Shown in pieces: positions 1 through 64,000 of a stretch of DNA of 64,000 bases; within the stretch, counting starts at the first letter, position 1, and each line of letters opens with the position of its first letter. This stretch comes from Candidatus Uhrbacteria bacterium (lineage in GTDB: Bacteria > Patescibacteriota > Patescibacteriia > SG8-24). The notes beneath the pieces are model-generated. The model worked only from the letters and a program-made list of their open reading frames with translations. It did not search any database and was not told the DNA's origin. The stretch is taken from contig JAFGIV010000013.1 of the NCBI GenBank assembly GCA_016929435.1, positions 15,822 to 79,821 of the forward strand. Direction: 5' to 3'. The position numbers were made by a program, and so were the translations under genes.

Positions 1-1
1 C

Positions 2-178
2 GGTGTCCCGAACGTCACCGGGAAGATCCTGGGTTCGCCCAGCAAGCTCAACAACACGAAGGCCGCCTTTCAGGCGCTGAAGCGCCTGATGCCGCCGATC
101 GTGAGGAAGGCCGCTCCGGCAGCAGAGGGGGAGGGGGCTGCGGAAAAGTTACCGGTGAATACGGATGAAGGGAAATAA
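2..178 (+). CDS. rpsE: 30S ribosomal protein S5, C-terminal fragment (gene begins upstream of window)
   Basis: Frame-2 translation GVPNVTGKILGSPSKLNNTKAAFQALKRLMPP... matches the S5 C-terminal consensus (G..NV..K.LGS.N..N...A..AL..L..P). Lies immediately upstream of rplO. Confidence 0.6.
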   Translation, partial: GVPNVTGKILGSPSKLNNTKAAFQALKRLMPPIVRKAAPAAEGEGAAEKLPVNTDEGK

Positions 179-189
179 GACGAACGATT

Positions 190-630
190 ATGGCACTATC
201 ACTGAGTAACCTGAAACCGTCCAGGGGTTCGCGTTCGAACAGCAAGCGGGTCGGACGCGGCAACGCCTCCGGAAAGGGAACGACGGCCGGGCGGGGGACC
301 AAGGGACAGAAGGCACGGACCGGCGGCCGCGGAAGGAACAAGATCCGCGGCATGCGCCGACTGGTTTTGGCGACCCCGAAGCTACGCGGTTTCAGCCGTC
401 AGGGCACGGAGACCGTTGCCGTAAACCTTAGGGACATCCAGAATGCGTTTCGGGAAGGGGCGGTCATAAACCCCAGAAACCTGCGCACAAAGGGACTGAT
501 CGCTTCCAGCGACAGGACCGTAAAGATATTGGGGACCGGTGTCCTGAAGAAGGCCGTTCGGGTCGAGGGGTGCCTGGTTTCGGTTTCCGCCAAGGACAAG
601 ATATTGGCGTCAGGCGGCGAGGTGCGGTAG
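190..630 (+). CDS. rplO: 50S ribosomal protein L15
   Basis: 146 aa; Gly/Arg/Lys-rich N-terminus (GRGNASGKGTTAGRGTKGQK) typical of L15. Sits upstream of secY in the conserved spc-operon order. Confidence 0.9.
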   Translation: MALSLSNLKPSRGSRSNSKRVGRGNASGKGTTAGRGTKGQKARTGGRGRNKIRGMRRLVLATPKLRGFSRQGTETVAVNLRDIQNAFREGAVINPRNLRTKGLIASSDRTVKILGTGVLKKAVRVEGCLVSVSAKDKILASGGEVR

Positions 631-653
631 GATAACGGAGAACCCACTCCCGT

Positions 654-1931
654 ATGATCATCGAAAAGATCCGCCAAATCTGGAAGATCCGCGACTTGAG
701 GAACAGCATCCTTTTCCTGCTGGCCATGCTGGTGCTGTTTCGGGTGGCGTCGCACGTCCCGGTTCCGGGCGTTGATTTGGCGGCCCTCAAGGACTTCTTC
801 GATTCCAATGACGTCTTGGGCCTGATCAGCGTCTTTTCCGGCGGTTCGATGGCGACCTTTTCCATCGTTGCCCTGGGGGTCGGTCCGTACATTACCGCCT
901 CGATCATCTTCCAGCTGTTGGCAATGGTCGTCCCGCGGCTGGAGGAGATCCAGAAGGACGGACCTTCCGGACAGGCCCGGATATCCCAATGGACAAGGAT
1001 GCTGACCGTCCCCCTGGCGGCCCTCCAGGCCTACAGCATGATCCACCTGCTTCGTTCGTCCGGACGCCAGATCATCGGTGACCTGTCGGTCCTGGACTAC
1101 GTCACCACCATCATGGTGATGACCGCCGGCACCGTTTTCATCATGTGGATCGGCGAGCTCATTACCGAACGGAAAATAGGCAACGGCATCTCCATCCTGA
1201 TTTTCGCCAACATCGTCGACCGGATTCCCCAGGCTATCCAGCAGGCAATCGTCAGCTTCGAGCCGTCCCAGATAATTATTTGGGCCGCCTTTCTGGCCAT
1301 TGCCGTCATTACGGTCGCCAGCGTGGTTTTCGTGTCCGAGGGACAGAGGAACCTTCCGGTGGTCTATGCCCGGCGTTTGAGGGGAGGGCAGTCGTTTGGC
1401 GGCGTAGAGACCCACCTGCCGCTTCGCGTCAACATGGCCGGGGTCATCCCGATCATTTTCGCCATATCGATCGTCCTGTTGCCGCCCATGGTAGCCCAGT
1501 TTTTTGTGGGCGCCAAAAGCGCGTGGGTAGCCTCAACGGCCGAATGGATCATTGCCGTTTCCCAGAACCAGTGGCTTTACGGCCTGACCTATTTCGTGCT
1601 GGTTTTTGCCTTTACCTACTTCTACACGGCGGTCGTGTTTCACCCCGATCGGGTGGCGGAGAACCTCCAGAAGCAGGGGGGGTTCATTCCCGGAATCCGG
1701 CCCGGACAGCCGACAGTCGAACACATCCAGAGGACCGTCAACCGGATCATGCCCTTCGGAGCCGCCTTTTTGGCCACCGTGGCCGTCCTGCCGCTGGCCC
1801 TGCAGGGTTTCACTGACACGCAGTTCCTGGTCATCGGCGGTACCGGGCTGCTGATCGTCGTCTCGGTCGTCATTGAGATGGTCAACCAGATCAAGGCCCA
1901 GCTGGTGATGAGGGAATACGATTCGGTTTAG
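654..1931 (+). CDS. secY: Preprotein translocase subunit SecY
   Basis: 425 aa, multi-TM protein. Conserved position after rplO and before adk/map. Confidence 0.93.
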   Translation: MIIEKIRQIWKIRDLRNSILFLLAMLVLFRVASHVPVPGVDLAALKDFFDSNDVLGLISVFSGGSMATFSIVALGVGPYITASIIFQLLAMVVPRLEEIQKDGPSGQARISQWTRMLTVPLAALQAYSMIHLLRSSGRQIIGDLSVLDYVTTIMVMTAGTVFIMWIGELITERKIGNGISILIFANIVDRIPQAIQQAIVSFEPSQIIIWAAFLAIAVITVASVVFVSEGQRNLPVVYARRLRGGQSFGGVETHLPLRVNMAGVIPIIFAISIVLLPPMVAQFFVGAKSAWVASTAEWIIAVSQNQWLYGLTYFVLVFAFTYFYTAVVFHPDRVAENLQKQGGFIPGIRPGQPTVEHIQRTVNRIMPFGAAFLATVAVLPLALQGFTDTQFLVIGGTGLLIVVSVVIEMVNQIKAQLVMREYDSV

Positions 1932-2032
1932 GCGGGCAATCCCGGCATGTTGGGCAAGACCGTCCCGAGAGGGGCGGTTTTTGGTTGGCCGGCGCCTCCT
2001 TCCGGGAAGCGGGCCTGTGATATAATTACAGT

Positions 2033-2869
2033 ATGCCGAACGGGAAAAAAATTTCGGTTTTTGCGCTTTTGTTCCAGGGAACGGCCTTCGTGCTGACCGT
2101 CGGCCTGGCTTTAGCCGCAAAATTCTGGCATCCGATGTCGGCAAGCGGATACGGGAAACCCGGCCAGGTTTCCGTTTGGGGTTTCCTGGCCGCATTTACG
2201 GTCATGACCGCCTTCGTTTTGGCGATATTGCGCCACCGTTTGGGAGTAAGGGTCTTTTCCGTGATGTTCACGGCAGCCGTGTTTTTTGGGGTGGCCCTTA
2301 TCGGTTTGGCGATGGCCGGGGAGGCGGGGGCGGTGATCGGGTTTTCCGTAGCCGTTTTCCTTCACTATTCCGTCGCTCGGGTCTGGTCGTTCGACCTGGT
2401 CCTTTCGGTCGGGTTGGCCGGGGTGGCCCTTAGCCTTGGAGACTCGCTGGCTCCGACCGGGGCGGCCGTGATTCTGGCGGCCATATCCATCTATGACATA
2501 TTTGCGGTTTACGGAAGCCGCCACATGGTGGGGATGGCGGGACGTCTCCTGGACGGGGGGGCTGGTTTTGCCATGATGGTTCCGGTCAGCCCCAAAGGCC
2601 TTTTGGTCCGGACTGACCGGTCCCGTGCGGGGAACGGCTTGTTTTATTTGGGTACGGGGGATATCGTCCTGCCGGCCATGATGGCCGTTTCCGCTTCCCG
2701 AACCGGCCTGTTTTCCGGTTTGGTCGTCATGTTCGGTGCCTTGGTTGGTCAAATTTTCAATTTAGTGGTATTTTTTAGGCAGGACAGGTTACGGCCCGTT
2801 CCAGCCCTGCCACTTACGGCCACCGGATCGATTTTGGCCTATCTGGCGGTTTCCGTGTTCGTTAACTAG
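2033..2869 (+). CDS. Presenilin/signal-peptide-peptidase family (A22-like) intramembrane aspartyl protease homolog
   Basis: 278 aa polytopic membrane protein. YD motif in a TM helix (AISIYDIFAVYG), GxGD motif (LGTGDIVLPAMM) and a downstream PAL motif (RPVPALPL), in the order characteristic of presenilin/SPP/PSH. Confidence 0.55.
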   Translation: MPNGKKISVFALLFQGTAFVLTVGLALAAKFWHPMSASGYGKPGQVSVWGFLAAFTVMTAFVLAILRHRLGVRVFSVMFTAAVFFGVALIGLAMAGEAGAVIGFSVAVFLHYSVARVWSFDLVLSVGLAGVALSLGDSLAPTGAAVILAAISIYDIFAVYGSRHMVGMAGRLLDGGAGFAMMVPVSPKGLLVRTDRSRAGNGLFYLGTGDIVLPAMMAVSASRTGLFSGLVVMFGALVGQIFNLVVFFRQDRLRPVPALPLTATGSILAYLAVSVFVN

Positions 2870-2878
2870 GGAACAGAC

Positions 2879-3535
2879 ATGCTGAACGTCATCATGATCG
2901 GCCCACAGGGGTCGGGAAAGGGAACCCAGTCGGAACTGCTGTCCGAGAGGTTAGGATTGCCCATGGTTTCCGTCGGGCAGCTTTTGAGGGCCGAAACGGA
3001 CCGCCAGACCGGGCTGGGACGGGAAATAGACCGTTACCTGAAGTCCGGGGAACTGGTCCCGTCCGACATCATCCGCCATGTCATCAAGGACCGTCTCGGT
3101 GACCAGGATACGGATCAGGGGGTGGTTCTGGACGGGTATCCCCGGACCGTTGAGCAGGCCGAAACCCTGGATGAGATCATGACCGGACTGAACCGGCACG
3201 TTACGCACGCCATTTACCTGGACATTTCCGACGAGACGGCCGTGAATCGAATATCCGGGCGGAGAGTCTGCTCTAACCATCGCTGCGGACTGAACTACCA
3301 CGCCACCCTCAATCCCCCCAAGCGGGAAGGGGTATGCGATTCGTGCGGCCATGCCCTGACGGTACGGGAGGACGACAATCCGGAGGCCATCCGGCAACGC
3401 CTTTCCCTTTTCCACGAGAAGAGCCAGCCGCTGGCGGATTACTACGAGAGGCGGGGAATACTCCACCGCTTTGACGGAAATAAGGAGATTGCGGATGTCA
3501 GTCGGGATATCCTGGGGATTTTGAGGGACAGGTGA
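2879..3535 (+). CDS. adk: Adenylate kinase (long form with Cys4 zinc lid)
   Basis: P-loop GPQGSGKGTQ; lid CxxC...CxxC (CSNHRCGLNYH...CDSCGHAL). Confidence 0.93.
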   Translation: MLNVIMIGPQGSGKGTQSELLSERLGLPMVSVGQLLRAETDRQTGLGREIDRYLKSGELVPSDIIRHVIKDRLGDQDTDQGVVLDGYPRTVEQAETLDEIMTGLNRHVTHAIYLDISDETAVNRISGRRVCSNHRCGLNYHATLNPPKREGVCDSCGHALTVREDDNPEAIRQRLSLFHEKSQPLADYYERRGILHRFDGNKEIADVSRDILGILRDR

Positions 3536-3614
3536 AAACAGTGCCGGACGCAACGGCAAGACCGCCCTTAAATGGCGGTTTTTTCGTTTGTCCTGTAGAA
3601 TACGGGTTAAGCGT

Positions 3615-4400
3615 ATGTTAGAAGCCAAGACCGAAAAGGAGCTGGAAGCCATCCGTGAGGGGGGCAGGATCCTATCGCAAATAATCGGCGAATTAGCCAA
3701 AGCCGTCCGTCCTGGAATCGGGACAGGCGAGCTGGAACGGATGGCCCTGGACATGATGTCCGAGGCCGGCGGTCAGCCGTCGTTTAAGGGGTATGGGGGC
3801 AGCCGGAAGGTCAAGCCGTTCCCGACCGCCATCTGCGCTTCCCTGAACCATGAGGTGGTTCACGGGTTTTCCTTGCCGTCCAAGACGGTGCGGGACGGGG
3901 ACCTTCTGAAGATCGATGCGGGCTTGAGGTACCGCGGATGTTATACGGACATGGCCGTGACCGTCGGGGCCGGAAAGGTCGGGGCAAGGGAAATAGAGTT
4001 GGCCCGGGTAACGCGGGAGGCCCTGATATTGGGGGTCGAACAGGTCCGCCACGGGGCTTGGGTCAGCGACATCGGAAAGGCGATTGACCGGCATGTCCGG
4101 CGACACGGTTTCAGTACGGTGAAGGATCTGGTTGGACACGGGGTCGGACGGGCCGTGCACGAGGACCCGCAGATACCGAACTACCTGGACCGCCGGTCTG
4201 CCCCAATCCGCCTTTTTCGCAACTTGGTTCTGGCCATTGAGCCGATGGTGAACATGGGCGGAGAGGAGGTCAACTGCGAGAACGACGGGTGGACCGTGAC
4301 GACCGCTGACCGGTCCCTGTCCGCACATTTCGAGATGACCGTAATAGTCGGCCAGGACGGGCCGGAAATAGTGACCCCCTTACCAGATTTTTTCGCTTGA
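3615..4400 (+). CDS. map: Methionine aminopeptidase type I
   Basis: Type-I MAP family fold and metal-ligand pattern; conserved location after adk. Start chosen at the internal Met (MLEAKTEK); the six-frame ORF begins at 3588. Confidence 0.88.
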   Translation: MLEAKTEKELEAIREGGRILSQIIGELAKAVRPGIGTGELERMALDMMSEAGGQPSFKGYGGSRKVKPFPTAICASLNHEVVHGFSLPSKTVRDGDLLKIDAGLRYRGCYTDMAVTVGAGKVGAREIELARVTREALILGVEQVRHGAWVSDIGKAIDRHVRRHGFSTVKDLVGHGVGRAVHEDPQIPNYLDRRSAPIRLFRNLVLAIEPMVNMGGEEVNCENDGWTVTTADRSLSAHFEMTVIVGQDGPEIVTPLPDFFA

Positions 4401-4810
4401 ACATGCGGATCATTGGTATTGATTACGGGTTGGCAAGAATTGGGTCGGCAATTTGGGACAGTCAGGCCGACCTTGTCCTTCCCTTGGGGGTCATTGCCGA
4501 AAGGGATTTTAAACGGGCGGTTTCGGCGGTCGCCGGGCTGTGCCTGGAGGAAAGGGCGGATCTGGTGGTGGTCGGACTGCCGAAACGGCTGTCCGGCGAG
4601 GGGACCGGAGAGCAGGTCGGGCGGACCGAACGATTTGTGGCGGCCCTTCGGGATGAGACCGGTCTTCCGATAGAGATGGAGGACGAAAGGATGACGTCCG
4701 GTGTGGCCGAAAGCCAGAGGCGACATGCCAAACCCGGGCAGGTTGCGGAAAGGGATGCCTTGGCGGCCGTAGCCATCCTGGAGTCGCATGTCCGGAGGGG
4801 AATTCGGTAA
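4397..4810 (+). CDS. ruvX: Holliday junction resolvase-like protein YqgF/RuvX
   Basis: RIIGIDYGLARIGSA... RNase H-like YqgF signature. TTG start overlaps the map stop; alternative ATG at 4403. Confidence 0.8.
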   Translation: MNMRIIGIDYGLARIGSAIWDSQADLVLPLGVIAERDFKRAVSAVAGLCLEERADLVVVGLPKRLSGEGTGEQVGRTERFVAALRDETGLPIEMEDERMTSGVAESQRRHAKPGQVAERDALAAVAILESHVRRGIR

Positions 4811-4824
4811 ACCGGACCGGTTTT

Positions 4825-5574
4825 ATGTCCACGACATTTCGTGATCAGGCGATCGTTCTTAAGACCGTGCCGATGCGGGACGCTGATCGCCGCTATGTGG
4901 TTTACGGGCGGGAGCGGGGGAAGATGATCCTTCTGGCCAAGGGGGTCAGGCGGGGGAGAAGCAAGATGTCCCCGCACATGGCTTGGTTCGGGACGGTAGA
5001 CATCATGGTGGCACGGGGGAAGATCCTTGACCGTTTGGCCGGGGCCAGCCTGGCCCGACCGTTTGACGGGGTTTTGGAGTCGTTGACAAAGGCCTCCTTG
5101 GCACAGGGGTTTCTCCTGGCAGTTGATGCCCTTACCAGGCAGGAACAGCCGGACCGGCGAATTTTCGGGCTGATCGGGGATTTTCTGGAAGTTTTGGACC
5201 GTGCTGACCTGATTCGGTCCCCTGACGGCCGAGGCCCGCTGTTTGACGCCGCCGCATTGAAGCTTTTGGATGCGGTGGGGTTCGGACCGGAACTGGACCG
5301 CTGTGTCCGGTGCCGCAAACCGTCCGGCCCTTCCATGGCCATGAACTTTATGCAGGGGGGACTGGAGTGCCAGGCCTGTCGCCGTCCGGACTCCCTCCCC
5401 CTCCTTCCGGAAACGGTCGAACGGCTGCGTCGTTTCCGGAACGCCCCCCTTTCGGAGTCGGCTGCCGTGCCGCCGCCGTTCCAGGCCACGGCCAGGGTGA
5501 TCGAGACCCTTTTGGGCAACCAGGTGGATGACCGCTATCCGGCCATGAGTTTCCTGAGGCGGGTGGCTGCCTGA
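4825..5574 (+). CDS. recO: DNA repair protein RecO
   Basis: 249 aa; N-terminal OB fold followed by a C4 zinc motif (CVRC...CQAC). Confidence 0.75.
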   Translation: MSTTFRDQAIVLKTVPMRDADRRYVVYGRERGKMILLAKGVRRGRSKMSPHMAWFGTVDIMVARGKILDRLAGASLARPFDGVLESLTKASLAQGFLLAVDALTRQEQPDRRIFGLIGDFLEVLDRADLIRSPDGRGPLFDAAALKLLDAVGFGPELDRCVRCRKPSGPSMAMNFMQGGLECQACRRPDSLPLLPETVERLRRFRNAPLSESAAVPPPFQATARVIETLLGNQVDDRYPAMSFLRRVAA

Positions 5575-5578
5575 TTTC

Positions 5579-6931
5579 TTGCCAGTCTTTGAGGAAAATG
5601 GCACGATTAACCGGCTATCGAAAAACCTTATGGACAGCAACAGAATCGACATCAGGGATGCTCCGAAACACGTCGGTGAAGAGGTGGAAATCCGCGGCTG
5701 GAACTACAATAGCCGGTCTTCCGGGAAGATCGCCTTTCTGCAGCTGCGGGACGGGACAGGGCGGATTCAGGCCGTGGTGGTGTCCGGTGCGGTTTCCGGC
5801 GAATCCTGGCAGGCGGCCAAGTCGCTCAATACCGAGTCCTCGGTGATCGTTCGGGGGGTGGTGAAAGGGGAGCACCGGGCCCCGTCCGGGGTGGAGCTTC
5901 AGACGACGGCCGTGGAAGTCGTGGCTTTGGCGGAGGAATACCCCATCGGCAAAAAAGAGCACGGCGTCGATTTCCTGATGGACTACCGCCATCTCTGGAT
6001 TCGGTCCGCCCGGCAGGAGGCGATTCTCCGCATCCGGGACGAGATCAGCTTCGGCCTACGCGAGTTCATGAAGCAGCGCGGTTTTGTCCTAACCGATTCC
6101 CCGATCTTCACGCCGAGCGCATGTGAGGGCACGACCGACCTGTTTGAGGTCAAGTATTTCGACGACAAGGCCTATCTTTCCCAGTCCGGCCAGCTTTACC
6201 TGGAGGCGACTTCGGCGGCCCTCGGGAAGACCTACTGCTTCGGGCCGGCTTTCCGGTCGGAGAAGTCCAAGACCCGCCGTCACCTGACCGAATTCTGGAT
6301 GCTGGAGGCAGAGGTGGCCTTCATGGACTGGGAGGAGAACATGCAGGTGCAGGAGGACATGACCGTCCACGTGCTGAAAAGGGTCTTGGACAACTGCCAG
6401 GACGAGCTGAAGGCACTGGAACGGGACACGGCGCCCCTGAAGACGGCGGCCGAGGGCAATTTCCCCCGCATGCACCATGCCGAGGCGGTCAGGAAACTGC
6501 GGGAGTTGGGTTCTGACATCGGGGACAGGGACGATTTGGGGGCCGACGACGAAACCGTCCTGACCAGGCAGTTCGACCGGCCGGTTTTCATCCACCACTA
6601 TCCGGTGGAGGCCAAGGCCTTCTACATGAAACCGGACCCGAACGAGCCGGACCGGGCGCTGTGCGCCGACATGCTGGCCCCGGAAGGCTATGGGGAGGTG
6701 ATCGGCGGCTCCCAGCGCATCGATGACCTTAAGCTCCTGGAGGAACGGATCAGGGAAAAGGGGTTGCCGGTAGAGGCCTTCGAGTGGTTTCTGGACATCC
6801 GCCGCTACGGTTCCGTTCCCCATTCCGGGTTCGGCATCGGACTGGAGCGGACCGTGGCCTGGATCTGCGGCATTGAGCACGTCCGGGAGACCATCCCGTT
6901 CCCGCGGACCATTTACCGGATTAAGCCTTAG
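5579..6931 (+). CDS. asnS: Asparaginyl-tRNA synthetase (class IIb)
   Basis: Motif 2 region FRSEKSKTRRHLTEFWMLEAEVAF (the EFWM.E.E signature is diagnostic of AsnRS versus AspRS); C-terminal GFGIGLERTV. About 450 aa. Possible alternative start at 5630. Confidence 0.8.
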   Translation: MPVFEENGTINRLSKNLMDSNRIDIRDAPKHVGEEVEIRGWNYNSRSSGKIAFLQLRDGTGRIQAVVVSGAVSGESWQAAKSLNTESSVIVRGVVKGEHRAPSGVELQTTAVEVVALAEEYPIGKKEHGVDFLMDYRHLWIRSARQEAILRIRDEISFGLREFMKQRGFVLTDSPIFTPSACEGTTDLFEVKYFDDKAYLSQSGQLYLEATSAALGKTYCFGPAFRSEKSKTRRHLTEFWMLEAEVAFMDWEENMQVQEDMTVHVLKRVLDNCQDELKALERDTAPLKTAAEGNFPRMHHAEAVRKLRELGSDIGDRDDLGADDETVLTRQFDRPVFIHHYPVEAKAFYMKPDPNEPDRALCADMLAPEGYGEVIGGSQRIDDLKLLEERIREKGLPVEAFEWFLDIRRYGSVPHSGFGIGLERTVAWICGIEHVRETIPFPRTIYRIKP

Positions 6932-6943
6932 GCCACCAAAAAT

Positions 6944-8338
6944 ATGTCACGAACACTCGTCATAGACACCGTCGGCAAGGTCGGGCAGGAGGTCACCCTG
7001 TCCGGTTGGGTTCATGTCCGGAGGGACATGGGCAAGCTGGTCTTCATTGACCTGCGCGACCGGACCGGCACTATCCAGGCGGTTTTCCTGCCAAACCGGA
7101 AAGAGCTGCTGGAACAGGCCAATGTCCTGCGTCCGGAGTTCTGCGTCAGCCTGACCGGCACGGTCAATGCCCGCCCGGACAAGCAGGTCAATCCGGACAT
7201 GGCCACCGGAACGGTGGAGTTGGAGGTGACCGGTCTCACGATCCTGAACGAGGCCAAGACCCCGCCGTTCGAGATCGACAGGGACACCAGGGGAATAAGC
7301 GAGGAATTGCGCCTCAAATACCGCTATCTGGACCTGCGGACCGATCGGATGAGGAAAAACCTGAAGTTAAGGGCCGACGTCACCTCCTCCTTCAGGAAGT
7401 TCCTGGTCGGGGAGGGTTTCACCGAGGTCGAAACCCCCATCCTGACCAAGGGAACCCCCGAGGGTTCGCGGGAGTACCTGGTGCCGTCACGCCTGCATCC
7501 CGGAAAGTTCTATGTCCTTCCCCAGTCGCCGCAGCAGTTCAAGCAGCTCCTGATGGTCGCCGGGGCGGAAAGGTATTTCCAGGTCGCCCGGTGCTTCCGG
7601 GACGAGGATCAGCGCGGTGACCGCCAGCCGGAGTTCACCCAGCTGGACATGGAGATGTCTTTCGTCTATGGGGAGGAGGACGTGATGGGTATCGTGGAAG
7701 GGATGTTCAAGACGATGCTGAAGGAGGTCGCCCCGGAGAAGAGACTGACCTTCACCGAGTTCCCGCGGATCGGCTATGCCGAGGCGATGGAGAAGTACGG
7801 CAGCGATAAGCCAGACCTGAGAAAAGACAAGAACGATCCCAACGAATTGGCCTTCTGTTGGGTGGTGGATTTCCCGCTGTTCGAGATGTCCGAAACCGAG
7901 GGCCGCCTGGTATCCGCCCACCACCCGTTTACGGCCCCGAAGGACGAGGACCTGCCCCTGCTGGATGCCGAACCGGCCAAGGTCCGGGCCAAGGCCTATG
8001 ACATCGTCCTGAACGGGTATGAGATCGGAGGCGGCAGCATCAGGATCCACAAACGGGAACTGCAGAACCGGATATTCCAGATATTGGGCATTCCCGACGG
8101 GGACATCGCCCTGCGGTTCGGGCACATCCTGGAGGCCTTTGAATACGGTGCGCCGCCGCACGGCGGCATTGCCCCGGGGCTGGACCGGGTCGTCATGCTT
8201 TTGGCCGGGGAGCCGAACATCCGGGAGGTCATACCGTTCCCCAAGACCGGTGATGCGAGGGGCCTCATGATGGGCGATCCGTCGGAGATCCCTTCCGCCC
8301 AACTGGCCGAGGCGAACATCGAGATCGCCAAGAAATAA
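6944..8338 (+). CDS. aspS: Aspartyl-tRNA synthetase, bacterial-type motifs but short (464 aa, apparently lacking the GAD insertion domain)
   Basis: [40 protein letters not shown] (bacterial AspRS signature); C-terminal [14 protein letters not shown]. Length is about 120 aa shorter than canonical bacterial AspRS. Confidence 0.85.
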
Positions 8339-8390
8339 CCCGCCTTCGGCCCCTCTTGGGGAAAAGACCCCTACCCCCTTCGGGGGGGCT

Positions 8391-8879
8391 ATGAAAAGCG
8401 GGCACGGCGAAGATTTTGGTAAAACACGGCTTGAGAGACTGGAATGCGGCGGTCTGTCTAAGGAAGCCGTTGGCGGAATCGGGCATAAGAGGCTGTATCA
8501 CGAACTGGCATCATCGGCTCGAAAGATGAGGGAGAATCCGACCGTGGCGGAGTCGAGACTGTGGAATGAGATTCGGGAATCCCGCTTGGGCGCCAGGTTT
8601 CGCAGGCAATACGTCATCGACAGGTTTATTGTCGATTTCTGCTGCATAAAATTGAGGTTGGCGATTGAGGTGGACGGTTCGGTACATGACACCCGGAAAG
8701 AGTATGATGCAGAACGGGATCTGATATTGGAATCCTATGGCTGTAAGGTCTTGCGGTTCCCCAACGCCCAAGTCACGGGAGAGATTGAAATCGTGCTGAA
8801 TGCGATTCGTCACGCTATTGAATGTCGGATTGAGAGGACACCCCCAAACAAGTTCCCCCGAAGGGGGACAGGGGTTTAA
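8391..8879 (+). CDS. DUF559 (very-short-patch-repair-like endonuclease fold) domain protein
   Basis: Core ...PTVAESRLWNEIRESRLGARFRRQYVIDRFIVDFCCIKLRLAIEVDGSVHD...DAERDLILESYGCKVLRFPNAQV matches the DUF559 family. Start uncertain (internal Met at 8526). The 3' end runs into a REP half-site. Confidence 0.6.
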   Translation: MKSGHGEDFGKTRLERLECGGLSKEAVGGIGHKRLYHELASSARKMRENPTVAESRLWNEIRESRLGARFRRQYVIDRFIVDFCCIKLRLAIEVDGSVHDTRKEYDAERDLILESYGCKVLRFPNAQVTGEIEIVLNAIRHAIECRIERTPPNKFPRRGTGV

Positions 8880-8895
8880 AAAACCTTTCAAAAAC

Positions 8896-8925
8896 GCAAA
8901 ACCGCCCTCAAGAGGGGCGGTTTTA
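8896..8925 (+). terminator. Intrinsic terminator hairpin
   Basis: aaaccgccctcaagaggggcggtttt: GC stem plus T-tract, directly before the IS left end. Confidence 0.5.
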
Positions 8926-8929
8926 AAAA

Positions 8930-9858
8930 TGGGTAATAGGAAAATCGCCCCACCAAGTCGGGGTGATTTTTTAGACGGTTGAGCGGAAAATTGGCACGGT
9001 TTGGGGGAATAGGAAAATCATCCCGCCAAACTATGACAAACCCGGTCATCTGCCCGCACTGCGGGAGCGACGAATTCTGGGCCGTGAGGGGCCACGCGCT
9101 GAAGTGCTCAGCGTGCCGCGTCGAGCGCGTCGCGATACCCGCAAGGCCCGTCACGGGCTTCGCCCTGACGCGGCGCGGCTGGCTGTCGGCGATCGACTGC
9201 CTGCTCCGCGACGGAACCGGCACGGCAATGGCGCTGGAGCTTGGGATGGCGGAGCGGACGGCGTACAAGGTCATCGCCGCGCTCCAGCGCGCGATGTGCG
9301 GGGACGCGCCCGTGCGGCTGCGCGGCGCGCGCGAGGCGGACGCCACGTACGTCGGCGGCGATTGGGCGAACAAGCGCGTACACATTCGCGCCAAGGGCAC
9401 CAAGAGGGGCCGGGGCACAAGCAAACGGTGCGTGTTCGGGGTCGTGCAGCGACGTGGGCCGGTCATCGTCTGGGCGGTGCCGGGCGAGCGCCGCGAGGTA
9501 GTCGGGCCCCTGATTGCGGCGGCGGTCGAGCCGGGTGCGACCGTGTGCACCGACGAGTGCGGGGCGTACGGGCACCTCGCCGAGCTCGGCTTCGGGCACG
9601 AGACGGTCAACCACGGCGCGGGCGAGTACGCACGCGGCGACGTCCACACGCAGACGCTCGACGGATACTGGGGCCGGCTCAAGAATTTCCTCGCCGCAAA
9701 GGGCGGCGTCCAGCCGCAGCACCTCATGAGGTTCGTCGGCGAGCACTCGTGGCGCTACAACAACAGGGGCCTGTCCCGGAAGGAACAGGCCCTGAAGCTG
9801 TACGGGCTATTGGTGCAAAAGTGAAAAATTGGTGGGATTTGTTTCCTATTACCCAAAA
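8930..9858 (+). mobile_element. IS1595-family insertion sequence (about 0.93 kb) with about 13-bp terminal inverted repeats
   Basis: Left end GGGTAATAGGAAA (8932-8944) and right end TTTCCTATTACCC (9842-9854) are inverted repeats. A single transposase ORF lies inside. The interior is visibly much more GC-rich than the flanks. A second near-copy of the left IR (ggaataggaaaatc, about 9007-9020) makes the exact left boundary ambiguous. Confidence 0.6.
9033..9824 (+). CDS. IS1595-family (ISXO2-like DDE) transposase with N-terminal zinc ribbon
   Basis: N-terminal CPHCGS...CSAC zinc ribbon followed by a DDE region (ADATYVGGD..., VCTDECGAYGHL, HETVNHG, WRYNNR), typical of DDE_Tnp_IS1595. The six-frame ORF starts at 8979 (TTG); ATG at 9033 preferred. 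Confidence 0.75.
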   Translation: MTNPVICPHCGSDEFWAVRGHALKCSACRVERVAIPARPVTGFALTRRGWLSAIDCLLRDGTGTAMALELGMAERTAYKVIAALQRAMCGDAPVRLRGAREADATYVGGDWANKRVHIRAKGTKRGRGTSKRCVFGVVQRRGPVIVWAVPGERREVVGPLIAAAVEPGATVCTDECGAYGHLAELGFGHETVNHGAGEYARGDVHTQTLDGYWGRLKNFLAAKGGVQPQHLMRFVGEHSWRYNNRGLSRKEQALKLYGLLVQK

Positions 9859-9859
9859 T

Positions 9860-9886
9860 TTAAGCTGGGGACTGTCCCCAGCTTAA
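9860..9886. repeat. REP-like palindrome copy (ttaagctggggactgtccccagcttaa)
   Basis: Perfect 27-bp palindrome. Member of the GGGGAC-N-GTCCCC family seen at eight other sites; abuts the IS right end. Confidence 0.7.
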
Positions 9887-9902
9887 AAAATTAAAATCAG
9901 TT

Positions 9903-10232
9903 TCAGTCTTCCCACAGGTTTAATGCAATCATCACTCTCGGTTCTGCCTTGACCCCATATTTCTCCAGCCAGCGGATGAATCTGTCTCGGACGGTCGTCG
10001 CCCGTTCTCGAATTTTTTCCGGATTCAGCTCGCCGAACCACTGAATCTGGTCAAGGGCCACGCCGATCCCGGTCAGGCCGTATTCTGTCCTGGTGCCTGA
10101 CCATTGCGGGACTATTTTTAGCCCTTCAAATTCGTGGGTATTTTCGGCAATTTTTTCCAGTTCCGTGCCGGCGAATCTATCCGGGGTAATTCCCAGATAG
10201 ACGATCCCATACACCTCGCAGTTTTCTGTCAT
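9903..10232 (-). CDS. Hypothetical protein (109 aa)
   Basis: Intact ORF in lower-GC DNA adjacent to the IS; no recognisable motif. Confidence 0.35.
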   Translation of the reverse strand: MTENCEVYGIVYLGITPDRFAGTELEKIAENTHEFEGLKIVPQWSGTRTEYGLTGIGVALDQIQWFGELNPEKIRERATTVRDRFIRWLEKYGVKAEPRVMIALNLWED

Positions 10233-10349
10233 TTACCCTCCTTTTTGGGTTTTTAAGGAAGGGATGACATTAACAGGCTTTAGTCGGCCTGTCAAGGGAC
10301 GGGATTCAAAAAAAGAGGGGCAGGTTTGCCCCTCAAGAAATCAGGTTGC

Positions 10350-10640
10350 CTATTTTTTGCTTGCGGCCATGACGGCTATTTTTCGGATATCGCTGACATG
10401 TCCTTCGCACATCAGCGAAACCTTAAGTGCCTTGTCCGTTTCCCTGTCGAAAAAGGCATAGAGCCCGTCCTCATCAACGGAAAGGACCAGCACCGGTTTC
10501 GGCAATGCCCTGTCTTTCGTCCAGACATACACCGTTTGCCCGATTAGCCCATGCAGCCTCTTGGCAAAGGATCGATCTTTCGGACTCAAGTCCGGACTCG
10601 TTTCGAATTTTCGCCCCTCGTCGTTTTTTACGCTTTCCAT
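10350..10640 (-). CDS. Hypothetical protein (96 aa)
   Basis: Intact ORF co-directional with 9903-10232; no recognisable motif. Confidence 0.3.
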   Translation of the reverse strand: MESVKNDEGRKFETSPDLSPKDRSFAKRLHGLIGQTVYVWTKDRALPKPVLVLSVDEDGLYAFFDRETDKALKVSLMCEGHVSDIRKIAVMAASKK

Positions 10641-10756
10641 CCACTATCCCTTTCCTTTCCTTCAGCATACCATGGGGTGAAACAAGCGGAAATGTCCGCA
10701 AAATGATATATTAAGACAATAACCGTCAGGAATCACCCGTTAACCGCACGTAAGAT

Positions 10757-11497
10757 ATGGAAAAAACCGATAGGCGTCCGGCCGCCAAAAAGGCCGTGAC
10801 CGGGAAGCCGGTCAGGAAGTCCGCCGCCAAGAAGGCCACGGCCAAGAAGACTGCGGCCAAAAAGCCGGCTGGGAAAGAGAAGGGCGCCAGCCGGGAGATC
10901 ACCGTCCATCTCGGGAAGAAGGGCATCAAATTCGATGTCGTGGAGCACCGGAAGGTCTTCACTGCCTACGACTTGGCCCAGACCCTGGGAACCAAACTGG
11001 ACGACATCGCCAAGACCCTGTTGGTTGAGGTGGAGCTGCCTGAATTGGGGAAGAAAAAAAGGGGCCATTATGTCGTCGTCCTGTCGGCATCATACCGGCT
11101 TAACCTGGAAAAACTGAAGAAAGCCCTGAAGGCGTCCAAAATCGGCATTGCCACGGAAAAGGCGATGCTCAAGTTGGGCATGGCCCCCGGGGCGCTCACC
11201 CCGTTCGGAAGCCTGCGGAATTTCGGGGTGGTCGTGGACAGGAACCTGCTTCGGACCCAGAAGGTGCTGGTGGGTGCGGAGAGCTTCATCGAATCCTTGC
11301 GGATGCGGACGAGGGACCTGGTGAAGTCCGAAGGGGCGACCGTCGGCCTGATCGGAGACAGGGCCAAGCTGAAGCTACAGAGGAAACCGGTCAGGAAGCC
11401 GTCCAAAAGCCGTCCGAAGAAATTGGCCAAGAAGGCCGCCGGGAAAACGGTAGGGAAGGCCGTTAAGAATATCAAAAAAGCCGGTAAGAAAAAATAG
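10757..11497 (+). CDS. YbaK/ProX-like aminoacyl-tRNA trans-editing deacylase domain flanked by Lys/Ala-rich (histone-H1-like) N- and C-terminal tails
   Basis: Core KTLLVEV...YVVVLSASYRLNLEKLKKALKASKIGIATEKAMLKLGMAPGALTPFG resembles the YbaK/ProX fold. Tails: AKKAVTGKPVRKSAAKKATAKKTAAKKPAGK and KPVRKPSKSRPKKLAKKAAGKTVGKAVKNIKKAGKKK. Confidence 0.6.
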   Translation: MEKTDRRPAAKKAVTGKPVRKSAAKKATAKKTAAKKPAGKEKGASREITVHLGKKGIKFDVVEHRKVFTAYDLAQTLGTKLDDIAKTLLVEVELPELGKKKRGHYVVVLSASYRLNLEKLKKALKASKIGIATEKAMLKLGMAPGALTPFGSLRNFGVVVDRNLLRTQKVLVGAESFIESLRMRTRDLVKSEGATVGLIGDRAKLKLQRKPVRKPSKSRPKKLAKKAAGKTVGKAVKNIKKAGKKK

Positions 11498-11764
11498 CTA
11501 AATATAGCAAAAAAAATCGTTCGGGTAATGTCGGGCGATTTTTTGTTGTAAAATCGGACAGCCCGGCGGTCCGGACCGTTGGCGACCCCCATTGTCCCGC
11601 CCCCAATTATCCAAAGGATTCAGAGGCCCCCTAAAGGGGGCCGGGCCGTCCCTTCCGTTTATTCGGGGCTGCGCTATTTTATCCCCACACCGACGGTGCA
11701 TGATTACGCCTTATTTGATATGTTAATGAGGTCGTGTTTTTGGGTAGGTTTTTAACTGGAGACC

Positions 11765-12493
11765 ATGGCCTACGCCGTGAAAATAGAACAGTTTGAGGGA
11801 CCGCTGCAGCTCCTGCTCGAGATGATCGAGCAGGAGAAACTTGACATTTCCCAAGTGTCATTGGCCAAGGTGACTGACGGTTACCTTCGGTTTTTGGACG
11901 AGAATCCGGGCATTCCGGCCGAGGAACTGGCCGATTTTCTGGTCATCGCCTCCAAGCTGCTGCTGATCAAGTCCCGGTTGCTGCTGCCGTTCCTGTCCGT
12001 GGGGGAGGAGGAGCCGGAAGGCGACCTTGAATCCCAGCTGAAGATATACAGGGAGTATCTGGAGGCCTCCAAAACCATCGAGCAGATGATCGGCAGGCGA
12101 CGGTTCCTGTATGTCCACGACAGGCTGCCGAAGGTGGAGACCGGTTTTGCGCCGCCGAAGAGGCTGACCGTCGGACAGATGAGGGAACTTTTCGTGACGG
12201 TCATCCGGAGGTTGGATGAGGTTGTAAGGCTGCCCAAGGCCATCATCGAGCGGACCGTCTCCATACACGAGAAGATCGGCCATATCCGAGCCCTGATCGC
12301 CCGGGTGGAGAGGGTCAGTTTCCGGAAGCTGATCCAGTCCGCCGAATCGCGGACCGAGATCGTCGTCAGTTTTTTGGCCCTTCTGGAGCTGATCAAGCAG
12401 CGTCAGGTCACGGTCAGTCAGGACGGGGTATTCGACGACATTACCATCAACCGTCTGGAAGGCGGGGATGGGGAAAAGATCAATCAAGAATAG
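11765..12493 (+). CDS. scpA: Segregation and condensation protein A
   Basis: Kleisin ScpA-like N-terminus (FEGPLQLLLEMIEQEKLDISQVSLAKVTDGYL); followed by scpB. Confidence 0.8.
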   Translation: MAYAVKIEQFEGPLQLLLEMIEQEKLDISQVSLAKVTDGYLRFLDENPGIPAEELADFLVIASKLLLIKSRLLLPFLSVGEEEPEGDLESQLKIYREYLEASKTIEQMIGRRRFLYVHDRLPKVETGFAPPKRLTVGQMRELFVTVIRRLDEVVRLPKAIIERTVSIHEKIGHIRALIARVERVSFRKLIQSAESRTEIVVSFLALLELIKQRQVTVSQDGVFDDITINRLEGGDGEKINQE

Positions 12494-12499
12494 AGCCTT

Positions 12500-13138
12500 A
12501 TGCTGAAAGCCAAGATAGAGAGTCTCCTGTTCATCGCCAATCGGCCCATGACCGTCGCCAAGCTGGCGGAGGTATTGGGGACCAAGAGGGATCAGGTGGA
12601 GGAGGCGATTGCGGGACTGGCGGAAAAGTACGATTCCGCGGACAGCGGCATCCGTATTCTGCGCAACGCCGATTCGGTCCAGATGTCCACTGCCCCGGAG
12701 ACGGCCGCCACGATTCAGGAGTTCCTGAAGGACGAAACGACCGGGGAGATGACCCGACCGTCCCTGGAGACGCTGACGATCGTCGCCTACCGCGGGCCGA
12801 TCGCCAAGGCCGAGCTGGAGGAGATCCGCGGGGTCAACTGCAGCCTGATCCTGCGTAACCTGATGTTGCGCGGGCTGGTGGAGGCCAAGGGCGAACCGGG
12901 AAACCCGGGAACCACCTACGGCGTGACCATGGATTTTTTGAGGTTTTTGGGCGTTTCGGAGGTTACGGAGCTGCCGGATTACGGAAAGCTGAATTCGCAC
13001 GAGAACGTCATCAGGGTTCTGGAAAGGGCAACCGAGGAAAAGGCGGCGGCCGAGTCCGTCCGGGCGGACGGTGATTCCGGCATTGCGGACGGCGGACCGG
13101 AAACGGGGACGGAGGGAACCGAAACGGCTAGCGCCTGA
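12500..13138 (+). CDS. scpB: Segregation and condensation protein B
   Basis: Tandem winged-helix ScpB pattern (IESLLFIANRPMTVAKLAEVLG...IVAYRGPIAKAELEEIRGV). Confidence 0.8.
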   Translation: MLKAKIESLLFIANRPMTVAKLAEVLGTKRDQVEEAIAGLAEKYDSADSGIRILRNADSVQMSTAPETAATIQEFLKDETTGEMTRPSLETLTIVAYRGPIAKAELEEIRGVNCSLILRNLMLRGLVEAKGEPGNPGTTYGVTMDFLRFLGVSEVTELPDYGKLNSHENVIRVLERATEEKAAAESVRADGDSGIADGGPETGTEGTETASA

Positions 13139-13143
13139 TCGCC

Positions 13144-14100
13144 ATGTTCAGCCTCATTTTCGCCCTGGCCCTCTATTCCCTTACGGGTTCGGTCAACCTG
13201 ATTCCGGCCGTTTCCGGATCCGGCCCCGCCCTTCCGCAGGCCGAATCGCCCCGCCGGTACCTGGAGATAGCCTCGTCCGCCGCTCCGCTTTCCGTTACGT
13301 CCGTTAGTGGTCCTGTGAAGAGGGATGCCTCCAGGTTGGGGGTGGAGACGGATTCCAGGGCCGTAGCCGTGATGGATTGGGAAAGCGGCCGCATGCTTTT
13401 CTCCAAGAACGCCGAGGAGCCGATGCCGATCGCCTCCATCACGAAACTGATGAGCGCCCTGGTCTTTCTGGAAAACGAACCGGATTGGGGAAGGGAGATG
13501 ACCATCGTCAGGGAAGACGACCGGGTCGGAGACCTGCCGGTCATCAGGCCCGGAGACCGGGTGACCGTTGAGAACCTTTTCAACCTTAGCCTGGTCTCGT
13601 CGTCCAATGACGCCACGGTTGCCCTGGCCCGTTCCACCGGAATGTCCCAGGAGGAGTTCGCCCGGGAGATGGACCGGATGGGCAGCCGGATCGGGTTGGC
13701 CGGACACGGGTTTGTGGAACCGACCGGGTTGGATTCGGGAAACCGGGCCACGGCCGCCGATGTCGCCAGGCTGGTCAAGCGGGCCCTATCCGACGAGCGG
13801 ATCAGTAAGGCGGTGTTGAGCGGCTCGTATGAGTTCGAGACGTTGGACGGGGATCGCCGCCGGGTATGGAATACCGACCAGCTTCTCGACAGTTTCCTGA
13901 CCAGGTCGCCGTATTCCTTCCACGGCGGAAAGACCGGATACATCAGCCAGGCCGGATACTGTTTCGGGGCGGCGGCCAGCAACGGCAGCGGTAACCGGGT
14001 GATTGCCGTGGTTTTGGGGGCCAACACCAAGGAGAGCCGCTTTACGGAGGTCAAGCGGCTGTTGTGGTGGGCTTTTGATGCCTGGGACTGGGGCGTATGA
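13144..14100 (+). CDS. Serine-type D-Ala-D-Ala carboxypeptidase (PBP5/S11-like)
   Basis: Signal peptide; SxxK (SITK), SxN (SSSN) and KTG (GGKTGY) motifs in the correct order. Confidence 0.75.
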   Translation: MFSLIFALALYSLTGSVNLIPAVSGSGPALPQAESPRRYLEIASSAAPLSVTSVSGPVKRDASRLGVETDSRAVAVMDWESGRMLFSKNAEEPMPIASITKLMSALVFLENEPDWGREMTIVREDDRVGDLPVIRPGDRVTVENLFNLSLVSSSNDATVALARSTGMSQEEFAREMDRMGSRIGLAGHGFVEPTGLDSGNRATAADVARLVKRALSDERISKAVLSGSYEFETLDGDRRRVWNTDQLLDSFLTRSPYSFHGGKTGYISQAGYCFGAAASNGSGNRVIAVVLGANTKESRFTEVKRLLWWAFDAWDWGV

Positions 14101-15341
14101 GGATCGGGATAGACGGGCGGACCATGCTCAACTGGCGAGGCGGGGAGGGGGCGGGGATCGGCCACTATACCTTCCTGCTGGTCAGGAGCCTGCTGAAGGT
14201 CGACAGGGAAAACGAGTATGTCCTGTTCCTGGACCGCCACATCAGCGGCCAGATCCAGAAGGAGTGCGTCGGAGACAACCCTCGGGTTTCCATCCGGAAT
14301 TTCCCTTTCCGCAACGCCGGTAGGGCCCTGCCGTTCATTTACAGCCACATGGTGGTTTCGGCGGCCTTTGAGAAGGCCAACCTGGACATCCTGCATTCCC
14401 CGGCCAATTCCCTGCCGTTGTTTTACCGGAAGCCGTCGGTCATCACGGTCCATGATTTGGCGATATACGACCACCCGGAGTGGTTCCCGTCCCCGTTTCC
14501 CCATTCCCTTGGCTTTTCCGAGAGGATCGTCGTGCCGTATTCGGTCAGGCAGGCCAGACGGGTAATTGCCGTTTCGAAACAGACCAAATCCGACCTGATC
14601 CGCGTTTTCGGCATGCCTGAAGGGAAGATCGACGTCATTTATGAGGGGGCAGGGATGCCTAAGGGGAACGGGGGGAATGCGGTAATGGACCGTTACGGAC
14701 TGACCGCAGGGCGATACTTCCTTTTTTTGGGGACTTTGGAGCCGAGAAAGAACATACCGTCCGCCATCCAGGCCTTTTCGGATTTCGTCAGGGAGGATCC
14801 GAAGGGCCGGTTCGGGTTCGAACTCGTCATTGCCGGAAGGCGGGGATGGAAATACGAGCCGATTTTCGAGGCCATGACCAGGGCCAACCTGGAAATCAAC
14901 CGGATTTGCGGCGACCGGGAACCTGTGGAGCGGGTTCGGCATATCGGATATGTCCGGCGGGAGGACAAGGCCGGACTGATCCGGAATGCCGTCGCCTTCG
15001 TCTTCCCGTCTTTCTACGAGGGTTTCGGACTTCCGGTGATCGAGGCCATGGGCCTGGGAGTGCCGGTCATCGCCTCCAATCGGGCCTCCTTGCCGGAGAT
15101 TTGCGGACAGGCCTGCATCCTGACGGAACCGGAAGACTGTTCGGCCATGGCCGATGCGATGGGGAGGCTTGTCTCGGATGGGGGGGGTGCGGAAGATTGG
15201 GGGGAAAGGGGCAGGGTTCAGGCCCAGAAGTTCGATTGGGACCGGTCGGCCGCTGAAACCCTGTCGGTCTACAGGAAGGCCCTGGAAGAGCCGGTAACGG
15301 ATGACGGCGACATGCCCATTGACAGGGTTTTCGGAATGTAA
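14097..15341 (+). CDS. Glycosyltransferase family 4 (GT-B fold)
   Basis: C-terminal EGFGLPVIEAMGLGVPVIASNRASLPEICG (EX7E-type GT4 motif). ATGA overlap with the upstream gene. Confidence 0.8.
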   Translation: MRIGIDGRTMLNWRGGEGAGIGHYTFLLVRSLLKVDRENEYVLFLDRHISGQIQKECVGDNPRVSIRNFPFRNAGRALPFIYSHMVVSAAFEKANLDILHSPANSLPLFYRKPSVITVHDLAIYDHPEWFPSPFPHSLGFSERIVVPYSVRQARRVIAVSKQTKSDLIRVFGMPEGKIDVIYEGAGMPKGNGGNAVMDRYGLTAGRYFLFLGTLEPRKNIPSAIQAFSDFVREDPKGRFGFELVIAGRRGWKYEPIFEAMTRANLEINRICGDREPVERVRHIGYVRREDKAGLIRNAVAFVFPSFYEGFGLPVIEAMGLGVPVIASNRASLPEICGQACILTEPEDCSAMADAMGRLVSDGGGAEDWGERGRVQAQKFDWDRSAAETLSVYRKALEEPVTDDGDMPIDRVFGM

Positions 15342-15365
15342 TATTCTAATTCAGTGGAATGGTGG

Positions 15366-15440
15366 CGCGGGGTGGAGAAGTGGCATCTCGCAGGGCCCAT
15401 AACCCTGAGGTCGCAGGTTCGAATCCTGCCCCCGCAACCA
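15366..15440 (+). tRNA. Initiator tRNA-fMet (anticodon CAT)
   Basis: Cloverleaf with anticodon loop cccataa. Three consecutive G-C pairs close the anticodon stem (caGGG/CCCtg). C1-A72 mismatch at the acceptor-stem end. Ends in CCA. These are bacterial initiator hallmarks. Confidence 0.8.
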
Positions 15441-15442
15441 AA

Positions 15443-15473
15443 AATACCCGATCTGACGATCGGGTATTTTTGT
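15443..15473 (+). terminator. Intrinsic terminator after tRNA-fMet
   Basis: tacccgatc-tgac-gatcgggta followed by a T-tract. Confidence 0.5.
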
Positions 15474-15568
15474 ATGTCGAGACACGGGCGGTGCAACTTT
15501 TTGGAACATCACCTTCACCGCTTTCGACTTGCCAAAAACATCCGAATGCGCTATCTTTCTATTCGTGT

Positions 15569-15645
15569 GGCGAGGTAGCTCAGTTGGTTAGAGCGAGGGA
15601 CTCATAAGCCCTAGGTCGTCGGTTCAATTCCGACCCTCGCTACCA
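15569..15645 (+). tRNA. tRNA with CAT anticodon (elongator Met or lysidine-modified Ile2)
   Basis: Canonical D arm (tagctcagttggttagagc), anticodon loop ctcataa, T arm ggttcaattcc, CCA end. Followed by the hairpin aacccgag-ttta-tctcgggtt. Confidence 0.8.
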
Positions 15646-15704
15646 AAGGAACCCGAGTTTATCTCGGGTTTCTTTGCTGGAACGGATTATCAATAAATAA
15701 GCCT

Positions 15705-15950
15705 ATGTCGTTTGGGGAATCGCGGGCGAGATCGCTGGTCAAGGCAATCGTCTTTCGTGTTGTCGCCGTCCTGGCGGACCTGGTCTTGGCGTTCGTCTTC
15801 ACCAGGAAATGGAATCTGACCGTGGCACTTACCCTGACAGCGAACCTGGTCAGGTTTGTCCTGTATTTTGCCCACGAGAGGATATGGGATCGGGTGAACT
15901 ACGGGCGGAAAGAGGGGTTTTTTGCGGGTAGGGGTCGGAAAATCAGGTGA
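15705..15950 (+). CDS. DUF2061-like small membrane protein
   Basis: 81 aa, two TM helices; KAIVFRVVAVLADLVLAFVFT...LVRFVLYFAHERIW pattern typical of DUF2061. Confidence 0.5.
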   Translation: MSFGESRARSLVKAIVFRVVAVLADLVLAFVFTRKWNLTVALTLTANLVRFVLYFAHERIWDRVNYGRKEGFFAGRGRKIR

Positions 15951-16012
15951 CAGGGTAAAAAGAAAACCCCGCTTTTGGGCGTGGTTTGCCTTGCCTTATC
16001 TTGGTCTCGGTG

Positions 16013-16240
16013 TCAGGCGGCTGCCGTCGCCTTGACGGTTTCCACCTTAATTTCCTTGATTAGGGTGCCGATGTTCCTGTGGAAACATTCGTGGCATACG
16101 GCTAACCGAAGAGGGGCCCCGTTTTCCCATTGGACGGAAATCAGGTAGGCTGTTTCCCCACCCTTAAATTCATGTACGCACCTATGGAGCCGTGATTGAC
16201 AGAAACGTATCTCATCGGCGTTATGTTTCTTTTTCCGCAT
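16013..16240 (-). CDS. Hypothetical small Cys/His-containing protein (75 aa)
   Basis: Intact ORF; C..RLHRC...CHECFH spacing suggests possible metal binding. AT-rich promoter-like DNA upstream. Confidence 0.3.
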   Translation of the reverse strand: MRKKKHNADEIRFCQSRLHRCVHEFKGGETAYLISVQWENGAPLRLAVCHECFHRNIGTLIKEIKVETVKATAAA

Positions 16241-16345
16241 AATTCAGCTAAAAAAACTGTTTATATTTCCTAACGCAATTTTAGATTAGCACAAGACGGC
16301 AGATTAATCAAGGGTTGTCCGCCTGAGCTGAAAAAGGTTGAGGTT

Positions 16346-16879
16346 ATGGCCTTATTTTGGTATGATCCAATTACCGATATGTATATGGTCGTCCATGCCG
16401 CTGTCGGGGCGGCTGCCGGTCAGGCAGTCGAACACGTGTCAGTGGCCTTTGTTTTGGGGGTAGTTTCCCACTTTTTCCTGGACATGATTCCTCATGGGGA
16501 TGAGAACCTGTACCAGGCCTACATCGGGGGCAAGGGCCTGAAAAAGGGCCTGCTTCATGTTGGTTTTGATGTCCTGGCCACCATTGTTTTTTGTACGGCT
16601 ATTTACCTTAACCGGGAAGTTTTTGTCGCGCCGAACGTCGTTTTTTGGGGCGTTGTCGGCGGCCTGATTCCGGATTTTCTCGTGGCCCTTTCCGGCATTT
16701 TTCGGCCACGCCGGAAAAGGGGGTTGGTTTGGAGGCTGGATCGGTATAATGCCTTTCACCGATGGAACCACTCCCTGCTGATGAGGAAATGGCGCTGTTT
16801 CCGGAAGGATGTTCCCTATGTTTTTGGGGCGGCTTACCAGGCGGTCATACTGGTGATTTTGGCGAAGATGATCCTGTAA
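16346..16879 (+). CDS. Membrane protein, possibly DUF457/YdjM-like membrane-bound metal-dependent hydrolase
   Basis: Multi-TM with a conserved HFFLDMIPHGDE motif; weak family assignment. Confidence 0.35.
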   Translation: MALFWYDPITDMYMVVHAAVGAAAGQAVEHVSVAFVLGVVSHFFLDMIPHGDENLYQAYIGGKGLKKGLLHVGFDVLATIVFCTAIYLNREVFVAPNVVFWGVVGGLIPDFLVALSGIFRPRRKRGLVWRLDRYNAFHRWNHSLLMRKWRCFRKDVPYVFGAAYQAVILVILAKMIL

Positions 16880-16888
16880 TAAAAGATT

Positions 16889-18211
16889 ATGTCCGACGAA
16901 CCGGATAAAAACCTGACGACCAGCCCCCTGTCCGGGTTCATGGAACTGCTCCCGGCCGAGCAGTTGGCCTTTAACCGTATATACGATACGATCCGCCGGT
17001 CGTATGAGGCGTTCGGGTTCATTCCGATCGATACGCCGGTTTTGGAGAGGGCGGAGGTCCTGTTGGCCAAGGCCGGTGGGGAGACCGAGAAGCAGATCTA
17101 CCGATTCCGGAAAGGGGATACCGATTTGGCGATGAGGTTCGACCTGACCGTGCCCTTGGCCCGTTACGTGGCCGAACACTGCGGTCAGCTGGTCCTCCCG
17201 TTCCGCCGTTACGCCATGGGAAAGGTCTATCGGGGAGAAAGGGCCCAAGCCGGACGGTTTCGGGAATTCTACCAGTGCGACATCGATGTCATCGGCGACG
17301 GCGAACTTGACCTCCGTTTCGATGCGGAGATTCCCAGCGTCATCCACATGATATTCCGGCAGTTGGGTTTCGAGAGGTTCACGATCCGAATAAACAACCG
17401 AAAGATTTTCGGCGGGCTGTTCCGGGGGTTGGGAATCGAGCGTCAGTCGGTCGGGATCATGCAGGCCGTTGACCGGCTGGAGAAGGTCGGTCCGGAAGCG
17501 GTCCGGAAGGAACTGGCGGAAATGGGACTGCCGGAACCGGCCATCGGCCGGCTGTTCGATTTCGTCGGTTTGGGGGGAACCTGCGACGAGATCATCGCCG
17601 GGTTGAGGAAAATGGGGATTGACGACGGGGGACTGGCCGAAGGGATCAGTGAGCTGGAGACAGTGGTCGGGGCAATCAGGCAATTCGGCGTTCCGGACGC
17701 CAATTTTGCGGTTGACCTGACGATCGCCCGCGGACTGGATTACTATACCGGTACCGTCTACGAGACCCGGTTGGACGATTATCCAGAAATCGGATCGGTC
17801 TGTTCGGGGGGGCGTTATGACGACCTGGCCAGCCACTACACCGACCGGAAACTGCCGGGAGTCGGCATTTCCATCGGCCTGACACGGCTGTTCGACCAGC
17901 TTTACCGGCGGGGGGTGCTGAAGACCGGGGGGTCCACGACCACCAAGGCGCTGATCCTGCCCATGACGGAGGATATGGGACACTGTTTCCGGTTGGCGAC
18001 CAGGTTGAGGGAAGCCGGCATTGCCACCGAGGTATCGTTCGTTTCCGGAAAGATGAAGAAACGCCTGGGTTACGCCGATCGGCTCGGCATCCCGTTCGTG
18101 GTTTTCGTGGGGGACGATGAAATCAGGAAGGGAACCTATACCCTTAAGGATTTCCGGGAAGGCGACCAGGAGGAGCTGACCGAGGCGGAGCTGATACGGA
18201 AGTTGGTTTGA
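16889..18211 (+). CDS. hisS: Histidyl-tRNA synthetase (copy 1, canonical length)
   Basis: Motif 2 YRGERAQAGRFREFYQCD, HisRS-specific GGRYDDL, C-terminal anticodon-binding domain. Confidence 0.9.
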   Translation: MSDEPDKNLTTSPLSGFMELLPAEQLAFNRIYDTIRRSYEAFGFIPIDTPVLERAEVLLAKAGGETEKQIYRFRKGDTDLAMRFDLTVPLARYVAEHCGQLVLPFRRYAMGKVYRGERAQAGRFREFYQCDIDVIGDGELDLRFDAEIPSVIHMIFRQLGFERFTIRINNRKIFGGLFRGLGIERQSVGIMQAVDRLEKVGPEAVRKELAEMGLPEPAIGRLFDFVGLGGTCDEIIAGLRKMGIDDGGLAEGISELETVVGAIRQFGVPDANFAVDLTIARGLDYYTGTVYETRLDDYPEIGSVCSGGRYDDLASHYTDRKLPGVGISIGLTRLFDQLYRRGVLKTGGSTTTKALILPMTEDMGHCFRLATRLREAGIATEVSFVSGKMKKRLGYADRLGIPFVVFVGDDEIRKGTYTLKDFREGDQEELTEAELIRKLV

Positions 18212-18311
18212 CCAATTCCGCTTCGGTACCAAAAACCAGCCTCCATCTCCCCGGTGCCCGTGTGGTCCGGCCGATGGCCGCGCCAAACCGTAGCTCCGAA
18301 GGGACAAGGGC

Positions 18312-18395
18312 TGGTGCCGCGAGTGGGACTTGAACCCACATGAGTTGCCTCGAGCGATTTTGAGTCGCTTGCGTCTGCCATTCCGCCATCGCGGC
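18312..18395 (-). tRNA. tRNA-Leu (anticodon CAA), long variable arm
   Basis: Reverse complement gccgcgatggcggaatggcagacgcaagcgactcaaaatcgct...ggttcaagtcccactcgcggcacca. Anticodon loop ctcaaaa, 84 nt with extended variable arm. Confidence 0.85.
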
Positions 18396-18503
18396 CGGTT
18401 TGTCCGGCGGGACCCTTCCTACCGGGATAAAATACTACCAATTGCGACGGTTGTCAAAAGCCGTCGATGCGGGTAAAGTAAACGGGATGGCAAATGCCTT
18501 TTT

Positions 18504-19274
18504 ATGGCCTATCTCATTTCCGTGGTCAACCAGAAGGGGGGTGTGGGAAAGACGACAACGGCCGTCAATTTGGCGTCGTGCCTGGCCCTAAAGGGCCGTT
18601 TTGTCCTGCTGGTGGATCTTGATCCGCAGTCCAACGCCACCTCCGGTCTGGGGATCGGACATCGCGGGTTGGAGAGGGGTCTGTATGAGGCGATAATTGG
18701 CCAGGTTCCGGTAAGGGACATAACGGTCGGTACCGCAATCGAGGGCCTGAAGGTCGCACCGTCCACCGCCGCCTTGGCCGGGGCGGCCGTGGAGCTGGTG
18801 GACGTCGAGCGGCGCGAATACCGGCTGGCGGAGGCCCTGGCCGACGTCCGAAACAGCTATGACTACATCATCATCGACTGTCCGCCGTCGTTGGGACTCC
18901 TGACCGTCAACGGACTGGTGGCGGCCGATCGCCTGCTGATTCCCGTACAGGCCGAGTACTACGCCCTGGAGGGGCTGAGTCAGCTGCTTCGGACCATTGA
19001 CCTGGTCCGTTCCGGCCTGCGGCCGGAACTGGACGTGATGGGGGCGGTTTTGACGATGTTCGACAGCCGCAACCGACTGTCCAACGATGTCCTGAACGAG
19101 CTGAACAGGTTTTTCCCCAACCGGATATTCAAGGCGGTCATCCCCCGGAACATTCGGCTGGCGGAAGCGCCCAGTTTCGGCCAGCCGATCGTCCAGTACG
19201 ATCCCTGGTCAAAGGGGGCCAAGGCCTACGAACAGCTGACCCAAGAGATATTGGAAATGGAACAGAACATTTAG
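18504..19274 (+). CDS. parA: Chromosome partitioning ATPase ParA/Soj
   Basis: Deviant Walker A KGGVGKTT; followed by parB. Confidence 0.9.
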   Translation: MAYLISVVNQKGGVGKTTTAVNLASCLALKGRFVLLVDLDPQSNATSGLGIGHRGLERGLYEAIIGQVPVRDITVGTAIEGLKVAPSTAALAGAAVELVDVERREYRLAEALADVRNSYDYIIIDCPPSLGLLTVNGLVAADRLLIPVQAEYYALEGLSQLLRTIDLVRSGLRPELDVMGAVLTMFDSRNRLSNDVLNELNRFFPNRIFKAVIPRNIRLAEAPSFGQPIVQYDPWSKGAKAYEQLTQEILEMEQNI

Positions 19275-19277
19275 GTT

Positions 19278-20168
19278 ATGGCCAAAAGACCTTCCGGTCT
19301 CGGTCGCGGACTTGATTCGCTGATTCCGAGCCAAGACAAGACTGCCGCATCCGGCGTTGCCCTGAAGACCGTCCCTGACCGGTCCGGCGACGGATCGGTG
19401 AGGGTGCCGATCTCCGCCGTCATCGCCAATCCGGACCAGCCCCGAGTGGCCTTCAGGCACCATGAGCTGGAGGAGCTGACCGATTCGATTCGGGAACACG
19501 GGATAATCCAGCCCCTGACCGTTACCCCGAACGCTGACGGGACATACGAGCTGATTGCCGGGGAACGCCGCCTTAGGGCCGCCAAGATGGCGGGACTGGA
19601 GTCCGTACCGGTCATGGTCCGGCAGTCCGTCGGCAACCGGGAGAGGCTGATCCTGGCCTTGATCGAGAACATCCAGCGGGAAGACCTGAATCCCGTAGAG
19701 GAGGCGGCGGCATATGACCGGATGTCCAGGGAGTTCGGGATGAAGCAGGAGGATATCGCCAAGAAGGTCGGGAAGGCCCGATCCACGGTCGCCAACACTC
19801 TGCGTCTCCTGGAGCTTCCGTCCGAGATCAGGGAAGCGATTTCCGAGGGGGTGGTGGCGGCCGGGACGGCCCGGGCCATCCTTAGCCTGAAGGACGACGA
19901 AAGCCGGATGGCCTTCTTCCGGAAGATGATGGACAGGGGCGGGGTCATGACCACCCGGCAGGCCGAATCCACGGTCCGACGCTCGTCCGCCGGCAATACC
20001 CGTCGGCGAAAGGATCCGGCCGTGACCGCTGCCGAGGAGCGTATCCGCAACTGTTTGGGCACCAGGATCGACATCAAGAAGAAGGGGAGCAAGGGGTCGA
20101 TCGTCATCGGATTCTATTCGGAGGAGGAGTTCGGGAAGCTGGTGGGGAAACTGGAGGGGTGCAAATAG
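19278..20168 (+). CDS. parB: Chromosome partitioning protein ParB/Spo0J
   Basis: ParB box (GERRLRAAK), HTH region, C-terminal dimerisation region. Confidence 0.9.
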   Translation: MAKRPSGLGRGLDSLIPSQDKTAASGVALKTVPDRSGDGSVRVPISAVIANPDQPRVAFRHHELEELTDSIREHGIIQPLTVTPNADGTYELIAGERRLRAAKMAGLESVPVMVRQSVGNRERLILALIENIQREDLNPVEEAAAYDRMSREFGMKQEDIAKKVGKARSTVANTLRLLELPSEIREAISEGVVAAGTARAILSLKDDESRMAFFRKMMDRGGVMTTRQAESTVRRSSAGNTRRRKDPAVTAAEERIRNCLGTRIDIKKKGSKGSIVIGFYSEEEFGKLVGKLEGCK

Positions 20169-20234
20169 GGGGCCGTCCATTCCCGCAAATTCACGTTCAA
20201 GCAAGAAAAAGCCGGGCAAAACGTCCGGTCTTTT

Positions 20235-21824
20235 CTATCTCCTTCTCTTTCCCCTTGCCGTCGGTTTGGCCGATGGGGACCTGGCGGGGGCAGGTTTGGC
20301 GGACGGGGTGTCCGGACCGGACGGGCCGGGCGGGGCGGTTTCCTTCAGCCATTCGGACAGGCGCGACTTGTTGGCGGAGCGGATGCGGTTCTTGGCGGCG
20401 GTCGTTTTCACGAAGTCCAGCCAATCCGGGTTGGGTGACTTGCGGTTCCGGTCAGTGGTCACCTCACAGCAGTCGCCGGAGGACAGCGGCGTGTCCAGGC
20501 TGACGATCTGGTCGTTGATCCTGGCGCCCACGCATGTGTTCCCCATTTGGGTATGGATGGCATAGGCGAAATCCACCGGAGTCGCCCCTTCAGGCAGGTC
20601 GATGACGTCTCCCTTGGGGGTGAAGACGAAAATGCGACTATGGAAGATGTCGATTTTAGCCCCGATTTTCGGCCCGTCCGTCGAAATCCTCGGCCCGGAT
20701 GGGGCGGATCCGGACAGGTCCCTGACCCAGGAGAGCTGGTCGCTGATCCGGGCGGAAGCCCTCTTCCCGTCCTCGTCATACTGCCAGTGGGCGGCAATGC
20801 CCCGTTCCGCCTCCTCGTGCATTTCCTCGGTCCTGATCTGGAACTCCACCACCTCCCCGTCCTCACAGAATACGGTGGTGTGGAGGGAGCGGTAGCTGTT
20901 CGGTTTCGGGGCGGCGATATAGTCCTTGAACCGTCCCTTCATCGGTTTCCAGGCCTGGTGGATGGCGCCGAGGGCGGCGTAGCAGTCGGCTACCTGCGGG
21001 ACGATTATCCGAAGGGCAATCAGGTCATGGATCCGATCGATGTCCCGATCGTATTTCAGCAGCTTGCGGTAAAGGCTGTAGAGGTGTTTGGTCCGCCCTT
21101 GGACGGAGACAAAGGGGATGTTGGCCTCGTTCAGTCTCTTGCGGAGGAGGTGCTGGATCCGGTTAATGTAACCGGAACGGACCTTAACGGCCGCTTGGGC
21201 CAGTCGGGAGACCCACTCGTATTCCTTCGGCATGGCATGGCGGAAGGCCAGGTCCTCTATCTTGGTCTTGATGTCATACATGCCTAGGCGATTGGCAATC
21301 GGTGAGAATATTTCCAGGGACTCCAGGGCGATCCGGATCCGCTTTTCCGGGGGCAGGGAACCGAGAGTTTCCAGGTTATGCATCCGATCCGCGAACTTCA
21401 CCAGGATTACCCTGATGTCGGAGGCCATTGCCACGAACATCTTCCGGAGGTTTTCCACGTAGCGGTCTATGCCGCGATACTTGATTTTCCCCAGTTTGGT
21501 GATGCCGGCCACCATGGAGGCGATGTCCTCCCCGAAGTCTTTCCGGATGTCATCAACCGTCTTTTCGGTGTCCTCCGGGACGTCGTGGAGCAGTCCGGTC
21601 ACGATGATCGGGACCGGCAGGCGCATTTCCGCCAGGTGTTCCGCTGTCCGCAGGCAATGGGCGATATACGGCTCGCCGGAGGCCCGTTTCTGCCCGGCGT
21701 GGGCCTCCTTGGCGTAATCGAAAGCCAGCCGGATCGTGTCCAGGTCAGCCTTGGGGTTGTTGGCCTTGGCTTTGGCCAGCAGGTTTTGGCATCCCGTTTC
21801 CTCCATATGTCCCGTTATTGGCAT
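20235..21824 (-). CDS. Bifunctional (p)ppGpp synthetase/hydrolase RelA/SpoT homolog, short form
   Basis: HD hydrolase domain (HD...HDVPED), synthetase domain and TGS-like C-terminus. The six-frame ORF extends to 21965; the internal Met at 21824 or 21806 is more plausible. Confidence 0.8.
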   Translation of the reverse strand: MPITGHMEETGCQNLLAKAKANNPKADLDTIRLAFDYAKEAHAGQKRASGEPYIAHCLRTAEHLAEMRLPVPIIVTGLLHDVPEDTEKTVDDIRKDFGEDIASMVAGITKLGKIKYRGIDRYVENLRKMFVAMASDIRVILVKFADRMHNLETLGSLPPEKRIRIALESLEIFSPIANRLGMYDIKTKIEDLAFRHAMPKEYEWVSRLAQAAVKVRSGYINRIQHLLRKRLNEANIPFVSVQGRTKHLYSLYRKLLKYDRDIDRIHDLIALRIIVPQVADCYAALGAIHQAWKPMKGRFKDYIAAPKPNSYRSLHTTVFCEDGEVVEFQIRTEEMHEEAERGIAAHWQYDEDGKRASARISDQLSWVRDLSGSAPSGPRISTDGPKIGAKIDIFHSRIFVFTPKGDVIDLPEGATPVDFAYAIHTQMGNTCVGARINDQIVSLDTPLSSGDCCEVTTDRNRKSPNPDWLDFVKTTAAKNRIRSANKSRLSEWLKETAPPGPSGPDTPSAKPAPARSPSAKPTARGKRRR

Positions 21825-21876
21825 TGTAGCCGCTGTTGGCCGACATTTCAAAATCCCCCGGGGTTGGGGGGCCATC

Positions 21877-21906
21877 AAAAAGCGGGCCTTCGAGCCCGCT
21901 TTTTTC
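21877..21906 (-). terminator. Intrinsic terminator of topA (minus strand)
   Basis: agcgggc-cttcga-gcccgct flanked by A/T tracts, immediately downstream of the topA stop. Confidence 0.6.
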
Positions 21907-21910
21907 TCCC

Positions 21911-24178
21911 CTATTCCTCCCCCTTCTCGATGTCCTTCTCGAACCCGCATTCCTTGTTGGAGCATTTGGCCCTGTCTCCCTTGGCGAAGGTCAGGAGCGA
22001 TCGGCAGGATGGGCAGGTCTCACCGGTCGGGCGGTTCCAGAGGGCGAACTTGCAGGATGGGTACCGGGAACAGGCATAGAATACCCGCCCGGTCCGCGTC
22101 CGTTTCTCGGCGATGTCCCCTTCCCCGCATTCCGGACATTTTACGCCGGTCTTCTTGACCAGGGGCTTGATTGACTTGCAGTCCGGATAGGCGGAACAGC
22201 TCAGGAACTCGCCGAACCGGCCCCGACGGACCACCATGTCCGCCCCGCACTTTTCGCATTTCTCGTCTGTCCTGTTCGTGCCGTCGTTCGGCATCCCCGG
22301 TTCCGTTCCCGGCAGGGGCCGGGAGCTCTTGCATTCCGGGAAACCGGAACAGGCCAGGAATTTCCCGAACCGGCCGATCTTTATCAGCATCGGCTTTCCG
22401 CACTTTTCGCAGGTTTCCCCCTCGGCCGGTTCGGATGCCCGTTTCGGTACCGTAGCCTCCTTTTCCTTCAGGCTGGCCTCGAACGGCCGATAGAAATTCT
22501 CGATGACCGGTTCCCATTCCTTTTCCCCTTCGGCGATCTCGTCCAGACGCTCCTCCATTCCGGCGGTGAACTTGACGTCAACGATGTTCGGAAAGTGCTC
22601 GACCAGCAGGTCCGTAACGATGGAGGCCAGCTCGGTCGGCTGAAGGGCCTTCCCCTCCTTTTGGACATAGCCGCGATCGACGATCGTGCTGATGATCGGG
22701 GCGTAGGTGGACGGTCGCCCGATGGCGTTCTCCTCCAGGGCCTTGACCAGGGAGGCCTCGTTGTAGCGGGGAGGCGGTTCGGTGAAGTGCTGTTTGGGGT
22801 CGATGCCCAGGGTCTCCAGCGCCTGTCCCTCGTCCATCTCCGGCAGGATGACCATGTCCGCGTCCTTCTCGTACAGGATGCGGTACCCTTCCCTTACCAC
22901 GATCTTGCCGTTGGCCCGGAATCCGCCGGTGAAACCGTCGGCCGTAGCCCGGATTTCCGCCGAGGTGGTCAGCATCTCGGCGTCAACCATCTGGCTGGCG
23001 ACGGCCCGGCGCCAGATCAGCTCGTAGAGTTTCCTTTGGCGCTCGTTCAGGTGAGCCCTGACGTCGTTCGGGTGGCGCAGGACATCGGTCGGGCGGATGG
23101 CCTCGTGGGCCTCTTGGGCGTTTTTCGACTTGGTCTTGAAGCGGCGCGGGCTGTCGGGGACGGAATCCCCGCCGTGGCTTGATTGGAGGTAGCTGCGGCA
23201 CTCCTCGATGAACTTTTCGGCCAGGTTGACCGAATCGGTCCTCATGTAGGTGATGAGACCGACATGCTCGCCGCCGATGTCAATGCCCTCATACAGCTGT
23301 TGGGCCAGCATCATGGTCATCTTGGCCGAGAAGTTCAGCTTGTTGTTGGCGTCCTGCTGCAGCGTGGAGGTGGTGTAGGGGGGCGGCGGGGCCCGGAAGA
23401 CGGTCTTTTTCTCCGTCCGGCCGACCCTCCATTCCGCGTCCTTCAGGCCGTCAATTACGGTTTGGGAGGATTTTTCGTCCGGCAGGCCGAACTTGTCCAG
23501 CGGCCTGTCGTTCACGCTCACCAGTTTGGCCAGGAAATTCGGGCCATCGGTCTTGGACTTTCGGAGGTTGGCCTCGATGGTCCAGTATTCCTGGGGCTTG
23601 AAGGCCCCTATTTCCCGTTCCCGCTCGACGATCAGGCGGACGGCAACCGACTGTACCCGTCCGGCGGACAGTCCCCGGGCGACCTTTTTCCAGAGAAAGG
23701 GGGAGAGCCTGTAGCCGACCAGCCGATCCAGGATGCGGCGGGCCTGTTGGGCATCCACCAGGTGACGGTCGATGTTTCGGGGATTGGCCAGGGCCGCATC
23801 GATGGCGCTTTTCGTTATCTCATGGAAAGTGATGCGGTTGGATTTCCCCTCCTTGAGCCCGAGGAGTTCGGACAGGTGCCAGGCGATGGCCTCCCCCTCC
23901 CGGTCCTCATCCGATGCGAAATAGACGGCGTTTGACTTGGCCGCCTCCTTCTTCAGTTCAGAGGCGACCTTTTTTGATTTGGTGGGGATGACGTAACGGG
24001 GCCTGAACCCGTTTTCCGTGTCGATTCCCAGCTCTTTTTTGGGCAGGTCGCGGATATGCCCGAAAGAGGACATGACCTTAAAGCCACTGCCCAGAAACTT
24101 GGAGATCGTCTTGGCTTTGGTCGGGGACTCGACGATCACCAGCGATTTTTTGCTCGGCATAGTTCGTTCGGTATTCAT
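21911..24178 (-). CDS. topA: DNA topoisomerase I with C-terminal zinc-ribbon repeats
   Basis: TOPRIM N-terminus (LVIVESPTKAKTI); multiple C-terminal C4 ribbons (CEKCGKPM..., CEKCGADMV..., CPECGEG...). Confidence 0.93.
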   Translation of the reverse strand: MNTERTMPSKKSLVIVESPTKAKTISKFLGSGFKVMSSFGHIRDLPKKELGIDTENGFRPRYVIPTKSKKVASELKKEAAKSNAVYFASDEDREGEAIAWHLSELLGLKEGKSNRITFHEITKSAIDAALANPRNIDRHLVDAQQARRILDRLVGYRLSPFLWKKVARGLSAGRVQSVAVRLIVEREREIGAFKPQEYWTIEANLRKSKTDGPNFLAKLVSVNDRPLDKFGLPDEKSSQTVIDGLKDAEWRVGRTEKKTVFRAPPPPYTTSTLQQDANNKLNFSAKMTMMLAQQLYEGIDIGGEHVGLITYMRTDSVNLAEKFIEECRSYLQSSHGGDSVPDSPRRFKTKSKNAQEAHEAIRPTDVLRHPNDVRAHLNERQRKLYELIWRRAVASQMVDAEMLTTSAEIRATADGFTGGFRANGKIVVREGYRILYEKDADMVILPEMDEGQALETLGIDPKQHFTEPPPRYNEASLVKALEENAIGRPSTYAPIISTIVDRGYVQKEGKALQPTELASIVTDLLVEHFPNIVDVKFTAGMEERLDEIAEGEKEWEPVIENFYRPFEASLKEKEATVPKRASEPAEGETCEKCGKPMLIKIGRFGKFLACSGFPECKSSRPLPGTEPGMPNDGTNRTDEKCEKCGADMVVRRGRFGEFLSCSAYPDCKSIKPLVKKTGVKCPECGEGDIAEKRTRTGRVFYACSRYPSCKFALWNRPTGETCPSCRSLLTFAKGDRAKCSNKECGFEKDIEKGEE

Positions 24179-24221
24179 TATATAATCCGGAACAGGCGGA
24201 CTGACTTACATTAAATGACAG

Positions 24222-25322
24222 TCAGGCCAGACTGTCAACAACAAGGTCATAACTGTCCCCTTGGCGCCGGACATGCCCGTTCAGCTCAAGTTCGGTTAGG
24301 GCAGCCATCGTTTCGGAAGGTTGCCGCCCGGTCTTCTCTATGATCAGGTCAACGGGAAACGGCTCCTTGGCCAGGAATTCCATGATCGTTTCCGCAACGG
24401 GAGAAAGTTTTCCCGGCCGTTTCCGTCCGCATTCGGGGGTGATTCCGTAGTGTCCCACTATGGCCTGGGCGGATATGGCCGGCAGGGCCCCTTCGGCCAG
24501 CAGGCGGTTGGTTCCGGCGGACAGGCTTTGGCTGATGGGTCCGGGGACGGCCCAGACGTCGCGGTTGGATTCCAGGGCGCATTCGGCGGTGATCAGGGCC
24601 CCGGATTTTTCGGCTGCCTCCACGACCACCGTGCCGACGGTCATCCCGGCGATGATCCGGTTGCGGCGTGGGAAACGGAAGCGGTCCGGGCGGGTCAGGG
24701 GAGGGAATTCGGAAACCAGGACTCCGCCGCTTTCGGCAATACTTTCCGCTAGGGCCGCATTTTCCTTCGGACCGACGGTTTGGGCGTCAACCCCGCCGGC
24801 CAGGACAGCCACGGTTTTTCCGTTGGCCCGGAGGGTCGTGGCGTGGGCCTCGGCATCCACCCCCATCGCCAACCCGCTGACTATCGGGACGCCGGCTTGG
24901 GACAGCGGGCCGCAGAGCATGCGGACCGCCGTTTCCCCGTAGCGGGTCATGCTTCGCGTTCCGACGATCGCCAGGGCCGGGCTGTCCGACAGGATTCCCG
25001 CATTTCCCCGGACGAACAGGATGAACGGCGGGTCACTGATCTGTTTCAGGAGTTCCGGATAGCGGGGGTCGCCATGGGTAATGGTCTGCACTCCCGTTTT
25101 TTTCAGCAACTCGATCTCGTCTTTCGGGTCGGTGACCCTTCTCCGTTCGATGAATTTAGCCGTGGACTTTTCCCCGGCCCCGGCCTTGGTCAGGGCATCA
25201 GTCCCGGATTTCCAGATTCTTTCGGCACTACCCAACTTGGACAGCAGCTTTCTGACCGTGTTGGGGCCGTATGCATCGGTTCGGGCCAGGGCAATAAGGT
25301 AGGGAAGGTCTTGGTCTGTCAT
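24222..25322 (-). CDS. dprA: DNA processing protein DprA/Smf
   Basis: Rossmann-like DprA core (ALAIVGTRSMTRYGE...GVDAEAH...) plus C-terminal winged-helix region. Confidence 0.85.
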   Translation of the reverse strand: MTDQDLPYLIALARTDAYGPNTVRKLLSKLGSAERIWKSGTDALTKAGAGEKSTAKFIERRRVTDPKDEIELLKKTGVQTITHGDPRYPELLKQISDPPFILFVRGNAGILSDSPALAIVGTRSMTRYGETAVRMLCGPLSQAGVPIVSGLAMGVDAEAHATTLRANGKTVAVLAGGVDAQTVGPKENAALAESIAESGGVLVSEFPPLTRPDRFRFPRRNRIIAGMTVGTVVVEAAEKSGALITAECALESNRDVWAVPGPISQSLSAGTNRLLAEGALPAISAQAIVGHYGITPECGRKRPGKLSPVAETIMEFLAKEPFPVDLIIEKTGRQPSETMAALTELELNGHVRRQGDSYDLVVDSLA

Positions 25323-25470
25323 GTCCGTTCGGTTAATCGGCGGAGACCTTAGGTCAGATTCAGGGAGCTGTCAAATCGAGTTTTTTGCTTATTTTAAGCA
25401 ATCTGACCGGATGGGTATGTCGGCAACCGGTGTGGATTGGTTGGGGGTTGGGGATAATTTTTTAAGGCAG

Positions 25471-25499
25471 GGGACAGTCCCCAGCTTAAATTTTTAAGC
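25471..25499. repeat. REP-like palindrome copy
   Basis: ttaaggcaggggacagtccccagcttaaa. Confidence 0.65.
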
Positions 25500-25559
25500 T
25501 TCTTCCCTATTTTTGCCCTATTCCCGTTTCAACCCGGATTTCGGGCCGTAAAAAAACAA

Positions 25560-25578
25560 GCCGGGGACTGTCCCCGGC
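25560..25578. repeat. REP-like palindrome copy (short form gccggggactgtccccggc)
   Basis: Perfect 19-bp palindrome with the same GGGGACTGTCCCC core; forms a doublet with the 25471 copy. Confidence 0.55.
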
Positions 25579-25581
25579 CCG

Positions 25582-26163
25582 TCAGTTAAATTTTCCCATC
25601 GCCGATTCCGGGCCGTCGGCCAGTAGCGTCCTCACCGCTTCGGCGGCCCGTTCGGCGGCCGCCTTCAGTTCGGCCAACTCTTCGGCGGACGGCCGACCGA
25701 GGACAAAATCCGCAGCCTCGGACCGTTTGGACGTTTCCGTCCCGATCCCGATCCTCAACCGGGGGAAATCCCGGGTCCCCAGCCGTTCGATGATCGATTT
25801 CAGTCCGTTGTGCCCGCCGGCCGAACCGGACAGACGCAGCCGCAGCCGCCCCAGGGGGATATCCTTCTCGTCAGCGATCACCAGGATGCGGTCCGGATTG
25901 ATCTTGTGGAAGGAGGCGATGGCCGCCACTGCCTGCCCGGACAGGTTCATGAAAGTTTGGGGAAAGGCCAGCATGACCTTCCGTCCGGCCAGTCGGCCTT
26001 TGGCGGTCAGGGCCTTGAACTTTCGGTTCATTGCCAGGGATCCGAAACCGTCGCCGTGCCTCCTTAGGATGGCCTCAATGGCCATGGCGCCGGCGTTGTG
26101 CCGGGTCTGGGCGTATTCCGGTCCGGGATTGCCCAAACCGACGATCAGCCAATCCATGGCCGA
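25582..26163 (-). CDS. pth: Peptidyl-tRNA hydrolase
   Basis: MDWLIVGLGNPGPEY..., canonical Pth N-terminus. The six-frame ORF extends to 26220; the Met at 26163 is preferred. Confidence 0.85.
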   Translation of the reverse strand, partial: SAMDWLIVGLGNPGPEYAQTRHNAGAMAIEAILRRHGDGFGSLAMNRKFKALTAKGRLAGRKVMLAFPQTFMNLSGQAVAAIASFHKINPDRILVIADEKDIPLGRLRLRLSGSAGGHNGLKSIIERLGTRDFPRLRIGIGTETSKRSEAADFVLGRPSAEELAELKAAAERAAEAVRTLLADGPESAMGKFN

Positions 26164-26167
26164 TCCG

Positions 26168-27550
26168 CTACCGCTTGATTTCCCGGACAGCCAGCCGGAT
26201 AGGAGTGCCCTCAAAGCCATACTCGTCGCGTATCCGGTTTTCCACGAACCGGATGTAATTGGGGTGAATCGTCTCCTTTTTCTTTACGGTCATGGTGATC
26301 TCCGGCGGTTCGGTGCCGGTCTGCTTGAGGCCATAGACCTTCGGGCGGGCCATGCCTTTCTTGAATGCGGTGTGGTGGATCCGCTGCATCCTTTCGAAGA
26401 AGGCATCCAGGTCCGGCTGCCCTATCACCCGTCGGCGCTGCTCCAGGACCTTCAGGGCCATGGGGATGACCTTGTTGACCCCGCGGCCGGTCTTGGCCGA
26501 GACGAACAGGAGGGGGGACCAGGCGCAGAAGGGCATGGAAACGGCGAGGTGTTGGCGGAACTCCTCGGCATCACCGATCCTTTTTTCCTCCGCAATGTCC
26601 CACTTGTTGGCGACTACGACGATGCCGACCCGGCTGTCCTCTATCAGGCCGGTCAGCCGTTTCTCTTGGGCGCTGATCCCCTCTGCGGCATCGACCATCA
26701 GCAGGGCGACGTCGGCCTGGCGCATCTCGTTGAAGCTCATTCCGACCCCGGTATGCTCGATTCCCGGTTCCACCTTGGCCTGCTTGCGGATCCCGACCGT
26801 ATCGAATATCCGGACGTTTTTTCGCTCGCCGCTTTCCGGGTCGTCGAAGGCGATCATGGTGTCCTGCGGTTCCTTGGTGGTGTGGGCGATCTCGCTGACG
26901 ATCACCCGTTCCTCCCCGGCCAGGGCGTTCAGGAGGGAGGACTTGCCCACGTTCGGCTTCCCGATCAGGACCATCTTCAGGTCCGGTTCGGGAATCGGCA
27001 CCGAATCCAGCTTCCTTTCCCTGATTTTCTCGATCAGGACATCGAGCATGTCGCCGACTCCGGAGCCGTTGATGGCCGAGCAGGGCAATGGTTTTCCCAA
27101 CCCCAACCTCATCCAGTCCGGGGATTCCGCCCTGCGGCGGGAGTTGGGGCTGTCCGCCTTGTTGGTGACGAGCAGGATCGGTTTTTTGGACTGGAGCAGG
27201 TGCTTGGACAGGGCGCGGTCCTGGGGCATGATGCCGGCAGTGGCGTCGGTCAGCATTAGGATGATGTCGGCCTTGGCCATGGCCGATTCGGCCTGCCGCT
27301 TCAGGGCCTCTTCCGTGGCCCGGTCCGATGTCAGGTCCAGTCCGGCCGTATCGATGGTCGTGACCGTCACTCCCCGCCACTCGAAGCTGCCGTAGTTGAG
27401 GTCCCGGGTGGTCCCTTCCTTGCCGGAAGTTATCGCCTTGCGTCTTTCCAGCAGGCGGTTGAACATGGTGGATTTTCCGGTGTTCGGCCGGCCGACGATG
27501 GCGACGACCGGGGTCAGTTTCAGGCGTGTGTCCATAATGGTTTCTGTCAT
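26168..27550 (-). CDS. der: Ribosome-associated GTPase Der/EngA
   Basis: Two tandem GTPase domains (GRPNTGKST and GKPNVGKSS P-loops) plus C-terminal KH-like domain. Confidence 0.9.
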   Translation of the reverse strand: MTETIMDTRLKLTPVVAIVGRPNTGKSTMFNRLLERRKAITSGKEGTTRDLNYGSFEWRGVTVTTIDTAGLDLTSDRATEEALKRQAESAMAKADIILMLTDATAGIMPQDRALSKHLLQSKKPILLVTNKADSPNSRRRAESPDWMRLGLGKPLPCSAINGSGVGDMLDVLIEKIRERKLDSVPIPEPDLKMVLIGKPNVGKSSLLNALAGEERVIVSEIAHTTKEPQDTMIAFDDPESGERKNVRIFDTVGIRKQAKVEPGIEHTGVGMSFNEMRQADVALLMVDAAEGISAQEKRLTGLIEDSRVGIVVVANKWDIAEEKRIGDAEEFRQHLAVSMPFCAWSPLLFVSAKTGRGVNKVIPMALKVLEQRRRVIGQPDLDAFFERMQRIHHTAFKKGMARPKVYGLKQTGTEPPEITMTVKKKETIHPNYIRFVENRIRDEYGFEGTPIRLAVREIKR

Positions 27551-27710
27551 TTTCGCAAAGGCGGCAATTCCGACGGTTTCATGCCCTTGTTTCCCGTTGG
27601 GGTCCGTGCGATCTTTTTATTCGGATAGGTTCAGGCAAGATCGCATTATCGCTTATTTACAATAATAGCACAAGGGGCTGACCCCACGGGAGCCGTTCGG
27701 TCGGATTTTT

Positions 27711-27741
27711 AAAGACACCGATTTTCGATCGGTGTCTTTTT
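27711..27741. terminator. Bidirectional intrinsic terminator
   Basis: gacaccgat-tttcg-atcggtgtc, a perfect 9-bp stem flanked by A- and T-tracts; downstream of the LCP gene on the minus strand. Confidence 0.6.
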
Positions 27742-27769
27742 GCCCGACTTTCCAAATTCCTTCCCGATT

Positions 27770-29209
27770 TCAATTCGGCACGTCCCGCCCCAAAATGATC
27801 AGGATATCCGCGGACGGTTTTCCGGTTCCGGACGGGGCCGGGGAGACGGATATCTCCGGATCGGCGGTTCCCAGCCGCTTAGCCAGGTCCTCGATGTTCC
27901 CGGCCATTTTCCCGCCGGTGAGGTCCTGGATGGCCGTGCGGCTGCGGGCCTGGTTGCTGGCGTTGCCTATGTCGTGAATCCGGTAACCGAGGGTTTCCAG
28001 GGTTTTGGCGGTGTTGGCGGCCAATCCGGTTCGGGTGGTGCCGTTAAGGATCTCCAGCCTTATCTCGGACGGCTGGACGGCTTCCGGAGGATCGTCGTTC
28101 TTGGCCGTTTCCGTGGCGGTTTTCGGTGCGGCCACGATGTCGCTGGTTTCCCCGAACAGCCCTAGGGCCAACTGGCGCAGGCCGTTCCAGTCGCTGTTCC
28201 TGGGGACAAGGACATAGGCCCCGTTGACCGAGGCCGACATCAGCGGGGAATCCGGACCGTCACCGATGACCTTGTGGACGATCTGTCCGGGATCAACGGC
28301 CCGGCCGATCTTGGCCAGGCGCAGGATTTCCCCGAGCTGCAGGTTGGTCCTGAAATTGTCCCTGACGTCAGAGAGGAGGGAGGATACCGTTGCCGGATTG
28401 CGCAGGAACTTCAGGGTCAGCAGCTGGTCCTTCAGGGCCAGGAGCACCTTCTGCTGCCGTTTGGCCCGGGAAAAATCCGACCCTTCCCCATTGTTTCCGT
28501 GGCGGGATCGGGAATATTTAAGGGCCGTCTCCCCGTCCATCAGCTGCGTCCCTTTCCTGAACGACACCGCCTGGTATCCGTGGCTGTCGGTTGGGTAGGA
28601 ATAGTCCGTGAAATCCCGTTCAACATCAATTTCGACCCCTCCAAGGTCGTCGATGATTTTTCGGAATCCGCTGAAGTCGATTCGGACATGGTACGGTATC
28701 TCCATCCCCAGGAGCCCCTCGACGGTCGTTCGGGCCAGGTCTGCCCCGCTGCCCTCCTCGGCCGATTCGCCGTAGGCGTTGGCGGCGTTGATCTTCTGCC
28801 ACCCCCGTCCCTCAATTGGTGCCAGGAGATCGCGGGGGATGGAGAGCATGGCCACCCTGCTGTCCGATGGGCGGATGCTGGCGACGATGATGGTGTCGGT
28901 GAGCATCGGTCCGTCATGGCCCTTGCCGCCCATTCCCAGAAGCAGGATGTTGATCCGGTCTTCGGCTTCCCCCAGCAGGCGGCGGTCCGGACTGGCGATC
29001 AGGTGCATCTGACGGAAGATGGGGATGTCGTCCAGGCGGGTCAGGGCGGCGGCGGCCGTTTCCGTCAGGGAAAGGCGGCCCAGTCCGAAGGATACGGAGA
29101 ACATCAGGATCATGGCAAAAACCAAAAAGGCCCGGTTACCTTTCCGTCCCTTCCCCGTCGGGTTGGGGATGCGGGTGCCGTTCAGCAGGTTTATCTTGAC
29201 TGGATTCAT
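27770..29209 (-). CDS. LytR-CpsA-Psr (LCP) family cell-envelope phosphotransferase
   Basis: N-terminal TM anchor; LCP core (INILLLGMGGKGHDGPMLTDTIIVASIRP...MLSIPRDL). Confidence 0.8.
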   Translation of the reverse strand: MNPVKINLLNGTRIPNPTGKGRKGNRAFLVFAMILMFSVSFGLGRLSLTETAAAALTRLDDIPIFRQMHLIASPDRRLLGEAEDRINILLLGMGGKGHDGPMLTDTIIVASIRPSDSRVAMLSIPRDLLAPIEGRGWQKINAANAYGESAEEGSGADLARTTVEGLLGMEIPYHVRIDFSGFRKIIDDLGGVEIDVERDFTDYSYPTDSHGYQAVSFRKGTQLMDGETALKYSRSRHGNNGEGSDFSRAKRQQKVLLALKDQLLTLKFLRNPATVSSLLSDVRDNFRTNLQLGEILRLAKIGRAVDPGQIVHKVIGDGPDSPLMSASVNGAYVLVPRNSDWNGLRQLALGLFGETSDIVAAPKTATETAKNDDPPEAVQPSEIRLEILNGTTRTGLAANTAKTLETLGYRIHDIGNASNQARSRTAIQDLTGGKMAGNIEDLAKRLGTADPEISVSPAPSGTGKPSADILIILGRDVPN

Positions 29210-29340
29210 GTGAAGTTTCGCTTTCTGTATTATAATATACGAGTCAGCGCATAAATCAAGATGCGTTTCGGCCGCAGGGATGGCCGCGCGTTCTTAACTG
29301 ATGCGGTGGGGCAGGCCCCCGCCGTGTCGCCCCAAGCGTC

Positions 29341-30426
29341 ATGTCAAAGGTTTTCGTCACCGGAGTGGCCAGGGGCCAGGATCCGCAGCGGACAAAAAAG
29401 GCAATTGCCGAAGTTTTCCTGAAGGCCAGCAACGATTTGTCCTGGCTCAAGAAGGGTGATTTGGTCCTGCTGAAACCGGCCCTGAATTCGCCGGACCCGT
29501 ATCCGTCCACGACCGACCCGTTGGCGGTCGAGGCCGTGGCCGAACTGATCAAAGAGCGGGGCGGGCAGGTCGTTGTCGGCGACCAGAGCGGCATTGAGCA
29601 CGTCATTCAGACCGAAAGGGGGGTCTTTAGGGGCGATTCGGCCGATAATTTTCTGAAATCCGGAATGGGCAGGCCGGGACAGCATGAGTTTGCCGCCTTC
29701 GAGAAAGGGGACTGGAACGGCGGGTTCTATAATTTCAAACCGGAAGACGGCAGCCAGTGGCCGGACGGGTTTTGGGTTACCGAATGGATCCGCAGGGCCG
29801 ATCACATCGTCAACCTGCCGCGCCTGAGTACCCACTCCCAGGCCGGGGTCACTCTCGGTTTCAAGAATCTTGTCGGCCTGCTGCGTGAGGACAGCCGGAT
29901 GGAGTTTCACGCATCCGGCCCGATGTCGGTTTTTCCCCGCCTCTATGCGGCCGGAAGCGGCCTGAAGACGGGTTACGGGCGCCAGGGGGACTTTTGGAGA
30001 AAGGTTACGGAAATCAGCCTGGCGGTTCGGGACAGGATGAGGCTGACCTTGTTTTCCGGGACCAGGGCCCAGCTGACTTTCGGGCCGGACAGGAAGACGG
30101 TGGGGGTTTTTTCTGCCAAGGCCGTTGAGCCGGAGACCGGATTGGTTTTCGCCAGCGCCGATCCGGTGGCCGCCGAAGCGACGGCCATTGCCTTCATGTC
30201 ATTCCTTTACGGGCAATTGCCCCTGTCCGCCAGGATGCTCCAGAAATTACTGGTGGCCATGAACGGGAAGATCGGGGATTTGGGCCGCCAGCCGGTCTGG
30301 GACAACCCGTTTTTGCGCCACGCCCTGGATCTGGGGTTGGGGGAGAGGGCGGTTGACCTGGACATGACAGACGTGCCGGAAGGTTTGGTTGGGGAGATCG
30401 GGGGGAGGTTGGGACGACTGCCTTAA
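29341..30426 (+). CDS. DUF362 domain protein
   Basis: KVFVTGVARG...LKKGDLVLLKPALNSPDPYPSTTDPLAVEAVAELIKERGGQVVVGDQSG matches the conserved DUF362 N-terminal block. Confidence 0.5.
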   Translation: MSKVFVTGVARGQDPQRTKKAIAEVFLKASNDLSWLKKGDLVLLKPALNSPDPYPSTTDPLAVEAVAELIKERGGQVVVGDQSGIEHVIQTERGVFRGDSADNFLKSGMGRPGQHEFAAFEKGDWNGGFYNFKPEDGSQWPDGFWVTEWIRRADHIVNLPRLSTHSQAGVTLGFKNLVGLLREDSRMEFHASGPMSVFPRLYAAGSGLKTGYGRQGDFWRKVTEISLAVRDRMRLTLFSGTRAQLTFGPDRKTVGVFSAKAVEPETGLVFASADPVAAEATAIAFMSFLYGQLPLSARMLQKLLVAMNGKIGDLGRQPVWDNPFLRHALDLGLGERAVDLDMTDVPEGLVGEIGGRLGRLP

Positions 30427-30500
30427 TGCCGGACGGGTTGGTTTCGGTGCCATCCCAAAAACTTCCCTGTCAGACGTTGCTCCAACCGCAATACCGGGGC

Positions 30501-30529
30501 TTGACAACCGGATCCGAATAAGCTAGACT
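30501..30529 (+). promoter_or_regulatory. Sigma70-type promoter (TTGACA-17-TAGACT)
   Basis: Exact -35 hexamer, 17-bp spacer, good -10. Drives a roughly 175-nt leader ahead of the GNAT gene. Confidence 0.5.
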
Positions 30530-30705
30530 ATTTTTGCCTATGGATTGCGTCTATATAGCAACTTGCCGCCATCATGCGGGTGTCCTGCCAGGATCCCTGC
30601 CTGATTTGTGCTGAAGTCCAGTTGTCCATTAGACACAAGCGGGTAGTAGGGGTCCTGTCAGGGACCTTTTGTGGTTTTTGGCCAAATTGGCCGGAAAGGA
30701 AAGCC

Positions 30706-31239
30706 ATGTTAGTTCGAAAATTCGTTCCTTCAGACCTGGAAACCTTGGTTTCCATGTACATCGGGTCATTTTCAGAGCCTCCCTGGTATGAGGTCATTAC
30801 CCGGGAAGAGGCGGAAAAGACGTTTTCAGGGGCAATGGCCTATGAGGAGTCCGTTATCTTGACCGGAACGGACGATGACGGCAATCGGCCCATCGGTTCG
30901 GCAATCATGTTTGCGGTCAGCCGCAGGCACGACGTCGTTTCGCTGCTTTCGGGCGAGGACCGAGAGGCTGCCTACCTGGCGGAGGTTTTCGTCCATTCGG
31001 ACCATCGCCACTCTGGGGTGGCCAGCCGCCTGATCGGGGAGATGATGATCAATGCCGCCGCAATGGGGTTCCGTCGGTTCGCCGTAAGGACCTCGGTTGA
31101 CCAGCCGATCATTCGGCGCATCTTCGGCAGACTGGGCTTCTCGGAGGTTGCCGTGGATAGCGTGGAATCGATGAAGCTGGTCGGCGGAGCGATCCGTTCG
31201 GTGCCGGACCGGCGAGTCATAATGTGCGGGGACACCTGA
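30706..31239 (+). CDS. GNAT family N-acetyltransferase
   Basis: Acetyl-CoA binding motif region (VHSDHRHSGVASRLIGEM) and GNAT fold pattern. The upstream ORF extension (30574) is judged non-coding. Confidence 0.65.
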   Translation: MLVRKFVPSDLETLVSMYIGSFSEPPWYEVITREEAEKTFSGAMAYEESVILTGTDDDGNRPIGSAIMFAVSRRHDVVSLLSGEDREAAYLAEVFVHSDHRHSGVASRLIGEMMINAAAMGFRRFAVRTSVDQPIIRRIFGRLGFSEVAVDSVESMKLVGGAIRSVPDRRVIMCGDT

Positions 31240-31330
31240 TCCCGCTTTCCGTGGGGGGATGGCATCTCATCCCCCCACGCCTTCACCAATTAACGCCAGG
31301 GGCGAAACGGCAAATAACCTACAGGGCAAT

Positions 31331-32419
31331 ATGGACAAGGCAGTGGAAATCCTTCGGGAAATAGTCCGAATCCCGTCTTTTGTCGGGAACGGACAGGACG
31401 AGTCGGCCATGGCCGATGCCGTCCGGGAAATGCTTCGGGATTTGGGTGGCCGGTGGAAGGTTACCGAACAGGCGGTGGAAGGAAGGCGGCGCAACGTTTT
31501 CGTGTCCAATTCCCCTGATCCCAAGCTGCTGTTTTTGGCCCACATGGACACCGTGCCGCCGAGCGCCGCCTGGTCCAGGGACCCCTTTGCCGCCGAAATA
31601 GAGGGAGGCCGCCTCTATGGCCTGGGGGCGGTGGACATGAAGGCCGGGTTGGCCGCGATAGTCGATGCCCTGACGGAAAGGAAGGATACCGCCGTGCCGA
31701 CGGCCGCCCTGTTCTATGTGGGCGAGGAGTACGATTTTTGCGGCATGAGGAGGTTCATCGCCGAAAGTCGGCTGGCTCCGGAAACCGTCATCGTTCCCGA
31801 ACCGACTGACCTGAAGGTCTATCAGGGATGTCGGGCCGTGATCGGGGGCGTCATGACGGTAATCGGCAGGACCGGGCACTCGGCCATGAGCCGGGGGACG
31901 GTCAATGCCATTACGGCCGGGTTCCGGGCCCTGTCCGCCCTGGAACGACGCTTGGCCGAAGAGAGGGACGACCGTCTCGGGACATCCAGCCTTAACGTCG
32001 CCGGTTCCGCCGGCGGTGTCCGCCAGGACGGCCGGATCGCGATCGTGGAAAACATGGTCCCTGACTTTGCCCGGTTCAACTTTTCCGTCCGGGCCTCGAC
32101 CCCTTCGGCGGCGGATCTGTCTCTCATAACGAAGGTGGTGGGGCGGGAACTGGAGGGTTGCGGGGCAAAACTGGAGTCTTGCGATTGCCTGGGGACCGGT
32201 GTGATGAAATCCACCGGGAGGTTTGCGGGCTTTCCGGAATTCGAACGGGGGGACGAGTCGGCCTTCGGCTATACCGATTCGGAAATGCTGGTGTCGGCCT
32301 TCGGCGGCAACCCGGTCGTCTGCGGACCCGGACCGATGGGCATGGCCCACTGTCCGGACGAGTATGTTGACCTGGACGAATTCGGAAGGATGACGGATGA
32401 GCTGAGGAAAATGCTGTAA
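31331..32419 (+). CDS. M20 family metallopeptidase (ArgE/DapE-like deacylase)
   Basis: HMDTVP metal-binding motif, GAVDMKAG, and a dimerisation-domain insert. The ORF starts at 31259; MDKAVEIL (31331) is preferred. Confidence 0.7.
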   Translation: MDKAVEILREIVRIPSFVGNGQDESAMADAVREMLRDLGGRWKVTEQAVEGRRRNVFVSNSPDPKLLFLAHMDTVPPSAAWSRDPFAAEIEGGRLYGLGAVDMKAGLAAIVDALTERKDTAVPTAALFYVGEEYDFCGMRRFIAESRLAPETVIVPEPTDLKVYQGCRAVIGGVMTVIGRTGHSAMSRGTVNAITAGFRALSALERRLAEERDDRLGTSSLNVAGSAGGVRQDGRIAIVENMVPDFARFNFSVRASTPSAADLSLITKVVGRELEGCGAKLESCDCLGTGVMKSTGRFAGFPEFERGDESAFGYTDSEMLVSAFGGNPVVCGPGPMGMAHCPDEYVDLDEFGRMTDELRKML

Positions 32420-32450
32420 GGAAGGGTCCAAGACAGAGGAGGGGACTGTC

Positions 32451-32463
32451 CCCGGCAGGACCG
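32451..32463. repeat. REP-like core copy (ggggactgtcccc)
   Basis: Core palindrome only; forms a doublet with the 32512 copy. Confidence 0.45.
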
Positions 32464-32511
32464 GCTTTTTCGGACGGCACACGGGGTCCAGGACGGCGTT
32501 TTTAAGCCGGG

Positions 32512-32540
32512 GACTGTCCCTTGCCTTAAAAGTTTAAACT
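32512..32540. repeat. REP-like palindrome copy (imperfect)
   Basis: ttaagccggggactgtcccttgccttaaa; overlaps the stop region of the RAYT gene. Confidence 0.55.
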
Positions 32541-33145
32541 CCGTCGAATTTCATCAAATTTGATTCTTCGGAAAAGCTCGTCAGATGACCGATCTCCATC
32601 CTGTGCTCGGTCAATTCCCTATGGGCCCGATGCCGGCTCAACGGATCATCGCCGATTGATAGGTATTGGTCGTCGAAAGTGATGATTCTGTCGTGCGGAG
32701 AAGAGGTGTGCCCACGGTAGCTGGTCCATCGGTATTGTTCCGGCCGTTCGCACAGGCCACTCCTTACGGGATTCAACTCTATGTAAGAAGAACAGGTTGC
32801 GAAGTAGATTTCGTCAGAAATCAGCTTACTTTTGAACCTGTCCTGCCACAGGTGTCCGATCCCGCCGTACTTGTTCCTGTGCCAGATCGAGTATCCCTGT
32901 TCGATCATCTTCATGGCCAAGGAAAGACATCCGGCATTTAGAGAATCGACCAGGAGATGATAGTGATTCGGCATCCAGGCATAATAGAATATCCTGATGC
33001 CTGTTTTTCGTTTGGCCCTAAGGATCAGCTGGCGGAATTTTAGACAGTCTTCATCGTCGTGAAACACAGGTTTTTTGTTGTTGCCTCGGTTATAGACATG
33101 AAATATCCCCACATCACCGATGACACCCCTTGGTTTTCTGGGCAT
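32534..33145 (-). CDS. IS200/IS605-like HuH tyrosine transposase, REP-associated (RAYT-like)
   Basis: HuH motif MPNHYHLLV; C-terminal catalytic Tyr region QYRWTSY; about 200 aa. Flanked on both sides by REP-like palindromes. Confidence 0.7.
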   Translation of the reverse strand: MPRKPRGVIGDVGIFHVYNRGNNKKPVFHDDEDCLKFRQLILRAKRKTGIRIFYYAWMPNHYHLLVDSLNAGCLSLAMKMIEQGYSIWHRNKYGGIGHLWQDRFKSKLISDEIYFATCSSYIELNPVRSGLCERPEQYRWTSYRGHTSSPHDRIITFDDQYLSIGDDPLSRHRAHRELTEHRMEIGHLTSFSEESNLMKFDGV

Positions 33146-33276
33146 AGTGCGATGTTTTTACGCCTTGCCCAGAAATATTGCAAATTCAATTTTTTAGCTT
33201 TGGTTGGCAAAAAGGGTTATACGGTTGATGTTTTGATTGAGCATTTCTCGTATTTGATTGTTGATAACCTGAAAAG

Positions 33277-33306
33277 TTTAAGGCAAGGGACAGTCCCCAG
33301 CTTAAA
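33277..33306. repeat. REP-like palindrome copy
   Basis: tttaaggcaagggacagtccccagcttaaa. Confidence 0.6.
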
Positions 33307-33333
33307 AAATTTATAAACAGGTCGGCTTTTCGC

Positions 33334-33362
33334 TTGACACCAGAACCGATAGCTGGTATTTT
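33334..33362 (+). promoter_or_regulatory. Sigma70-type promoter (TTGACA-17-TATTTT) for the rpsL operon
   Basis: Sequence match; about 130 nt upstream of rpsL. Confidence 0.45.
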
Positions 33363-33489
33363 ACGGCTAACGCGACTGCGATTTTTTTGTTGCGGTCCGC
33401 CTGTCCGTAAATAGCTGCTGCGGCGGGTGCGATGTCGTGGCTGACATCGGGCGCAAACCGTCATTATTAAGATAACCTGAAAATCGGCT

Positions 33490-33909
33490 ATGCCGACAAT
33501 GAATCAGCTGATTCGTCGGGGGCGCAAGACGGCCAAGGTGAAATCCAAGACACCGGCCCTTCAGTTCACCCTCGATTCGCTTCACCGCCGCAAGACCGAC
33601 CTGAAGAAGGGTTCGGCCTTCAAGCGCGGGGTCTGCGTCAAGGTCACCACCACCACCCCGAAGAAGCCTAACTCGGCCCTTCGGAAGATTGCCCGTGTCC
33701 GCCTGTCGAACGGCATGGAAGTCACCGCCTACATTCCCGGCGTCGGACACAACCTGCAGGAGCACTCCATCGTCATGCTGCGGGGCGGCCGCGTCAAGGA
33801 CCTTCCGGGTGTCCGGTACCACATTGTCCGGGGCGTTTATGATACCCAGGGCGTACAGAACCGCCGTCGGAGCCGTTCCGTCTACGGCGCCAAAAGGCCC
33901 AAGGCCTAA
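33490..33909 (+). CDS. rpsL: 30S ribosomal protein S12
   Basis: [14 protein letters not shown]...[10 protein letters not shown], near-universal S12 sequence. Confidence 0.95.
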
Positions 33910-33925
33910 TTAAGGTCGAACGACT

Positions 33926-34393
33926 ATGAGAGGAAAGAAAGCGACAAGGCGCGAAATCCGTCCGGATTCCAAGTTCGGGAACCAGACCGTCGCCAAGCTC
34001 ATCAACTACATAATGCTGGACGGAAAGAAATCCGTCGCCCGGGGAATCGTCTATGAGGCCCTGGACACCGTCTCCAAGAGGACCGAGAAGGATCCCCTGG
34101 ACGTATTCGACGAGGCGATGAAAAACATCACCCCAACGGTCGAGACCAAGTCCAAGCGGGTCGGCGGCGCCAATTACCAGGTGCCAATGCCGGTTCGGGG
34201 CGAGCGTCGGATGGCGCTGGCCTTCCGTTGGCTGATCGAGGCCGCCCGCCGGAAGAAGGGGAAATCAATGGGTAGCCGCCTGGCCTCCGAGCTTATGGCC
34301 GCAGCCCAGGGGGAGGGCGACGCCGTCAAGAAGAAGATGGACGTCCATCGGATGGCCGAGGCCAACCGGGCCTTCGCCCACTTCTCCCGTTAG
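33926..34393 (+). CDS. rpsG: 30S ribosomal protein S7
   Basis: 155 aa, S7 pattern; str operon order. Confidence 0.92.
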
Positions 34394-34414
34394 CGGCGAT
34401 CCCGTCATCCTGAT

Positions 34415-36508
34415 ATGTCAAGACAATTTTCCTTGGATCGAATCCGGAACATAGGCATCATCGCCCACATCGACGCCGGGAAGACCACCTTCAGCGAACG
34501 GGTCCTGTTCTATACCGGAAAGAAGCACAAGATCGGCGAGGTGCACGATGGGGGGGCCACCATGGACTGGATGGACCAGGAACAGGAGCGGGGCATCACC
34601 ATCACCTCCGCCGCCACCACCTGCCTTTGGAAGGACCACCAGATCAACCTGATCGACACCCCCGGACACATCGACTTTACGGTCGAGGTCAAGCGGTCCC
34701 TGCGCGTCCTGGACGGTGCGGTCGTCGTCTTTGACGGCGTGGCCGGAGTGGAGCCGCAGTCCGAGACCAACTGGCGCTATGCCGACGATTTTCGCGTTCC
34801 GCGGTTCTGTTTCATCAACAAGCTGGACCGGACAGGGGCGGATTTTTACGCTGACCTGAAGTCCATCCACACCCGACTTACCCCGAACGCCTATGCCATG
34901 CAGCTGCCGATCGGGACAGAGGCCAATTTCGTCGGGATCGTGGATCTCCTGACCCGTCGGGCCGAGATATACAGGGACGACATGGGTAAGGACATAGAGG
35001 AAACCGACTGTCCGGAGGACCTTAAGCCGAAGATGGAGGAATACCGAGCCAGGCTGATTGAGGCGATCGTCGAGAACGACGAGGCCATGATGGAGAAGTA
35101 CCTGGCCGGTGAGGAGCCTTCGCTCCAGGACCTGAAGCGGGCCCTACGCAAGGCGGTCATCAACCTGAACGTCATTCCGGTGTTCTGCGGCACTGCCCTG
35201 AAGAACAAGGGCATCCAGTTCGTCCTGGATGCGGTCGTCGATTACCTGCCGTCCCCGCTGGACGTGCCGGCTGTCAAGGGAATCGACCCGCGCGACGACG
35301 AGAAGGTCCTGGAGCGCGACCCGAGCGACGACGAGCCGTTCGCTGCCCTGGCCTTCAAGATATACGCAGACCCGTTCGTGGGTAAGCTCTGCTTCTTCCG
35401 CGTCTATTCCGGTGTCCTGAAGGCCGGTTCCTACATCGTCAACACCACCACCGGAAACAAGGAGCGGATCGGCCGCATCCTGCGGATGCACGCCAACTCC
35501 CGGGAGGAGATCGAGGAGGTCAGGACCGGGGACATCGCCGCGGCCGTTGGCCTGAAGAACACCTTCACCGGCGATTCCCTCTGCGAGGAGGACCACCAGA
35601 TCACCCTGGAGAAGATGACGTTCCCCGAGCCGGTCATCCACCTGGCCGTTGAGCCGAAGACCAAGGCCGACCAGGAGAAGCTGGCCGTGGCCCTGCAGAA
35701 GCTGGCCGAGGAGGATCCGACGTTTACGGTTCGTACCGACGAGGAAACCACCCAGACGATCATCGGCGGCATGGGGGAGCTGCACCTGGACGTAATCGTC
35801 GAGCGGCTGCGGCGGGAATTCAGCGTGGAATGCAATACCGGCAGCCCGCAGGTCGCCTACAGGGAGACCATCACCAGGTCGGCCGAGGCCGAAGGCAAGT
35901 ACGTCAAGCAATCCGGCGGCCGCGGCCAATATGGCCACTGTTGGATACGGGTCGAGCGGATTCCGGAGGAAGAGCGGGCGGAAAAGGGCAATTTTGCCTT
36001 CCTTGACGAGATCAAGGGAGGCGTCATCCCGCGGGAATACATCCCGGCCATCGGTAAGGGCATCAAGGAGGCCATGGCGACCGGCGTGGTCGCCGGCTAC
36101 CCGATGATCGGCATCCAGGCTGCCGTATATGACGGCACCTACCACGACGTCGATTCCTCGGAGGTGGCCTTCAAGATCGCAGGTTCGATGGGCTTCAAGG
36201 ACGCCTGCCGGAAGGCCGGACCGGTTCTCCTGGAGCCGATCATGAAGGTGGAGGTCATCGTTCCCGAGGATTTCATGGGAGACTGCATCGGCGACCTGTC
36301 ATCGAAGCGCGGCCAGATCAAGGAGATGCGCGACCGCACCAACGGCATCAAGGCGATCGAGGCCTCCGTTCCGCTGTCCGAGATGTTCGGATACGCCACC
36401 CAGTTGCGCTCAATGACCCAAGGCCGCGGTTCCTATACCATGGAATTCAATTCCTACGAACCGGTCCCGAAGAACGTTGAGGAGGCCATCAAGGCAGGGA
36501 AGAAATAG
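34415..36508 (+). CDS. fusA: Elongation factor G
   Basis: G1-G4 motifs ([18 protein letters not shown]); 697 aa. Confidence 0.95.
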
Positions 36509-36527
36509 TCCCCATCAAAAAAATCCA

Positions 36528-36578
36528 AGCATAAGATCGGCATCCCCGTCCGTCAGGCCATGGCCTGCGTGGGGGTGC
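36528..36578 (+). terminator. Compound hairpin downstream of fusA
   Basis: atcggcatcccc...caggccatggcctg...gggggtgccgat nested inverted repeats followed by a T-tract. Confidence 0.4.
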
Positions 36579-36628
36579 CGATTTTGGATCAAAAAATCAC
36601 CCTCAGACGGTTTTTAGGAACGAATCAT

Positions 36629-36657
36629 TTTAAGGCGGGGGACAGTCCCCAGCTTAA
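36629..36657. repeat. REP-like palindrome copy
   Basis: ttaaggcgggggacagtccccagcttaaa. Confidence 0.65.
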
Positions 36658-36701
36658 ATTCCGTTGGAAATTAGAGGTGACCGCTTAAATTTGGTTAGAT
36701 A

Positions 36702-36731
36702 CTTAAGGCAGGGGACTGTCCCCTGCCTTAA
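36702..36731. repeat. REP-like palindrome copy (perfect 29-bp palindrome)
   Basis: cttaaggcaggggactgtcccctgccttaaag; forms a doublet with the 36629 copy. Confidence 0.7.
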
Positions 36732-36907
36732 AGTTTGCGGACTCCCGACACACGGCGGAGACGGGACACCGCCCCGAACATGACGGCGGTTCCGGTTATC
36801 GGCATGCGAAAAGCCACGGACGGTTCCGGGAATGAAGGAATCTTTGGTGATCCGGACGGATCAAGAAAGGGGCATGAGCAGTTATTCGAGATCTGACCTG
36901 CTACCGA

Positions 36908-36930
36908 TAAGGCGGGGGATGTCCCCGGAT
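36908..36930. repeat. Degenerate REP-like copy
   Basis: ataaggcgggggatgtccccggatttg. Confidence 0.35.
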
Positions 36931-36959
36931 TTGAGCAAAACCGTCAATTAAGCTAAAAT
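36931..36959 (+). promoter_or_regulatory. Sigma70-type promoter (TTGAGC-17-TAAAAT) for tyrS
   Basis: Sequence match 8 nt upstream of the tyrS ATG region. Confidence 0.4.
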
Positions 36960-36967
36960 CCCATCAT

Positions 36968-38179
36968 ATGAAAGTCACGACCGACCCAATAAAGACAGAG
37001 GCCCTCCTGACCCGGCGGGTGGAGGAGGTGGTGGTAAGGGAATCCCTGGCCGCCAAGCTCGCTTCCGGCAGGCAGCTGACCGTGAAGATGGGTTTTGACC
37101 CGACTGCCCCGGACATCCATTTGGGGCACAGCATCGGTTTGAGGAAACTGCAGGAGTTCATGGACCTGGGCCACAGGGCGGTGATGATCATCGGGGACTA
37201 TACCACCCTGATCGGGGATCCGTCCGGCAAGTCCAAGACCCGCCCGATGCTGACGCCGGAGGAGATCGAGGCCAACGCCAAGACCTACCTGGAACAGGCC
37301 GGAAAGGTCCTGGATGTCGAAAGGCTGGAGATTCGGCGCAACAGCGAGTGGTTTTCCAGGATGGATTTCCTGGACATCCTGAAGCTGGCCGGAAAGTTCA
37401 CCGTCGCCCGGATGATCGAACGGGAGGATTTCCGCAGTCGGATGGCGTCCGGGACGGACATCGGCCTGCACGAGCTGCTTTACCCGATGATGCAGGCCTA
37501 CGATTCCGTGATGGTCCAGGCCGACGCGGAATTGGGGGGCACGGATCAGCGCTTCAACATCCTGGTCGGCCGGGACCTTCAGAGGAAAATGGGGATGCCG
37601 CAGCAGGATGCGGTGTTCCTGGGGCCGATCCTGGCGGGTACGGACGGTGTCCAGAAGATGTCGAAGTCTCTCGGCAACTACATCGGCGTGTCCGAAGCGC
37701 CGGAGGAGATGTACGGGAAGACGATGTCGATTCCGGACAGCGTCATGTGGGACTGGTTCCTGGCGGTGACCGACGTGCCGGAACAGGAGGTCAGGGAGAT
37801 TCGGGAGGCCTGTGACCGGGGGGAAATGAACCCGCGGGAGGCCAAGGCCCGCCTGGCCCGAGAAATCGTCCTGACCTACCACGGGGAAGCGATAGCCGCC
37901 CGGGCGGAAGAGCATTTCAACCGGACTGTCCGGAATCGGGAGTTGCCGGAGGAGATCGGGGAGTTCGTTGTTCCGGCCGGTAAACACGGCCTGATCGATC
38001 TGCTGTTCGGGTCCGGTTTGGCGCCGTCCAAGACCGAGGCCCGGAGGCTGATCCAGCAGGGCGGGATCAGGATCGACGGAAAGGCCGTCGGGGACATCGA
38101 TACGGTCGTCGAGATCGGCGGTAACCCCGTCATTATCCAGAAGGGCAAGCGGGGATACCGGCGGATAACGGCCGGTTAG
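36968..38179 (+). CDS. tyrS: Tyrosyl-tRNA synthetase with C-terminal S4 domain
   Basis: HIGH-type motif (PDIHLGH), KMSKS, class I Rossmann fold, C-terminal S4-like RNA-binding domain; 403 aa. Confidence 0.85.
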   Translation: MKVTTDPIKTEALLTRRVEEVVVRESLAAKLASGRQLTVKMGFDPTAPDIHLGHSIGLRKLQEFMDLGHRAVMIIGDYTTLIGDPSGKSKTRPMLTPEEIEANAKTYLEQAGKVLDVERLEIRRNSEWFSRMDFLDILKLAGKFTVARMIEREDFRSRMASGTDIGLHELLYPMMQAYDSVMVQADAELGGTDQRFNILVGRDLQRKMGMPQQDAVFLGPILAGTDGVQKMSKSLGNYIGVSEAPEEMYGKTMSIPDSVMWDWFLAVTDVPEQEVREIREACDRGEMNPREAKARLAREIVLTYHGEAIAARAEEHFNRTVRNRELPEEIGEFVVPAGKHGLIDLLFGSGLAPSKTEARRLIQQGGIRIDGKAVGDIDTVVEIGGNPVIIQKGKRGYRRITAG

Positions 38180-38391
38180 CGGACCTGTCAGGGGGTTTTA
38201 TTGCGGATCTCACCAGATCCATGTCGGCTAAATAGCAGGCAGGCGCACGAAGACAGGGGGGAGAATCCCGGTTCACCGGAGAAGGTTGGGCGAAGTTCGC
38301 ATGACACGCAAGCCCGCAGCGCAAAAGGGGCAAATAGTTCGGATAATGACGAGTTAAGTGAAATAATTTTTGGGCTATAACCTTTAAAAAC

Positions 38392-38895
38392 ATGAGTTAC
38401 TACATAATCATTCGAGGCCCGTTAGGAAGCGGTAAATCAACGATATCCGAGAAACTCGCTCAAATTCTTGACGCAAAATACATTGGAATGGACGAGGTGC
38501 TCGAAAAGCATGGCCTTGATAAAATGCCGCCTGACGCACCTTGCATACCAGCGGAAAATTTTATAAAAGCAAATGAAATCGTACTGCCAGAAGTAAAAAA
38601 ATTACTTACAGGCGGCAAGATCGTTATTTTTGATGCCTGCTTTTATCATAAGGAAGTGATCGAGCACCTCGTCCAAAACCTTGAAATGCCGCACTACATT
38701 TTTACGCTTAAAGCACCATTGGAACTCTGCATAAAAAGAGATAGTGAACGAAGCAAAACTCTTGGTGAAGGTGCGGCAGGGGCTGTCCATTCGCTCGTTT
38801 CCCGGTTCGACTACGGCAATATTGTTGATGTTACAGGGGGCCTCGAAGACGCAATAAAAGATATTCTTTCTTTCCTACCGATGCCCAAAAATTAA
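38392..38895 (+). CDS. Chloramphenicol-phosphotransferase-like (CPT family) P-loop kinase
   Basis: Walker A GPLGSGKST at the N-terminus; VIFDACF (Walker B-like); overall block order resembles CPT/AAA_33 small kinases. Lies in a low-GC island. Confidence 0.45.
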   Translation: MSYYIIIRGPLGSGKSTISEKLAQILDAKYIGMDEVLEKHGLDKMPPDAPCIPAENFIKANEIVLPEVKKLLTGGKIVIFDACFYHKEVIEHLVQNLEMPHYIFTLKAPLELCIKRDSERSKTLGEGAAGAVHSLVSRFDYGNIVDVTGGLEDAIKDILSFLPMPKN

Positions 38896-39075
38896 ATTAC
38901 TTAACAGCGTGTATGCGGTTCCGTTCGTCGTCGCACCTTATCTTCACTGCACCCATATTTGTTGGTGATTGCGCTTCGCACTATTATTTCACCCGCAAAC
39001 ATCGCTTATATCTGGCCGTCGGGCGCAATTTCGCTCCGCCCCCCAAAACGATTATAATTTTAAGGGAATGAAATT

Positions 39076-40059
39076 TTGATTTTTATGAATCCAGAAATGT
39101 CCCACGGCATTGAACGACCCGAATCACGGCAGGAGGGTTCGGTCGTTCTTGACGCCCTGTCTTTCGAGTTTTGCGGGGATGATTTGGTGCGTGACTTTTA
39201 CGGTAAAAAATTGCGAGAGATGGAAGATTACACAAAATGGCTGGAGGACAGCAGGGAAAATTTAGAACAGAACAGGGAGAAAATAGCCAAGGCCGTGGAA
39301 GACGGCCTGCTCAATGACCCCGAACCAGAAACAATTTGGAAATTTCAGGCCGATAAGGCGAGGGAGAGTCAGGAGAAGGTGTTGGCGATAAAAAAGGAGA
39401 TAGAAAGTAGAATCAAAGAAATTAGGGACGAAACGGGGAGAAGATTGGGCAAATTTCTCCCCGATTGGTTTCCCGGTGAGGCAAGAATCACCTTCACCAT
39501 GAACGAAAAAGCCGATTTTTGCGTTGAAGGCGAAACCGTAACCGTAGATTTGGGACGACTGTCGTTTGAGCAAAACCCGGTCGAAAAAGTGAAGGAAGGT
39601 CTGGCACACGAAGTTTTTCATCTTTGGATGAAGGAGAAAAACAAGCGGCCTGACCCTGAGCGGAGCGATGAAACTGACGATGACCTAAAAAACCAAATCA
39701 TATCCCGAACCGTCGATGAGGGTCTGGCGGTTTTGGTGAGCGGACAATCCTTGGCGGAGCATCACCAAAAACAGGGACGAGACTATCAAGAGTACATTGC
39801 GGAGTCATTTGAATTCTTCAGGGAATTTTTAGCGCAGGATGACGGAGCGGAGCTGGAAAAAATCAACGAGAAGGAATTCAGGAACATGGGACATTTTTAT
39901 GTGGTCGGCAATGAAATCGCGGCGGCTGTCCTGCGGCAGGACGGCATGGAAAAATTTAGGGGACAAATCGTTGAGGCAAGAGACAACCCGCCCGTGTTTT
40001 TGGGGAGATACAGGAAGATTTGCGGAAAAAACGCAGGTTTGCATAAAATCGATCCATAA
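39076..40059 (+). CDS. Hypothetical protein with HExxH zinc-metallopeptidase-like motif
   Basis: 327 aa, Glu/Lys-rich; GLAHEVFHLWM contains HExxH. Low-GC island. Start could be the internal Met at about 39088. Confidence 0.35.
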   Translation: MIFMNPEMSHGIERPESRQEGSVVLDALSFEFCGDDLVRDFYGKKLREMEDYTKWLEDSRENLEQNREKIAKAVEDGLLNDPEPETIWKFQADKARESQEKVLAIKKEIESRIKEIRDETGRRLGKFLPDWFPGEARITFTMNEKADFCVEGETVTVDLGRLSFEQNPVEKVKEGLAHEVFHLWMKEKNKRPDPERSDETDDDLKNQIISRTVDEGLAVLVSGQSLAEHHQKQGRDYQEYIAESFEFFREFLAQDDGAELEKINEKEFRNMGHFYVVGNEIAAAVLRQDGMEKFRGQIVEARDNPPVFLGRYRKICGKNAGLHKIDP

Positions 40060-40293
40060 AAATAATTTTGCCCGAATGGTGTCCGCTATCGTTCGTTAAT
40101 CTGTCGGCGTTAGCCAATGCGGCATATCCGGTTACGGCTTTCGTCCGAAAGCCTCCATCCATATTTTATTTCGCCCCGCCCGACCGTCGCCCGCGCGGCA
40201 TGCCGGCCCGGTGGCCCCGCCGTCGCCCCGCCGCGATCGCACAAACGCCGCCCCTTATCGGAAATGATTTAGCCGCCTAATCTTACTGACAAT

Positions 40294-40905
40294 ATGGAAA
40301 AAGAAGATTTTACGTCGATTGGAATCTGCTTTTCGTGCGGGGTGCGCAAACGAAACGGTAAGGATGTTCTGGCTTGGGATACGCGAGCCAGGACCGATAG
40401 GGCATTCATCCTATACAAACTTGGATATATCAGCAAAATCCTCTGTACCGGGGGCATATTCCAAAAGGGGCAGCAGGTTCCGATCGCCGAATTAATGAAA
40501 GGTTACCTGACAGGAAAGGGCGTGCCCAAAAACGACATTCTAATCGAGACCAGATCCGTGGAAACCGTAGAGAACATAAAATTTTCCCTCTTATTACTGA
40601 AAAAAAGAAATATTCTCAAAAATCTCAAAAATGCCGAGCAGTTGCGCTTGGTTTTGATTAGCGAACCGAATCATTTGCGCCGTATAGAGATTATCGCCCG
40701 TGCTTATTTGGAAAGACACAAAATAGGCAAATTCGTGCCCTTGCTACTCGATCCGGTCCATTACCATATTTCTGAAAAAACCAGGCACGAAGAGGACGCA
40801 ATGCTGTACCATACGGCCCTTGATCCGCTTGGTGAGGGTGAGATTTTTGAAAAAATTAGACAGGAAAGACGTCAGGCCCTTGGCAAAAGACACGGTTCAC
40901 GTTAA
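40294..40905 (+). CDS. DUF218 (YdcF/SanA/ElyC-like) domain protein
   Basis: ILIETRSVETVENIKFSLLLL matches the DUF218 signature (E..S.nT.EN). Low-GC island. Confidence 0.5.
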   Translation: MEKEDFTSIGICFSCGVRKRNGKDVLAWDTRARTDRAFILYKLGYISKILCTGGIFQKGQQVPIAELMKGYLTGKGVPKNDILIETRSVETVENIKFSLLLLKKRNILKNLKNAEQLRLVLISEPNHLRRIEIIARAYLERHKIGKFVPLLLDPVHYHISEKTRHEEDAMLYHTALDPLGEGEIFEKIRQERRQALGKRHGSR

Positions 40906-40974
40906 CGTGTCGGTGTCTTTGAAAAATGACGTCCGCCGAACGGTGGCGTCCAAAATCCCCCACAGGAGGAAAAA

Positions 40975-41376
40975 ATGACGGTACAATTCAGGAAAACATT
41001 AGATACCCTGCTCTCGTTCAACGAAGGAAGGCCTATAAGGGTTGGAGTTCGGGGATCAAGAGAGTATCTAAACGCAATATTGGGCTATTTTCGAGATAGA
41101 TCATTTATCGTCTCTGAACAGGGATCGGTTCGTGATCTCGGGAATGCCTTTCCCATTCCCGAAAACATACCAGATACAGCCCCCGGATATGTAGTCGTGG
41201 TTGATTCAAGGGGTGCTTGGGACAATCACACGATGAATAAGGGAATCCTAACGGCCAATCTGGGAATCTCTGATGGTCAAAACGCCGTTTTTATCTCATG
41301 GACCTCTGATCTCAACGAAACTTCAGGAGGTGGGGCGGAATGGGACACCTCTTTTCTTGAGGGTATTAACCAGTAG
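40975..41376 (+). CDS. Hypothetical protein (133 aa)
   Basis: Intact ORF at the island edge; no motif recognised. Confidence 0.3.
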   Translation: MTVQFRKTLDTLLSFNEGRPIRVGVRGSREYLNAILGYFRDRSFIVSEQGSVRDLGNAFPIPENIPDTAPGYVVVVDSRGAWDNHTMNKGILTANLGISDGQNAVFISWTSDLNETSGGGAEWDTSFLEGINQ

Positions 41377-41512
41377 CTCCTGCCGCCATCCCCAAAAAAA
41401 TCGCCTTGACCGGGGCGATTTTCTGTTCCCCCCGCCGCCAGGTTCCGGAGGTTCGGATATCCGGCATAATCTGGTATAATACCATTGCAGGATAACTCAA
41501 ATACCATTCGGG

Positions 41513-42583
41513 ATGTCCAATTTCAGTTCAGCGGAATTGACCATAATCGGCGCTTTCGGGGCGGTCTTTCTGGCTTTCCTGACGATTCACCCCTACCGTC
41601 GCCGGCTTTTCGGTTGGCGGATCGCGGCGGTGGAGGCGTTCGCCTTCGCCCTGGTCATGATCAACTTCACGGAAATGGTGATGTCCAGGGACAGCGGGCA
41701 GTTTACGGTCCGGACGGTCCTGTTTACGGTTTCGGCCATCGCCGGAACCCTCCTGGTCCGGAGCGTGGTCGCGGAGATGGAAACCCACCGGAAAGTGAAG
41801 GCCCTGGCGGTTCGGCTGAACAGGATGAACCGCGAGCTGCGCCGGATGGACGAGATGAGGAGCGAATTCGTTTCCGTCGCCTCCCACCAGCTGCGGACCC
41901 CGGTTTCGGTCATCAGGGGATACCTTTCCCTCATCAAGGACGGGGCGTTCGGGAAGCTGGAGGGGGACCTGCAGGACAAGATGGAGCAGATATACGACAT
42001 AAACGAACGGCTGGTCCTTTTGATCAACAACCTGCTCAACGTCTCCCGGATAGAGAAGGACGCCGCCCAGTTCTGGTGTTCGGAGGTGAACCTTCCGGAG
42101 ATCATCCGCCGGACGGTGGACAGCATGGGGTTTCGGATCCGCGGAAAGGGGCTGACGCTTGATTTCGTTGATCCGGAAGCCGGAGTGCCCAATGTCTTCG
42201 CCGACCCGGAACGTCTGACCGAGGTGATCGTCAACCTGATCGATAACGCCGTAAAGTACACCTATTCCGGTTCCGTGACGGTGAGCGTTTCGGAGGGGGA
42301 GGACGGGTCGTCGGTCATCGTCCGGGTGAAGGACACCGGCATCGGCATGGACCCGCAGGACATGCACCACGTGTTCCAGAAATACTACCGTCCCCACCGC
42401 CCGACCGACGAGCACCAATCCGGACTGAATCTGGGTTTGGGGCTGTATGTCTGCGCCCGCTTCCTGGAAAGCATGGGCGGGAAGATTTGGGTGGAGTCGA
42501 CGGAACCGGGGAAGGGGACCACCGTCGCTTTTTCCCTGCCGGTCCGTCCGGGCGGGGTCTGCGTCCCCACGGAGGGAAAGTGA
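41513..42583 (+). CDS. Sensor histidine kinase (orphan, no adjacent response regulator)
   Basis: N-terminal TM segments; H-box FVSVASHQLRTPVSVIRGY; HATPase_c N/G boxes (NLIDNAVKYT, DTGIGM, GLGLYVC). Confidence 0.85.
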   Translation: MSNFSSAELTIIGAFGAVFLAFLTIHPYRRRLFGWRIAAVEAFAFALVMINFTEMVMSRDSGQFTVRTVLFTVSAIAGTLLVRSVVAEMETHRKVKALAVRLNRMNRELRRMDEMRSEFVSVASHQLRTPVSVIRGYLSLIKDGAFGKLEGDLQDKMEQIYDINERLVLLINNLLNVSRIEKDAAQFWCSEVNLPEIIRRTVDSMGFRIRGKGLTLDFVDPEAGVPNVFADPERLTEVIVNLIDNAVKYTYSGSVTVSVSEGEDGSSVIVRVKDTGIGMDPQDMHHVFQKYYRPHRPTDEHQSGLNLGLGLYVCARFLESMGGKIWVESTEPGKGTTVAFSLPVRPGGVCVPTEGK

Positions 42584-42702
42584 GGACGACAGGCCCGATT
42601 CAGCGCCTTTTCGTTTGACGGCAGCCTTGGGGGGCTGTAAAATTCCTGGGAATAACAAACAGGGGAGAAAGCCTTCCCCTGCGGATTTAATAATCCCGGT
42701 CT

Positions 42703-43209
42703 ATGTTTCAAAAGAGCAACCCTATGTCCAACAAGGAAAATTCCGGCAATGAGGCCGAAACCGTAATCGCCGCCTCCGTTAGGGTGGAGGGCGACTTCGC
42801 CAGCCAGGGCAATGTCCTGATCGAGGGAACGGTAGAGGGGAGCCTGCGGACCGAAAGGAACCTGCGGGTCGGGGAAAGGGCCAACATCAGCGCCGATGTC
42901 TTTGCCGCCAACGCCTCCGTGGCCGGGGAGATCACCGGAAACATCACCGTTTCCGAGCGCCTGGAGCTTGAGCCGACCGCCCGGATCCACGGCGACATCA
43001 GGACAAAGTCGCTTGTGGTCGCCAATGGGGCGATGGTCGAGGGGCGCATATCGATGGAACAGAAGGCCGAGGGCGGGGCTGCGGATAGGGGGAAAGCCAA
43101 GGCTTCCGTCAGGGAAACGGCGGGAATCCGGACGGAGGGTTCCGAAAAGGCTGGGGTGACGGAAGAAGAGACGAGTCGGGAGAGGGTAACGGCCGCTTTC
43201 GGGCGGTAA
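42703..43209 (+). CDS. Bactofilin family cytoskeletal protein
   Basis: Beta-helical bactofilin repeats (GNVLIEGTVEGSL.., ANISADVFAANASVAGEITGNITV, RIHGDIRTKSLVVANGAMVEGRI); acidic/Lys C-terminal tail. Alternative start at 42721. Confidence 0.75.
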   Translation: MFQKSNPMSNKENSGNEAETVIAASVRVEGDFASQGNVLIEGTVEGSLRTERNLRVGERANISADVFAANASVAGEITGNITVSERLELEPTARIHGDIRTKSLVVANGAMVEGRISMEQKAEGGAADRGKAKASVRETAGIRTEGSEKAGVTEEETSRERVTAAFGR

Positions 43210-43275
43210 CCGGCCCGAACATCCCGGATCGGCAGCGAGCCGCAGCGGCTCGCTGCCTGTGATTGAGTTTTTGAG

Positions 43276-44049
43276 ATGTATTACTTCATCTACGACAGTT
43301 ACCTGAATGACCGCAAGTACGGCCGGACAATGGCGGCCGTGGAGACGCGGCTGACCGACTTGGGCCTTTCCGGAAGAATCGGCCGCTTGGGGGCCTTCAC
43401 CAACGCCCGGGGGCTGGTCAGGGACGAGGTCAGGAAGGGCATCAATACGATTGTCGTGGTCGGGAACGACGAGACCGTCGCCAAGGTGGTTTCCGGCATC
43501 GGTGAGGCCGAGGTGACCCTTGGGATAATTCCGGTCGGGCAGCCGAACGGGATCGCCAGGGCCCTGGGCATACCGCCGGCGGAGGAGGCCTGCGACGTCC
43601 TGTCCCGTCGGGTAACGCAGAGGGTGGACCTGGGCAGTTTGAACGGCCAGCTTTTCCTGTCCGAGGTGAGGGTTCCCCCCGGCAGGCACACGGTCGAGAT
43701 CGAGGGCCGGTATCGGGTTTTCCCGGAAACCGACAACTGCGAGCTGGTGATAAGCAACATGAAGGGTTTCGGGATGCTGCCGAGCGGGTCCTCCAGGGAG
43801 TTGGGCGATCCCCAGGACGGGGTCTTGGACATGATGATCATCCCGGTCCGGTCCGGGAAATGGCTTCCCGGTTCCCGGGACGGCGGTTCCACCCTGATCC
43901 CGATCCGGCGGATGGTCATTCGGGGCGACGAGGACTTCGACGCGTCAGTCGATACCGTCAGGGTGACGGGAAAGGAGATGACGATTGAGGTGGTGCCGAA
44001 CCGCCTTAAGGTCATCGCCGGCCGGGGGCGGGTTTTCGGGGAAGTCTAG
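43276..44049 (+). CDS. Diacylglycerol-kinase catalytic-domain (YegS/BmrU-like) lipid kinase
   Basis: TIVVVGNDETVAKVVSGI...TLGIIPVGQPNGIARALGIP, the DAGK_cat signature GGDGT-equivalent block. Confidence 0.65.
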   Translation: MYYFIYDSYLNDRKYGRTMAAVETRLTDLGLSGRIGRLGAFTNARGLVRDEVRKGINTIVVVGNDETVAKVVSGIGEAEVTLGIIPVGQPNGIARALGIPPAEEACDVLSRRVTQRVDLGSLNGQLFLSEVRVPPGRHTVEIEGRYRVFPETDNCELVISNMKGFGMLPSGSSRELGDPQDGVLDMMIIPVRSGKWLPGSRDGGSTLIPIRRMVIRGDEDFDASVDTVRVTGKEMTIEVVPNRLKVIAGRGRVFGEV

Positions 44050-44103
44050 CCGTTTGCCAAAACGCCGGTCGGTTGCTATGATTCCAGCGCAATTTGCGGT
44101 TTC

Positions 44104-44180
44104 GGGCGTGTAGCTCAGCTGGTTAGAGCGCTGTCCTCACACGACAGAGGCCACTGGTTCGAACCCAGTCACGCCCACCA
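44104..44180 (+). tRNA. tRNA-Val (anticodon CAC)
   Basis: gggcgtgtagctcagctggttagagcgctgtcctcacacgacagaggccactggttcgaacccagtcacgcccacca; anticodon loop ctcacac. Confidence 0.85.
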
Positions 44181-44215
44181 TGATTTTTTTTCGTTAAACC
44201 TTAGCCAGTCGGGCC

Positions 44216-44842
44216 ATGGACACGGATCCCCAAAAATACGCCGACATTCCCGGCGGGGAAGGGGGCGGGACCGAAAGGAAAGGGACTTTCGGGGCGGTTT
44301 TGGAGTTCGTCGGCGAGTTGGTCCACGTCATACTGATATCCCTGGCCATCATCGTCCCGATCCGGTATTTCCTGATCCAGCCGTTCTACGTCAAGGGGGC
44401 ATCGATGGAGCCGAGCTTCTATGACCACGAATACCTGATCATCGACGAGATCAGCTACCGGTTCGGCGACCCGAACCGGGGCGACATCGTCGTTTTTCGG
44501 TACCCGAACGACCCCAGGCAGTTTTTCATCAAGCGGGTAATTGGCCTGCCGGGGGAACGGGTGGTGATAGGCGGCGGTCAGGTGACCATCTACGGCAACG
44601 GCGATGCGGAAGGGAAGGTGCTGGACGAAGGCGCCTATCTGGGGACCGCCATAACCGTGGGGAACAGGGACGTCACCCTGGCCGAGGACGAATTTTTCCT
44701 GATGGGGGACAACCGTTCCGCCAGCCTTGATTCCCGGGTGTTCGGGGCCGTCTCCAGGGACTTCATCGTCGGTCGGGTATGGTTCAGGGGTTGGCCGCCG
44801 GAAAAGATCCGTTTCTTCGGTTCCGAAAACGCCCTGGAATAA
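44216..44842 (+). CDS. lepB: Signal peptidase I
   Basis: Catalytic Ser region (VKGASMEPSF), Lys box (FFIKRVIGLPGERV) and GDNRSASLDSR boxes. Confidence 0.88.
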   Translation: MDTDPQKYADIPGGEGGGTERKGTFGAVLEFVGELVHVILISLAIIVPIRYFLIQPFYVKGASMEPSFYDHEYLIIDEISYRFGDPNRGDIVVFRYPNDPRQFFIKRVIGLPGERVVIGGGQVTIYGNGDAEGKVLDEGAYLGTAITVGNRDVTLAEDEFFLMGDNRSASLDSRVFGAVSRDFIVGRVWFRGWPPEKIRFFGSENALE

Positions 44843-44873
44843 TTTTTTCGTCTATTTTTTTCCGAAAAGGCAT

Positions 44874-46334
44874 ATGGCAACCAAACCCAAGAAACCGATC
44901 GCCAAAGCCAAGGCGGCGACTCGAAAGGAAAAACCCCGGAAGGAACCGGTTCAAAGGCCGGTCCAGAAAAAGAAGCCGGCCGTGAAGGATCCGCCGGCCA
45001 GGAAGGTTGCGCCCAAGGAGGAGCCGGCGGAAGAAAACGCGGCAGCGGCGACCAAGGCCGTTCGGATTCCGCAGCTGCTCCGGGGCATGCGCGACATCCT
45101 TCCGTCCGAACAGCGGTATTGGCGCCATGTCGTCCGGAAGATGGAGGAGATAGCCCTGGCCTACGGGTACGAGAGGATCGACACCCCTGTCCTGGAGGAG
45201 ACTTCCCTGTTCGTCCGTTCCGTCGGCAAGCAGAGCGATGTCGTTGAGAAGGAGCTGTTCACCTTCACGGACCGGAGCGGGGACAGCGTTTCCCTCCGTC
45301 CGGAGGGTACCGCCTCCGTGGCCCGGGCCTACATAAACCATGGCATGGTCAACCTGCCGCAGCCGGTGAAGATGTTTTACGTCGGATCGATGTTCCGTTA
45401 CGAGCGTCCCCAAGCCGGCCGTTTCCGCGAGCATCACCAGTTCGGCCTGGAGGTCTTGGGTGAGGGCAGCCCGGTAATCGATGCCGAGCTGATCATGCTG
45501 TCCCACCTGCTCTACCGCGACATAGGCATCAAGACCGTGGCGCACGTGAACAGCATCGGCTGCTCCAACTGCCGCCAGGCATACCTGGAGCGCTTGACTG
45601 ACTTCTATCGGCCGAGACGCTCCCGTCTCTGCGAGGACTGCCGGCGTAGGCTGCTGAAGAATCCCCTGCGCCTGTTGGACTGCAAGGAGCCTTCATGCGT
45701 GGCCGCCCGCGAGGAGGTGCCGCATATCGTCGACTACCTCTGTGAGGAATGCAAGAACCACCTGACCAGGGTCCTGGAATACCTGGATGAGATGGGCGTT
45801 CCGTATGTCCTCAACCCGCACCTGGTCCGCGGCCTGGACTACTATACCCGGACGGTATTCGAGCTCATGCAGTCCGACGAGCAGTCCGCCGGACAGCACT
45901 CCCTGGCCGGGGGCGGCCGTTACGACAACCTCCTGGAACAGCTCGGCGGGAGTCCGACTCCGGCCTGCGGCTTCTCCATTGGCGTGGAACGGGCCATCCT
46001 GCAGATGAAGGCCCTGGACCTGCAGCCGGTTTCCGACCTGCAGCCCGACGTCTTCCTGGCCCAGTTGGGCGATACGGCCCGCCGGAAGGCCTTGATCCTG
46101 TTCGAGAGCCTTCGGAATTCCGGGATCCGGACCTCCGCCACCTTTTCCAAGAGCGCCCTGAAGGGCCAGTTGGAGGCCGCCAACCGGTTGGGGGCCAGGT
46201 ATACGGTCATTATCGGGCAGAAGGAAGTGATCGACGGGACGGTGCTTGTCCGGGACATGGAGTCCGGAATGCAGGAAGTGGTCGATTTCACCAAGGCCGT
46301 AGCGGAGATGAGGAAGAAACTGAGCCGCATGTAG
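44874..46334 (+). CDS. Histidyl-tRNA synthetase paralog (copy 2) with Lys-rich N-terminal extension and Cys-rich insertion
   Basis: Motif 2 FRYERPQAGRFREHHQFG, HisRS GGGRYDNL, anticodon-binding C-terminus. About 60-aa KPKK/AKAK-rich leader. Insertion with 8 Cys (CSNCRQ...CEDCRRRL...CKEPSC...CEECKNHL). The six-frame ORF begins at 44727, inside lepB; ATG at 44874 preferred. Confidence 0.8.
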   Translation: MATKPKKPIAKAKAATRKEKPRKEPVQRPVQKKKPAVKDPPARKVAPKEEPAEENAAAATKAVRIPQLLRGMRDILPSEQRYWRHVVRKMEEIALAYGYERIDTPVLEETSLFVRSVGKQSDVVEKELFTFTDRSGDSVSLRPEGTASVARAYINHGMVNLPQPVKMFYVGSMFRYERPQAGRFREHHQFGLEVLGEGSPVIDAELIMLSHLLYRDIGIKTVAHVNSIGCSNCRQAYLERLTDFYRPRRSRLCEDCRRRLLKNPLRLLDCKEPSCVAAREEVPHIVDYLCEECKNHLTRVLEYLDEMGVPYVLNPHLVRGLDYYTRTVFELMQSDEQSAGQHSLAGGGRYDNLLEQLGGSPTPACGFSIGVERAILQMKALDLQPVSDLQPDVFLAQLGDTARRKALILFESLRNSGIRTSATFSKSALKGQLEAANRLGARYTVIIGQKEVIDGTVLVRDMESGMQEVVDFTKAVAEMRKKLSRM

Positions 46335-46356
46335 GCGGATTTACGGGAATGGGTAC

Positions 46357-46390
46357 GGAAAACCCGTTCGGATTGCCGGGCGGGTTTTTT
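46357..46390 (+). terminator. Intrinsic terminator after hisS copy 2
   Basis: aaaacccg...cgggtttttt. Confidence 0.45.
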
Positions 46391-46441
46391 GTTGTCCCGA
46401 AGACAGGCCGTCAATAAGCCAAAAACGAGGTCGGGAGGCTG

Positions 46442-46470
46442 TTGACTGTGTCGGATTCGGTTGCTATAGT
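46442..46470 (+). promoter_or_regulatory. Sigma70-type promoter (TTGACT-17-TATAGT) for rpsU
   Basis: Sequence match; an AGGAGG Shine-Dalgarno at 46519-46524 precedes the GTG start. Confidence 0.5.
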
Positions 46471-46533
46471 GCTGTTAGGCAAGAGTCGAGTTTAGGGGAG
46501 GCCTAATTTAAGCCTGAAAGGAGGTCGAGGAAT

Positions 46534-46782
46534 GTGTCGGAAGTGAAACGCAAGAAAGGCGAAAGCTTCGAGAGTCTGTTGCGCCGGTTCAGCCGAAAGG
46601 TTCAGGAGAGCGGGCGGGTTTTTCAGGCTAGGAAGATTCGTTTCAAGAGCGAAAACAAGAGCAAGACGGCCACCCGCGAGGCGGCCCTTCGGCGGGAATA
46701 CCTTCGGTCCAAGCGGGAATACCTGATAAAGACCGGCCAGGCCACGGAAGAGGATTTCCAGAAAAAACGGCGTCACCGTTAG
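46534..46782 (+). CDS. rpsU: 30S ribosomal protein S21
   Basis: Small basic protein (ESFESLLRRFSRKVQESGRV..RKIRF..E..S) matching the S21 pattern; GTG start with a strong SD. Confidence 0.75.
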   Translation: MSEVKRKKGESFESLLRRFSRKVQESGRVFQARKIRFKSENKSKTATREAALRREYLRSKREYLIKTGQATEEDFQKKRRHR

Positions 46783-46834
46783 GTGGATCGCCGGTTAAGA
46801 GGTCGGTCATGCCCATGCCCGACCGGTTGCCAAC

Positions 46835-47293
46835 ATGACTGTCCAAGAGAGAATCGAAAGCGATTTCATCAGGGAGATGAAGGCCGGTAACAGGCCGGTG
46901 GTATCCGCGCTTCGGATGCTGAAGGCTGCCCTGAAGAACGCCCAGATAGAGAAGATGGCGCCATTGGATGACAGCGGGGCCATTGAGACCATATCCCGCG
47001 AGGCCAAGAAGATGCGGGATGCCCTTGAGACCTACCGGTCTGCCGGCCGCCAGGACATGGTCGACCGGGCCGAAGCGGAGATATCCGTTTTTCAGGCCTA
47101 TCTTCCCCAACCCCTCGGCAGGGAGGCCCTTGAGGGGATCGTCCGCTCCAAGATATCGGAATTGGGGGCCGTTGGGCCGAAGGACATGGGCCGGGTCATG
47201 GCAGCGGTCATGAAGGAGGCCCAGGGGCAGGCCGACGGTTCGGTTGTGAGCGAAATGGTAAGGTCTGCCCTCCTGGTCGGGTCAGGTGGCTGA
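46835..47293 (+). CDS. GatB/YqeY domain protein
   Basis: 152 aa; GatB_Yqey-like helical domain (ALRMLKAALKNAQIEK...AVMKEAQGQADGSVVSEMVRSAL). Confidence 0.7.
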   Translation: MTVQERIESDFIREMKAGNRPVVSALRMLKAALKNAQIEKMAPLDDSGAIETISREAKKMRDALETYRSAGRQDMVDRAEAEISVFQAYLPQPLGREALEGIVRSKISELGAVGPKDMGRVMAAVMKEAQGQADGSVVSEMVRSALLVGSGG

Positions 47294-47335
47294 CCGGGCA
47301 GTACGGCCATCGGATCCGCTGTTAAACCTTCACCC

Positions 47336-49564
47336 ATGCTTGGAAGGAAACACCGGGAAAAAATCGCCGCCGTGACGGCCGACGGTCCGGGACACCGGAT
47401 CGGTTGGTTGTTGGCGGCGGTTTTGCTTTTGGCGTCAGCGGCGGCGTGGCCGGAAGCGGCCATGGCCCAGACGTCCGCCGCCGATCAGCTGGCGGCCGGA
47501 TTGGAGTCCACCCAGACAATCGGCCTGGGGACGGCCGATCTGGTGACCATGGTCGGGCGGATCATCAACGTTGCCCTGGGGATTTTGGGCGTCATAGTCG
47601 TTGTCCTGTTCGTGTACGCCGGTTACGTGTACATGATGGCCAAGGGCGATTCGGGGGAGGTCGACAAGGCCAAGCGGATCATGGTCAGTACGGTCATCGG
47701 GCTTGTCATTGTCCTGTCCGCCTACGCCATTACCCAGTTCATCCTTCGCACCATTTTGGGGAGCGTCGGACCGGGCGGCGGCCAGTCCGGTTCGGGGGGT
47801 TCGGTCTTGATGTCGAACTACTGCACGGACTGCGGCCCGGAACAGTTGGGCAACGGGATAATCTCCTACCACTACCCGACGGTCAACCAGACGGACGTGG
47901 AGCGGAACACCGGAATCGCCATTACCTTCAAGCTGCCGCTGTTGCCGTCGTCGGTACTGAAGAACTATTTCGATAACGGGACCTACGATACTGCGGATGA
48001 CGGCTGGTGCCCGACGGATTGCTCCGCGGAAGGGCACAACCCGATCGATCCGGCCAATCCCCCGACCTTTTACCTGAACGACGATAACGTCAAGGTCGTC
48101 CCGTTCGCTGACCTTCAGACGCCTTCCGGAAGCGCGGGTTCGGCGGAGGCCTTTGAGTCCCGGTACGACACCGATGCGGTCCTGTCCGGAGGGGAGGCAA
48201 CCGCCGTGCTGACGGCCGTTTCGCCGGTTTTTGACGTCAACGGATTGGGTCAGACCCTGGTGATCATGCCTACCGAATTTTTGGGAAGCAGCCAGGCTGA
48301 CGTGAACTACAGGGTGGCCCTGCGGGGCGGTTCGGACGAGGGGGCCATTCGGGTATTTGCCTGGGACCCGGATTCCGGCGCACCGGTATCGCGTCCGGCC
48401 TTCGACCGCCTCAATCCGGACGGGTCGTATTTCTGGAATTTCACCACCGGCACCCTCTTGGACCTGACCCCGCCGGAAATAACCGCCGTGGTACCCAAAA
48501 CCGCCAAGAACCTGCCGGTTGACGGCGACGATTCCGGACGGCTGTTCCGCAACCAGCTCCTGCAGGTCTATTTTTCCAAACCCATGAATCCGGCGACGGT
48601 TTCCGGGATCAACGGCAGCGGTTTCGGCTTCATTGAGACCTACTACAGGGACGGGGCGTCATGGAAGGTCCTGCCGGGAACGTGGGTCGTGGCGGCCGGG
48701 TATCGGGCCGTTGAGTACGTCCCTGACATGCCCTGCGACGGCATTACCGAAAACTCCTGTGGGGATAAGGTGTTTTGCCTGCCGTCGGATACCTTGATTG
48801 CCGTGGCCGTAAAGCCGGCCAGCGTCGGGGAACAGCCTCCCCGGGCCGCGGCCCTGAACGGCGTCGTTGACATGGTCGGCAACGTCCTGGACGGCAACGC
48901 CGACGGGGAGCTTTTGGGGCCGGGTCCGGTGGGAATCGGGTCATGGACCATGAACGGCTCCCTTATCCCCGGCACCTCGGTTTGGGCCAATTTTTCCAGG
49001 GATACCGTCATTTGGCTTTATGCGGTCGGAAACCGGATAGACCTTGAGCCGCCGAAGATAACGGCCGTAGACCCCACCAACCTTTCCAGCCGGCTCGGGC
49101 AGCCCTACCCGGACGGGTCGTCGCGGTTTCCGGTCGACCAGCCGATCACCTCCACCTGGACGAAGTCGATGAGCATCAAGTCCATGATCACCGGTCCTGA
49201 TTCCTACGGTCCGGCCACCATCGGCCTGCGGGCACAGGAGATAGCCAAGGACGGATCGGGGATCGGTTCGCCGGCCTTTACGGTCGAACCTGTCCTGGTT
49301 GACGGGGATACCCGCACCAGGATGGTCATGACCCACAGGATTTTCCTCACCGCCAACGATCTCGGATGGACGCCTCTCGACGCCAACCCCTCACTTCCAG
49401 TCTATATTCCGGTATTCAAGTCCCGCCTCCAGGATACCCGCCAAAACTGTTTCTACCCGAGTGAGGCGATCAACTGCTCGGGGATCGGGGAGATCAGCCC
49501 GTTTTGCTGCAGCGATTCGGTCAGCGCATCCGCCCTGCCGGCCTGTAACCCTAGCCTGCCGTAG
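47336..49564 (+). CDS. Secreted/membrane-anchored surface protein (742 aa): signal peptide, pilin-like double-TM N-terminal module, Ig-like (SbsA-type) repeats
   Basis: Signal peptide ending AMA|Q. Module ...MVGRIINVALGILGVIVVVLFVYAGYVYMMAKGDSGEVDKAKRIMVSTVIGLVIVLSAYAITQFIL is shared with the next gene. Gly-rich linker; repeated DLTPPEITAV/DLEPPKITAV Ig-like segments; C-terminal Cys cluster. Confidence 0.6.
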   Translation: MLGRKHREKIAAVTADGPGHRIGWLLAAVLLLASAAAWPEAAMAQTSAADQLAAGLESTQTIGLGTADLVTMVGRIINVALGILGVIVVVLFVYAGYVYMMAKGDSGEVDKAKRIMVSTVIGLVIVLSAYAITQFILRTILGSVGPGGGQSGSGGSVLMSNYCTDCGPEQLGNGIISYHYPTVNQTDVERNTGIAITFKLPLLPSSVLKNYFDNGTYDTADDGWCPTDCSAEGHNPIDPANPPTFYLNDDNVKVVPFADLQTPSGSAGSAEAFESRYDTDAVLSGGEATAVLTAVSPVFDVNGLGQTLVIMPTEFLGSSQADVNYRVALRGGSDEGAIRVFAWDPDSGAPVSRPAFDRLNPDGSYFWNFTTGTLLDLTPPEITAVVPKTAKNLPVDGDDSGRLFRNQLLQVYFSKPMNPATVSGINGSGFGFIETYYRDGASWKVLPGTWVVAAGYRAVEYVPDMPCDGITENSCGDKVFCLPSDTLIAVAVKPASVGEQPPRAAALNGVVDMVGNVLDGNADGELLGPGPVGIGSWTMNGSLIPGTSVWANFSRDTVIWLYAVGNRIDLEPPKITAVDPTNLSSRLGQPYPDGSSRFPVDQPITSTWTKSMSIKSMITGPDSYGPATIGLRAQEIAKDGSGIGSPAFTVEPVLVDGDTRTRMVMTHRIFLTANDLGWTPLDANPSLPVYIPVFKSRLQDTRQNCFYPSEAINCSGIGEISPFCCSDSVSASALPACNPSLP

Positions 49565-49567
49565 CGT

Positions 49568-52500
49568 ATGGTCAGACAAGCCCTTTCCGCAAGAAAAACG
49601 CTGGCCGCCATCCTGGCATTGGGTTTGGGGGCGGTTTTGGCCGTTCCCGCCCTGGCCCAAGTCGATGTCGGCCTGGAATCGGCGGCCGCCATTGGCCTTA
49701 CCACCACTGACATTCGAACGATCGTTTCCCAGGTAATCAACGTTTTCCTGGGTCTTTTGGGTATTGTGGCGGTTGCGCTGATAGTTTACGGCGGATACGT
49801 CTACATGATGGCCAAGGGGGACCAGAACGAGGTTCAGCGCGCCAAGAAGATATTGGTGAACGCCCTCATCGGGCTGATCATAATTTTGGCCTCATACGCC
49901 ATCGCCTCATTCGTGCTGCGGGCGATTTCCGGAGGCAGCGGCGGAGAGGTGGGGGAGGGGGATTGCCCTCCGGGGGCCACCTGCAGCTCCTCCTTCCCGT
50001 CCCCGGGCAACTCCCTCCTGCTGAACGGGGTCATTCCGAGCGGCAGCGGCCCGAACGGGATGGGTTGGACCAGGGATAGCCTGCCCAGGATCGTCTTTAA
50101 CCGCAAAATCGACGCAACCACCCTGGATGACAGCCGCATCAGGGTTACCCGCTGCAACAGCCGGATGGACGGGGAGACGATCGCCGATTTCAGGAACAGC
50201 GCCTGCAATACTGCGGTATCCGGGGAAGTCAGCCTGGTAAACGAGACCACTGCCGTGTTCCGACCGGTCGGACTGGAGAATGAGGGTCTTTTTGACGGTG
50301 ACTACTGGTATCGGCTGGAGCTTCGGGGGATCCCCCTGCCGATCAGGAGCCTGGACGGGAAGGACCTGGCATGCCTGACGGCCCTGCCGGGAGACGGGGA
50401 TTACGATTCCTACGTTCAGAACCTGCCGTCTAATTCCCGGGTCTGCATTAGGGCCATTGCCTACAACACCCTAATTGATACCGGACCGCCCACCGTAGCC
50501 ATCAGTTGGCCCAGGGACGGGCAGTCGATCTGTGCCGATACGACCGAGGCTTCGGCCGTGGCCAGGGACGATGTCCTGGTTTCGGGGATCCGGTTCTCTC
50601 TTTCCGATCCGGCCTCGCCGTCCGACCCGCTTTCCCTGGCCTTCCCGTCGAACCCCTTGGACATCCCCAATTCCGGGCAGGTGACCGGTCCGTTTACCGC
50701 CTCCGCCACGATTTTCGGCAGTCACCTCAACGTTGGACAGGAATACAGGTTTTCGGCCGTGGCTTCCGACCTCCGTTTCCCGAACCCCGAAGGGGAGACT
50801 GTTGGGGTTGATTTCAGCGTCAGGCCCCAGCACTGCTGCGACGGCCAGCTGAACGACGACGAGAGCGGGGTGGACTGTGGCCCTGATTCCGGCTGCGGGT
50901 CGTGCCCGGGGGACGGGTGCACGGAAAACGGCGACTGTTCGTCCGGTTTTTGCGAGGAAGGCGTCTGCGTTTCCCTGCCGCGAATAGTCTCCGTTGACCC
51001 GATTGATCCCAATACGCAAGTTTTTGGCGGCGGTCCGGGGACCCTGGTTACCCTGAACGGCGAGTACTTCGGCGGGGCGGTCGGGGTCGTGGAGTTCTAT
51101 GACGGTACGCATGCCCTGACCGCCGAACCGTGCCTTCCGGGAGCCTGGACCAACGGCCAGGTGACCGTTAGGGTTCCTGAGGGGGTGAAGGTGGGAGGGC
51201 GGTATTTCGTCCGACTGACCAGGTCCGACAGCCGACACACCAGCACGGAAGCCGGACAGGAGGATGCCTACGGCTGGCTGGGGTATTTTCAGGAGAACGG
51301 GAATAACACCCCGGGCATCTGCCTGATCAGGCCGGCCAGCGGCAGCGAGGGCGACGTTTTTGAGGTTGTCGGTGACGGTTTCGGTGACGGTTCGGTGGGT
51401 GACCTGACGGTTAGTTTCGGGATATCCAACCCTTTCACGGTGGTGCCGGATTCCCGGACAGCGTCTTCCCTGACGGCCAAGGTCCCGCGGGCCCCGGAGG
51501 GCACCTATCCGGTTCGGGTTTCCGGATCCGGATGGATGACCACAAACGACCCGAAGTTCGCCGTCCTTCTGCCCTCCGAAAGCATGCAGCCGAAGATCGA
51601 GGGGATTTCGCCGAACGCCGGCCCGGTCGGAAATTACGTTACGATCAGCGGTAAGGGGTTCGGCAGCCAGCGCGGGCGGGTGGTGTTCCTGTTCGGGGAC
51701 GGACTGAACGAGGAACGGGCCATTGGGGCGGATACGGTCTGCGAAGACAGCTGGAAGGACTCCTACGTTACGGTCAAGGTACCGAAACAGTACGAGTGCC
51801 AGGAAGGAAGCGCCTGTCCCCTGCAGTTGGGCACGCACCGGATCCGGGTGGAGACGGCCAAGGGGCTGAAGAGCAACACCGTTAACTTCACGGTCAACAC
51901 CGATCCCCTGACCCCGAACATCTGTTCCATCAAGCCGGATAACGGCCCGCCCGGCACGGTCGTGACGGTGGGCGGGGAAAACCTTGGATCCGGTCCGGCC
52001 GCCGCCGCTCCCCTGAACGCCGTCGGATACGAGTGCCAGGACCCGAACCAGACCGGATGCGACATCAACGGCGTCGCCATGTCCTCGGAGGTCTCCTCCT
52101 GGCAGGTGAAGGCCCTGAAGTCAATCGTTCCGGGCAACAGGCTTAGCGTTGCCACCTGGCCGGACAGCGGCGATGTCCATGTCTGGTCCTACAATGTCCG
52201 CAGCGGAAACGGCCTGCCGTTCCTGGTCCAGGACTGCAACGACGGCGGGGACCGGGCCTGCCCCGCGGGTTTCGTGTGCTGCCAATCCGGTATCTGCGAT
52301 GACGGTTCGTCCAGCCCGACCGGCCGTCCCTGCGACTTCAGCCGCACCAGCGAGTTCGCCTGGCGTTTGAGCACGGAGATGATGCCCGTACCCCCCCAGC
52401 TTCTGACCTGTCCGTCATGCGGGGCGGTCGCCTGTCCCCTGACCGACGGCCTGCAGAGCCCCTCCCCGTTTCCGGGGTCGCGGGATGCCTGCGTCAACGC

Positions 52501-55500
52501 CAACATTGAGGCGGTGATCAGCCAGCGGCTGGAGGTTCCGTCCGGTGTCTCCGCGGCGGTTTCCGTTCTGTCCTGCGGTTCCGGGGAATCGCCGGATTCC
52601 TGTGTCGATGTGACAGGTGAAATGTCCCTGACGGTTTCGGCGGTCGGGGCGGGAGGGGGAAGCGGCCTGGTCAGCATCCGGCCGTCCGGCGGGGATTTCC
52701 TCCTGCCGGATACCTGGTACAGGGTCACTCTCAAATCCGACGGGCTTAGGGAAAACCTGACCGGGAACCGTACGGCCTTTGACGGCGACAGGGACGGCCT
52801 GCCGGGCGGCGATTATGTTTGGGAGTTCCGGACCAAGGATTCCCCCTGTGCCCTTGCGTCGGTAAGCGTAACGCCGAGCGAATACAACATTGACCACTGG
52901 AAGGGACAGCCGTCCCCGGACGACAGCGGTTTCAGGGCCGGCCTTCAGGCCGCCAACTGCAACAGCATCACCTGTGATCCCCTGAGCTATTCCATCGGGT
53001 GGTCGGTATCCGATCCCATGACGATATCCAAGGTGACGACGGCCAAGGCCTGTCACCAGAAGGTAGAGGCCCTGAAGGAAACCCTAATCGGGGAATTGGT
53101 CGACCTTTCGGCCAATGTCCGGCCTGTAGGGGAAACCCTGAGCCGGACCGGGAAGGCGGGGATTACGGCCCGGTTCGCCGATCCGGAGGTAGCGGGATTT
53201 GAGCCTGATTGCGATGAGGCCTGCGTCAACGCCGCCATCGGCATGACGTTCAGCACGCCGATGGAACCGAATTCCGTAATCGCCGGCAATACCGTCCTTC
53301 TCAAGACCTGCCGAAACCAAAGCTGCAACGAGCCTTTCGAGACGGCCGGGGCGGTCGGTCTGGTCGGCATCGAAAGCTATGCTGGCACTGATTCCGACGG
53401 CTATGTCGGATTCAGCCTTGATACCGACTCTGACCTGGCGCCGAACACTTTCTACCTGGTGATGGTGAAGGGCGGAGGGAACGGCGTGATGAGCAAGAGC
53501 GGCAAGACCCTGGTCGGCACCAACCTTACCGATTCCTCCGGAACCCCCTGGTTTACCTGGCGTTTCCGGACCAAGGACAGCAACCTGCCCTGCCAGCCGA
53601 GTCGGGCGGAAATAGTACCAAGGAACGCCGAGTTCAGGTATGTCGGACAGAAACTGCCGCTTTTCGTCCGCACCTACGGTTCCCCCGATTCCTGCAGCGC
53701 CGAAGGGCAGGCCCTGAACGCCGGCGATTACGGCTGGAGTTGGGGAAAGACGGCCAATGGCGTAGTCAGCCGGTTCCTGACCTCTGGGTCGGCCACTGTC
53801 CTGGATACCAATCCGGCCGTCCCGATCGGGTGCTCCTCCAGTTGCCTTAAGGTCGGTTCCCAGACGGCCCGGCCCCAATGCGGCAACGGGAAGGTCGAAT
53901 TAGGGGAGGATTGTGACGGAGGCAGCGGCTGCTCCCCCACCTGCCTGAACACCGGTTCCCCGACCTGCGGCAACGGTGTCCTTGATCCTGGGGAGGATTG
54001 CGAGTCGGTCGGCGGGATATTCCCTCCCGGGTGCTCCGACTGCCTCAATGCCGGATCGGCCCAGGGGAACTCGACCTGCGGCGACGGGTACGTTGGGGAC
54101 GGCGAGGATTGCGACGGGACCAGCGGCTGTGACCCCGTGTCCTGCCTAAATTTGGGGACCTTGCCCAGGTGCGAGGCCGTTACCGCACCCAAACCGGGCG
54201 TTAACTGCATAAACTATTGCGGAAACGGGATTTTGGAATACGGGGAGGAGTGTGAGGCTGCAGGCGGCACCTTTCCCCCGGGTTGCGACAGGAAAACCTG
54301 CCTGTGGGCCGGGACACCCAAGTGTTCCGATCCTGAAGGCGCCAAATGCTGCGGCAACGGGATTACGGACAGCGGGGAGGATCCGGGTTGCGAGTTCGGG
54401 TTCGGCCAATCGGCCGAATGGTGCGACGACCGGTGCCTGAACCGCGGATCCTCATACCTTTACGATTCGCCCAGCTTCTGCGGAGACATGGTTTTGGGCA
54501 GCGGGGAGGAATTGGGGTGTGAGGTGGCCTCCACAGGCCAGCCCGGACCGGCCGATCCTTTCCAGGTGATACTCGGGGGCAAGCCCCTGGCCACGGCCAT
54601 TGACCCGGCCACCGGATCGGCGACCGACACGGTAACATCCCGGACCGGGGGGATTTCGGCATCCAACCAGGGTGAAGCCACCGTCAGCCTTACCTGCCGC
54701 TGCCGGGAGGAGGACGATCCGCACGGTTTCTGTGAGTCGGTGGGGGAAGGTTTGGGGTGCGACGACATCGGCTGCTGCTCGCCGGCTCCCGGCGTGGCCG
54801 GCTCTACGCCGGCGGACGGCTCCTCCAACATCTGCCGCAATGCCCTTGTCAGCGTTGTTTTCGATGCGGCCATCAGTCCAGACTCGGTCAACGGCAGCAG
54901 TTTCCGGGTCGTGCGGGACGCTGGTTTTGGCACGCCGGCCTGCCGGTTCTGCAGTAACGATCCGGACAGGGCCTGCCTGTCCGATGGGGATTGCGGTTCG
55001 GGCGGTACCTGCCAGGACGGGACGGTGGAGAACGGCGGGAAGATACTGGCCGCTGTCGGCACGGGGGAACCGTCCGAAGACGGCGGGTTATGGGATCGGT
55101 TCGTCCGGTTCGTCCGCCGGCTGTTTTTCCGGTCAGCGTCAGCCCAGACTGTACAGACCTTCTGTCGGGTTCCCGGCCAGGTCAGCCTGACCGGACAGGA
55201 CACCGTTACCTTTACCCCGTTCGGCGTAATGTCCGGAACGGTAGGCCACCACATCCTTTTGACCGGCGGCAGCGACGGAATTCGCTCGTCCATGGGCGTG
55301 CCCATGAAGGCGGACCGGAGGATATCGTTCGTCACCTCGGACAGCGTCTGCGAAATAGGATCGATCCGGATCGATCCGGAATCGGTCCTGATCCAGGGCA
55401 TTGAGGGGGAAAACTCCTCCTTTGTCCTGACGGCCCATGCCCAGGCGGCCGGCCAGCCGGTCGGGACGGAAATCGTTTCCACGCCGGCCTATCGGTTCGA

Positions 55501-58500
55501 CTGGAACTGGAACCTGCCGGTCGTCACCTCTCCGGTGGCGCTGACGGTATCCGACTTTTTTCCTGACGGCCAGGGCCACAGTCCGGTATCCGAAGTCAGG
55601 GCCAGGACAGGAGCGGGATTCCCGAAGGAGGGGAGGGAAACCGTAACGGTCCGGACCGACATATACGGTTCGGGGACATCGGTCACCAAAACCATGACTG
55701 CCTCTTCCGATGCGACGGTCATGCTCTGTGAGCACCCGTGGCCGGATTGGCATGTCTGCAGTTCGGCCAATGACGTCTATTATCCCTATCCGGGGCACGC
55801 CGTCGACTGTTCCAGGGCCGGCCAGCAGATGTGGTATCCGTTCATAGACGGAAGCACCCTAACCTCCTTCTATTACTGTCGTGACGGTGCCACGGCCGGC
55901 GATTCCGGACAGTTGCTGCCGGCATTGAGCGGCGTTAAGATCGGCAGTAACCGGGCCGACATCCTCCACGAATACCTGTTCACCTTTCCGGGTTCGGCGG
56001 GGGAAAACTGGGTTAGGGACGCCATCGGACTGCGGGTTTCCAAGAACATGGAGCATTTCGGCATTTCCGACTGGTATTCCCGGCAGGGTTTCGTCGGTTC
56101 CCCGCAGCCGGTAACGATGGACGGCTATGAGGGCCTGAAGGAGGGACGGAGCGTTTACGTAAATGCCGCCGCCAAGACCGCCGTTTCCCCGAACCTGTAC
56201 ACCAATGTGTATACCCTGTCCCACAGTGACGGGGCTTCCCCGGAGACGGTCGGCATTTTCAGCCAGATCCTCGGAAACATGGACATGAACTGGCGGGTCC
56301 TGACCGACAGCCGCTATTGCGTGATTGACGACAGGCAGGTCCTGGTTGACGGGCAACCGGTATATTGCGAGAAGGACCGGGACTGTCGGGTTACGGCCGG
56401 TGACGACGGCCGGGAATCGTTCCCATCCGAAAGGTCCGTTTGGACCTGTCAGGCCGACAGGAGCAAGGTCCGACGCGATGTCCTGCGCTGGTCAGACATC
56501 CATACCATCCGTCTGGCCCTGAACCGGGCCCGGTCGGTAGGCGGATACCCGTCCCTGGATTCCGGGACCTACCTGCGCGGCTGGACCACCAGTGCCTGGC
56601 CGTCCTGGAACGAGGTCTTGGCGAACCAGATCGGTTTGGGGTCGCTTCCGGCCGATCCGGCGGAGGGTTTCATGGACTGCGGAACCGGCGGTTCGGGGCA
56701 CGATTCAGTGACCTGCTGGGATCCGGCTGTCAGGACCTACCGGTGTCCGTCCGGATCGCAGACATATACGTATAGGGGTTTGGGCGGGCTGAACTATGTC
56801 CTGGAGGCGATGTTCGAGTATGCGGACGGAAACTGGGCCAGCGGCACTGCCTGTTTGGGCAAGGGCGAGCCTGCCTGCCGGGCAAACGACCGTTGCGAAT
56901 GGCTTTCCTCCGACGGCTCCCCTTCGGAATGCCAATACCGGGGCGGCGGTCGGATAAGGGTCAGGGGTATCGGTAACGTTGAAACCACGTGCTCATCCGG
57001 GGTTACCGTTGGCATCGGCTCGGTTTGCGGTGACGGCCTGGTCGGGGAAGGGGAGGAATGCGAGCCGGGAGTGTCGTCCCCGCGCCAGATTCCCTGCGCG
57101 GCGGATTCGCGGAGCGGTTTCCGCCATCAGGCCTGCAATGACCAGTGCCGGTGGCAGGACTCCAGCGGCTGCATTACCGGTTCCTGCGGCGACGGCATTG
57201 TCCAGACGGAAGCGGGCGAGGCCTGCGATGACGGGCCCCTGAACGGGCAATACGGCCGATGCGGCAATGACTGCACCTATTCTGCCTCCCGATGCGGCGA
57301 CGGCGTCCGTCAGGCCAACGAGGCCTGCGATTGTGCACCCGGCGGGTTGCCGAACGGCACCTATGCCCTGAACGGCGTCCTGGCATCGTCCGGACAGCGG
57401 TGCGGAAACTCCGGACACGCCGTTCCGGGGTGTGCCTGGGACTGTTCCGGTCCCGGACCGCGCTGCGGTGACCTGGTGGTGAACGGCAGCGAGCAGTGCG
57501 ACGGCGGGACGGAGGAATATCCCAGGCTGTGCATCGGAAAGAACAACGGCAACCCGAAACGGCCGGTCATGACCGGCAACACCTACAGTCCGGTTCCCGG
57601 AAACGCCTACACCGGGTGTCGGACAGATGCCGATTGCCCGAGTGACCAGGTTTGCGCCGCCCTATGCGATCCTGACAGGCCGGAGCGGGTCTGGCGCAGG
57701 AACTGCCAGAGCAACGACCCGTTCGATTGGTTCGATAACGATGACGGCAGGGCCTGCACCTGGACCGTTTGGCAGTGCGGCTCGGCAGGTTTCTGCGGCA
57801 ACGGGGTCTTGGAAACGGGGGAGGAATGCGATGACGGCAATGACGACAATATGGACTCCTGCATCATCGACCCGAACGGCACCGGAACCTTCGGGACGCC
57901 GGTGATGTGCCGGAAAGCCGCCTGCGGCGACGGCTACGTCAGCCCGTCCAACAACGAGGAGTGCGATGCCGGCAGCCAAAACGGCCAGTCCTGCATTGCG
58001 GAATACGGCAAGACCTGCTCGTTCTGTTCGACGGGATGCAAGTTGGCCTACGTTTCCGGCGGGTTCTGCGGGGACAGCGTCATCCAGAACCGTTCCTTTG
58101 TCCCTCCGGGGCCGGAGGAATGCGAAGGGAGCCTGGAGCTGGAGAACTGGGTCTGCGTCAGCGACCGCCCGGAACACCAGATGTTCGGAAAGATGACCGG
58201 TTTGGCCATATGTGACCACGAAAGGGGGTGTGTCCGGGGGTGTTCCGATTCCGGGTCGGTCCCGTGCCTGGAGACCGGGAACCCGCTTGCCGGATCGGAT
58301 TACGACGGGGAGGCCGGATGGGACAAGCCGAACGATGCCCTTTTGGCGGCCATCGGTTACGGTTATGACCTGGGACAGACGGTTTTGGCTGACGGGCCGT
58401 GCGATCCGGACTGGGATAACGACGGCGTGCCCAACGGTTCGGACTGCCGCCCGACGGTCAGTGAGGTGCATCCCGCATACCAGGTGGTGGCCTCGGACGG

Positions 58501-59320
58501 CAAGGTCTTGAGGGTTCCGGCTGCCTTTGACGACTGCGACGGCTGCGATAACGACTGCGACGGCGTAGTGGACAACGGCGATCCCGACATATTCAAGAAG
58601 GTGGACATCCTGTTCGTGGTGGACGGTTCCGCATCAATGGACACCAGCATTCGGGGGCTGACCATGTTCACGGCGGATTTGGCCAGGCAGATGATACCTC
58701 CGGATAGGCCGGATGGGGTTCCGGCTGAAGTGGGAACAAAAGTCAAGCTGGGCCTCATCCAGTACTCGTGGAAAAGCAAGGATGATGAGGGTTCGGGCTA
58801 CAGGCGCGAATTAGACCTCTCCACCCCCAAGGTCTATTCCGAATGGGCGGATGGTTTCGCTGACAAGTGTGAGGGGGACTGCACCACCCAAGGCGGAATA
58901 GAAGCCGGAACCGCCATGCTGTGGAAGATACTCCAGGACCGGTTCGTCGATGAAAGCACCATGCCGGACATCACTTGGGACCAAGACGCCGTCCCCTACA
59001 TCATCATCATGACCGATGACAACCCCTACCAGCTGGTGGATGTCATCGAGAAATCGGCCCCCTCGGATATACGCGACATGTTGGGTGACGATCCGAGGGC
59101 CCAGATATTCGCCCTGCAGATGAGAACGAGAAGATGTTCCCCAGGTTCCTGTTCAGAGCATTGGGATATCGTTTTCGCCAACTACCCGGAAAACGAGACT
59201 CACCTCAAGGTTGCGGATCCGGGTAAGGATTTCGAGTATTACAGGGGAGAGTTCGGCCAGTTCTTCTACGACTATATCCTGAGACACATCTGCTACGCCT
59301 ATGTCTGCAGATTCGACTGA
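49568..59320 (+). CDS. Giant cell-surface protein (3250 aa): pilin-like N-terminal anchor module, IPT/TIG repeats, numerous Cys-rich CxxCGDG...EECDDG repeats, C-terminal VWA domain
   Basis: Uninterrupted 9.75 kb ORF. N-terminus paralogous to the 47336 gene. IPT/TIG-like segments (PRIVSVDPIDP...GGGPGTLVTLNGEYFG; PKIEGISPNAGPVGNYVTISGKGFG; PNICSIKPDNGPPGTVVTVGGENLG). More than 15 repeats of the CGNG/CGDGxxxxGEECD type. VWA with MIDAS DxSxS (DILFVVDGSASMDTS). Confidence 0.7.
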   Translation: MVRQALSARKTLAAILALGLGAVLAVPALAQVDVGLESAAAIGLTTTDIRTIVSQVINVFLGLLGIVAVALIVYGGYVYMMAKGDQNEVQRAKKILVNALIGLIIILASYAIASFVLRAISGGSGGEVGEGDCPPGATCSSSFPSPGNSLLLNGVIPSGSGPNGMGWTRDSLPRIVFNRKIDATTLDDSRIRVTRCNSRMDGETIADFRNSACNTAVSGEVSLVNETTAVFRPVGLENEGLFDGDYWYRLELRGIPLPIRSLDGKDLACLTALPGDGDYDSYVQNLPSNSRVCIRAIAYNTLIDTGPPTVAISWPRDGQSICADTTEASAVARDDVLVSGIRFSLSDPASPSDPLSLAFPSNPLDIPNSGQVTGPFTASATIFGSHLNVGQEYRFSAVASDLRFPNPEGETVGVDFSVRPQHCCDGQLNDDESGVDCGPDSGCGSCPGDGCTENGDCSSGFCEEGVCVSLPRIVSVDPIDPNTQVFGGGPGTLVTLNGEYFGGAVGVVEFYDGTHALTAEPCLPGAWTNGQVTVRVPEGVKVGGRYFVRLTRSDSRHTSTEAGQEDAYGWLGYFQENGNNTPGICLIRPASGSEGDVFEVVGDGFGDGSVGDLTVSFGISNPFTVVPDSRTASSLTAKVPRAPEGTYPVRVSGSGWMTTNDPKFAVLLPSESMQPKIEGISPNAGPVGNYVTISGKGFGSQRGRVVFLFGDGLNEERAIGADTVCEDSWKDSYVTVKVPKQYECQEGSACPLQLGTHRIRVETAKGLKSNTVNFTVNTDPLTPNICSIKPDNGPPGTVVTVGGENLGSGPAAAAPLNAVGYECQDPNQTGCDINGVAMSSEVSSWQVKALKSIVPGNRLSVATWPDSGDVHVWSYNVRSGNGLPFLVQDCNDGGDRACPAGFVCCQSGICDDGSSSPTGRPCDFSRTSEFAWRLSTEMMPVPPQLLTCPSCGAVACPLTDGLQSPSPFPGSRDACVNANIEAVISQRLEVPSGVSAAVSVLSCGSGESPDSCVDVTGEMSLTVSAVGAGGGSGLVSIRPSGGDFLLPDTWYRVTLKSDGLRENLTGNRTAFDGDRDGLPGGDYVWEFRTKDSPCALASVSVTPSEYNIDHWKGQPSPDDSGFRAGLQAANCNSITCDPLSYSIGWSVSDPMTISKVTTAKACHQKVEALKETLIGELVDLSANVRPVGETLSRTGKAGITARFADPEVAGFEPDCDEACVNAAIGMTFSTPMEPNSVIAGNTVLLKTCRNQSCNEPFETAGAVGLVGIESYAGTDSDGYVGFSLDTDSDLAPNTFYLVMVKGGGNGVMSKSGKTLVGTNLTDSSGTPWFTWRFRTKDSNLPCQPSRAEIVPRNAEFRYVGQKLPLFVRTYGSPDSCSAEGQALNAGDYGWSWGKTANGVVSRFLTSGSATVLDTNPAVPIGCSSSCLKVGSQTARPQCGNGKVELGEDCDGGSGCSPTCLNTGSPTCGNGVLDPGEDCESVGGIFPPGCSDCLNAGSAQGNSTCGDGYVGDGEDCDGTSGCDPVSCLNLGTLPRCEAVTAPKPGVNCINYCGNGILEYGEECEAAGGTFPPGCDRKTCLWAGTPKCSDPEGAKCCGNGITDSGEDPGCEFGFGQSAEWCDDRCLNRGSSYLYDSPSFCGDMVLGSGEELGCEVASTGQPGPADPFQVILGGKPLATAIDPATGSATDTVTSRTGGISASNQGEATVSLTCRCREEDDPHGFCESVGEGLGCDDIGCCSPAPGVAGSTPADGSSNICRNALVSVVFDAAISPDSVNGSSFRVVRDAGFGTPACRFCSNDPDRACLSDGDCGSGGTCQDGTVENGGKILAAVGTGEPSEDGGLWDRFVRFVRRLFFRSASAQTVQTFCRVPGQVSLTGQDTVTFTPFGVMSGTVGHHILLTGGSDGIRSSMGVPMKADRRISFVTSDSVCEIGSIRIDPESVLIQGIEGENSSFVLTAHAQAAGQPVGTEIVSTPAYRFDWNWNLPVVTSPVALTVSDFFPDGQGHSPVSEVRARTGAGFPKEGRETVTVRTDIYGSGTSVTKTMTASSDATVMLCEHPWPDWHVCSSANDVYYPYPGHAVDCSRAGQQMWYPFIDGSTLTSFYYCRDGATAGDSGQLLPALSGVKIGSNRADILHEYLFTFPGSAGENWVRDAIGLRVSKNMEHFGISDWYSRQGFVGSPQPVTMDGYEGLKEGRSVYVNAAAKTAVSPNLYTNVYTLSHSDGASPETVGIFSQILGNMDMNWRVLTDSRYCVIDDRQVLVDGQPVYCEKDRDCRVTAGDDGRESFPSERSVWTCQADRSKVRRDVLRWSDIHTIRLALNRARSVGGYPSLDSGTYLRGWTTSAWPSWNEVLANQIGLGSLPADPAEGFMDCGTGGSGHDSVTCWDPAVRTYRCPSGSQTYTYRGLGGLNYVLEAMFEYADGNWASGTACLGKGEPACRANDRCEWLSSDGSPSECQYRGGGRIRVRGIGNVETTCSSGVTVGIGSVCGDGLVGEGEECEPGVSSPRQIPCAADSRSGFRHQACNDQCRWQDSSGCITGSCGDGIVQTEAGEACDDGPLNGQYGRCGNDCTYSASRCGDGVRQANEACDCAPGGLPNGTYALNGVLASSGQRCGNSGHAVPGCAWDCSGPGPRCGDLVVNGSEQCDGGTEEYPRLCIGKNNGNPKRPVMTGNTYSPVPGNAYTGCRTDADCPSDQVCAALCDPDRPERVWRRNCQSNDPFDWFDNDDGRACTWTVWQCGSAGFCGNGVLETGEECDDGNDDNMDSCIIDPNGTGTFGTPVMCRKAACGDGYVSPSNNEECDAGSQNGQSCIAEYGKTCSFCSTGCKLAYVSGGFCGDSVIQNRSFVPPGPEECEGSLELENWVCVSDRPEHQMFGKMTGLAICDHERGCVRGCSDSGSVPCLETGNPLAGSDYDGEAGWDKPNDALLAAIGYGYDLGQTVLADGPCDPDWDNDGVPNGSDCRPTVSEVHPAYQVVASDGKVLRVPAAFDDCDGCDNDCDGVVDNGDPDIFKKVDILFVVDGSASMDTSIRGLTMFTADLARQMIPPDRPDGVPAEVGTKVKLGLIQYSWKSKDDEGSGYRRELDLSTPKVYSEWADGFADKCEGDCTTQGGIEAGTAMLWKILQDRFVDESTMPDITWDQDAVPYIIIMTDDNPYQLVDVIEKSAPSDIRDMLGDDPRAQIFALQMRTRRCSPGSCSEHWDIVFANYPENETHLKVADPGKDFEYYRGEFGQFFYDYILRHICYAYVCRFD

Positions 59321-59338
59321 TAGTCACCCCCAAACGCC

Positions 59339-59842
59339 ATGAGAAAGTTCGCCATTGCCATTGTCCTGCTGTCCGTCCTGCTGACGGCCGGAATAGTGCT
59401 GGTCGTAAGGGAACGGAACAGACATTCGGTTTCCGGAGTCCCAGACGTCCCGCTGGCCGGAAACGTGGGATCCGAATCCGGCCTGACTGCGGATAATTCG
59501 GGCCCGACCCAGCCGTTCTGCGGGGACTATGTCTGCGACACCGGGGAGACGATTGCCGGCTGCCCCATTGACTGTCCGCCGACGGTCATGTCCGGGGTGG
59601 AAATACGGAACCAAACCGCCGACGTTTCGTGGAAAAGCCTGATACCGGTGACCATTTCCGTCCGGTACGGCTCCGGTACCCTGGACCGCACCGCCAACCT
59701 GGATCGGGCATCAACGGAACACGAGTTAAGGCTGGAGGGAATCGAGCCGGATACGATATACGACCTGTGCGTTGTTTCGGTTGGGGAGGACGGAACCCGG
59801 TATCCGGAATCGTGCGATGAGTTCCGGTCTCCGGCGGAATAG
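59339..59842 (+). CDS. Small membrane-anchored protein with Cys-rich motif and FN3-like domain
   Basis: N-terminal signal anchor; CGDYVCDTGETIAGCPIDC motif, the same pattern as the repeats in the 60536 gene; beta-rich C-terminal domain. Confidence 0.5.
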   Translation: MRKFAIAIVLLSVLLTAGIVLVVRERNRHSVSGVPDVPLAGNVGSESGLTADNSGPTQPFCGDYVCDTGETIAGCPIDCPPTVMSGVEIRNQTADVSWKSLIPVTISVRYGSGTLDRTANLDRASTEHELRLEGIEPDTIYDLCVVSVGEDGTRYPESCDEFRSPAE

Positions 59843-59876
59843 GGCGGCTTTTGTGGTATAGTAACGGTATAGGCTT

Positions 59877-60539
59877 ATGTTTGATTCCGTACAGGAACCG
59901 GAGGACATCTTCGCCGGGACTGATCCGGTGGCGCCGGCAGGGAACGCCGCGCCGGTGGCGACCGGGGAGACGGAGGGGTCTCCGGCCATAACGAGGAAAG
60001 GTCCGTCGCCGCTGATCCCCATTGCCGTCATTGCCCTTGTTTTTGGGGCCGTCGGCGGCGGGGGTTACTATTGGTATTCCCAGCGAACCGGCGGCCATGC
60101 CTCGGTTTTGGAGGAACAACCGGTCGAGACCGTGGAAACGGAACCCGTTCAGGAAGAGACGTTCGGGGAGGAATTGCCGGAAGGGTTTCCGGACACGGAG
60201 GGGGAGGAAACGGAAGGGATCGGAAATGGAACGGAAGGGGAGACCGAAACCGGCGGGGAGGAATCTGCGGAGGGGGAGGGCGAACCAACGGAACCGGTCA
60301 ATGCCGTTGATACCGACGGTGACGGCTTGAGCGACGACGAGGAGCTGGCGATCGGTTCCGACCCGTCGGTAACCGACACGGACGGGGACGGGCTGACCGA
60401 TTTCGACGAGGTCCGCATATACCGGTCAGACCCATTGCTGGCGGATACGGACGGCGACGGTTACCCGGACGGCCTGGAGGTTTCCGGCGGCTATAGCCCC
60501 ATCGGTCCGGGCCGCCTGTTCGAGGTTCCGGTCGAGTGA
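59877..60539 (+). CDS. Membrane protein with acidic linker and three thrombospondin-type-3-like Ca-binding repeats
   Basis: Single TM; DTDGDGLSDDEE, DTDGDGLTDFDE, DTDGDGYPDGLE repeats. Confidence 0.5.
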   Translation: MFDSVQEPEDIFAGTDPVAPAGNAAPVATGETEGSPAITRKGPSPLIPIAVIALVFGAVGGGGYYWYSQRTGGHASVLEEQPVETVETEPVQEETFGEELPEGFPDTEGEETEGIGNGTEGETETGGEESAEGEGEPTEPVNAVDTDGDGLSDDEELAIGSDPSVTDTDGDGLTDFDEVRIYRSDPLLADTDGDGYPDGLEVSGGYSPIGPGRLFEVPVE

Positions 60540-61741
60540 TTTTTACGGATATGAAGGAAGACAGCGACAAAAACACGGAAGGGATAGGGCAAGTCCCTTC
60601 AGGGAACGGGGAGGCGGCACCGAAGAATCCGGAACCGCCGGTTATCCATGTCATTCCCGATGAGTTTCACGGGGCGGCCCTGAAGCGGAAAGTCAGGCTG
60701 TCCCAGCCCGAAAAGCCAAAAAAGACCCCGCCGCCCAAGGTTTCGCCTGAAAAGGCCGGACCGCCGGCAAAGGCATCCGGACAGAAGCCCGATGGCGCCG
60801 ACAGGCGGAAAAGGGGGATACTGATGGCGATCATGGGGCTGTTCATCCTGGCAATCATCGGTCTGGCGGCCTATTATTTTCTGTACGTGAGAAAGGCCCC
60901 GCCGGCGGAGGAGGTGCCGATCACCGAGGAACCGGAGATTCGTTGCGGAGACGGCCGCTGCGATGACGGCGAGGATGCGGTGACCTGCGCTTCCGACTGT
61001 GCGGTGAAGGCCTTTTGCGGGGACGGAACCTGCCAGGAGTCGGAGGGGGAGGATTGGCGCTCCTGTCCGGGGGACTGCGAGGTTCCGGAACCGGTATGCG
61101 GGGACGGGATCTGCGAGGAGGCCATCGGGGAGGGTTACGAGACCTGTCCGGAGGACTGCGAACCGCCGGCCCCCAGCCCCTCCCCGGATACGGACAGCGA
61201 CGGCATGACCGATATCGAGGAGACCGAAATCTACGGCACCAACCCCTATATCCCGGATACGGACGGGGACAGTTTCGTTGACCTGAACGAGCTGCTCAAC
61301 CTGTTTAACCCGTCCAAGATTCAGCCGTCCGTCCTTTTGGACAATCCCGGAGTCGCCGAATTCGGGAGTCAGACGGAAGGGTATCTCCTGATCTACCCGA
61401 AGGCCTGGACCGTCAGCGAGGATGCGGACAGGAAGACCGCCGTCTTTCAGGCGGGCAGCGGAGAGTCGATATCCGTTTCCGTGGACGAGAACACGGAAGG
61501 GTTGAGCCTGATGGATTGGTACCTGTCCGGGAACCCCTCCCTCCGCAGTTCGGAGGTTCCGGTGTTCCGGACAAAATACGGCTACGACGAGATCGTCAGC
61601 CAGGACCAGATGGTTTCCCACGTGGGGATAGACGGGCGGATTTTTACCGTCAGGTACGAATTGGGCAACCAGCTGAAGATTCGCTACAAGGCGACCTTTA
61701 AGATGATGGTCAACAGCATTAAGCCGCCGTCAGGGCTATGA
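60536..61741 (+). CDS. Membrane protein with three CGDGxC...C..DC mini-repeats, TSP3-like repeats and a C-terminal globular domain
   Basis: Pro/Lys-rich N-terminus, single TM. CGDGRCDDGEDAVTCASDC / CGDGTCQESEGEDWRSCPGDC / CGDGICEEAIGEGYETCPEDC; DTDSDGMTD, DTDGDSFVD. GTGA overlap with the upstream gene and ATGA overlap with ybeY. Confidence 0.5.
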   Translation: MIFTDMKEDSDKNTEGIGQVPSGNGEAAPKNPEPPVIHVIPDEFHGAALKRKVRLSQPEKPKKTPPPKVSPEKAGPPAKASGQKPDGADRRKRGILMAIMGLFILAIIGLAAYYFLYVRKAPPAEEVPITEEPEIRCGDGRCDDGEDAVTCASDCAVKAFCGDGTCQESEGEDWRSCPGDCEVPEPVCGDGICEEAIGEGYETCPEDCEPPAPSPSPDTDSDGMTDIEETEIYGTNPYIPDTDGDSFVDLNELLNLFNPSKIQPSVLLDNPGVAEFGSQTEGYLLIYPKAWTVSEDADRKTAVFQAGSGESISVSVDENTEGLSLMDWYLSGNPSLRSSEVPVFRTKYGYDEIVSQDQMVSHVGIDGRIFTVRYELGNQLKIRYKATFKMMVNSIKPPSGL

Positions 61742-62172
61742 TTGACGTGGAATGCTCCGGCCGTTTCCCGTCCGGATTGGGCAGGGACGAGGCCGTCAGC
61801 CTGGTGCGGAGGGTGATCGGGACTTCCGGTGACTGGAAAACCGCAACGGTCAGCCTGTCCCTGGTCAATGACCGTGAAATCAGGCGGATCAACCGGAAAT
61901 GGCGGGGGGTTGACCGCCCGACCGATGTCCTTTCGTTCTCGTATCCCAGGATCGGTTCCGGCCAGGTGCCGAAATCCGGTGACGTCGTCATTTCCCTGGA
62001 AACCGTCCGGCGCCAGGCCAAGACGAACCTCCGGACGGTCCGGGAGGAGCTGGCCCTGATGATCGTTCACGGCTGCCTGCATCTCCTGGGGTTTGACCAC
62101 GATACGGCGGCCAGGGAGAACCGGATGTTCCGCATCCAACAGGACATGCTGTTGGGAACCGGATTTTTCTGA
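61738..62172 (+). CDS. ybeY: rRNA maturation endoribonuclease YbeY
   Basis: HGCLHLLGFDH zinc-binding motif. Confidence 0.88.
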   Translation: MIDVECSGRFPSGLGRDEAVSLVRRVIGTSGDWKTATVSLSLVNDREIRRINRKWRGVDRPTDVLSFSYPRIGSGQVPKSGDVVISLETVRRQAKTNLRTVREELALMIVHGCLHLLGFDHDTAARENRMFRIQQDMLLGTGFF

Positions 62173-62177
62173 AGGCC

Positions 62178-62540
62178 ATGATGATCAGCCCCAAAAAGGT
62201 AATCCGGAGTTTCCGCCACGCCCTTCGGGGGACGGTCAAGGTGTTTCGGGAAGAGCACAGCTTCAGGGTGGAGCTGGTCGCCGCCGCCGCCGTTACGGTC
62301 CTGATGTTCGCTTTTGGGCTCCGAACCTCAGAGAAGGCCATTCTCGTACTGGTCATGCTTCTGGTCCTCGTCCTGGAGCTGGTCAACAGCGTCTTCGAGC
62401 GGATCGCCGACATGCTGAAGCCGCGCTTCCATCCCTATGTGGAGGACCTGAAGGACATCATGGCGGCCACTGTCCTCGTTTCTGCGGTAGGGGCGGTTGC
62501 CATCGGGCTTTTGATTTTTTGGCCCTATATTGTAAAATAA
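62178..62540 (+). CDS. dgkA: DgkA-family membrane kinase (diacylglycerol/undecaprenol kinase)
   Basis: 120 aa, 3 TM; ELVNSVFE and DLKDIMAATVL blocks as in DgkA. Confidence 0.75.
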   Translation: MMISPKKVIRSFRHALRGTVKVFREEHSFRVELVAAAAVTVLMFAFGLRTSEKAILVLVMLLVLVLELVNSVFERIADMLKPRFHPYVEDLKDIMAATVLVSAVGAVAIGLLIFWPYIVK

Positions 62541-62573
62541 AACAGGCTTCGAGCTCTGGTTAAGGATAGGTTT

Positions 62574-63821
62574 ATGCCCAACGACGAATTGTTTGCCGGA
62601 ATAGACATAGGGACGACGGCCGTCCGGGTGGCGGTCGGCCAAAGGTTGCCGATGGGGGACAGGGAAACCGTCCACATCATCGGTGTGGCCGACCACCCGA
62701 CCGAGGGGGTGAAACGTGGGGTCATCAATTCCATTGAGGACGCCGTTTCTTCGGTTTCGGCCTGCCTGGAGAAGGCCGAGCGGGGTTTGGGCAGCCAGAT
62801 ATCCTCCGCATGGGTAGGCGTTTCCGGGAACCAGGTCAGTTCCGTCGTAAGCAAGGGGGTCACCGCGGTTTCCAGGACGGATGGGGAGATCAGGGAGGAG
62901 GATGTCGAGCGGGCCCTGCAGCAGGCCCAGACCGTGGCCTTGCCGGCTAATTTTGAGACCATCCATGTCTTGCCGCGCGCCTATTCCGTTGACGGACAGA
63001 CCGGCATAAAGGATCCGGTAGGCATGACCGGAATCCGTCTGGAGGTCGAGTCCCAGATCATCCAGGCCCCTACCCCCTACATAAAGAACCTGACCAAATG
63101 CGTCTATCGGACCGGAATCAACCTGGAGCAGACCGTTTTGGGTATCCTGGCGGCAGCGGAGGTGACGGTCAGCCAGAGACAGAAGGAGTTGGGGGTGGCG
63201 GTCGTCAATATCGGGCACTCCTCCACCTCCATGGCCGTCTTTGAGGGCGGGGACCTGCTTCACCTGGCCTCCGTTCCCATCGGGTCGGATCATGTCACGG
63301 CCGATTTGGCCATCGGGTTACGGACCACCCTGGATATCGCCGAAAGGATCAAGGTCGGACACGCTTCGGCCGTACCGGGACAATTCGACAAGAACGACCG
63401 CATTGACCTGATGGAGTTGGGGGCCGACGAGAGGGAGGATTGCTCCCTGAAATTCGTGGCACAGATCGTTCAGGCTCGCCTGGAGGAACTGCTGGAGAAG
63501 ATCGATCGGGAGATGGTGAAGGTCGGACGGAGCGGGATGCTTCCGGCCGGAGTGGTGATGACCGGCGGGGGATCAAAGACGGCGGGCCTGGTGGACTTGG
63601 CCAAGAGAAAGCTTCGGCTGCCGGTTTCCCTCGGATACCCGGTAAACATCACCAGCTACACCGATCGGGTCAACGACTTGTCCTATACGACCGCCATCGG
63701 CTTGGTCCAGTGGGGAATAAACGAATCCGGCCCGATGGGGAAAAGCGGATCCTTTGCCGGTTTTCGGATGGCGGAAAAGGCCGTCGGAAGGATCAAGGGG
63801 CTTTTTGGGGTCAGGACCTGA
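62574..63821 (+). CDS. ftsA: Cell division protein FtsA
   Basis: Actin-like ATPase; FAGIDIGTTAVRVAV phosphate-1 motif; about 415 aa. Confidence 0.88.
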   Translation: MPNDELFAGIDIGTTAVRVAVGQRLPMGDRETVHIIGVADHPTEGVKRGVINSIEDAVSSVSACLEKAERGLGSQISSAWVGVSGNQVSSVVSKGVTAVSRTDGEIREEDVERALQQAQTVALPANFETIHVLPRAYSVDGQTGIKDPVGMTGIRLEVESQIIQAPTPYIKNLTKCVYRTGINLEQTVLGILAAAEVTVSQRQKELGVAVVNIGHSSTSMAVFEGGDLLHLASVPIGSDHVTADLAIGLRTTLDIAERIKVGHASAVPGQFDKNDRIDLMELGADEREDCSLKFVAQIVQARLEELLEKIDREMVKVGRSGMLPAGVVMTGGGSKTAGLVDLAKRKLRLPVSLGYPVNITSYTDRVNDLSYTTAIGLVQWGINESGPMGKSGSFAGFRMAEKAVGRIKGLFGVRT

Positions 63822-63910
63822 ATTTACGGGAAGGGAACGGGTTACCATTCCGGCAAGGGCCGGACTTTGCCTTTCATGAGTATTTTTTCTGTTCAGTTAG
63901 CTAATAACGC

Positions 63911-63939
63911 TTGACACCCCAACCGGTAGAGTCTACAGT
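63911..63939 (+). promoter_or_regulatory. Sigma70-type promoter (TTGACA-17-TACAGT), probably for the next division gene (ftsZ expected beyond window)
   Basis: Sequence match downstream of ftsA. Confidence 0.35.
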
Positions 63940-64000
63940 TACATAAGCATTAAGAATCCCATTGGCCAGTGCCCGCCGTTTGCGTGCGGGACTGCCTAAG

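Follow-up and report, generated by a model that had tools for sequence, protein, structure and literature searches.

Organization of the locus

The window analyzed here is a stretch of 64,000 nt from a reduced Patescibacterium with an ultra-small genome, named Candidatus Uhrbacteria by NCBI, in agreement with the reduced gene content that a preliminary description of the same DNA had noted. As that description stated, five co-directional and tightly packed ORFs lie on the plus strand (Table 1): gene A, gene G encoding the giant protein (earlier put at 15% of the window), and three small accessory genes. Each product carries an export or anchoring signal, with AXA sites recognized by eye in the two large proteins and one hydrophobic anchor in each small protein, and the locus ends in ybeY, which overlaps the last of the five genes and had been described earlier as translationally coupled. 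Intergenic gaps within the cluster were 3, 18 and 34 nt. The 220-aa and 401-aa genes overlap by 4 nt if the GTG start is used; the protein length at NCBI (396 aa) fits an in-frame ATG at 60551, which would leave an 11-nt gap instead.

Table 1. Features of the locus in window coordinates
Feature	Position (nt)	Residues	Strand	Basis
sigma-70-like promoter match	46442-46470		+	TTGACT-17-TATAGT, with TG; upstream of rpsU; consensus match only
rpsU-like ORF	46534-46782		+	assigned by position
yqeY	46835-47293		+	PF09424 YqeY
gene A	47336-49564	742 aa	+	ORF
gene A, VirB2-like pilin hairpin	47540-47758	aa 69-141	+	Pfam T4SS_pilin (PF18895) E 9.9e-10, 38.8 bits vs 26.6 cut-off
gene G (giant)	49568-59320	3250 aa	+	ORF; 15.2% of window
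giant, VirB2-like pilin hairpin	49703-49933	aa 46-122	+	Pfam T4SS_pilin E 2.1e-10, 41 bits
giant, four IPT/TIG Ig-like domains	50975-52267	aa about 470-900	+	TIG E 4.1e-20, 4 stretches (segment scan)
giant, conserved core	55685-57007	aa 2040-2480	+	conserved domain; first half PsbP/Mog1/LpqN-like fold
giant, DUF4215 Cys-rich repeats (Myxococcus-type CGDG...EECDDGN)	56975-58267	aa 2470-2900	+	Pfam E 1.6e-13, 51.2 bits vs 27 cut-off
giant, VWA-like domain with MIDAS-type motifs	58598-59167	C-terminal	+	profile homology and D3019-x-S-x-S motif
accessory gene	59339-59842	167 aa	+	ORF
accessory gene	59877-60539	220 aa	+	ORF
accessory gene	60536-61741	401 aa	+	ORF, GTG start
ybeY	61738-62172		+	Pfam YbeY E 2.8e-32; 4-nt overlap with 401-aa gene
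dgkA	62178-62540		+	DAGK_prokar E 5.1e-28
ftsA	62574-63821		+	FtsA families on equivalent gene in six loci; window protein as query recovers that gene

The equivalent of the rpsU-like ORF matched Ribosomal_S21 in four of six homologous loci, and a long operon may start at the promoter-like site preceding this ORF in the window. Terminator-like sites within the locus numbered 20 against 18.7 expected from shuffling, i.e., no excess over chance. Judging from spacing and consensus scans, the cluster is probably co-transcribed with the surrounding housekeeping operon. The GC3 of the five genes (0.72-0.79) matched that of the flanking housekeeping genes, and the cluster is thus native to the genome.

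Chimeras sometimes occur among the giant, repeat-rich ORFs of metagenome bins, and a few GTDB orthologs of the giant look split into two ORFs (L056, L067, L075 and L086), as would be seen if the gene were misassembled, misannotated or a pseudogene array of repeats in decay. Against this, its sequence was identical in an independent Logan assembly of run SRR13394437 (0 mismatches over 13,532 nt), its 9.75-kb frame is uninterrupted with a gene-like GC3 of 0.77, its synteny is kept, and ninety-six homologs align colinearly with it along about 2850 aa. The artefact explanation, named in the preliminary description as one that could undo it, is therefore effectively refuted.

Pilin hairpins of the two large proteins

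Both large proteins are predicted to begin with a cleavable signal peptide (44 aa with cleavage between AMA and Q in A; aa 1-30 with cleavage between ALA and Q in the giant; both assigned by eye), followed by a two-helix pilin hairpin of the VirB2/TrbC type. That the two proteins share an N-terminal module had been recognized earlier; its known identity, the PF18895 VirB2-like T4SS pilin hairpin, had been missed. The hairpin of A also matched NF045849, a pilin-like conjugal transfer protein (E 7.4e-8). The two hairpins share 51% identity with each other, reach 56% identity to a genuine pilin of 127 aa from a small-pilin array (P0343, L088), and are the only ones found in the window. They lie within the first 4% of the giant and the first 19% of A, where they are followed in A by an ectodomain of roughly 600 aa with weak Big_5 similarity and a C-terminal Cys cluster. 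In all 73 comparisons the hairpin of the giant was more conserved than the ectodomain (median identity to homologs 50.7% versus 34-37.5%), a difference partly inflated by its hydrophobic composition.

Such hairpins raise the question of whether A and G are minor pilins which an unlinked MPF-FATA-like T4SS of ABY1, the class to which this lineage belongs, extracts from the membrane. They would then sit at the tip or base of a pilus of small stand-alone pilins, with the giant ectodomain as tip adhesin on a pilus or conduit for host contact. We consider this doubtful, although several lines of evidence point to it: i) both termini face outward in known VirB2/TraA pili, which topologically allows a C-terminal fusion; ii) PF18895 and NF045849, the latter a pilin family of mycoplasma ICEs, both match the hairpin, which also resembles the genuine small pilin mentioned above; iii) no other part of the family is as conserved as the hairpin, as expected under recognition by a machine; iv) VirB4 is encoded by most ABY1 genomes in the part of Table S1 of PMC12102498 considered here, and three genomes checked in its Table S3 list VirB4 and TrsD, one with VirB3 beside virB4; v) a Saccharibacterium available in culture cannot do without its T4SS pilins (PMC10633639). 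On the other hand, no T4SS gene was found within 10 kb in six metagenomic loci or among the window ORFs scanned with Pfam, and the entries of Table S3 considered flag ABY1 VirB2 matches as not proximal to virB4 (PMC12102498). Moreover, a subunit with an ectodomain of 3100 aa would not pack into a helical pilus unless it were a rare one at the end, and there are lineages with one fused pilin only.

Domain architecture of the giant and the accessory proteins

In order from the N-terminus, the giant comprises the signal peptide, the pilin hairpin, an Ig-like/TIG stalk, a core of PsbP-like fold, DUF4215 repeats and, at the C-terminal end, a VWA/MIDAS domain. The TIG, Big_5 and Cys-rich modules anticipated from the sequence were all recovered: besides the segment-scan values, Pfam returned TIG at E 1.4e-15 and Big_5 at E 1.4e-13, and the Cys-rich repeats proved to be DUF4215. 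Within the stalk, Big_5/Big_7-like domains occupy aa 160-350, 960-1335 and 1740-1782 (Big_5 E 4.3e-6 and 2.3e-4, the rest weak), and DUF4215-like Cys repeats, again with weak matches, occupy aa 1430-1660. The core had no Pfam match over aa 2040-2480, and fold comparison of its second half gave no recognisable match.

The VWA domain that had been proposed fell below the Pfam threshold (E 0.0046; 17.7 bits versus a cut-off of 23.8), and was upheld by profile homology: hhalign against the VWA of orthologs gave a probability of 95.9% (E 5.1e-9) with both motifs aligned. The orthologous domains occupy the same C-terminal position and exceeded the Pfam threshold in the three orthologs scanned. The MIDAS-type motifs are D3019-G-S-A-S and a T-D-D triplet within IIIMTDDNP (aa about 3141-3149), the MIDAS Thr having no clear placement.

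Downstream of G, Cys knots and Ca-binding TSP3 repeats are found in two to three predicted bitopic membrane proteins, the last of which adds a PsbP-like domain. The 167-aa protein has a signal anchor at its N-terminus and contains a single CGDYxC...C..DC knot as well as an fn3-like domain (Pfam fn3 only weak, E 0.0095). In the 220-aa protein, a cytoplasmic N-terminus with an EPEDIF motif precedes a transmembrane segment (aa 42-64, transmembrane scan), an acidic linker and three TSP3 repeats, the last of these bearing out an earlier assignment (Pfam TSP3_bac E 5.7e-20). The 401-aa protein has a Lys/Pro-rich cytoplasmic tail with a conserved PVIHVIPxxFxGAAL and a transmembrane segment (aa 92-119). 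It further contains three CGDGxC...E...C..DC knots along with TSP3-type repeats and, at its C-terminus, a PsbP-like domain that is a homolog of the giant's core; the PsbP-like folds of both were obtained as two confident models.

Conservation of the locus across ABY1

The order lepB-hisS-rpsU-yqeY-[pilin-A]-[pilin-giant]-[TSP3 proteins]-[401-like]-ybeY-dgkA-ftsA was found in 6/6 metagenomic loci, with giants at 25-42% identity, full-length orthologs of A at 27-56% identity in all six, and orthologs or paralogs of the 220-aa protein likewise in all six. Of 80 GTDB species scanned with eight profiles and spread over six candidate phyla (Uhr-, Magasanik-, Falkow-, Komeili-, Buchanan- and Kuenenbacteria), most showed this order as well, and all six phyla are assigned to class ABY1 in the entries of Table S1 of PMC12102498 considered here. 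A core-bearing giant lay upstream in 52 of 55 GTDB loci and, where at least 3 kb of downstream sequence was available, ybeY followed in 60/68 and ftsA in 62/68. Synteny in relatives, proposed as a check, was thus strongly positive. The conserved unit, however, is A, the giant, the TSP3 protein(s) and the 401-like protein rather than all five genes, as the 167-aa gene is poorly conserved (one detectable ortholog, 23% identity).

The homologs of the giant (about 95) are mostly 2000-4300 aa long. Their hairpin and core are kept, while middle and distal modules are swapped among lineages (LamG, BNR/Sortilin, sialidase-N, VWA and DUF4215), a pattern that would be expected for a ligand-binding head on a constant frame. 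Because lineages with shorter giants lack the DUF4215 and VWA distal extension, the VWA cannot be the universal working part.

The cluster is not a free island of accessory genes: ABY1-wide, it is an insertion in the rpsU-yqeY...ybeY-dgkA-ftsA-ftsZ housekeeping neighbourhood. In Firmicutes, rpsU-yqeY...ybeY-dgkA is a conserved operon. Housekeeping position and ABY1-wide conservation speak no less for a core function than for host-specific attachment. A complex that is not an adhesin, and instead serves as an envelope or surface-layer scaffold that builds or spaces the envelope or shapes division-site architecture, would explain universal presence and the fixed place by ybeY-dgkA-ftsA-ftsZ. Such a scaffold would also be consistent with class-wide conservation at one chromosomal position within a housekeeping operon, with native composition, with PsbP-like/LpqN-like/DcrB-like domains typical of envelope-biogenesis and lipoprotein-type proteins, and with Ca-binding TSP3 repeats and disulfide knots fit for a rigid lattice. 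Yet Pfam returned neither SLH nor other S-layer families for the locus proteins; VWA/MIDAS, TIG, LamG and BNR are adhesion or carbohydrate-binding modules; the swapping of lectin-like heads among lineages points more to ligand recognition than to a lattice; and adjacency to ftsAZ may merely reflect ancestral operon order. We therefore hold a structural scaffold to be improbable.

A proposed membrane-anchored adhesion complex

The explanation we favor, with a confidence that is evenly poised, is that the locus encodes a vertically inherited, membrane-anchored adhesion complex of ABY1 Patescibacteria inserted between yqeY and ybeY. The complex would be constitutively expressed. Sec export and leader cleavage would leave the hairpin in the membrane with its charged loop cytoplasmic, as in VirB2 pilins, thereby placing the entire C-terminal ectodomain outside as a long fibre stiffened by disulfides and Ca2+. 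Metal-dependent binding to a ligand on the surface of a partner would fall to the distal PsbP-like/VWA head, and the accessory proteins would form a membrane-proximal base, possibly via contacts between PsbP-like domains. Since no other part of the protein is as conserved, the hairpin appears to be more than a passive anchor; its probable role lies in A-G oligomerisation or in being recognized by an assembly factor. The function would be adhesion, most plausibly to a host cell, an attachment that the domain content suggests; no ABY1 member is known to have been cultured. Counting against an adhesin, the fixed position among housekeeping and division genes and the class-wide conservation fit a structural envelope role equally well.

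Comparison with known systems

No known named system was found to match the locus, in keeping with the preliminary description. Like the RTX/LapA-type, MpIBP, SiiE, Bap and sortase-anchored Ig-repeat adhesins, the giant combines a long Ig-like stalk, Ca-binding repeats and distal ligand-binding modules, and like giant adhesins of other bacteria it is by far the largest protein of its genome region. LapA-type adhesins carry a VWA domain too. Polarity and anchor differ, however: the giant has an N-terminal Sec signal and a membrane pilin hairpin, lacks a C-terminal T1SS signal or LPXTG, and belongs to an organism without an outer membrane; no RTX/HemolysinCabind family was returned by Pfam for the locus proteins. 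In the Gram-positive pilus tip adhesins RrgA and GBS104, VWA/MIDAS lies at the far end of an Ig-like-domain fibre and adhesion is metal-dependent. The distal VWA/MIDAS of the giant resembles this arrangement, but RrgA and GBS104 are separate sortase-polymerised subunits with isopeptide bonds, whereas here one polypeptide would form both stalk and head and carries no sortase signal. TSP3 Ca-binding repeats are common to the 220-aa protein and the Myxococcus cell-surface cohesion/adhesion proteins CglD and MtsD (NCBIfam NF033765 and NF047639); membership in these families was rejected, as scores of 26-31 bits are far under the family cut-offs of 400-800 bits and the repeat alone is shared.

Among sortase-anchored Ig-repeat adhesins is a 7651-aa protein of Mobiluncus (PMC10619420). 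In another CPR bacterium, the predator Vampirococcus lugosii, giant membrane proteins were proposed for host recognition and attachment (Moreira et al. 2021, PMC8080830), a precedent in favor of an adhesin here. Its membrane-localised proteins, 1400-4200 aa long, likewise bear adhesion-type domains, but it belongs to Absconditabacteria, its domains are WD40, PKD, DUF11 and integrin, and neither a pilin hairpin, conserved accessory genes nor a fixed operon position is reported for it (PMC8080830).

The hairpins of A and G share their Pfam family (PF18895) with the VirB2-like pilins and pilin arrays of the Patescibacteria MPF-FATA-type T4SS (Quinonero-Coronel et al. 2025, PMC12102498; Wang et al. 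2023, PMC10633639). These pilins resemble A and G in that a signal peptide precedes two hydrophobic helices flanking a short charged loop, and in occurring as tandem paralogs of divergent sequence; unlike them, A and G are encoded away from virB4, within a housekeeping operon. In the parts of these two papers considered here, VirB2 homologs are treated as small proteins, no such fusions are described, and the authors state that they detected no adhesin of the PrgB kind. Here, a giant surface protein and its partner would both be anchored by a secretion-pilin hairpin. The pilin identity of the shared module ties the locus to the Patescibacteria pilin/T4SS literature (PMC12102498, PMC10633639), and its content and fixed place across the class make the cluster a good candidate for an attachment apparatus of ABY1.

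A five-gene locus and the authenticity of its giant ORF

Five plus-strand ORFs, which a preliminary description had read as a tightly packed locus, were each recovered with exactly the same boundaries: gene A, the giant G and three accessory genes, with gaps of 3, 18 and 34 nt along the locus. The description had also reported two 4-nt overlaps. That with ybeY was retained, while that between the 220-aa and 401-aa genes disappears if the latter starts at the in-frame ATG at 60551, giving the length of NCBI's protein (396 aa).

Features of the five-gene locus and its downstream neighbours (window positions)
Feature	Position	Strand	Evidence
Gene A, 742 aa	47336-49564	+	ORF call
Giant G, 3250 aa	49568-59320	+	ORF call
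Accessory, 167 aa	59339-59842	+	ORF call
Accessory, 220 aa	59877-60539	+	ORF call
Accessory, 401 aa, GTG start	60536-61741	+	ORF call
ybeY	61738-62172	+	Pfam E 2.8e-32; 4-nt overlap with the 401-aa gene
dgkA	62178-62540	+	
ftsA	62574-63821	+	

The giant ORF was checked against the possibility of an assembly artefact and proved genuine, because i) an independent Logan assembly of SRR13394437 agreed with window positions 46033-59564 with 0 mismatches in 13,532 nt; ii) its GC3 (0.77) was the same as that of the adjoining housekeeping genes; and iii) 96 homologs, nearly all of 2000-4300 aa, aligned over ~2850 of its residues. An artefact is thus extremely improbable. The exact protein is present at NCBI as [quoted passage not shown], from an organism that NCBI places in the Patescibacteria/Parcubacteria group.

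A promoter-like site was found upstream of rpsU, and terminator-like sites within the locus showed no excess over chance; co-transcription of the locus with the housekeeping operon is plausible. The 34-nt gap 5' of the 220-aa gene (59843-59876) holds TGGTATAGT, an extended -10-like element, which may act as a promoter inside the locus and drive the last accessory genes and ybeY.

Elsewhere in the window, a low-GC island at 38300-42200 (GC 0.48-0.51 versus ~0.60; GC3 0.39-0.54) encodes an AAA_33 kinase-like protein (38392-38895), a DUF5700 putative Zn peptidase (39076-40059), a DUF218 protein (40294-40905) and two ORFs without Pfam match, and was probably acquired horizontally. At 32534-33145, the minus strand encodes a protein with an IS200-like Y1 transposase domain (PF01797, E 1.1e-11). 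There are two histidyl-tRNA synthetase-like genes (16889-18211 and 44727-46334); the second, in the lepB-hisS-rpsU neighbourhood, has a ~115-aa Lys/Pro/Ala-rich N-terminal extension if its TTG start is real. A presenilin-type signal-peptide peptidase (2033-2869; PF06550, E 9.9e-20) sits in a ribosomal-protein cluster between secY-like and adk-like ORFs, neighbours that were named by eye.

A pilin-type hairpin heads gene A and the giant

An N-terminal module shared by A and the giant had been noticed before, and the sharing stood: the two proteins were 51% identical across ~115 aa and showed no significant similarity beyond it. What had been missed is its identity. By profile match the module is a VirB2-like T4SS pilin domain (PF18895 T4SS_pilin; 41.0 bits in the giant and 38.8 in A, Pfam cut-off 26.6); it also matched the mycoplasma ICE pilin-like family NF045849, and several orthologs additionally carried PF04956 (TrbC/VirB2). 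The predicted leaders end in AXA-type sites (ALA|Q in G and AMA|Q in A), and a transmembrane scan placed two hydrophobic segments at residues 49-82 and 94-122 of G and 69-104 and 114-141 of A, joined in both by a short, charged loop, MMAKGDxxEVxxAK. The module was not found in any other ORF of the 64-kb window.

An exhaustive search with the 95-residue module yielded 34,480 clusters (50% identity) at E<=0.001. Among 140 of the best 150, clusters already collected being excluded, 40 carried an ectodomain of 500 aa or more behind a single N-terminal hairpin, 90 were "poly-pilins" with 2-15 tandem hairpins, and eight were shorter than 200 aa. The module is thus a true relative of the pilins of T4SS loci, and its fusion to large ectodomains is common. 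The poly-pilins are single ORFs (for example, P0218 with six hairpins in 552 aa and P0245 with 15 in 1775 aa, both outside the window), and no discussion of them was found in the portions of the Patescibacteria T4SS and pilin literature examined. Small proteins 50-70% identical to the giant's hairpin had looked like stand-alone paralogs. At least one of the short proteins, P0278, is a piece of a giant cut off by the end of its contig, and the sequence of P0233 runs on into the giant's linker. Another, P0343, is a genuine small pilin within a five-gene array.

Within the family the hairpin was the most conserved part, with a median identity (partly inflated by its hydrophobic composition) of 50.7%, versus 37.5% for the core (giant residues 2040-2480) and 34% for the proximal stalk, and it exceeded the other regions in 73 of 73 homologs. 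Such conservation is evidence for the hairpin being more than a generic anchor.

Patescibacteria carry chromosomal MPF-FATA-like T4SS, usually without a relaxase, and VirB2-like pilins and pilin arrays are widespread among them, as described in PMC12102498; in Southlakia epibionticum T4SS genes and pilins are essential to epibiotic growth, according to PMC10633639. A T4SS might incorporate A and G into its pilus as terminal subunits, a reading to which the strong conservation of the hairpin and its kinship with true T4SS pilins lend weight. The genomic context speaks against it. The six homologous loci with precomputed Pfam annotation had no T4SS gene within 10 kb, nor did T4SS families appear among the subset of window ORFs scanned with Pfam. 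PMC12102498 places ABY1 T4SS loci with comF, recG and radA, lists VirB4 and TrsD in three genomes of this class and VirB3 beside virB4 in one (Table S3), and flags the ABY1 VirB2 matches as "not proximal" to virB4. A and G thus belong to PF18895 by sequence and differ from T4SS pilus subunits in showing no linkage to virB4 or other T4SS genes in the regions scanned and in their size: with the hairpin at the N-terminus only, they measure 742 and 3250 aa, versus ~100-160 aa for small stand-alone pilins. Incorporation into a T4SS pilus is on balance somewhat unlikely.

Ectodomain of the giant, its core and the accessory proteins

Behind the hairpin, the giant contains Big_5/Big_7-like domains, four TIG domains, more Big_5-like domains together with weak DUF4215-like repeats, the core (aa 2040-2480), DUF4215 Cys-rich repeats, a weak TSP_3 match and a C-terminal region whose VWA match is sub-threshold. 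Two adhesion-type families named in the preliminary description scored above their Pfam cut-offs, namely TIG (57.5 bits on the whole protein and 72 bits on a segment; four stretches, E 4.1e-20) and Big_5 (51.9 bits). Its Cys-rich repeats were borne out as DUF4215 in the segment aa 2470-2900 (51.2 bits versus a cut-off of 27, three stretches, E 1.6e-13), a family that Pfam did not report on the whole giant at E<=0.01, and not as TIGR02232, which was not among the NCBIfam results.

The VWA with MIDAS proposed for the C-terminus fell short of the Pfam cut-off (17.7 versus 23.8 bits; E 0.0046) and covered profile positions 1-57 only. Searched against PDB sequences, the C-terminal 261 aa gave no relevant match and phmmer aligned them only to the closest homolog, P0002, so the assignment rests on a two-step profile comparison: the three orthologs scanned (P0047, P0023 and P0039) had an above-threshold VWA at the equivalent position, and hhalign matched the window protein plus its closest homolog to the profile of these VWA domains (probability 95.9%, E 5.1e-9), putting D3019-G-S-A-S and a T-D-D triplet of the giant on MIDAS positions, the placement of the MIDAS Thr being uncertain. 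The C-terminus is therefore likely a VWA with MIDAS-like motifs.

The core (440 residues) had no Pfam match and was found in 84 of the 96 homologs. Its AlphaFold2 model was confident (pLDDT 83.6, pTM 0.85; 22-sequence alignment), and structural similarity to solved members gave its first half a PsbP/Mog1/DUF1795-like fold; Foldseek agreement was just marginal, and the second half had no match. Profiles of the core (A1) and of the 401-aa family (A2) gave insignificant matches against PDB sequences, save for TSP3-type repeats in Bap.

The 401-aa family (~70 orthologs, all without annotation) consists of a Lys/Pro-rich tail, one transmembrane helix, three CGDxxCxxxE...C..DC knots, TSP3-type repeats and a C-terminal domain. 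The latter was homologous to the PsbP-like part of the core (profile-profile probability 95.6%, E 1.2e-8), and in three GTDB loci the core HMM also matched 401-like proteins at their C-termini. The tail, predicted to be cytoplasmic, bears a strikingly conserved motif (consensus EPVIHVIPEKFYGAALK; PVIHVIPxxFxGAAL, encoded within 60536-60830), in which I32, H33, V34, P36, F39 and A42 are invariant or present in at least 90% of 65 sequences. The likewise predicted cytoplasmic N-terminal tail of the 220-aa protein (59877-59930) has a short, highly conserved motif, EPEDIF. Both motifs might serve to bind a cytoplasmic partner. The gene ftsA sits two genes downstream.

The 220-aa protein is bitopic, and the TSP_3-type repeats expected in the locus were clear in it (TSP3, PF18884; 71.3 bits versus a cut-off of 25, three stretches, E 5.7e-20); in the 401-aa protein PF18884 was weak (14.8 bits) and was carried by its orthologs. 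Membership of the 220-aa protein in MtsD/CglD (NCBIfam) was rejected, as scores were far under the cut-offs and the TSP3 repeats alone were shared. In the 167-aa protein, an anchor and a single Cys knot are accompanied by a weak match to fn3.

A fixed position in a housekeeping operon across ABY1

Six homologs of the giant (25-42% identity) were examined on their own contigs. All six showed the order lepB-hisS-rpsU-yqeY-[PF18895 protein]-[PF18895 giant]-[2-3 small proteins]-ybeY-dgkA-ftsA-ftsZ (yqeY being uncalled in L006), with nrdR next after ftsZ in five. The A-like proteins were 600-915 aa and the giants 3169-4128 aa long, most small proteins had TSP3, and orthologs of A, of the TSP3 protein(s) and of the 401-aa protein were detectable in every locus. 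Synteny in related genomes, posed as a test in the preliminary description, thus recurred throughout the six, the 167-aa gene being poorly conserved. In L006, the stretch just downstream of ftsZ (28743-32387, minus strand) encodes a 2899-aa PKD/LamG protein along with four small genes, of which two gave faint or weak N_methyl prepilin-type matches. The PKD/LamG protein is a second surface giant, and it seems to be linked with type IV pilus-like genes.

A scan of GTDB (one genome per species) with the 401-family alignment detected at least 263 relatives. The best 80 of these loci were titled Uhr-, Magasanik-, Falkow-, Komeili-, Buchanan- or Kuenenbacteria, or Parcubacteria/Patescibacteria group; Table S1 of PMC12102498 assigns the six candidate phyla all to the GTDB class ABY1. 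Many MAGs with this locus, which is specific to Patescibacteria (L011, L013, L014 and others), are titled "uncultured Gammaproteobacteria bacterium", labels that are evidently wrong. Where at least 6 kb was available upstream (n=55, from the best 80), a long core-bearing ORF was present in 52 and two pilin-hairpin ORFs in the other three; where at least 3 kb was available downstream (n=68, from the best 80), ybeY was found in 60, dgkA in 55 and ftsA in 62. The arrangement rpsU-yqeY ... ybeY-dgkA is an ancestral operon, as in Bacillus subtilis, and the five genes seem to have been inserted into it long ago.

Shorter giants (~2000-2400 aa; e.g., in Kuenen- and Komeilibacteria) stopped directly after the core, and the lineages with such giants sometimes lacked gene A. 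The universal frame of the giant is therefore hairpin, stalk and core, and DUF4215 plus VWA is by the same comparison a distal extension of Uhrbacteria-type giants; giants of other lineages have LamG, BNR/Sortilin, sialidase-N or LVIVD in its place. A structural role, in the envelope or in association with division, is favoured mainly by the class-wide, fixed and housekeeping-embedded position. Adhesion is favoured mainly by the combination of a constant frame with lectin-like or VWA heads that differ between lineages, and a structural role appears quite unlikely.

A candidate adhesion complex

The analysis establishes domain content, predicted topology elements, two folds, the homology of the core to the 401-aa protein, synteny and taxonomic spread; the function of the locus we infer from these features, and its reading as a membrane-anchored adhesion complex has about an even chance of being right. 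A and G would be exported via Sec and their leaders cleaved (lepB stands first in the conserved neighbourhood, a placement that may be meaningful or fortuitous); the hairpin would remain embedded in the membrane, its basic loop facing inwards, and the ectodomains would therefore lie outside. The giant would be a long fibre to which disulfides and Ca2+ lend stability, with the PsbP-like core, plus the VWA in the Uhrbacteria-type lineage, as ligand-binding head; bitopic accessory proteins would form the base, and the complex would adhere to a partner surface.

Such a locus would work similarly to the giant Ig-repeat adhesins of other bacteria, and it may be likened to the giant membrane proteins of Vampirococcus that PMC8080830 proposes for host attachment. 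Unlike RTX/T1SS adhesins, the giant has neither RTX repeats (no HemolysinCabind or other RTX family in the whole protein or in nine segments covering aa 130-3250; Pfam) nor a C-terminal T1SS signal, its C-terminus reading ...ICYAYVCRFD. Unlike sortase-anchored proteins, which end in LPXTG, a hydrophobic stretch and a basic tail, it had no hydrophobic segment after residue 122 and no LPXTG visible at the C-terminus. No description of the fused-pilin architecture or of the locus was found in the literature searched, of which coverage was incomplete. What sets the locus apart is a giant ectoprotein anchored by a pilin hairpin, together with accessory genes that are conserved and an operon position that stays the same throughout ABY1.

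A bolder and unlikely version is that the hairpins do more than anchor: via a relaxase-poor T4SS or by self-assembly of the hairpins, ABY1 would mount the giant, as an adhesin, together with gene A's 742-aa product on a fibre or conduit built from pilin. The result would be an organelle for host contact in which attachment is coupled to the transfer of DNA, nutrients or effectors. If so, "pilin-fused ectoproteins" would be a third T4SS-pilin architecture beside stand-alone pilins and tandem poly-pilins, and pilin fusion would be a general Patescibacteria route to surface protein display. If a T4SS handles the hairpins, the enigmatic, often essential T4SS of Patescibacteria would be tied to adhesion.

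The PF18895 hairpin also heads very large ectoproteins and tandem poly-pilins. As the locus shows, many of the "VirB2 homologs" tallied for Patescibacteria are not necessarily subunits of a pilus, which bears on the reading of T4SS gene repertoires and "pilin arrays" in the group. ABY1 (Uhrbacteria, Magasanikbacteria and relatives) are abundant in groundwater and freshwater, and we know of no cultured member and no host. As a candidate adhesion complex, the locus provides a class-wide target at a predictable place in the genome: a putative ~3000-aa surface fibre with a conserved head, its partner and conserved membrane accessories. The locus is a concrete, testable attachment candidate for this uncultured class.

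What the first reader, a model, noticed from the sequence alone, without database searches (positions are those of the whole stretch)
47471..49990. Two adjacent genes share a paralogous N-terminal module with VirB2/TrbC-pilin-like topology (signal peptide, TM1, YMMAKGD loop, TM2)
After Sec signal peptides (AMA|Q and ALA|Q), residues about 45-140 of the 742-aa protein align with the 3250-aa protein. Compare ...LVTMVGRIINVALGILGVIVVVLFVYAGYVYMMAKGDSGEVDKAKRIMVSTVIGLVIVLSAYAITQFILRTI with ...IRTIVSQVINVFLGLLGIVAVALIVYGGYVYMMAKGDQNEVQRAKKILVNALIGLIIILASYAIASFVLRAI. The arrangement is two hydrophobic helices split by a short charged loop, directly after a cleaved signal peptide. That is the topology of T4SS pilins (VirB2/TrbC). 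Here it is fused to huge extracellular regions, so the module may act as a membrane anchor or as an oligomerisation/fibre-base unit. A pilin-like domain carrying a 3000-aa passenger would be unusual.
Basis: inference. Interest (0 to 1): 0.75.

Follow-up and report, generated by a model that had tools for sequence, protein, structure and literature searches.

The report
Pilin-like hairpin fused to giant adhesins
Two neighbouring genes of an ultrasmall Candidatus Uhrbacteria bacterium each start with a conjugation-pilin-like membrane hairpin joined to a large surface-protein body, and this gene pair is conserved across a whole class of these bacteria, so it is probably a core cell-surface attachment device that I could not find described in the searchable literature.

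Summary
ORFs 47336-49564 (742 aa) and 49568-59320 (3250 aa) share an N-terminal module that is 51% identical over 115 aa (E=6e-30). The module is a Sec-type signal peptide followed by two hydrophobic helices split by a short charged loop.

The module passes Pfam's threshold for PF18895 T4SS_pilin, the VirB2-like pilin family of Patescibacteria. It hits TrbC/VirB2 (PF04956) only below threshold.

The 80 nearest relatives of the module are small stand-alone pilins of 107-219 aa. The fusion is nevertheless not a one-off:
- At least 558 species genomes encode the ~650-aa fusion. They are Uhrbacteria, Magasanikbacteria, Falkowbacteria and Komeilibacteria, all of class ABY1.
- In 78 of 80 loci that gene is directly followed by a large module-bearing ORF, usually 2200 to more than 3500 aa.
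- The pair sits in a fixed housekeeping block (S26 peptidase, HisRS, S21, YqeY) and not next to T4SS genes.

The passengers are Ig-like, TIG, Cys-rich and possibly VWA domains, with no other membrane anchor. The two hairpins co-evolve within each genome.

Best reading: a pair of surface adhesins tethered and probably co-assembled through a pilin-derived hairpin. Whether they stay in the membrane or enter a T4SS pilus is unresolved. This is a new variant of a known kind.

The parts
47336..49564 (+). Gene for the 742-aa 'medium' modular pilin-like protein
   Evidence: ORF and translation. 49 homologue clusters of 583-1006 aa, all but one with a precomputed PF18895 hit. AF2 pLDDT 80.9, pTM 0.76.
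47336..47470 (+). Sec-type signal peptide, aa 1-45, putative cleavage AMA|Q
   Evidence: Hydrophobic segment 25-44. The AxA|Q position is conserved in alignment A1. Read by eye, not run through a predictor.
47540..47755 (+). PF18895 T4SS_pilin hairpin, aa 69-140 (TM1, loop KGDSGEVDKAKR, TM2)
   Evidence: Pfam 38.8 bits against 26.6. AF2 helices 69-101 and 106-140. Hydropathy.
47756..47842 (+). Gly/Ser-rich flexible linker, aa 141-169
   Evidence: pLDDT below 50 at 142-156. The equivalent linker in homologues is also Gly-rich.
47843..49561 (+). Extracellular beta-rich body with Big_5/SbsA-type Ig-like domains and conserved Cys
49568..59320 (+). Gene for the 3250-aa 'giant' modular pilin-like protein
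   Evidence: ORF and translation. Syntenic giants of 2200 to more than 3500 aa that also start with the module occur in 78 of 80 loci.
49568..49657 (+). Sec-type signal peptide, aa 1-30, putative cleavage ALA|Q
   Evidence: Hydrophobic segment 8-36. Alignment A2.
49703..49936 (+). PF18895 T4SS_pilin hairpin, aa 46-123 (TM1, loop KGDQNEVQRAKK, TM2)
   Evidence: Pfam 41.0 bits, and 46.8 bits for the isolated module, against 26.6. AF2 helices 49-81 and 86-123.
49937..49972 (+). Gly-rich linker, aa 124-135
   Evidence: Sequence SGGSGGEVGEGD. Low pLDDT at the end of the module model.
50990..52267 (+). IPT/TIG Ig-like domain region, about aa 475-900
   Evidence: PF01833 at 57.5 bits with 4 stretches. 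Positions taken from the piecewise scan.
53189..54913 (+). Region containing Big_5 Ig-like domains (aa 1208-1335 and 1740-1782)
   Evidence: PF13205 at 51.9 bits for the whole protein. Pieces score 34.7 and 26.6 bits.
57128..57862 (+). Cys-rich DUF4215-type repeats (CGDG...EECD motifs), aa 2521-2765
   Evidence: PF13948 at 32.6 bits. The protein has 158 Cys, concentrated in this part.
58604..58825 (+). Possible VWA-like start with a DxSxS motif (DILFVVDGSASM), aa 3013-3086; below threshold
   Evidence: PF00092 at 17.8 bits against 23.8. No PDB sequence hit. The C-termini of giants are not conserved across lineages.
59339..61741 (+). Three downstream genes for single-pass membrane proteins with Cys-rich, Fn3-like and TSP3 ectodomains (167, 220 and 401 aa)
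   Evidence: Translations and hydropathy. TSP3_bac at 71.3 bits. Homologues of the 220-aa and 401-aa proteins lie downstream of the giant in 15 and 9 other loci.
44216..47293 (+). Conserved upstream block: S26 signal peptidase, HisRS, S21, YqeY (context, not shown to be functionally linked)
   Evidence: Pfam. Of 63 loci with at least 4 kb upstream, S21 is present in 62, HisRS in 61, S26 in 60 and YqeY in 51.

Best explanation
The two genes form a conserved operon that encodes a pair of cell-surface, adhesin-like proteins. Each protein is built by grafting an extracellular body onto a VirB2-type (PF18895) pilin hairpin.

Proposed mechanism:
- Sec exports each protein and its signal peptide is cleaved.
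- The two hydrophobic helices insert as a hairpin, with the N-terminus outside, the short basic loop in the cytoplasm and the C-terminus outside.
- A Gly-rich linker then leads to an extracellular stalk. In the 742-aa protein this is a set of Big_5-type Ig-like domains.
- In the 3250-aa protein it is TIG and Big_5 domains, Cys-rich repeats and possibly a terminal VWA-like head.
- The hairpin is the only membrane-associating element, so it is the tether.
- The hairpins of the two proteins co-evolve within each genome and are as well conserved as real pilins. I infer that they pack against each other, and perhaps against small pilins, as an oligomerisation unit.
- The complex presents the giant adhesin to host cells or particles.

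Shown: the sequence relationship, family membership, architecture, conservation, synteny and co-evolution. Inferred: the topology, the oligomerisation and the adhesive role.

It is not resolved whether the hairpins stay in the membrane, which I take as the default, or are extracted into a pilus.
For: - Module identity and Pfam membership.
- There are only three hydrophobic segments, all N-terminal, and no sortase, SLH or other anchor.
- AF2 models a hairpin, a disordered linker and a confident beta-rich body, and fold matches are only to Ig-like surface or S-layer type domains.
- The giant carries TIG, Big_5, DUF4215 and weak VWA hits and 158 Cys.
- The pair is conserved in 78 of 80 species loci within a housekeeping block.
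- No T4SS gene lies in the window.
- Across 79 genomes, the giant's module from the same genome has median rank 3 of 79 in similarity to the medium's module. With GC-matched peers it ranks first in 42% of genomes, against 7% expected.
- Tandem multi-module polypeptides with up to 17 modules exist, which shows the modules tolerate side-by-side packing.
- In solved F-type pili both pilin termini face outward, so a C-terminal passenger is topologically allowed (PMC5018250).
Against: - No experiment or predictor confirms the topology or the signal-peptide cleavage.
- An adhesive function is inferred only from domain types, and the ectodomain has no match to a characterised adhesin.
- If the hairpin were merely an anchor, its pilin-level conservation would be unexpected. 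That favours the pilus-incorporation rival.
- The co-evolution signal could partly reflect gene conversion and not physical interaction. No recent conversion tract is seen in the window.
Confidence: 0.5

Rival explanations
1. The two proteins are modular minor pilins of the patescibacterial T4SS pilus. In this reading the VirB4 machinery extracts the hairpins from the membrane and incorporates them into a VirB2-type fibre made of small pilins encoded elsewhere. Incorporation would be at the tip or sparsely along the shaft, so that the passengers are displayed at a distance from the cell. They would be functional analogues of VirB5 or PrgB adhesins, and of the modular type IV pilin PilB.
For: - The fusion hairpins score like genuine small pilins and keep the same invariant glycines.
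- Pilin termini face the outside of solved F-type pili (PMC5018250).
- Four of 80 loci carry an extra small pilin gene inside or next to the pair.
- All 6 genomes with the pair that are listed in Table S1 of PMC12102498 are VirB4-positive.
- That study detected no PrgB-type adhesin in Patescibacteria, which leaves the role vacant.
- Grafting modules onto pilins is a known strategy in type IV pili (PMC8179133).
Against: - The pair is never seen next to T4SS genes in about 85 loci. It lies in a fixed housekeeping block.
- No patescibacterial T4SS pilus has been shown experimentally in the papers read here.
- The closest small pilins also sit in arrays with no VirB4-type hit recorded within 10 kb.
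- Six of six VirB4-positive genomes is weak evidence, because most genomes seen in the part of that table read here are VirB4-positive.
- A passenger of about 3100 aa per subunit cannot be accommodated except at very low stoichiometry.
Confidence: 0.3
2. The pair forms structural envelope or S-layer-like proteins. They would build or hold the surface layer of these monoderm cells and would not bind hosts. The hairpin would simply replace an SLH or lipid anchor.
For: - The pair has a core-genome location and near-universal presence in ABY1.
- The neighbours are other single-pass surface proteins, and ftsA lies downstream.
Against: - The distal parts of the giants are not conserved between lineages. 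That fits a variable binding surface better than a lattice-forming protein.
- The Ig-like fold matches are generic.
- No lattice or self-assembly domain was identified.
Confidence: 0.12
3. The hairpin is a transient export or assembly leader that is cleaved in the Gly-rich linker, releasing the passenger to the wall or the medium. This would be loosely analogous to the C-terminal processing of TrbC by an S26-type peptidase.
For: A flexible Gly-rich linker follows TM2 in every member. An S26 peptidase gene is conserved four genes upstream, in 60 of 63 loci. TrbC processing is cited from general knowledge and was not checked here.
Against: The S26 gene is most simply the housekeeping signal peptidase. 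No conserved cleavage motif is visible in the linker, which varies in length and sequence. Nothing else would retain the passenger at the cell.
Confidence: 0.08

Closest known systems
Patescibacterial VirB2-like pilins (Pfam PF18895 T4SS_pilin; Quinonero-Coronel et al. 2025, PMC12102498; Wang et al. 2023, PMC10633639)
   Same: Same family by profile score, with the same layout of signal peptide, TM1, short charged loop and TM2, and the same conserved glycines. Tandem paralogues within one genome are typical of this family.
   Different: The described pilins are small and are discussed as T4SS-associated arrays. The 80 nearest relatives here are 107-219 aa. The two window proteins carry passengers of about 600 and about 3100 aa and sit in a housekeeping block. 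The papers found do not mention such fusions.
TrbC/VirB2/TraA conjugative pilins of diderm T4SS (PF04956; F-pilus structure, PMC5018250)
   Same: Helical hairpin topology. PF04956 hits the same residues below threshold. In the pilus both termini point outward, so a C-terminal graft is geometrically allowed.
   Different: The PF04956 threshold is not met. There is no sequence hit to solved pilins. The fold search cannot discriminate between hairpins. There is no evidence for cyclisation or lipid binding. The host is a monoderm.
Modular type IV pilins PilB and PilC of Streptococcus sanguinis (PMC8179133)
   Same: Same design principle: a small pilin module with a bulky functional module (vWA in PilB) grafted on through a short linker and displayed for adhesion.
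   Different: It is an unrelated pilin class. Type IV pilins have a class III signal peptide and a single N-terminal helix, and are assembled by T4P machinery. The window proteins have a Sec signal peptide and a two-helix VirB2-type hairpin.
T4SS surface adhesins VirB5 (pilus tip) and PrgB (Gram-positive conjugation)
   Same: A possible functional analogy: an adhesive element associated with a T4SS or pilus. PrgB-type adhesins were not detected in Patescibacteria.
   Different: No sequence or fold similarity was found. The association with a T4SS is unproven.
Mycoplasma ICE Mbov_0395 pilin-like conjugal transfer protein (NCBIfam NF045849)
   Same: It matches the hairpin of both proteins at 32.0 and 37.6 bits (E 7e-8 and 1e-9). 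This links the module to monoderm conjugation systems.
   Different: Both scores are below the model's 40-bit cut-off. The mycoplasma model spans only 80 positions, so it describes a small protein.
S-layer proteins SbsA and SbsC and other Big_5/Ig-like surface proteins
   Different: No SLH or other wall-binding domain is present. The anchor is a pilin hairpin.

Membership tests
PF18895 T4SS_pilin (patescibacterial / monoderm VirB2-like pilin) | Profile HMM score above Pfam's gathering cut-off | tested here: met
   38.8 and 41.0 bits in the whole proteins and 41.8 and 46.8 bits for the isolated modules, against 26.6. The precomputed PF18895 hit is also on record for both proteins.
PF18895 T4SS_pilin (patescibacterial / monoderm VirB2-like pilin) | Signal peptide followed by two hydrophobic helices joined by a short charged loop | tested here: met
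   Hydropathy, AF2 hairpins and alignment with small pilins. The signal peptide was judged by eye only.
PF18895 T4SS_pilin (patescibacterial / monoderm VirB2-like pilin) | Small stand-alone protein of about 100-200 aa | tested here: not met
   742 and 3250 aa, whereas the 80 nearest module homologues are 107-219 aa.
PF18895 T4SS_pilin (patescibacterial / monoderm VirB2-like pilin) | Encoded in or near a T4SS (virB4) cluster. This is typical but not universal: 1135 of 1948 assemblies in PMC12102498. | tested here: not met
   No T4SS family appears in any ORF scanned across the 64 kb. The synteny in about 85 loci is housekeeping.
PF18895 T4SS_pilin (patescibacterial / monoderm VirB2-like pilin) | Polymerises into a T4SS-dependent pilus | not testable with these tools
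   This needs microscopy or biochemistry.
PF04956 TrbC/VirB2 pilin | Profile HMM score above the gathering cut-off | tested here: not met
   The best score is 22.3 bits (E=1.6e-4) against 27.9.
PF04956 TrbC/VirB2 pilin | Fold superimposable on solved VirB2/TraA pilins | tested here: inconclusive
Modular type IV (T4P) pilins, PilB type | Class III signal peptide and a single hydrophobic alpha-1N helix processed by a prepilin peptidase | tested here: not met
   The N-termini are Sec-type with AxA|Q and are followed by two helices. Pfam reported no type IV pilin family for either protein.
Modular type IV (T4P) pilins, PilB type | Pilin module with a bulky functional module grafted on through a short linker | tested here: met
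   The architecture is seen in both proteins. This is an analogy of design only.
S-layer proteins (SbsA/SbsC type) | Cell-wall anchoring domain (for example SLH) plus self-assembling Ig-like domains | tested here: not met
   Big_5 domains are present, but Pfam found no SLH or other wall-binding domain. Self-assembly cannot be tested here.

The most novel reading that the evidence does not exclude
These would be the first modular VirB2-type pilins. The T4SS of ABY1 Patescibacteria would build a pilus whose tip, or sparse decoration, is a medium-plus-giant adhesin pair attached through their own pilin hairpins. That would fill the missing VirB5/PrgB adhesin role in a monoderm T4SS and give the physical link between these epibionts and their hosts.
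Probability: 0.3. Interest if true: 0.8.

Novelty: new variant of a known kind. Interest (0 to 1): 0.6.

Why it matters
PF18895 'pilins' are among the most abundant protein domains specific to Patescibacteria. In the one genetically tractable member the pilin array of the T4SS cluster is essential, yet what these pilins do is unknown.

- The same hairpin is used as the foot of a conserved pair of large surface proteins throughout class ABY1. In a genome of about 1 Mb (relatives with this pair are 0.9-1.2 Mb), the giant gene alone takes roughly 1% of the DNA. That gives a concrete candidate for the host-contact apparatus.
- Counts of 'VirB2 homologues' made with this profile include proteins that are not simple pilins.
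- The finding frames a testable choice between a hairpin acting as membrane tether and a hairpin acting as pilus subunit.
- It also extends the 'modular pilin' idea from type IV pili to T4SS-type pilins.

Tried and rejected
- **Solved pilins:** a profile of the module searched against all PDB sequences found no pilin hit.
- **VWA head:** the C-terminus of the giant stayed below threshold in Pfam, had no PDB hit and is not conserved among giants. I list it only as possible.
- **Recent gene conversion:** the DNA alignment of the two modules shows many synonymous differences and only a short identical run of about 20 nt, so this is rejected for the window.
- **GC bias as the cause of co-evolution:** the signal persists among GC-matched genomes.
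- **P0001:** this 150-aa top hit looked like a stand-alone pilin, but it is a fragment of the orthologous giant in an assembly whose genes are split.
- **Cluster-member look-up:** it gave almost no organism names and was abandoned as a way to link genomes to VirB4 status.
- **Literature:** searches for fusions of this module found nothing.

Full report
**Observation**

The window carries two co-directional ORFs 3 nt apart: 47336-49564 (742 aa) and 49568-59320 (3250 aa). BLASTP between them gives one significant alignment, 59/115 identities (51%), E=6e-30. It covers residues 26-140 of the first protein and 12-120 of the second, and nothing else is shared. A six-frame phmmer scan finds only these two copies in the 64 kb.

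Each protein has exactly three hydrophobic segments, all at the N-terminus. These are a signal-peptide-like h-region ending AMA|Q or ALA|Q, and two longer helices separated by KGDSGEVDKAKR or KGDQNEVQRAKK. AlphaFold2 models the two helices as a hairpin: 69-101/106-140 in the 742-aa protein and 49-81/86-123 in the 3250-aa protein. The cleavage sites were judged by eye and by alignment only.

**What the module is**

Pfam places it in PF18895 T4SS_pilin, above the curated cut-off: 38.8 and 41.0 bits, and up to 46.8 bits for the isolated module, against 26.6. TrbC/VirB2 (PF04956) matches the same residues but below its cut-off (at most 22.3 against 27.9 bits). NCBIfam's mycoplasma ICE 'pilin-like conjugal transfer protein' (NF045849) hits at 32.0 and 37.6 bits against a cut-off of 40.

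PF18895 is the profile used, with others, to call 'VirB2-like pilins' in Patescibacteria, where arrays of 2-11 divergent pilin genes are common (PMC12102498). In Ca. Southlakia the pilin series inside the T4SS cluster is essential (PMC10633639).

A profile of the module finds 89,211 cluster representatives at E<=1e-3. An HMM trained only on small stand-alone pilins scores all 49 tested fusion N-termini at 99-137 bits, against 92-160 bits for the pilins themselves. The fusion hairpins are therefore not degenerate.

**Organism and context**

The 742-aa protein is identical to NCBI JW899_02885 of a Candidatus Uhrbacteria bacterium. The window is housekeeping throughout: L15, SecY, Adk, Map, two class II aminoacyl-tRNA synthetases (PF00152), ParA, RelA/SpoT, TopA, DprA, LytR, EF-G, TyrRS, S26 signal peptidase, HisRS, S21 and YqeY before the pair, then YbeY, DAGK and FtsA after it. 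No T4SS family was detected.

Directly downstream of the giant lie three single-pass membrane proteins with Cys-rich, Fn3-like and TSP3 ectodomains.

**The fusion is a conserved family**

The 80 closest relatives of the module are all small proteins of 107-219 aa. One of them, P0001, is a fragment of an orthologous giant in a fragmented assembly.

Searching with the body of the 742-aa protein alone gives 49 clusters of 583-1006 aa. All but one also carry PF18895, and most carry Big_5.

Their titles are Uhrbacteria, Magasanikbacteria, Falkowbacteria, Komeilibacteria and generic Patescibacteria or Parcubacteria. The members listed in PMC12102498 are all assigned to class ABY1.

In 78 of 80 loci with downstream DNA, the medium gene (480-998 aa, median 650) is immediately followed by a large ORF that again begins with the module. 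There are 34 complete ones of 576-3451 aa (median 3155). A further 44 run off the fetched DNA at up to 3518 aa or more.

Of 63 loci with at least 4 kb upstream, S21 is present in 62, HisRS in 61, the S26 peptidase in 60 and YqeY in 51. The same arrangement was seen in individual look-ups at 57%, 41%, 30% and 25% identity. This is a vertically inherited core-genome operon and not a mobile or T4SS-linked cassette.

**The passengers**

The family alignment shows many invariant residues and conserved cysteines.

The giant contains four TIG stretches, Big_5 domains, DUF4215-type Cys-rich repeats, a TSP3-like motif and a sub-threshold VWA start with a DxSxS motif. It has 158 cysteines. The distal ends of giants from different lineages do not align.

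**Co-evolution of the two hairpins**

Across 79 genomes the within-genome medium-giant identity (median 45%) exceeds three other medians: medium-medium between genomes (38.5%), giant-giant between genomes (41.9%), and medium-giant between different genomes (38.7%).

The giant module from the same genome has median rank 3 of 79 in similarity to the medium module, and ranks first in 22 cases. Among GC-matched genomes it ranks first in 42%, against 7% expected. Nearest neighbours are still mostly the same type from another genome.

So there are two orthologous lineages that keep tracking each other. The window shows no recent conversion tract.

**Mechanism**

Whether or not the signal peptide is cleaved, the segment order puts the C-terminal body outside the cell. 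The hairpin is the only possible membrane tether.

My best-supported reading (confidence about 0.5) is a pair of surface adhesin-like proteins tethered, and probably co-assembled, through a pilin-derived hairpin.

The main rival (about 0.3) is that they are modular minor pilins that a T4SS incorporates into a VirB2-type fibre. It has the following support:
- The hairpins are conserved at pilin level.
- In solved F-type pili both pilin termini point outward (PMC5018250).
- Occasional small pilin genes sit inside the pair.
- All six genomes that could be checked in PMC12102498 Table S1 are VirB4-positive.
- No PrgB-like adhesin was found in Patescibacteria.

Against this rival:
- The pair always sits in a housekeeping location.
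- No patescibacterial T4SS pilus has been demonstrated in the papers read here.
- Even the closest small pilins lie in arrays with no VirB4-type hit recorded within 10 kb.

An S-layer or structural role and a cleaved-leader model are less likely rivals.

**Comparison and novelty**

The module is a member of a known family. The architecture fails that family's 'small stand-alone pilin' and 'T4SS-adjacent' expectations. The nearest design analogue is the modular type IV pilin PilB, a vWA module grafted on a pilin (PMC8179133), but that is an unrelated pilin class.

I found no paper describing PF18895 fusions or this operon. The proteins are in databases as 'hypothetical protein' or 'pilin'. I rate it a new variant of a known kind, with interest 0.6.

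Noticed in passing
P0143 (1775 aa) and other top hits, for example P0130-P0141: These are 'poly-pilins': single polypeptides made of 2-17 tandem PF18895 hairpin modules with almost no other sequence. They imply large all-helical membrane proteins built from concatenated pilins.
   Followed up: partly
window 2033-2869 (+): A presenilin-type signal-peptide peptidase (PF06550 SPP, 71.6 bits) is encoded between secY (654-1931) and adk (2879-3535), inside the conserved ribosomal-protein/secY/adk/map gene order.
   Followed up: no
L088 7834-10396 and L089 4305-8512: The closest stand-alone pilins lie in arrays of 5-7 PF18895 genes directly downstream of an NTP_transferase gene and an SBP_bac_1 solute-binding-protein gene. 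No VirB4-type hit is recorded within 10 kb. The same neighbourhood appears in two unrelated contigs.
   Followed up: no
window 38000-42000: GC falls to 0.48-0.51 here against about 0.60 elsewhere. The genes include a DUF5700 putative zinc peptidase (39076-40059) and a DUF218 protein (40294-40905). This may be a horizontally acquired patch.
   Followed up: no
window 8391-9824 (+) and 32534-33145 (-): Mobile-element remnants are present: a DUF559 endonuclease with an IS1595-family transposase, and an IS200-like Y1 transposase. A weak Y1_Tnp gene also sits in the syntenic region of L002 (5386-5919).
   Followed up: no
window 11858-18307 (-) and 25727-27259 (+): Long ORFs of 380, 589, 622 and 510 aa have no Pfam match. 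In 60% GC DNA some may be spurious. Two tRNA-Met genes (15366-15645) lie in the gap between them.
   Followed up: no
L022 11746-12132, L031 8753-9247, L047 7071-7439, L058 3-371: In 4 of 80 loci an extra small pilin gene (123-165 aa) sits between or just upstream of the medium and giant genes. This hints that the pair can work with an ordinary pilin.
   Followed up: partly
L038 and L059 (medium gene about 537 aa at 9935-11575): These are the only two loci where the ORF after the medium gene has no detectable module. The reason was not examined; it could be a divergent giant, a loss or an assembly problem.
   Followed up: no
window 44216-44842 (+) and 60 of 63 related loci: An S26 signal peptidase gene is kept four genes upstream of the pilin-fusion pair across very divergent genomes. 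It is most likely the housekeeping LepB. It is worth noting because, from general knowledge, some VirB2-family pilins are matured by S26-type peptidases.
   Followed up: partly

Follow-up and report, generated by a model that had tools for sequence, protein, structure and literature searches.

A predicted giant surface protein from Candidatus Uhrbacteria with thirteen fixed Myxococcus-type cysteine-rich modules

Myxococcus cysteine-rich acidic repeats (DUF4215, PF13948; TIGR02232, myxo_disulf_rpt) are four-Cys units with the core CG[DN]G-x(4-6)-GE-x-CD that are arranged in tandem in large secreted proteins. Large exported Cys-rich proteins that bear a signal peptide have been described from Peribacteria of the Candidate Phyla Radiation (CPR, equivalent to Patescibacteria); a weak similarity to pappalysin-1 and to Myxococcus repeat proteins was noted, and rigidity or surface attachment was proposed as their role (Anantharaman et al. 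2016, PMC4736985). Among solved structures, the M3 domain of the pappalysins PAPP-A and PAPP-A2 (S944–G995; PDB codes 8HGG, 7UFG, 8A7D and others) is a small disulfide-bonded linker of coils and strands that lies between beta-sandwich domains and is reported to bind two Ca2+ ions (PMC9579167). In ADAMs, Ca2+ site II has the consensus XCGN(X)3EXGEXCD and plays a structural role in the interior of the fold (PMC4885070); in the disintegrin "shoulder" (Ds) of ADAMs and P-III snake-venom metalloproteinases (SVMPs), its ligands are Asn, Glu, Glu, and Asp. CPR genomes widely carry VirB2-like genes (bioRxiv 10.1101/2025.01.22.634366), and VirB2/TrbC-type pilins combine a signal peptide with two hydrophobic helices. 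Finally, VWA-tipped pilus or fibre adhesins, such as SpaC of Lactobacillus rhamnosus, Mfa5 of Porphyromonas, and PilY1-type proteins, present a DxSxS-containing VWA domain distally on a long Ig-like stalk.

We analysed a 64-kb stretch of DNA from a Candidatus Uhrbacteria bacterium (the window), which encodes a giant protein. The features of this protein and of its neighbouring genes are as follows.

47336..49564, plus strand: upstream cassette gene, 742 aa, with a T4SS_pilin NH2-terminal hairpin and Big_5-like domains
49568..59320, plus strand: giant ORF with a 3250-aa product (NCBI MBN1585291.1)
49568..49936, plus strand: signal-peptide-like NH2-terminal segment and two-helix VirB2-like hairpin, aa 1–123 (PF18895, hydropathy)
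50885..52267, plus strand: IPT/TIG Ig-like array segment (four matched stretches, 71.3 bits)
53831..54574, plus strand: cluster 1, a half-unit (aa 1422) and six DUF4215-type units (motif, HMMs, homologue alignment)
54785..54913, plus strand: Big_5 Ig-like match between clusters 1 and 2, aa 1740–1782
55685..56977, plus strand: conserved central domain, aa 2040–2470 (1315 cluster-representative matches)
57026..58219, plus strand: cluster 2, seven DUF4215-type units and irregular Cys-rich inserts (DUF4215 49.7 bits, TIGR02232 23.6 bits)
58400..58471, plus strand: weak thrombospondin type-3-like Ca-binding motif (DPDWDNDGVPNGSDC; TSP_3 16.5 bits, under the cut-off of 25)
58574..59317, plus strand: VWA-fold COOH-terminal domain, aa 3003–3250 (family profile, AlphaFold2 model, Foldseek)
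59339..61741, plus strand: downstream cassette genes, three in number, whose products are small membrane proteins with a single pass (167, 220, and 401 aa)

The window has a GC content of ~60–63%, and its opposite strand contains numerous spurious ORFs that overlap. The Cys pattern might therefore reflect nothing more than the composition of a GC-rich ORF (codons for Gly, Asp, Glu, and Cys), or the ORF might itself be spurious. This reading has already been refuted and retains virtually no probability: motif counts and HMM scores in shuffled sequences never came near those observed, ~90 full-length homologues share the domain order of the ORF, and the product is identical to MBN1585291.1 of NCBI, annotated as an "IPT/TIG domain-containing protein" from a Candidatus Uhrbacteria bacterium. 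The ORF was thus confirmed as real, and its family is found widely in Patescibacteria. The central domain gave no match in searches of Pfam and NCBIfam; among the representatives of 50%-identity clusters it matched 1315, and many of these are proteins of 3000–4000 aa.

By motif, 13 repeat units were identified, six in cluster 1 (53879–54574) and seven in cluster 2 (57026–58219), as listed with their first residues and unit HMM scores.

53879..53965, plus strand: unit 1.1, aa 1438, CGNGKVELGEDCD..., 27.7 bits, full ADAM-type Ca2+ site II consensus
53966..54076, plus strand: unit 1.2, aa 1467, CGNGVLDPGEDCE..., 35.3 bits
54077..54217, plus strand: unit 1.3, aa 1504, CGDGYVGDGEDCD..., 22.5 bits
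54218..54349, plus strand: unit 1.4, aa 1551, CGNGILEYGEECE..., 39.2 bits
54350..54478, plus strand: unit 1.5, aa 1595, CGNGITDSGEDPGCE..., 14.0 bits, 2-residue insertion
54479..54574, plus strand: unit 1.6, aa 1638, CGDMVLGSGEELGCE..., degenerate, 0.4 bits
57026..57184, plus strand: unit 2.1, aa 2487, CGDGLVGEGEECE..., 25.9 bits
57185..57292, plus strand: unit 2.2, aa 2540, CGDGIVQTEAGEACDDGPLNGQYGRC..., 30.9 bits
57293..57463, plus strand: unit 2.3, aa 2576, CGDGVRQANEACDC..., 24.8 bits
57464..57793, plus strand: unit 2.4, aa 2633, CGDLVVNGSEQCD... followed by a ~90-aa Cys-rich insert, 5.5 bits
57794..57922, plus strand: unit 2.5, aa 2743, CGNGVLETGEECDDGNDDNMDSC, 38.9 bits, most canonical of all units, matching the complete Ca-site consensus
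57923..58066, plus strand: unit 2.6, aa 2786, CGDGYVSPSNNEECDAGSQNGQSC..., 19.1 bits
58067..58219, plus strand: unit 2.7, aa 2834, CGDSVIQNRSFVPPGPEECE..., long loop insertion, recognised solely through the homologue alignment

A loose regular expression matched 13 times, compared with a mean of 0.016–0.02 (maximum of 1–2) in 2000 residue shuffles, and 10 of the 13 units scored at least 8 bits with the unit HMM, for which the shuffle maximum was 7.5. Three units (aa 1638, 2633, and 2834) are degenerate, and a half-unit lies at aa 1422. A preliminary description of this DNA had placed two clusters at ~53.9–54.5 and 57.0–58.1 kb, in agreement with these positions, and all eight peptides that it quoted occur in the translation; its count of more than 15 copies was not confirmed, and the CxxC that it placed before GDG was found at no unit, with the preceding Cys located 0–9 residues upstream. 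The similarity of the repeats to each other, for which it had proposed statistical repeat finding, was borne out across clusters: cluster 1 reached 33.1 bits with an HMM of the cluster 2 units, whereas none of 500 shuffled sequences exceeded 2.8, and the reverse HMM scored 16.5 bits on cluster 2 (9.1 in shuffles).

Cluster 2 scored above the curated cut-offs for both DUF4215 (49.7 bits; cut-off of 27) and TIGR02232 (23.6 bits; 20.8). Cluster 1 alone reached 15.3 and 15.2 bits, respectively, under both cut-offs, and the orthologous segments of five relatives scored 39–96 bits with DUF4215. On these profile matches, both arrays are assigned to the Myxococcus-type Cys-rich repeat family, as the preliminary description had suggested. 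The core motif, the four-Cys units, their tandem arrangement, and the large host protein are common to the family and the giant protein, but cluster 1 is a diverged array in which the canonical "DDGNxxxGDGC" half is replaced by Gly/Pro-rich loops, the units of cluster 2 are set apart by irregular Cys-rich inserts that are kept across the giant-protein family, and the arrays form a fixed 6 + 7 set in a Patescibacteria-specific protein.

Tandem repeats of giant surface proteins in other bacteria often vary by recombination, and the preliminary description had extended this behaviour to the present gene; the arrays would then serve as a contingency device, with recombination between units shifting copy number and diversifying the surface protein. 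HMM and regular-expression counts do show some spread between distant homologues. The units are, however, only 60–79% identical in DNA over 38–60 nt, the longest exact match is 14 nt between distinct units and 15 nt within the whole gene, and TRF detected no array. In an alignment with 57 full-length homologues (identity of ~28–50%), all 13 units retain their C, G, E, and C columns in 46–57 of the homologues, including unit 1.6 (50–57 of 57) despite its score in the giant protein, and the number of units that the HMM counts in either cluster is stable within the family. Given that each unit has its own column block, the differences in count reflect degenerate units dropping under threshold. 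A strain comparison of homologues, akin to that suggested for this gene, revealed no copy-number variation: no unit gain or loss and no whole-unit indel was found among strains 92–99.9% identical in four homologue lineages, with strain lengths in these lineages of 3310 aa (six members), 3358 aa (four), and 3289–3298 aa (five). The repeats were thus shown to be a conserved architectural feature rather than a variable or recombining array, and recombination is largely refuted for this family and very improbable.

To relate the units to solved structures, we used a unit profile built from 40 sequences. The best match was PAPP-A (E = 5e-8), with residues 945–977 of its 1627-residue chain, inside M3, as the matched stretch; PAPP-A is an animal metalloprotease with one copy, whereas the giant protein has 13 copies and no protease domain. 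The profile also matched the NH2-termini of ADAM10/17 disintegrins weakly (E about 1e-3). This correspondence is limited to the first 15–30 residues, and the giant protein lacks the Da "arm" and the disintegrin loop, so that any homology to ADAM disintegrins would be remote. AlphaFold2 yielded no usable model for cluster 1 (pLDDT of about 25–35).

Each unit would be a loop of ~30–50 residues with scant secondary structure, in which disulfides tie the chain together; a canonical unit has four Cys. A structural Ca2+ ion most likely sits within the acidic C-G-[ND]-G-x3-[ED]-x-G-E-x-C-[DE] turn, with the ADAM shoulder and the M3 linker as models. The composition favours this picture: cluster 1 has an even number of Cys residues (28; 11.3% Cys, pI 4.05), and the clusters in general have 10–11% Cys and a pI of about 4.1–4.25. 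Judged from sequence, the units are most likely stalk modules stabilised by disulfides and Ca2+. Against Ca2+ stand the exact fit to the ADAM-type ligand set in just 4 of the 13 units, the rest being approximate; the loss of the second acidic half from cluster 1; and the weakness of the ADAM match, with no Pfam disintegrin match obtained. The high Cys density (10–11%) might instead reflect binding of transition metals (Zn or Fe-S) or redox activity in place of disulfides and Ca2+ sites. We consider this highly improbable: the units lack CxxC or CxxCH spacing, the region has a predicted extracellular location, the conserved non-Cys residues (Asp, Glu, Asn, and Gly) are typical Ca2+ ligands, and the solved related modules rely on disulfides plus Ca2+.

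Hydrophobic segments of the giant protein are confined to aa 1–123, and the remaining chain is for this reason placed outside the cell; from hydropathy, the protein is predicted to be almost entirely extracellular. Pfam T4SS_pilin (PF18895), the family of VirB2/TrbC-type T4SS pilins of Patescibacteria, matched aa 46–116 with 41–43.5 bits (cut-off of 26.6), and the NH2-terminal 120 residues share the pilin layout, but here the module bears a ~3100-aa COOH-terminal ectodomain. No T4SS machinery genes were found among the main ORFs scanned in the window.

The COOH-terminal VWA domain with DGSASMDTS (aa 3019–3027; 58622–58648) that had been noted after the repeats was also upheld. Its family profile matched VWA structures (best E = 8.6e-21), the AlphaFold2 model had a pLDDT of 79.5, all Foldseek matches listed were VWA-fold proteins or domains, and the DxSxS motif (aa 3019–3023; 58622–58636) is conserved. 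The Pfam VWA score of the giant protein itself was 17.9, below the cut-off of 23.8, and support for the assignment comes from the family profile and the predicted fold; a Glu is apparently present at the MIDAS Thr position. SpaC, a pilus-tip adhesin, and Mfa5 were among the PDB matches of both profile and model. The giant protein differs from such adhesins in being 5–10 times longer, in lacking an LPXTG motif, and in its anchorage by a VirB2-like hairpin that is part of its own chain, as opposed to sortase linkage or a type IV pilus shaft. The Peribacteria proteins belong to another phylum-level lineage and have another architecture, with neither a pilin-type anchor nor a VWA domain described (PMC4736985).

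The gene for the giant protein lies at the core of a cassette of five genes, which occupies a conserved chromosomal position, adjoining ftsA, in Uhrbacteria and related Patescibacteria. The 742-aa gene stops 4 nt ahead of the giant ORF, and the pair is kept in relatives. The downstream proteins bear an fn3-like region, TSP3_bac repeats, and short "CGDGxC...CxxDC" repeats, and the positions of their genes are likewise conserved.

The units might themselves bind ligands, for example through variable loops that contact host surface glycans or proteins as disintegrin loops contact integrins. Consistent with this, a diatom adhesive-trail protein has DUF4215 repeats (bioRxiv 10.1101/2023.03.06.531300), the Cys2–Cys3 loops vary most across homologues, and position-specific inserts of cluster 2 units are kept in the family. 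Such an adhesive role is nevertheless unlikely, given that M3, the closest solved relative, has been described as a linker and not a binding site (PMC9579167), that the ADAM motif forms a buried structural site (PMC4885070), and that VWA already provides a dedicated adhesion-type domain.

The best overall explanation, to which we assign a probability of about 0.65, is a fixed set of 6 + 7 DUF4215/TIGR02232-type Ca2+/disulfide spacer modules in an anchored, VWA-tipped surface fibre or adhesin. The arrays would act as stiff, protease-resistant spacers between the Ig-like domains (TIG and Big_5), the central domain, and the VWA domain with its predicted metal-ion-dependent adhesion site (MIDAS), and the signal peptide and hairpin would hold the 3250-aa chain in the membrane. 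The repeat family was known already; the 13 modules here are fixed and anciently conserved in a giant surface protein. By domain analogy, this protein most likely serves as a long surface fibre or adhesin, and its VWA tip would bind a ligand, which a host cell might present.

The giant protein is encoded by an ORF at 49568-59320 on the forward strand (3250 amino acids), and its translation is 100% identical to MBN1585291.1, deposited as 'IPT/TIG domain-containing protein [Candidatus Uhrbacteria bacterium]'. ORFs that overlap it on the opposite strand are the usual by-products of a GC content of 60-63%. The order of its domains, with the adjoining genes of the same cassette, is given in the following list.

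Features of the giant protein and adjoining genes, with strand and basis of assignment
47336-49564, +, gene for a 742-aa protein with a pilin-type (PF18895) hairpin, Big_5-like domains and, at the COOH-terminus, a Cys-rich tail (domain scans)
NH2-terminus of the giant protein, +, signal-peptide-like segment and two hydrophobic helices (PF18895 match, hydropathy)
After the NH2-terminus, +, IPT/TIG and Big_5 Ig-like domains (domain scans)
53879-54574, +, cluster 1 of Cys-rich units, after the first Ig-like domains; unit starts at aa 1438, 1467, 1504, 1551, 1595 and 1638 (motif scan)
Between cluster 1 and the central domain, +, further Big_5 domain (domain scans)
55685-56977 (aa 2040-2470), +, central domain of ~430 aa (conservation among relatives)
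57026-58219, +, cluster 2 of Cys-rich units; unit starts at aa 2487, 2540, 2576, 2633, 2743, 2786 and 2834 (motif scan)
Between cluster 2 and the COOH-terminal domain, +, weak TSP3-like motif (domain scan)
COOH-terminus of the giant protein, +, VWA-fold domain (family profile, AF2 model)
59339-61741, +, three genes for small single-pass membrane proteins, downstream of the giant gene (hydropathy, domain scans)

Motif scanning gave 13 units in two clusters, six in cluster 1 (units 1.1 to 1.6) and seven in cluster 2 (units 2.1 to 2.7), rather than the more than 15 copies of the preliminary description; a half-unit, CSSSCLKVGS, lies ahead of the first cluster 1 unit. All of the peptides quoted in that description (8/8) are present in the translation, and the literal CxxC that it placed before GDG occurs in none of the units. 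That the repeats exceed chance was confirmed with a loose regular expression, which returned 13 matches compared with an average of 0.016-0.02 across 2000 shuffled versions of either the whole protein or just the clusters. An HMM trained on cluster 2 only scored 33.1 bits on cluster 1 (maximum of 2.8 in 500 shuffles), and the reverse HMM, built from cluster 1 units, scored 16.5 bits on cluster 2 (9.1 in shuffles). With a 40-sequence unit profile, 10 units scored 14-39 bits, the best shuffled score being 7.5, and 3 of the 13 were degenerate. These shuffle tests of regular expression and HMM scores led us to reject the possibility that the repeats are an artefact of composition.

The assignment of the repeats to the Cys-rich family known from Myxococcus was borne out. 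Scanned as a segment, cluster 2 exceeded the curated cut-offs of both DUF4215 (PF13948; 49.7 bits, cut-off of 27) and TIGR02232 'cysteine-rich acidic repeat' (23.6 bits, cut-off of 20.8). Cluster 1 alone fell under both (15.3 and 15.2 bits, respectively), and neither family was listed in whole-protein scans of the giant protein. Column by column, cluster 1 can be aligned with its counterpart in 57 full-length homologues, and in five of these the segment scored 39-96 bits on DUF4215. Given this alignment and the cross-cluster HMM score, cluster 1 is a member of the repeat family of cluster 2. The cluster 1 segment of the closest relative (42% identity) scored 24.1 bits on DUF4215, under the threshold like that of the giant protein. 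The canonical second half of the repeat, 'CDDGNxxxGDGCsxxC', is missing from all cluster 1 units of the giant protein, which carry GGSG, SVGGIFPPG, GTSG or AAGGTFPPG in its place; it is full only in unit 2.5 and partial in units 2.2 and 2.6. The position of cluster 1 under the DUF4215 threshold is therefore attributable to the replacement of 'DDGNxxxGDGC' by short Gly/Pro loops in the subclade of the giant protein. Homologues are automatically annotated as 'DUF4215 domain-containing' or 'cysteine-rich repeat protein', and the repeats described here are new, diverged representatives of an already catalogued repeat family.

Variation of the arrays by recombination, which had been suggested for this gene, found no support in DNA identity, orthology or the comparison of close strains. 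The units are 60-79% identical at the DNA level over 38-60 nt, with a maximum of 79% over 38 nt. Distinct units have no exact match longer than 14 nt in common, exact repeats anywhere in the gene reach 15 nt at most, and Tandem Repeats Finder detected no array in either cluster. Among the 57 homologues, which are 28-50% identical over the aligned segment of aa 1405-2480, the same Cys, Gly, Glu, and Cys residues occupy the corresponding columns of every cluster 1 unit in 46-57 and of all seven cluster 2 units in 52-57. Position-specific signatures of individual units, such as 'CDDGxLNGxYGxC' and 'CDCGxxNGxY', are also kept family-wide. Orthology therefore holds unit by unit. Copy number was compared among close strains in four homologue lineages (90%-identity clusters) with members 92-99.9% identical, the cluster of the giant protein itself being single-member, and no whole-unit insertion or deletion was found in 15 comparisons. 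Full-length members measured 3310 aa (n = 6), 3358 aa (n = 4), 3289-3298 aa (n = 5), and 3666 or 3694-3695 aa, and the only length differences within their alignments were indels of 1-6 aa and a start called 29 aa apart. A recombining array was rejected on the basis of the low DNA identity between units, the shortness of exact matches, and the absence of whole-unit indels among strains of these four lineages. In one Uhrbacteria MAG (a 1.08-Mb contig), the orthologous giant is annotated in three successive ORFs, QQR61143.1, QQR61144.1, and QQR61145.1 (971, 1852, and 406 aa), in the cluster of the homologue P0027; this annotation suggests frameshifts, assembly errors or pseudogenisation.

Single-sequence searches of the PDB with either cluster or with the COOH-terminus returned nothing meaningful, and matches were obtained with profiles alone. 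The unit profile matched PAPP-A (E = 5e-8, residues 945-977 of the 1627-residue chain), with PAPP-A2 also among the solved chains matched, as well as the NH2-terminus of the disintegrin domains of ADAM10 and ADAM17 (E about 1e-3). The matched stretch of PAPP-A falls inside domain M3 (S944-G995), a small coil-and-strand linker between beta-sandwich domains, in which density for two Ca2+ ions has been described (PMC9579167). The consensus XCGN(X)3EXGEXCD of ADAMs and P-III venom metalloproteinases constitutes a buried structural Ca2+ site, site II, the ligands of which are the side chains of Asn, Glu, Glu, and Asp (PMC4885070). With N and D, and E and D, treated as equivalent, 4 of the 13 units (1.1, 1.2, 1.4, and 2.5) fit this consensus exactly; the remaining nine are off at one ligand position, for example through loss of the acid at position 7, or contain loop insertions. 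The units differ from a full disintegrin domain (Ds plus Da, about 90 aa with about 14 Cys), their profile overlapping with ADAM10/17 and disintegrin chains over only 26-37 residues at E about 1e-3 or weaker, and no Pfam disintegrin match was found at E up to 10.

The clusters are rich in Cys (10-11%) and Gly (15-18%) with a pI of about 4.1-4.25, and the number of Cys residues in cluster 1 is even (28). Metal-cluster or redox Cys motifs were rejected as an explanation because CxxC spacing is absent at the units. Modeling of aa 1405-2480 by AF2 with 22 homologues gave a pLDDT of 25-35 for cluster 1 and no usable model of it. As judged from these sequence comparisons, the units most likely serve as structural modules, stabilised by Ca2+ and disulfides, in a conserved giant surface fibre. 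Each unit would form a disulfide-stapled, Ca2+-caged loop, and the arrays would serve as stiff spacers. Two Cys-rich patches of other kinds are also present in the protein: one at 50834-50974 (aa 423-469; CCDGQLNDDESGVDCGPDSGCGSCPGDGCTENGDCSSGFCEEGVCV), which is kept in the family consensus (CxNGxxDxDxETGxDCGGxxCGAC...), and a second at 54833-54946 (aa 1756-1793; CRFCSNDPDRACLSDGDCGSGGTCQDG).

The central region matched no family in Pfam or NCBIfam scans, and relatives of its domain number 1315 among the representatives of 50%-identity clusters; many of these are proteins of 3000-4000 aa with the domain near residue 2000 or beyond. The AF2 model of this domain (pLDDT of 70-90) is beta-rich with a 29-residue helix (model residues 893-921). 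A Foldseek search with the model of aa 1405-2480 returned mostly generic tandem Ig-like matches, among them the S-layer proteins SbsB/SbsC, Ig-like domains of L,D-transpeptidases, and cadherins.

The VWA domain proposed for the COOH-terminus was upheld at the level of the fold. Pfam VWA (PF00092) scored 17.9 bits on the giant protein, under its cut-off of 23.8 and over profile positions 1-57 only. A profile of the COOH-terminal family matched the collagen VI VWA domain (8.6e-21) and the pilus-tip adhesin SpaC (4e-16) in the PDB, in addition to Mfa5 and integrin I domains. The AF2 model (pLDDT of 79.5, pTM of 0.84) showed alternating strands and helices, and every match listed by Foldseek against the PDB was a VWA-fold protein or domain (E about 4e-8 to 3e-6). 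Together, the profile matches, the model and the Foldseek matches support a VWA fold. In an alignment of 17 COOH-terminal sequences of family members, F-x-x-D-x-S-x-S-M is invariant, with the DxSxS residues corresponding to D17, S19, and S21 of the first sequence and to aa 3019, 3021, and 3023 of the protein; the beta4 Asp, present as TDD in the giant protein, is nearly invariant. The MIDAS is probably intact at DxSxS and at this Asp. The position of the MIDAS Thr appears in the same alignment to be Glu (GGIEAG) in the giant protein and its closest relatives, and metal coordination may therefore be altered. At 58880-58900 (aa about 3108-3114) the giant protein and these relatives read Gly-Gly-x-Glu-Pro/Ala, and more distant family members have Gly-Thr-x-Thr.

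The NH2-terminus of the giant protein scored 41-43.5 bits on T4SS_pilin PF18895 (cut-off of 26.6), with sub-threshold matches to TrbC/VirB2 and to the mycoplasma ICE pilin-like family. Its signal-peptide-like segment and two hydrophobic helices are laid out as in VirB2/TrbC-like pilins. Hydrophobic segments are confined to aa 8-36, 49-82, and 92-123, and the approximately 3100 residues that follow should therefore be extracellular. Whereas VirB2/TrbC-like T4SS pilins are small stand-alone subunits encoded beside VirB4 and other components, the pilin module of the giant protein is fused to this 3100-aa ectodomain, and the ORFs scanned within the 64-kb window yielded no domain of the T4SS machinery.

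The gene for the 742-aa pilin-fusion protein ends 4 nt upstream of the giant ORF, and the pair is kept in distant relatives (contigs L001, 7793-9988, and L002, 8065-9999). Together, the three small downstream proteins contain an fn3-like region, TSP3_bac repeats (71 bits, in the 220-aa protein), and a short 'CGDGxC...CxxDC' repeat unlike the units of the giant protein, three copies of which are found in the 401-aa protein (RCGDGRCDDGEDAVTCASDC, FCGDGTCQESEGEDWRSCPGDC, and VCGDGICEEAIGEGYETCPEDC). Housekeeping genes flank the cassette: it sits between yqeY and ybeY, beyond which come hisS on the upstream side and dagK and ftsA on the downstream side (44727-63821 for the region as a whole). On L001 and L002, both of complete scale, the order is hisS, (rpsU), yqeY, pilin-fusion gene, giant, three small genes, ybeY, dagK, ftsA, and ftsZ, with all three small-gene positions occupied. 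This order is kept although the giants of these two contigs share only 42% and 28% identity with the giant protein described here, and the cassette therefore resembles a core locus passed on vertically alongside the division genes.

Elsewhere in the window, GC content is 0.48-0.51 at 38001-42000 compared with about 0.60 outside; this stretch, which contains the gene for a DUF5700 putative zinc peptidase (39076-40059), could have been acquired horizontally. A 622-aa ORF on the reverse strand (16439-18307) had no Pfam match at E <= 1e-4 and overlaps a 440-aa ORF on the forward strand (16889-18211), and either may be the real gene.

Relatives of the giant protein are encoded by at least 86 species-level genomes, with record titles including Uhrbacteria, Falkowbacteria, Magasanikbacteria, Komeilibacteria, Buchananbacteria, Paceibacter, and 'Patescibacteria group'. 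Many records that contain the giant gene (L006, L009, L010, L013, and others) are titled 'uncultured Gammaproteobacteria bacterium', and these titles appear to be placeholders or misnamed organisms from a bulk submission of MAGs. Large exported Cys-rich proteins of CPR bacteria that weakly resemble Myxococcus repeat proteins and pappalysin-1 were described in Peribacteria in 2016, with a proposed role in rigidity or attachment (PMC4736985), and DUF4215 repeats are known from a diatom adhesive-trail protein (bioRxiv 10.1101/2023.03.06.531300). A survey of CPR T4SS components with PF18895 is reported to have detected no adhesins (bioRxiv 10.1101/2025.01.22.634366); should the giant protein prove to mediate attachment to a host, it would be a candidate for the adhesin that these episymbionts have so far lacked. 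We found no description of a pilin-giant fusion in the literature on PF18895, Patescibacteria giant genes, or Uhrbacteria cysteine-rich or pilin proteins.

The repeats themselves are of modest interest. They tie a DUF4215-type family, the function of which is formally 'unknown', to two solved Ca2+-binding modules, PAPP-A M3 and ADAM site II, and the analysis adds that the units are a fixed orthologous set and yields a directly testable prediction of structural Ca2+ plus disulfides. The pilin-anchored, VWA-tipped cassette at a conserved position deserves follow-up. The giant protein is a member of a very large syntenic family of giant Patescibacteria surface proteins with a VirB2-like anchor and a VWA tip. 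One speculative and, in our estimation, rather unlikely reading is that the cassette encodes an undescribed surface organelle of Uhrbacteria-type Patescibacteria, with co-assembled VirB2-like hairpins and a VWA-tipped fibre displayed for host attachment. The hairpins of the 742-aa protein and of the giant protein would then join in a short filament or raft of T4SS origin displaying the Ca2+-stiffened fibre of the giant protein, the VWA tip of which would attach to the host cell, and an episymbiont adhesin would thereby have taken over a conjugative-pilin module for its anchor.
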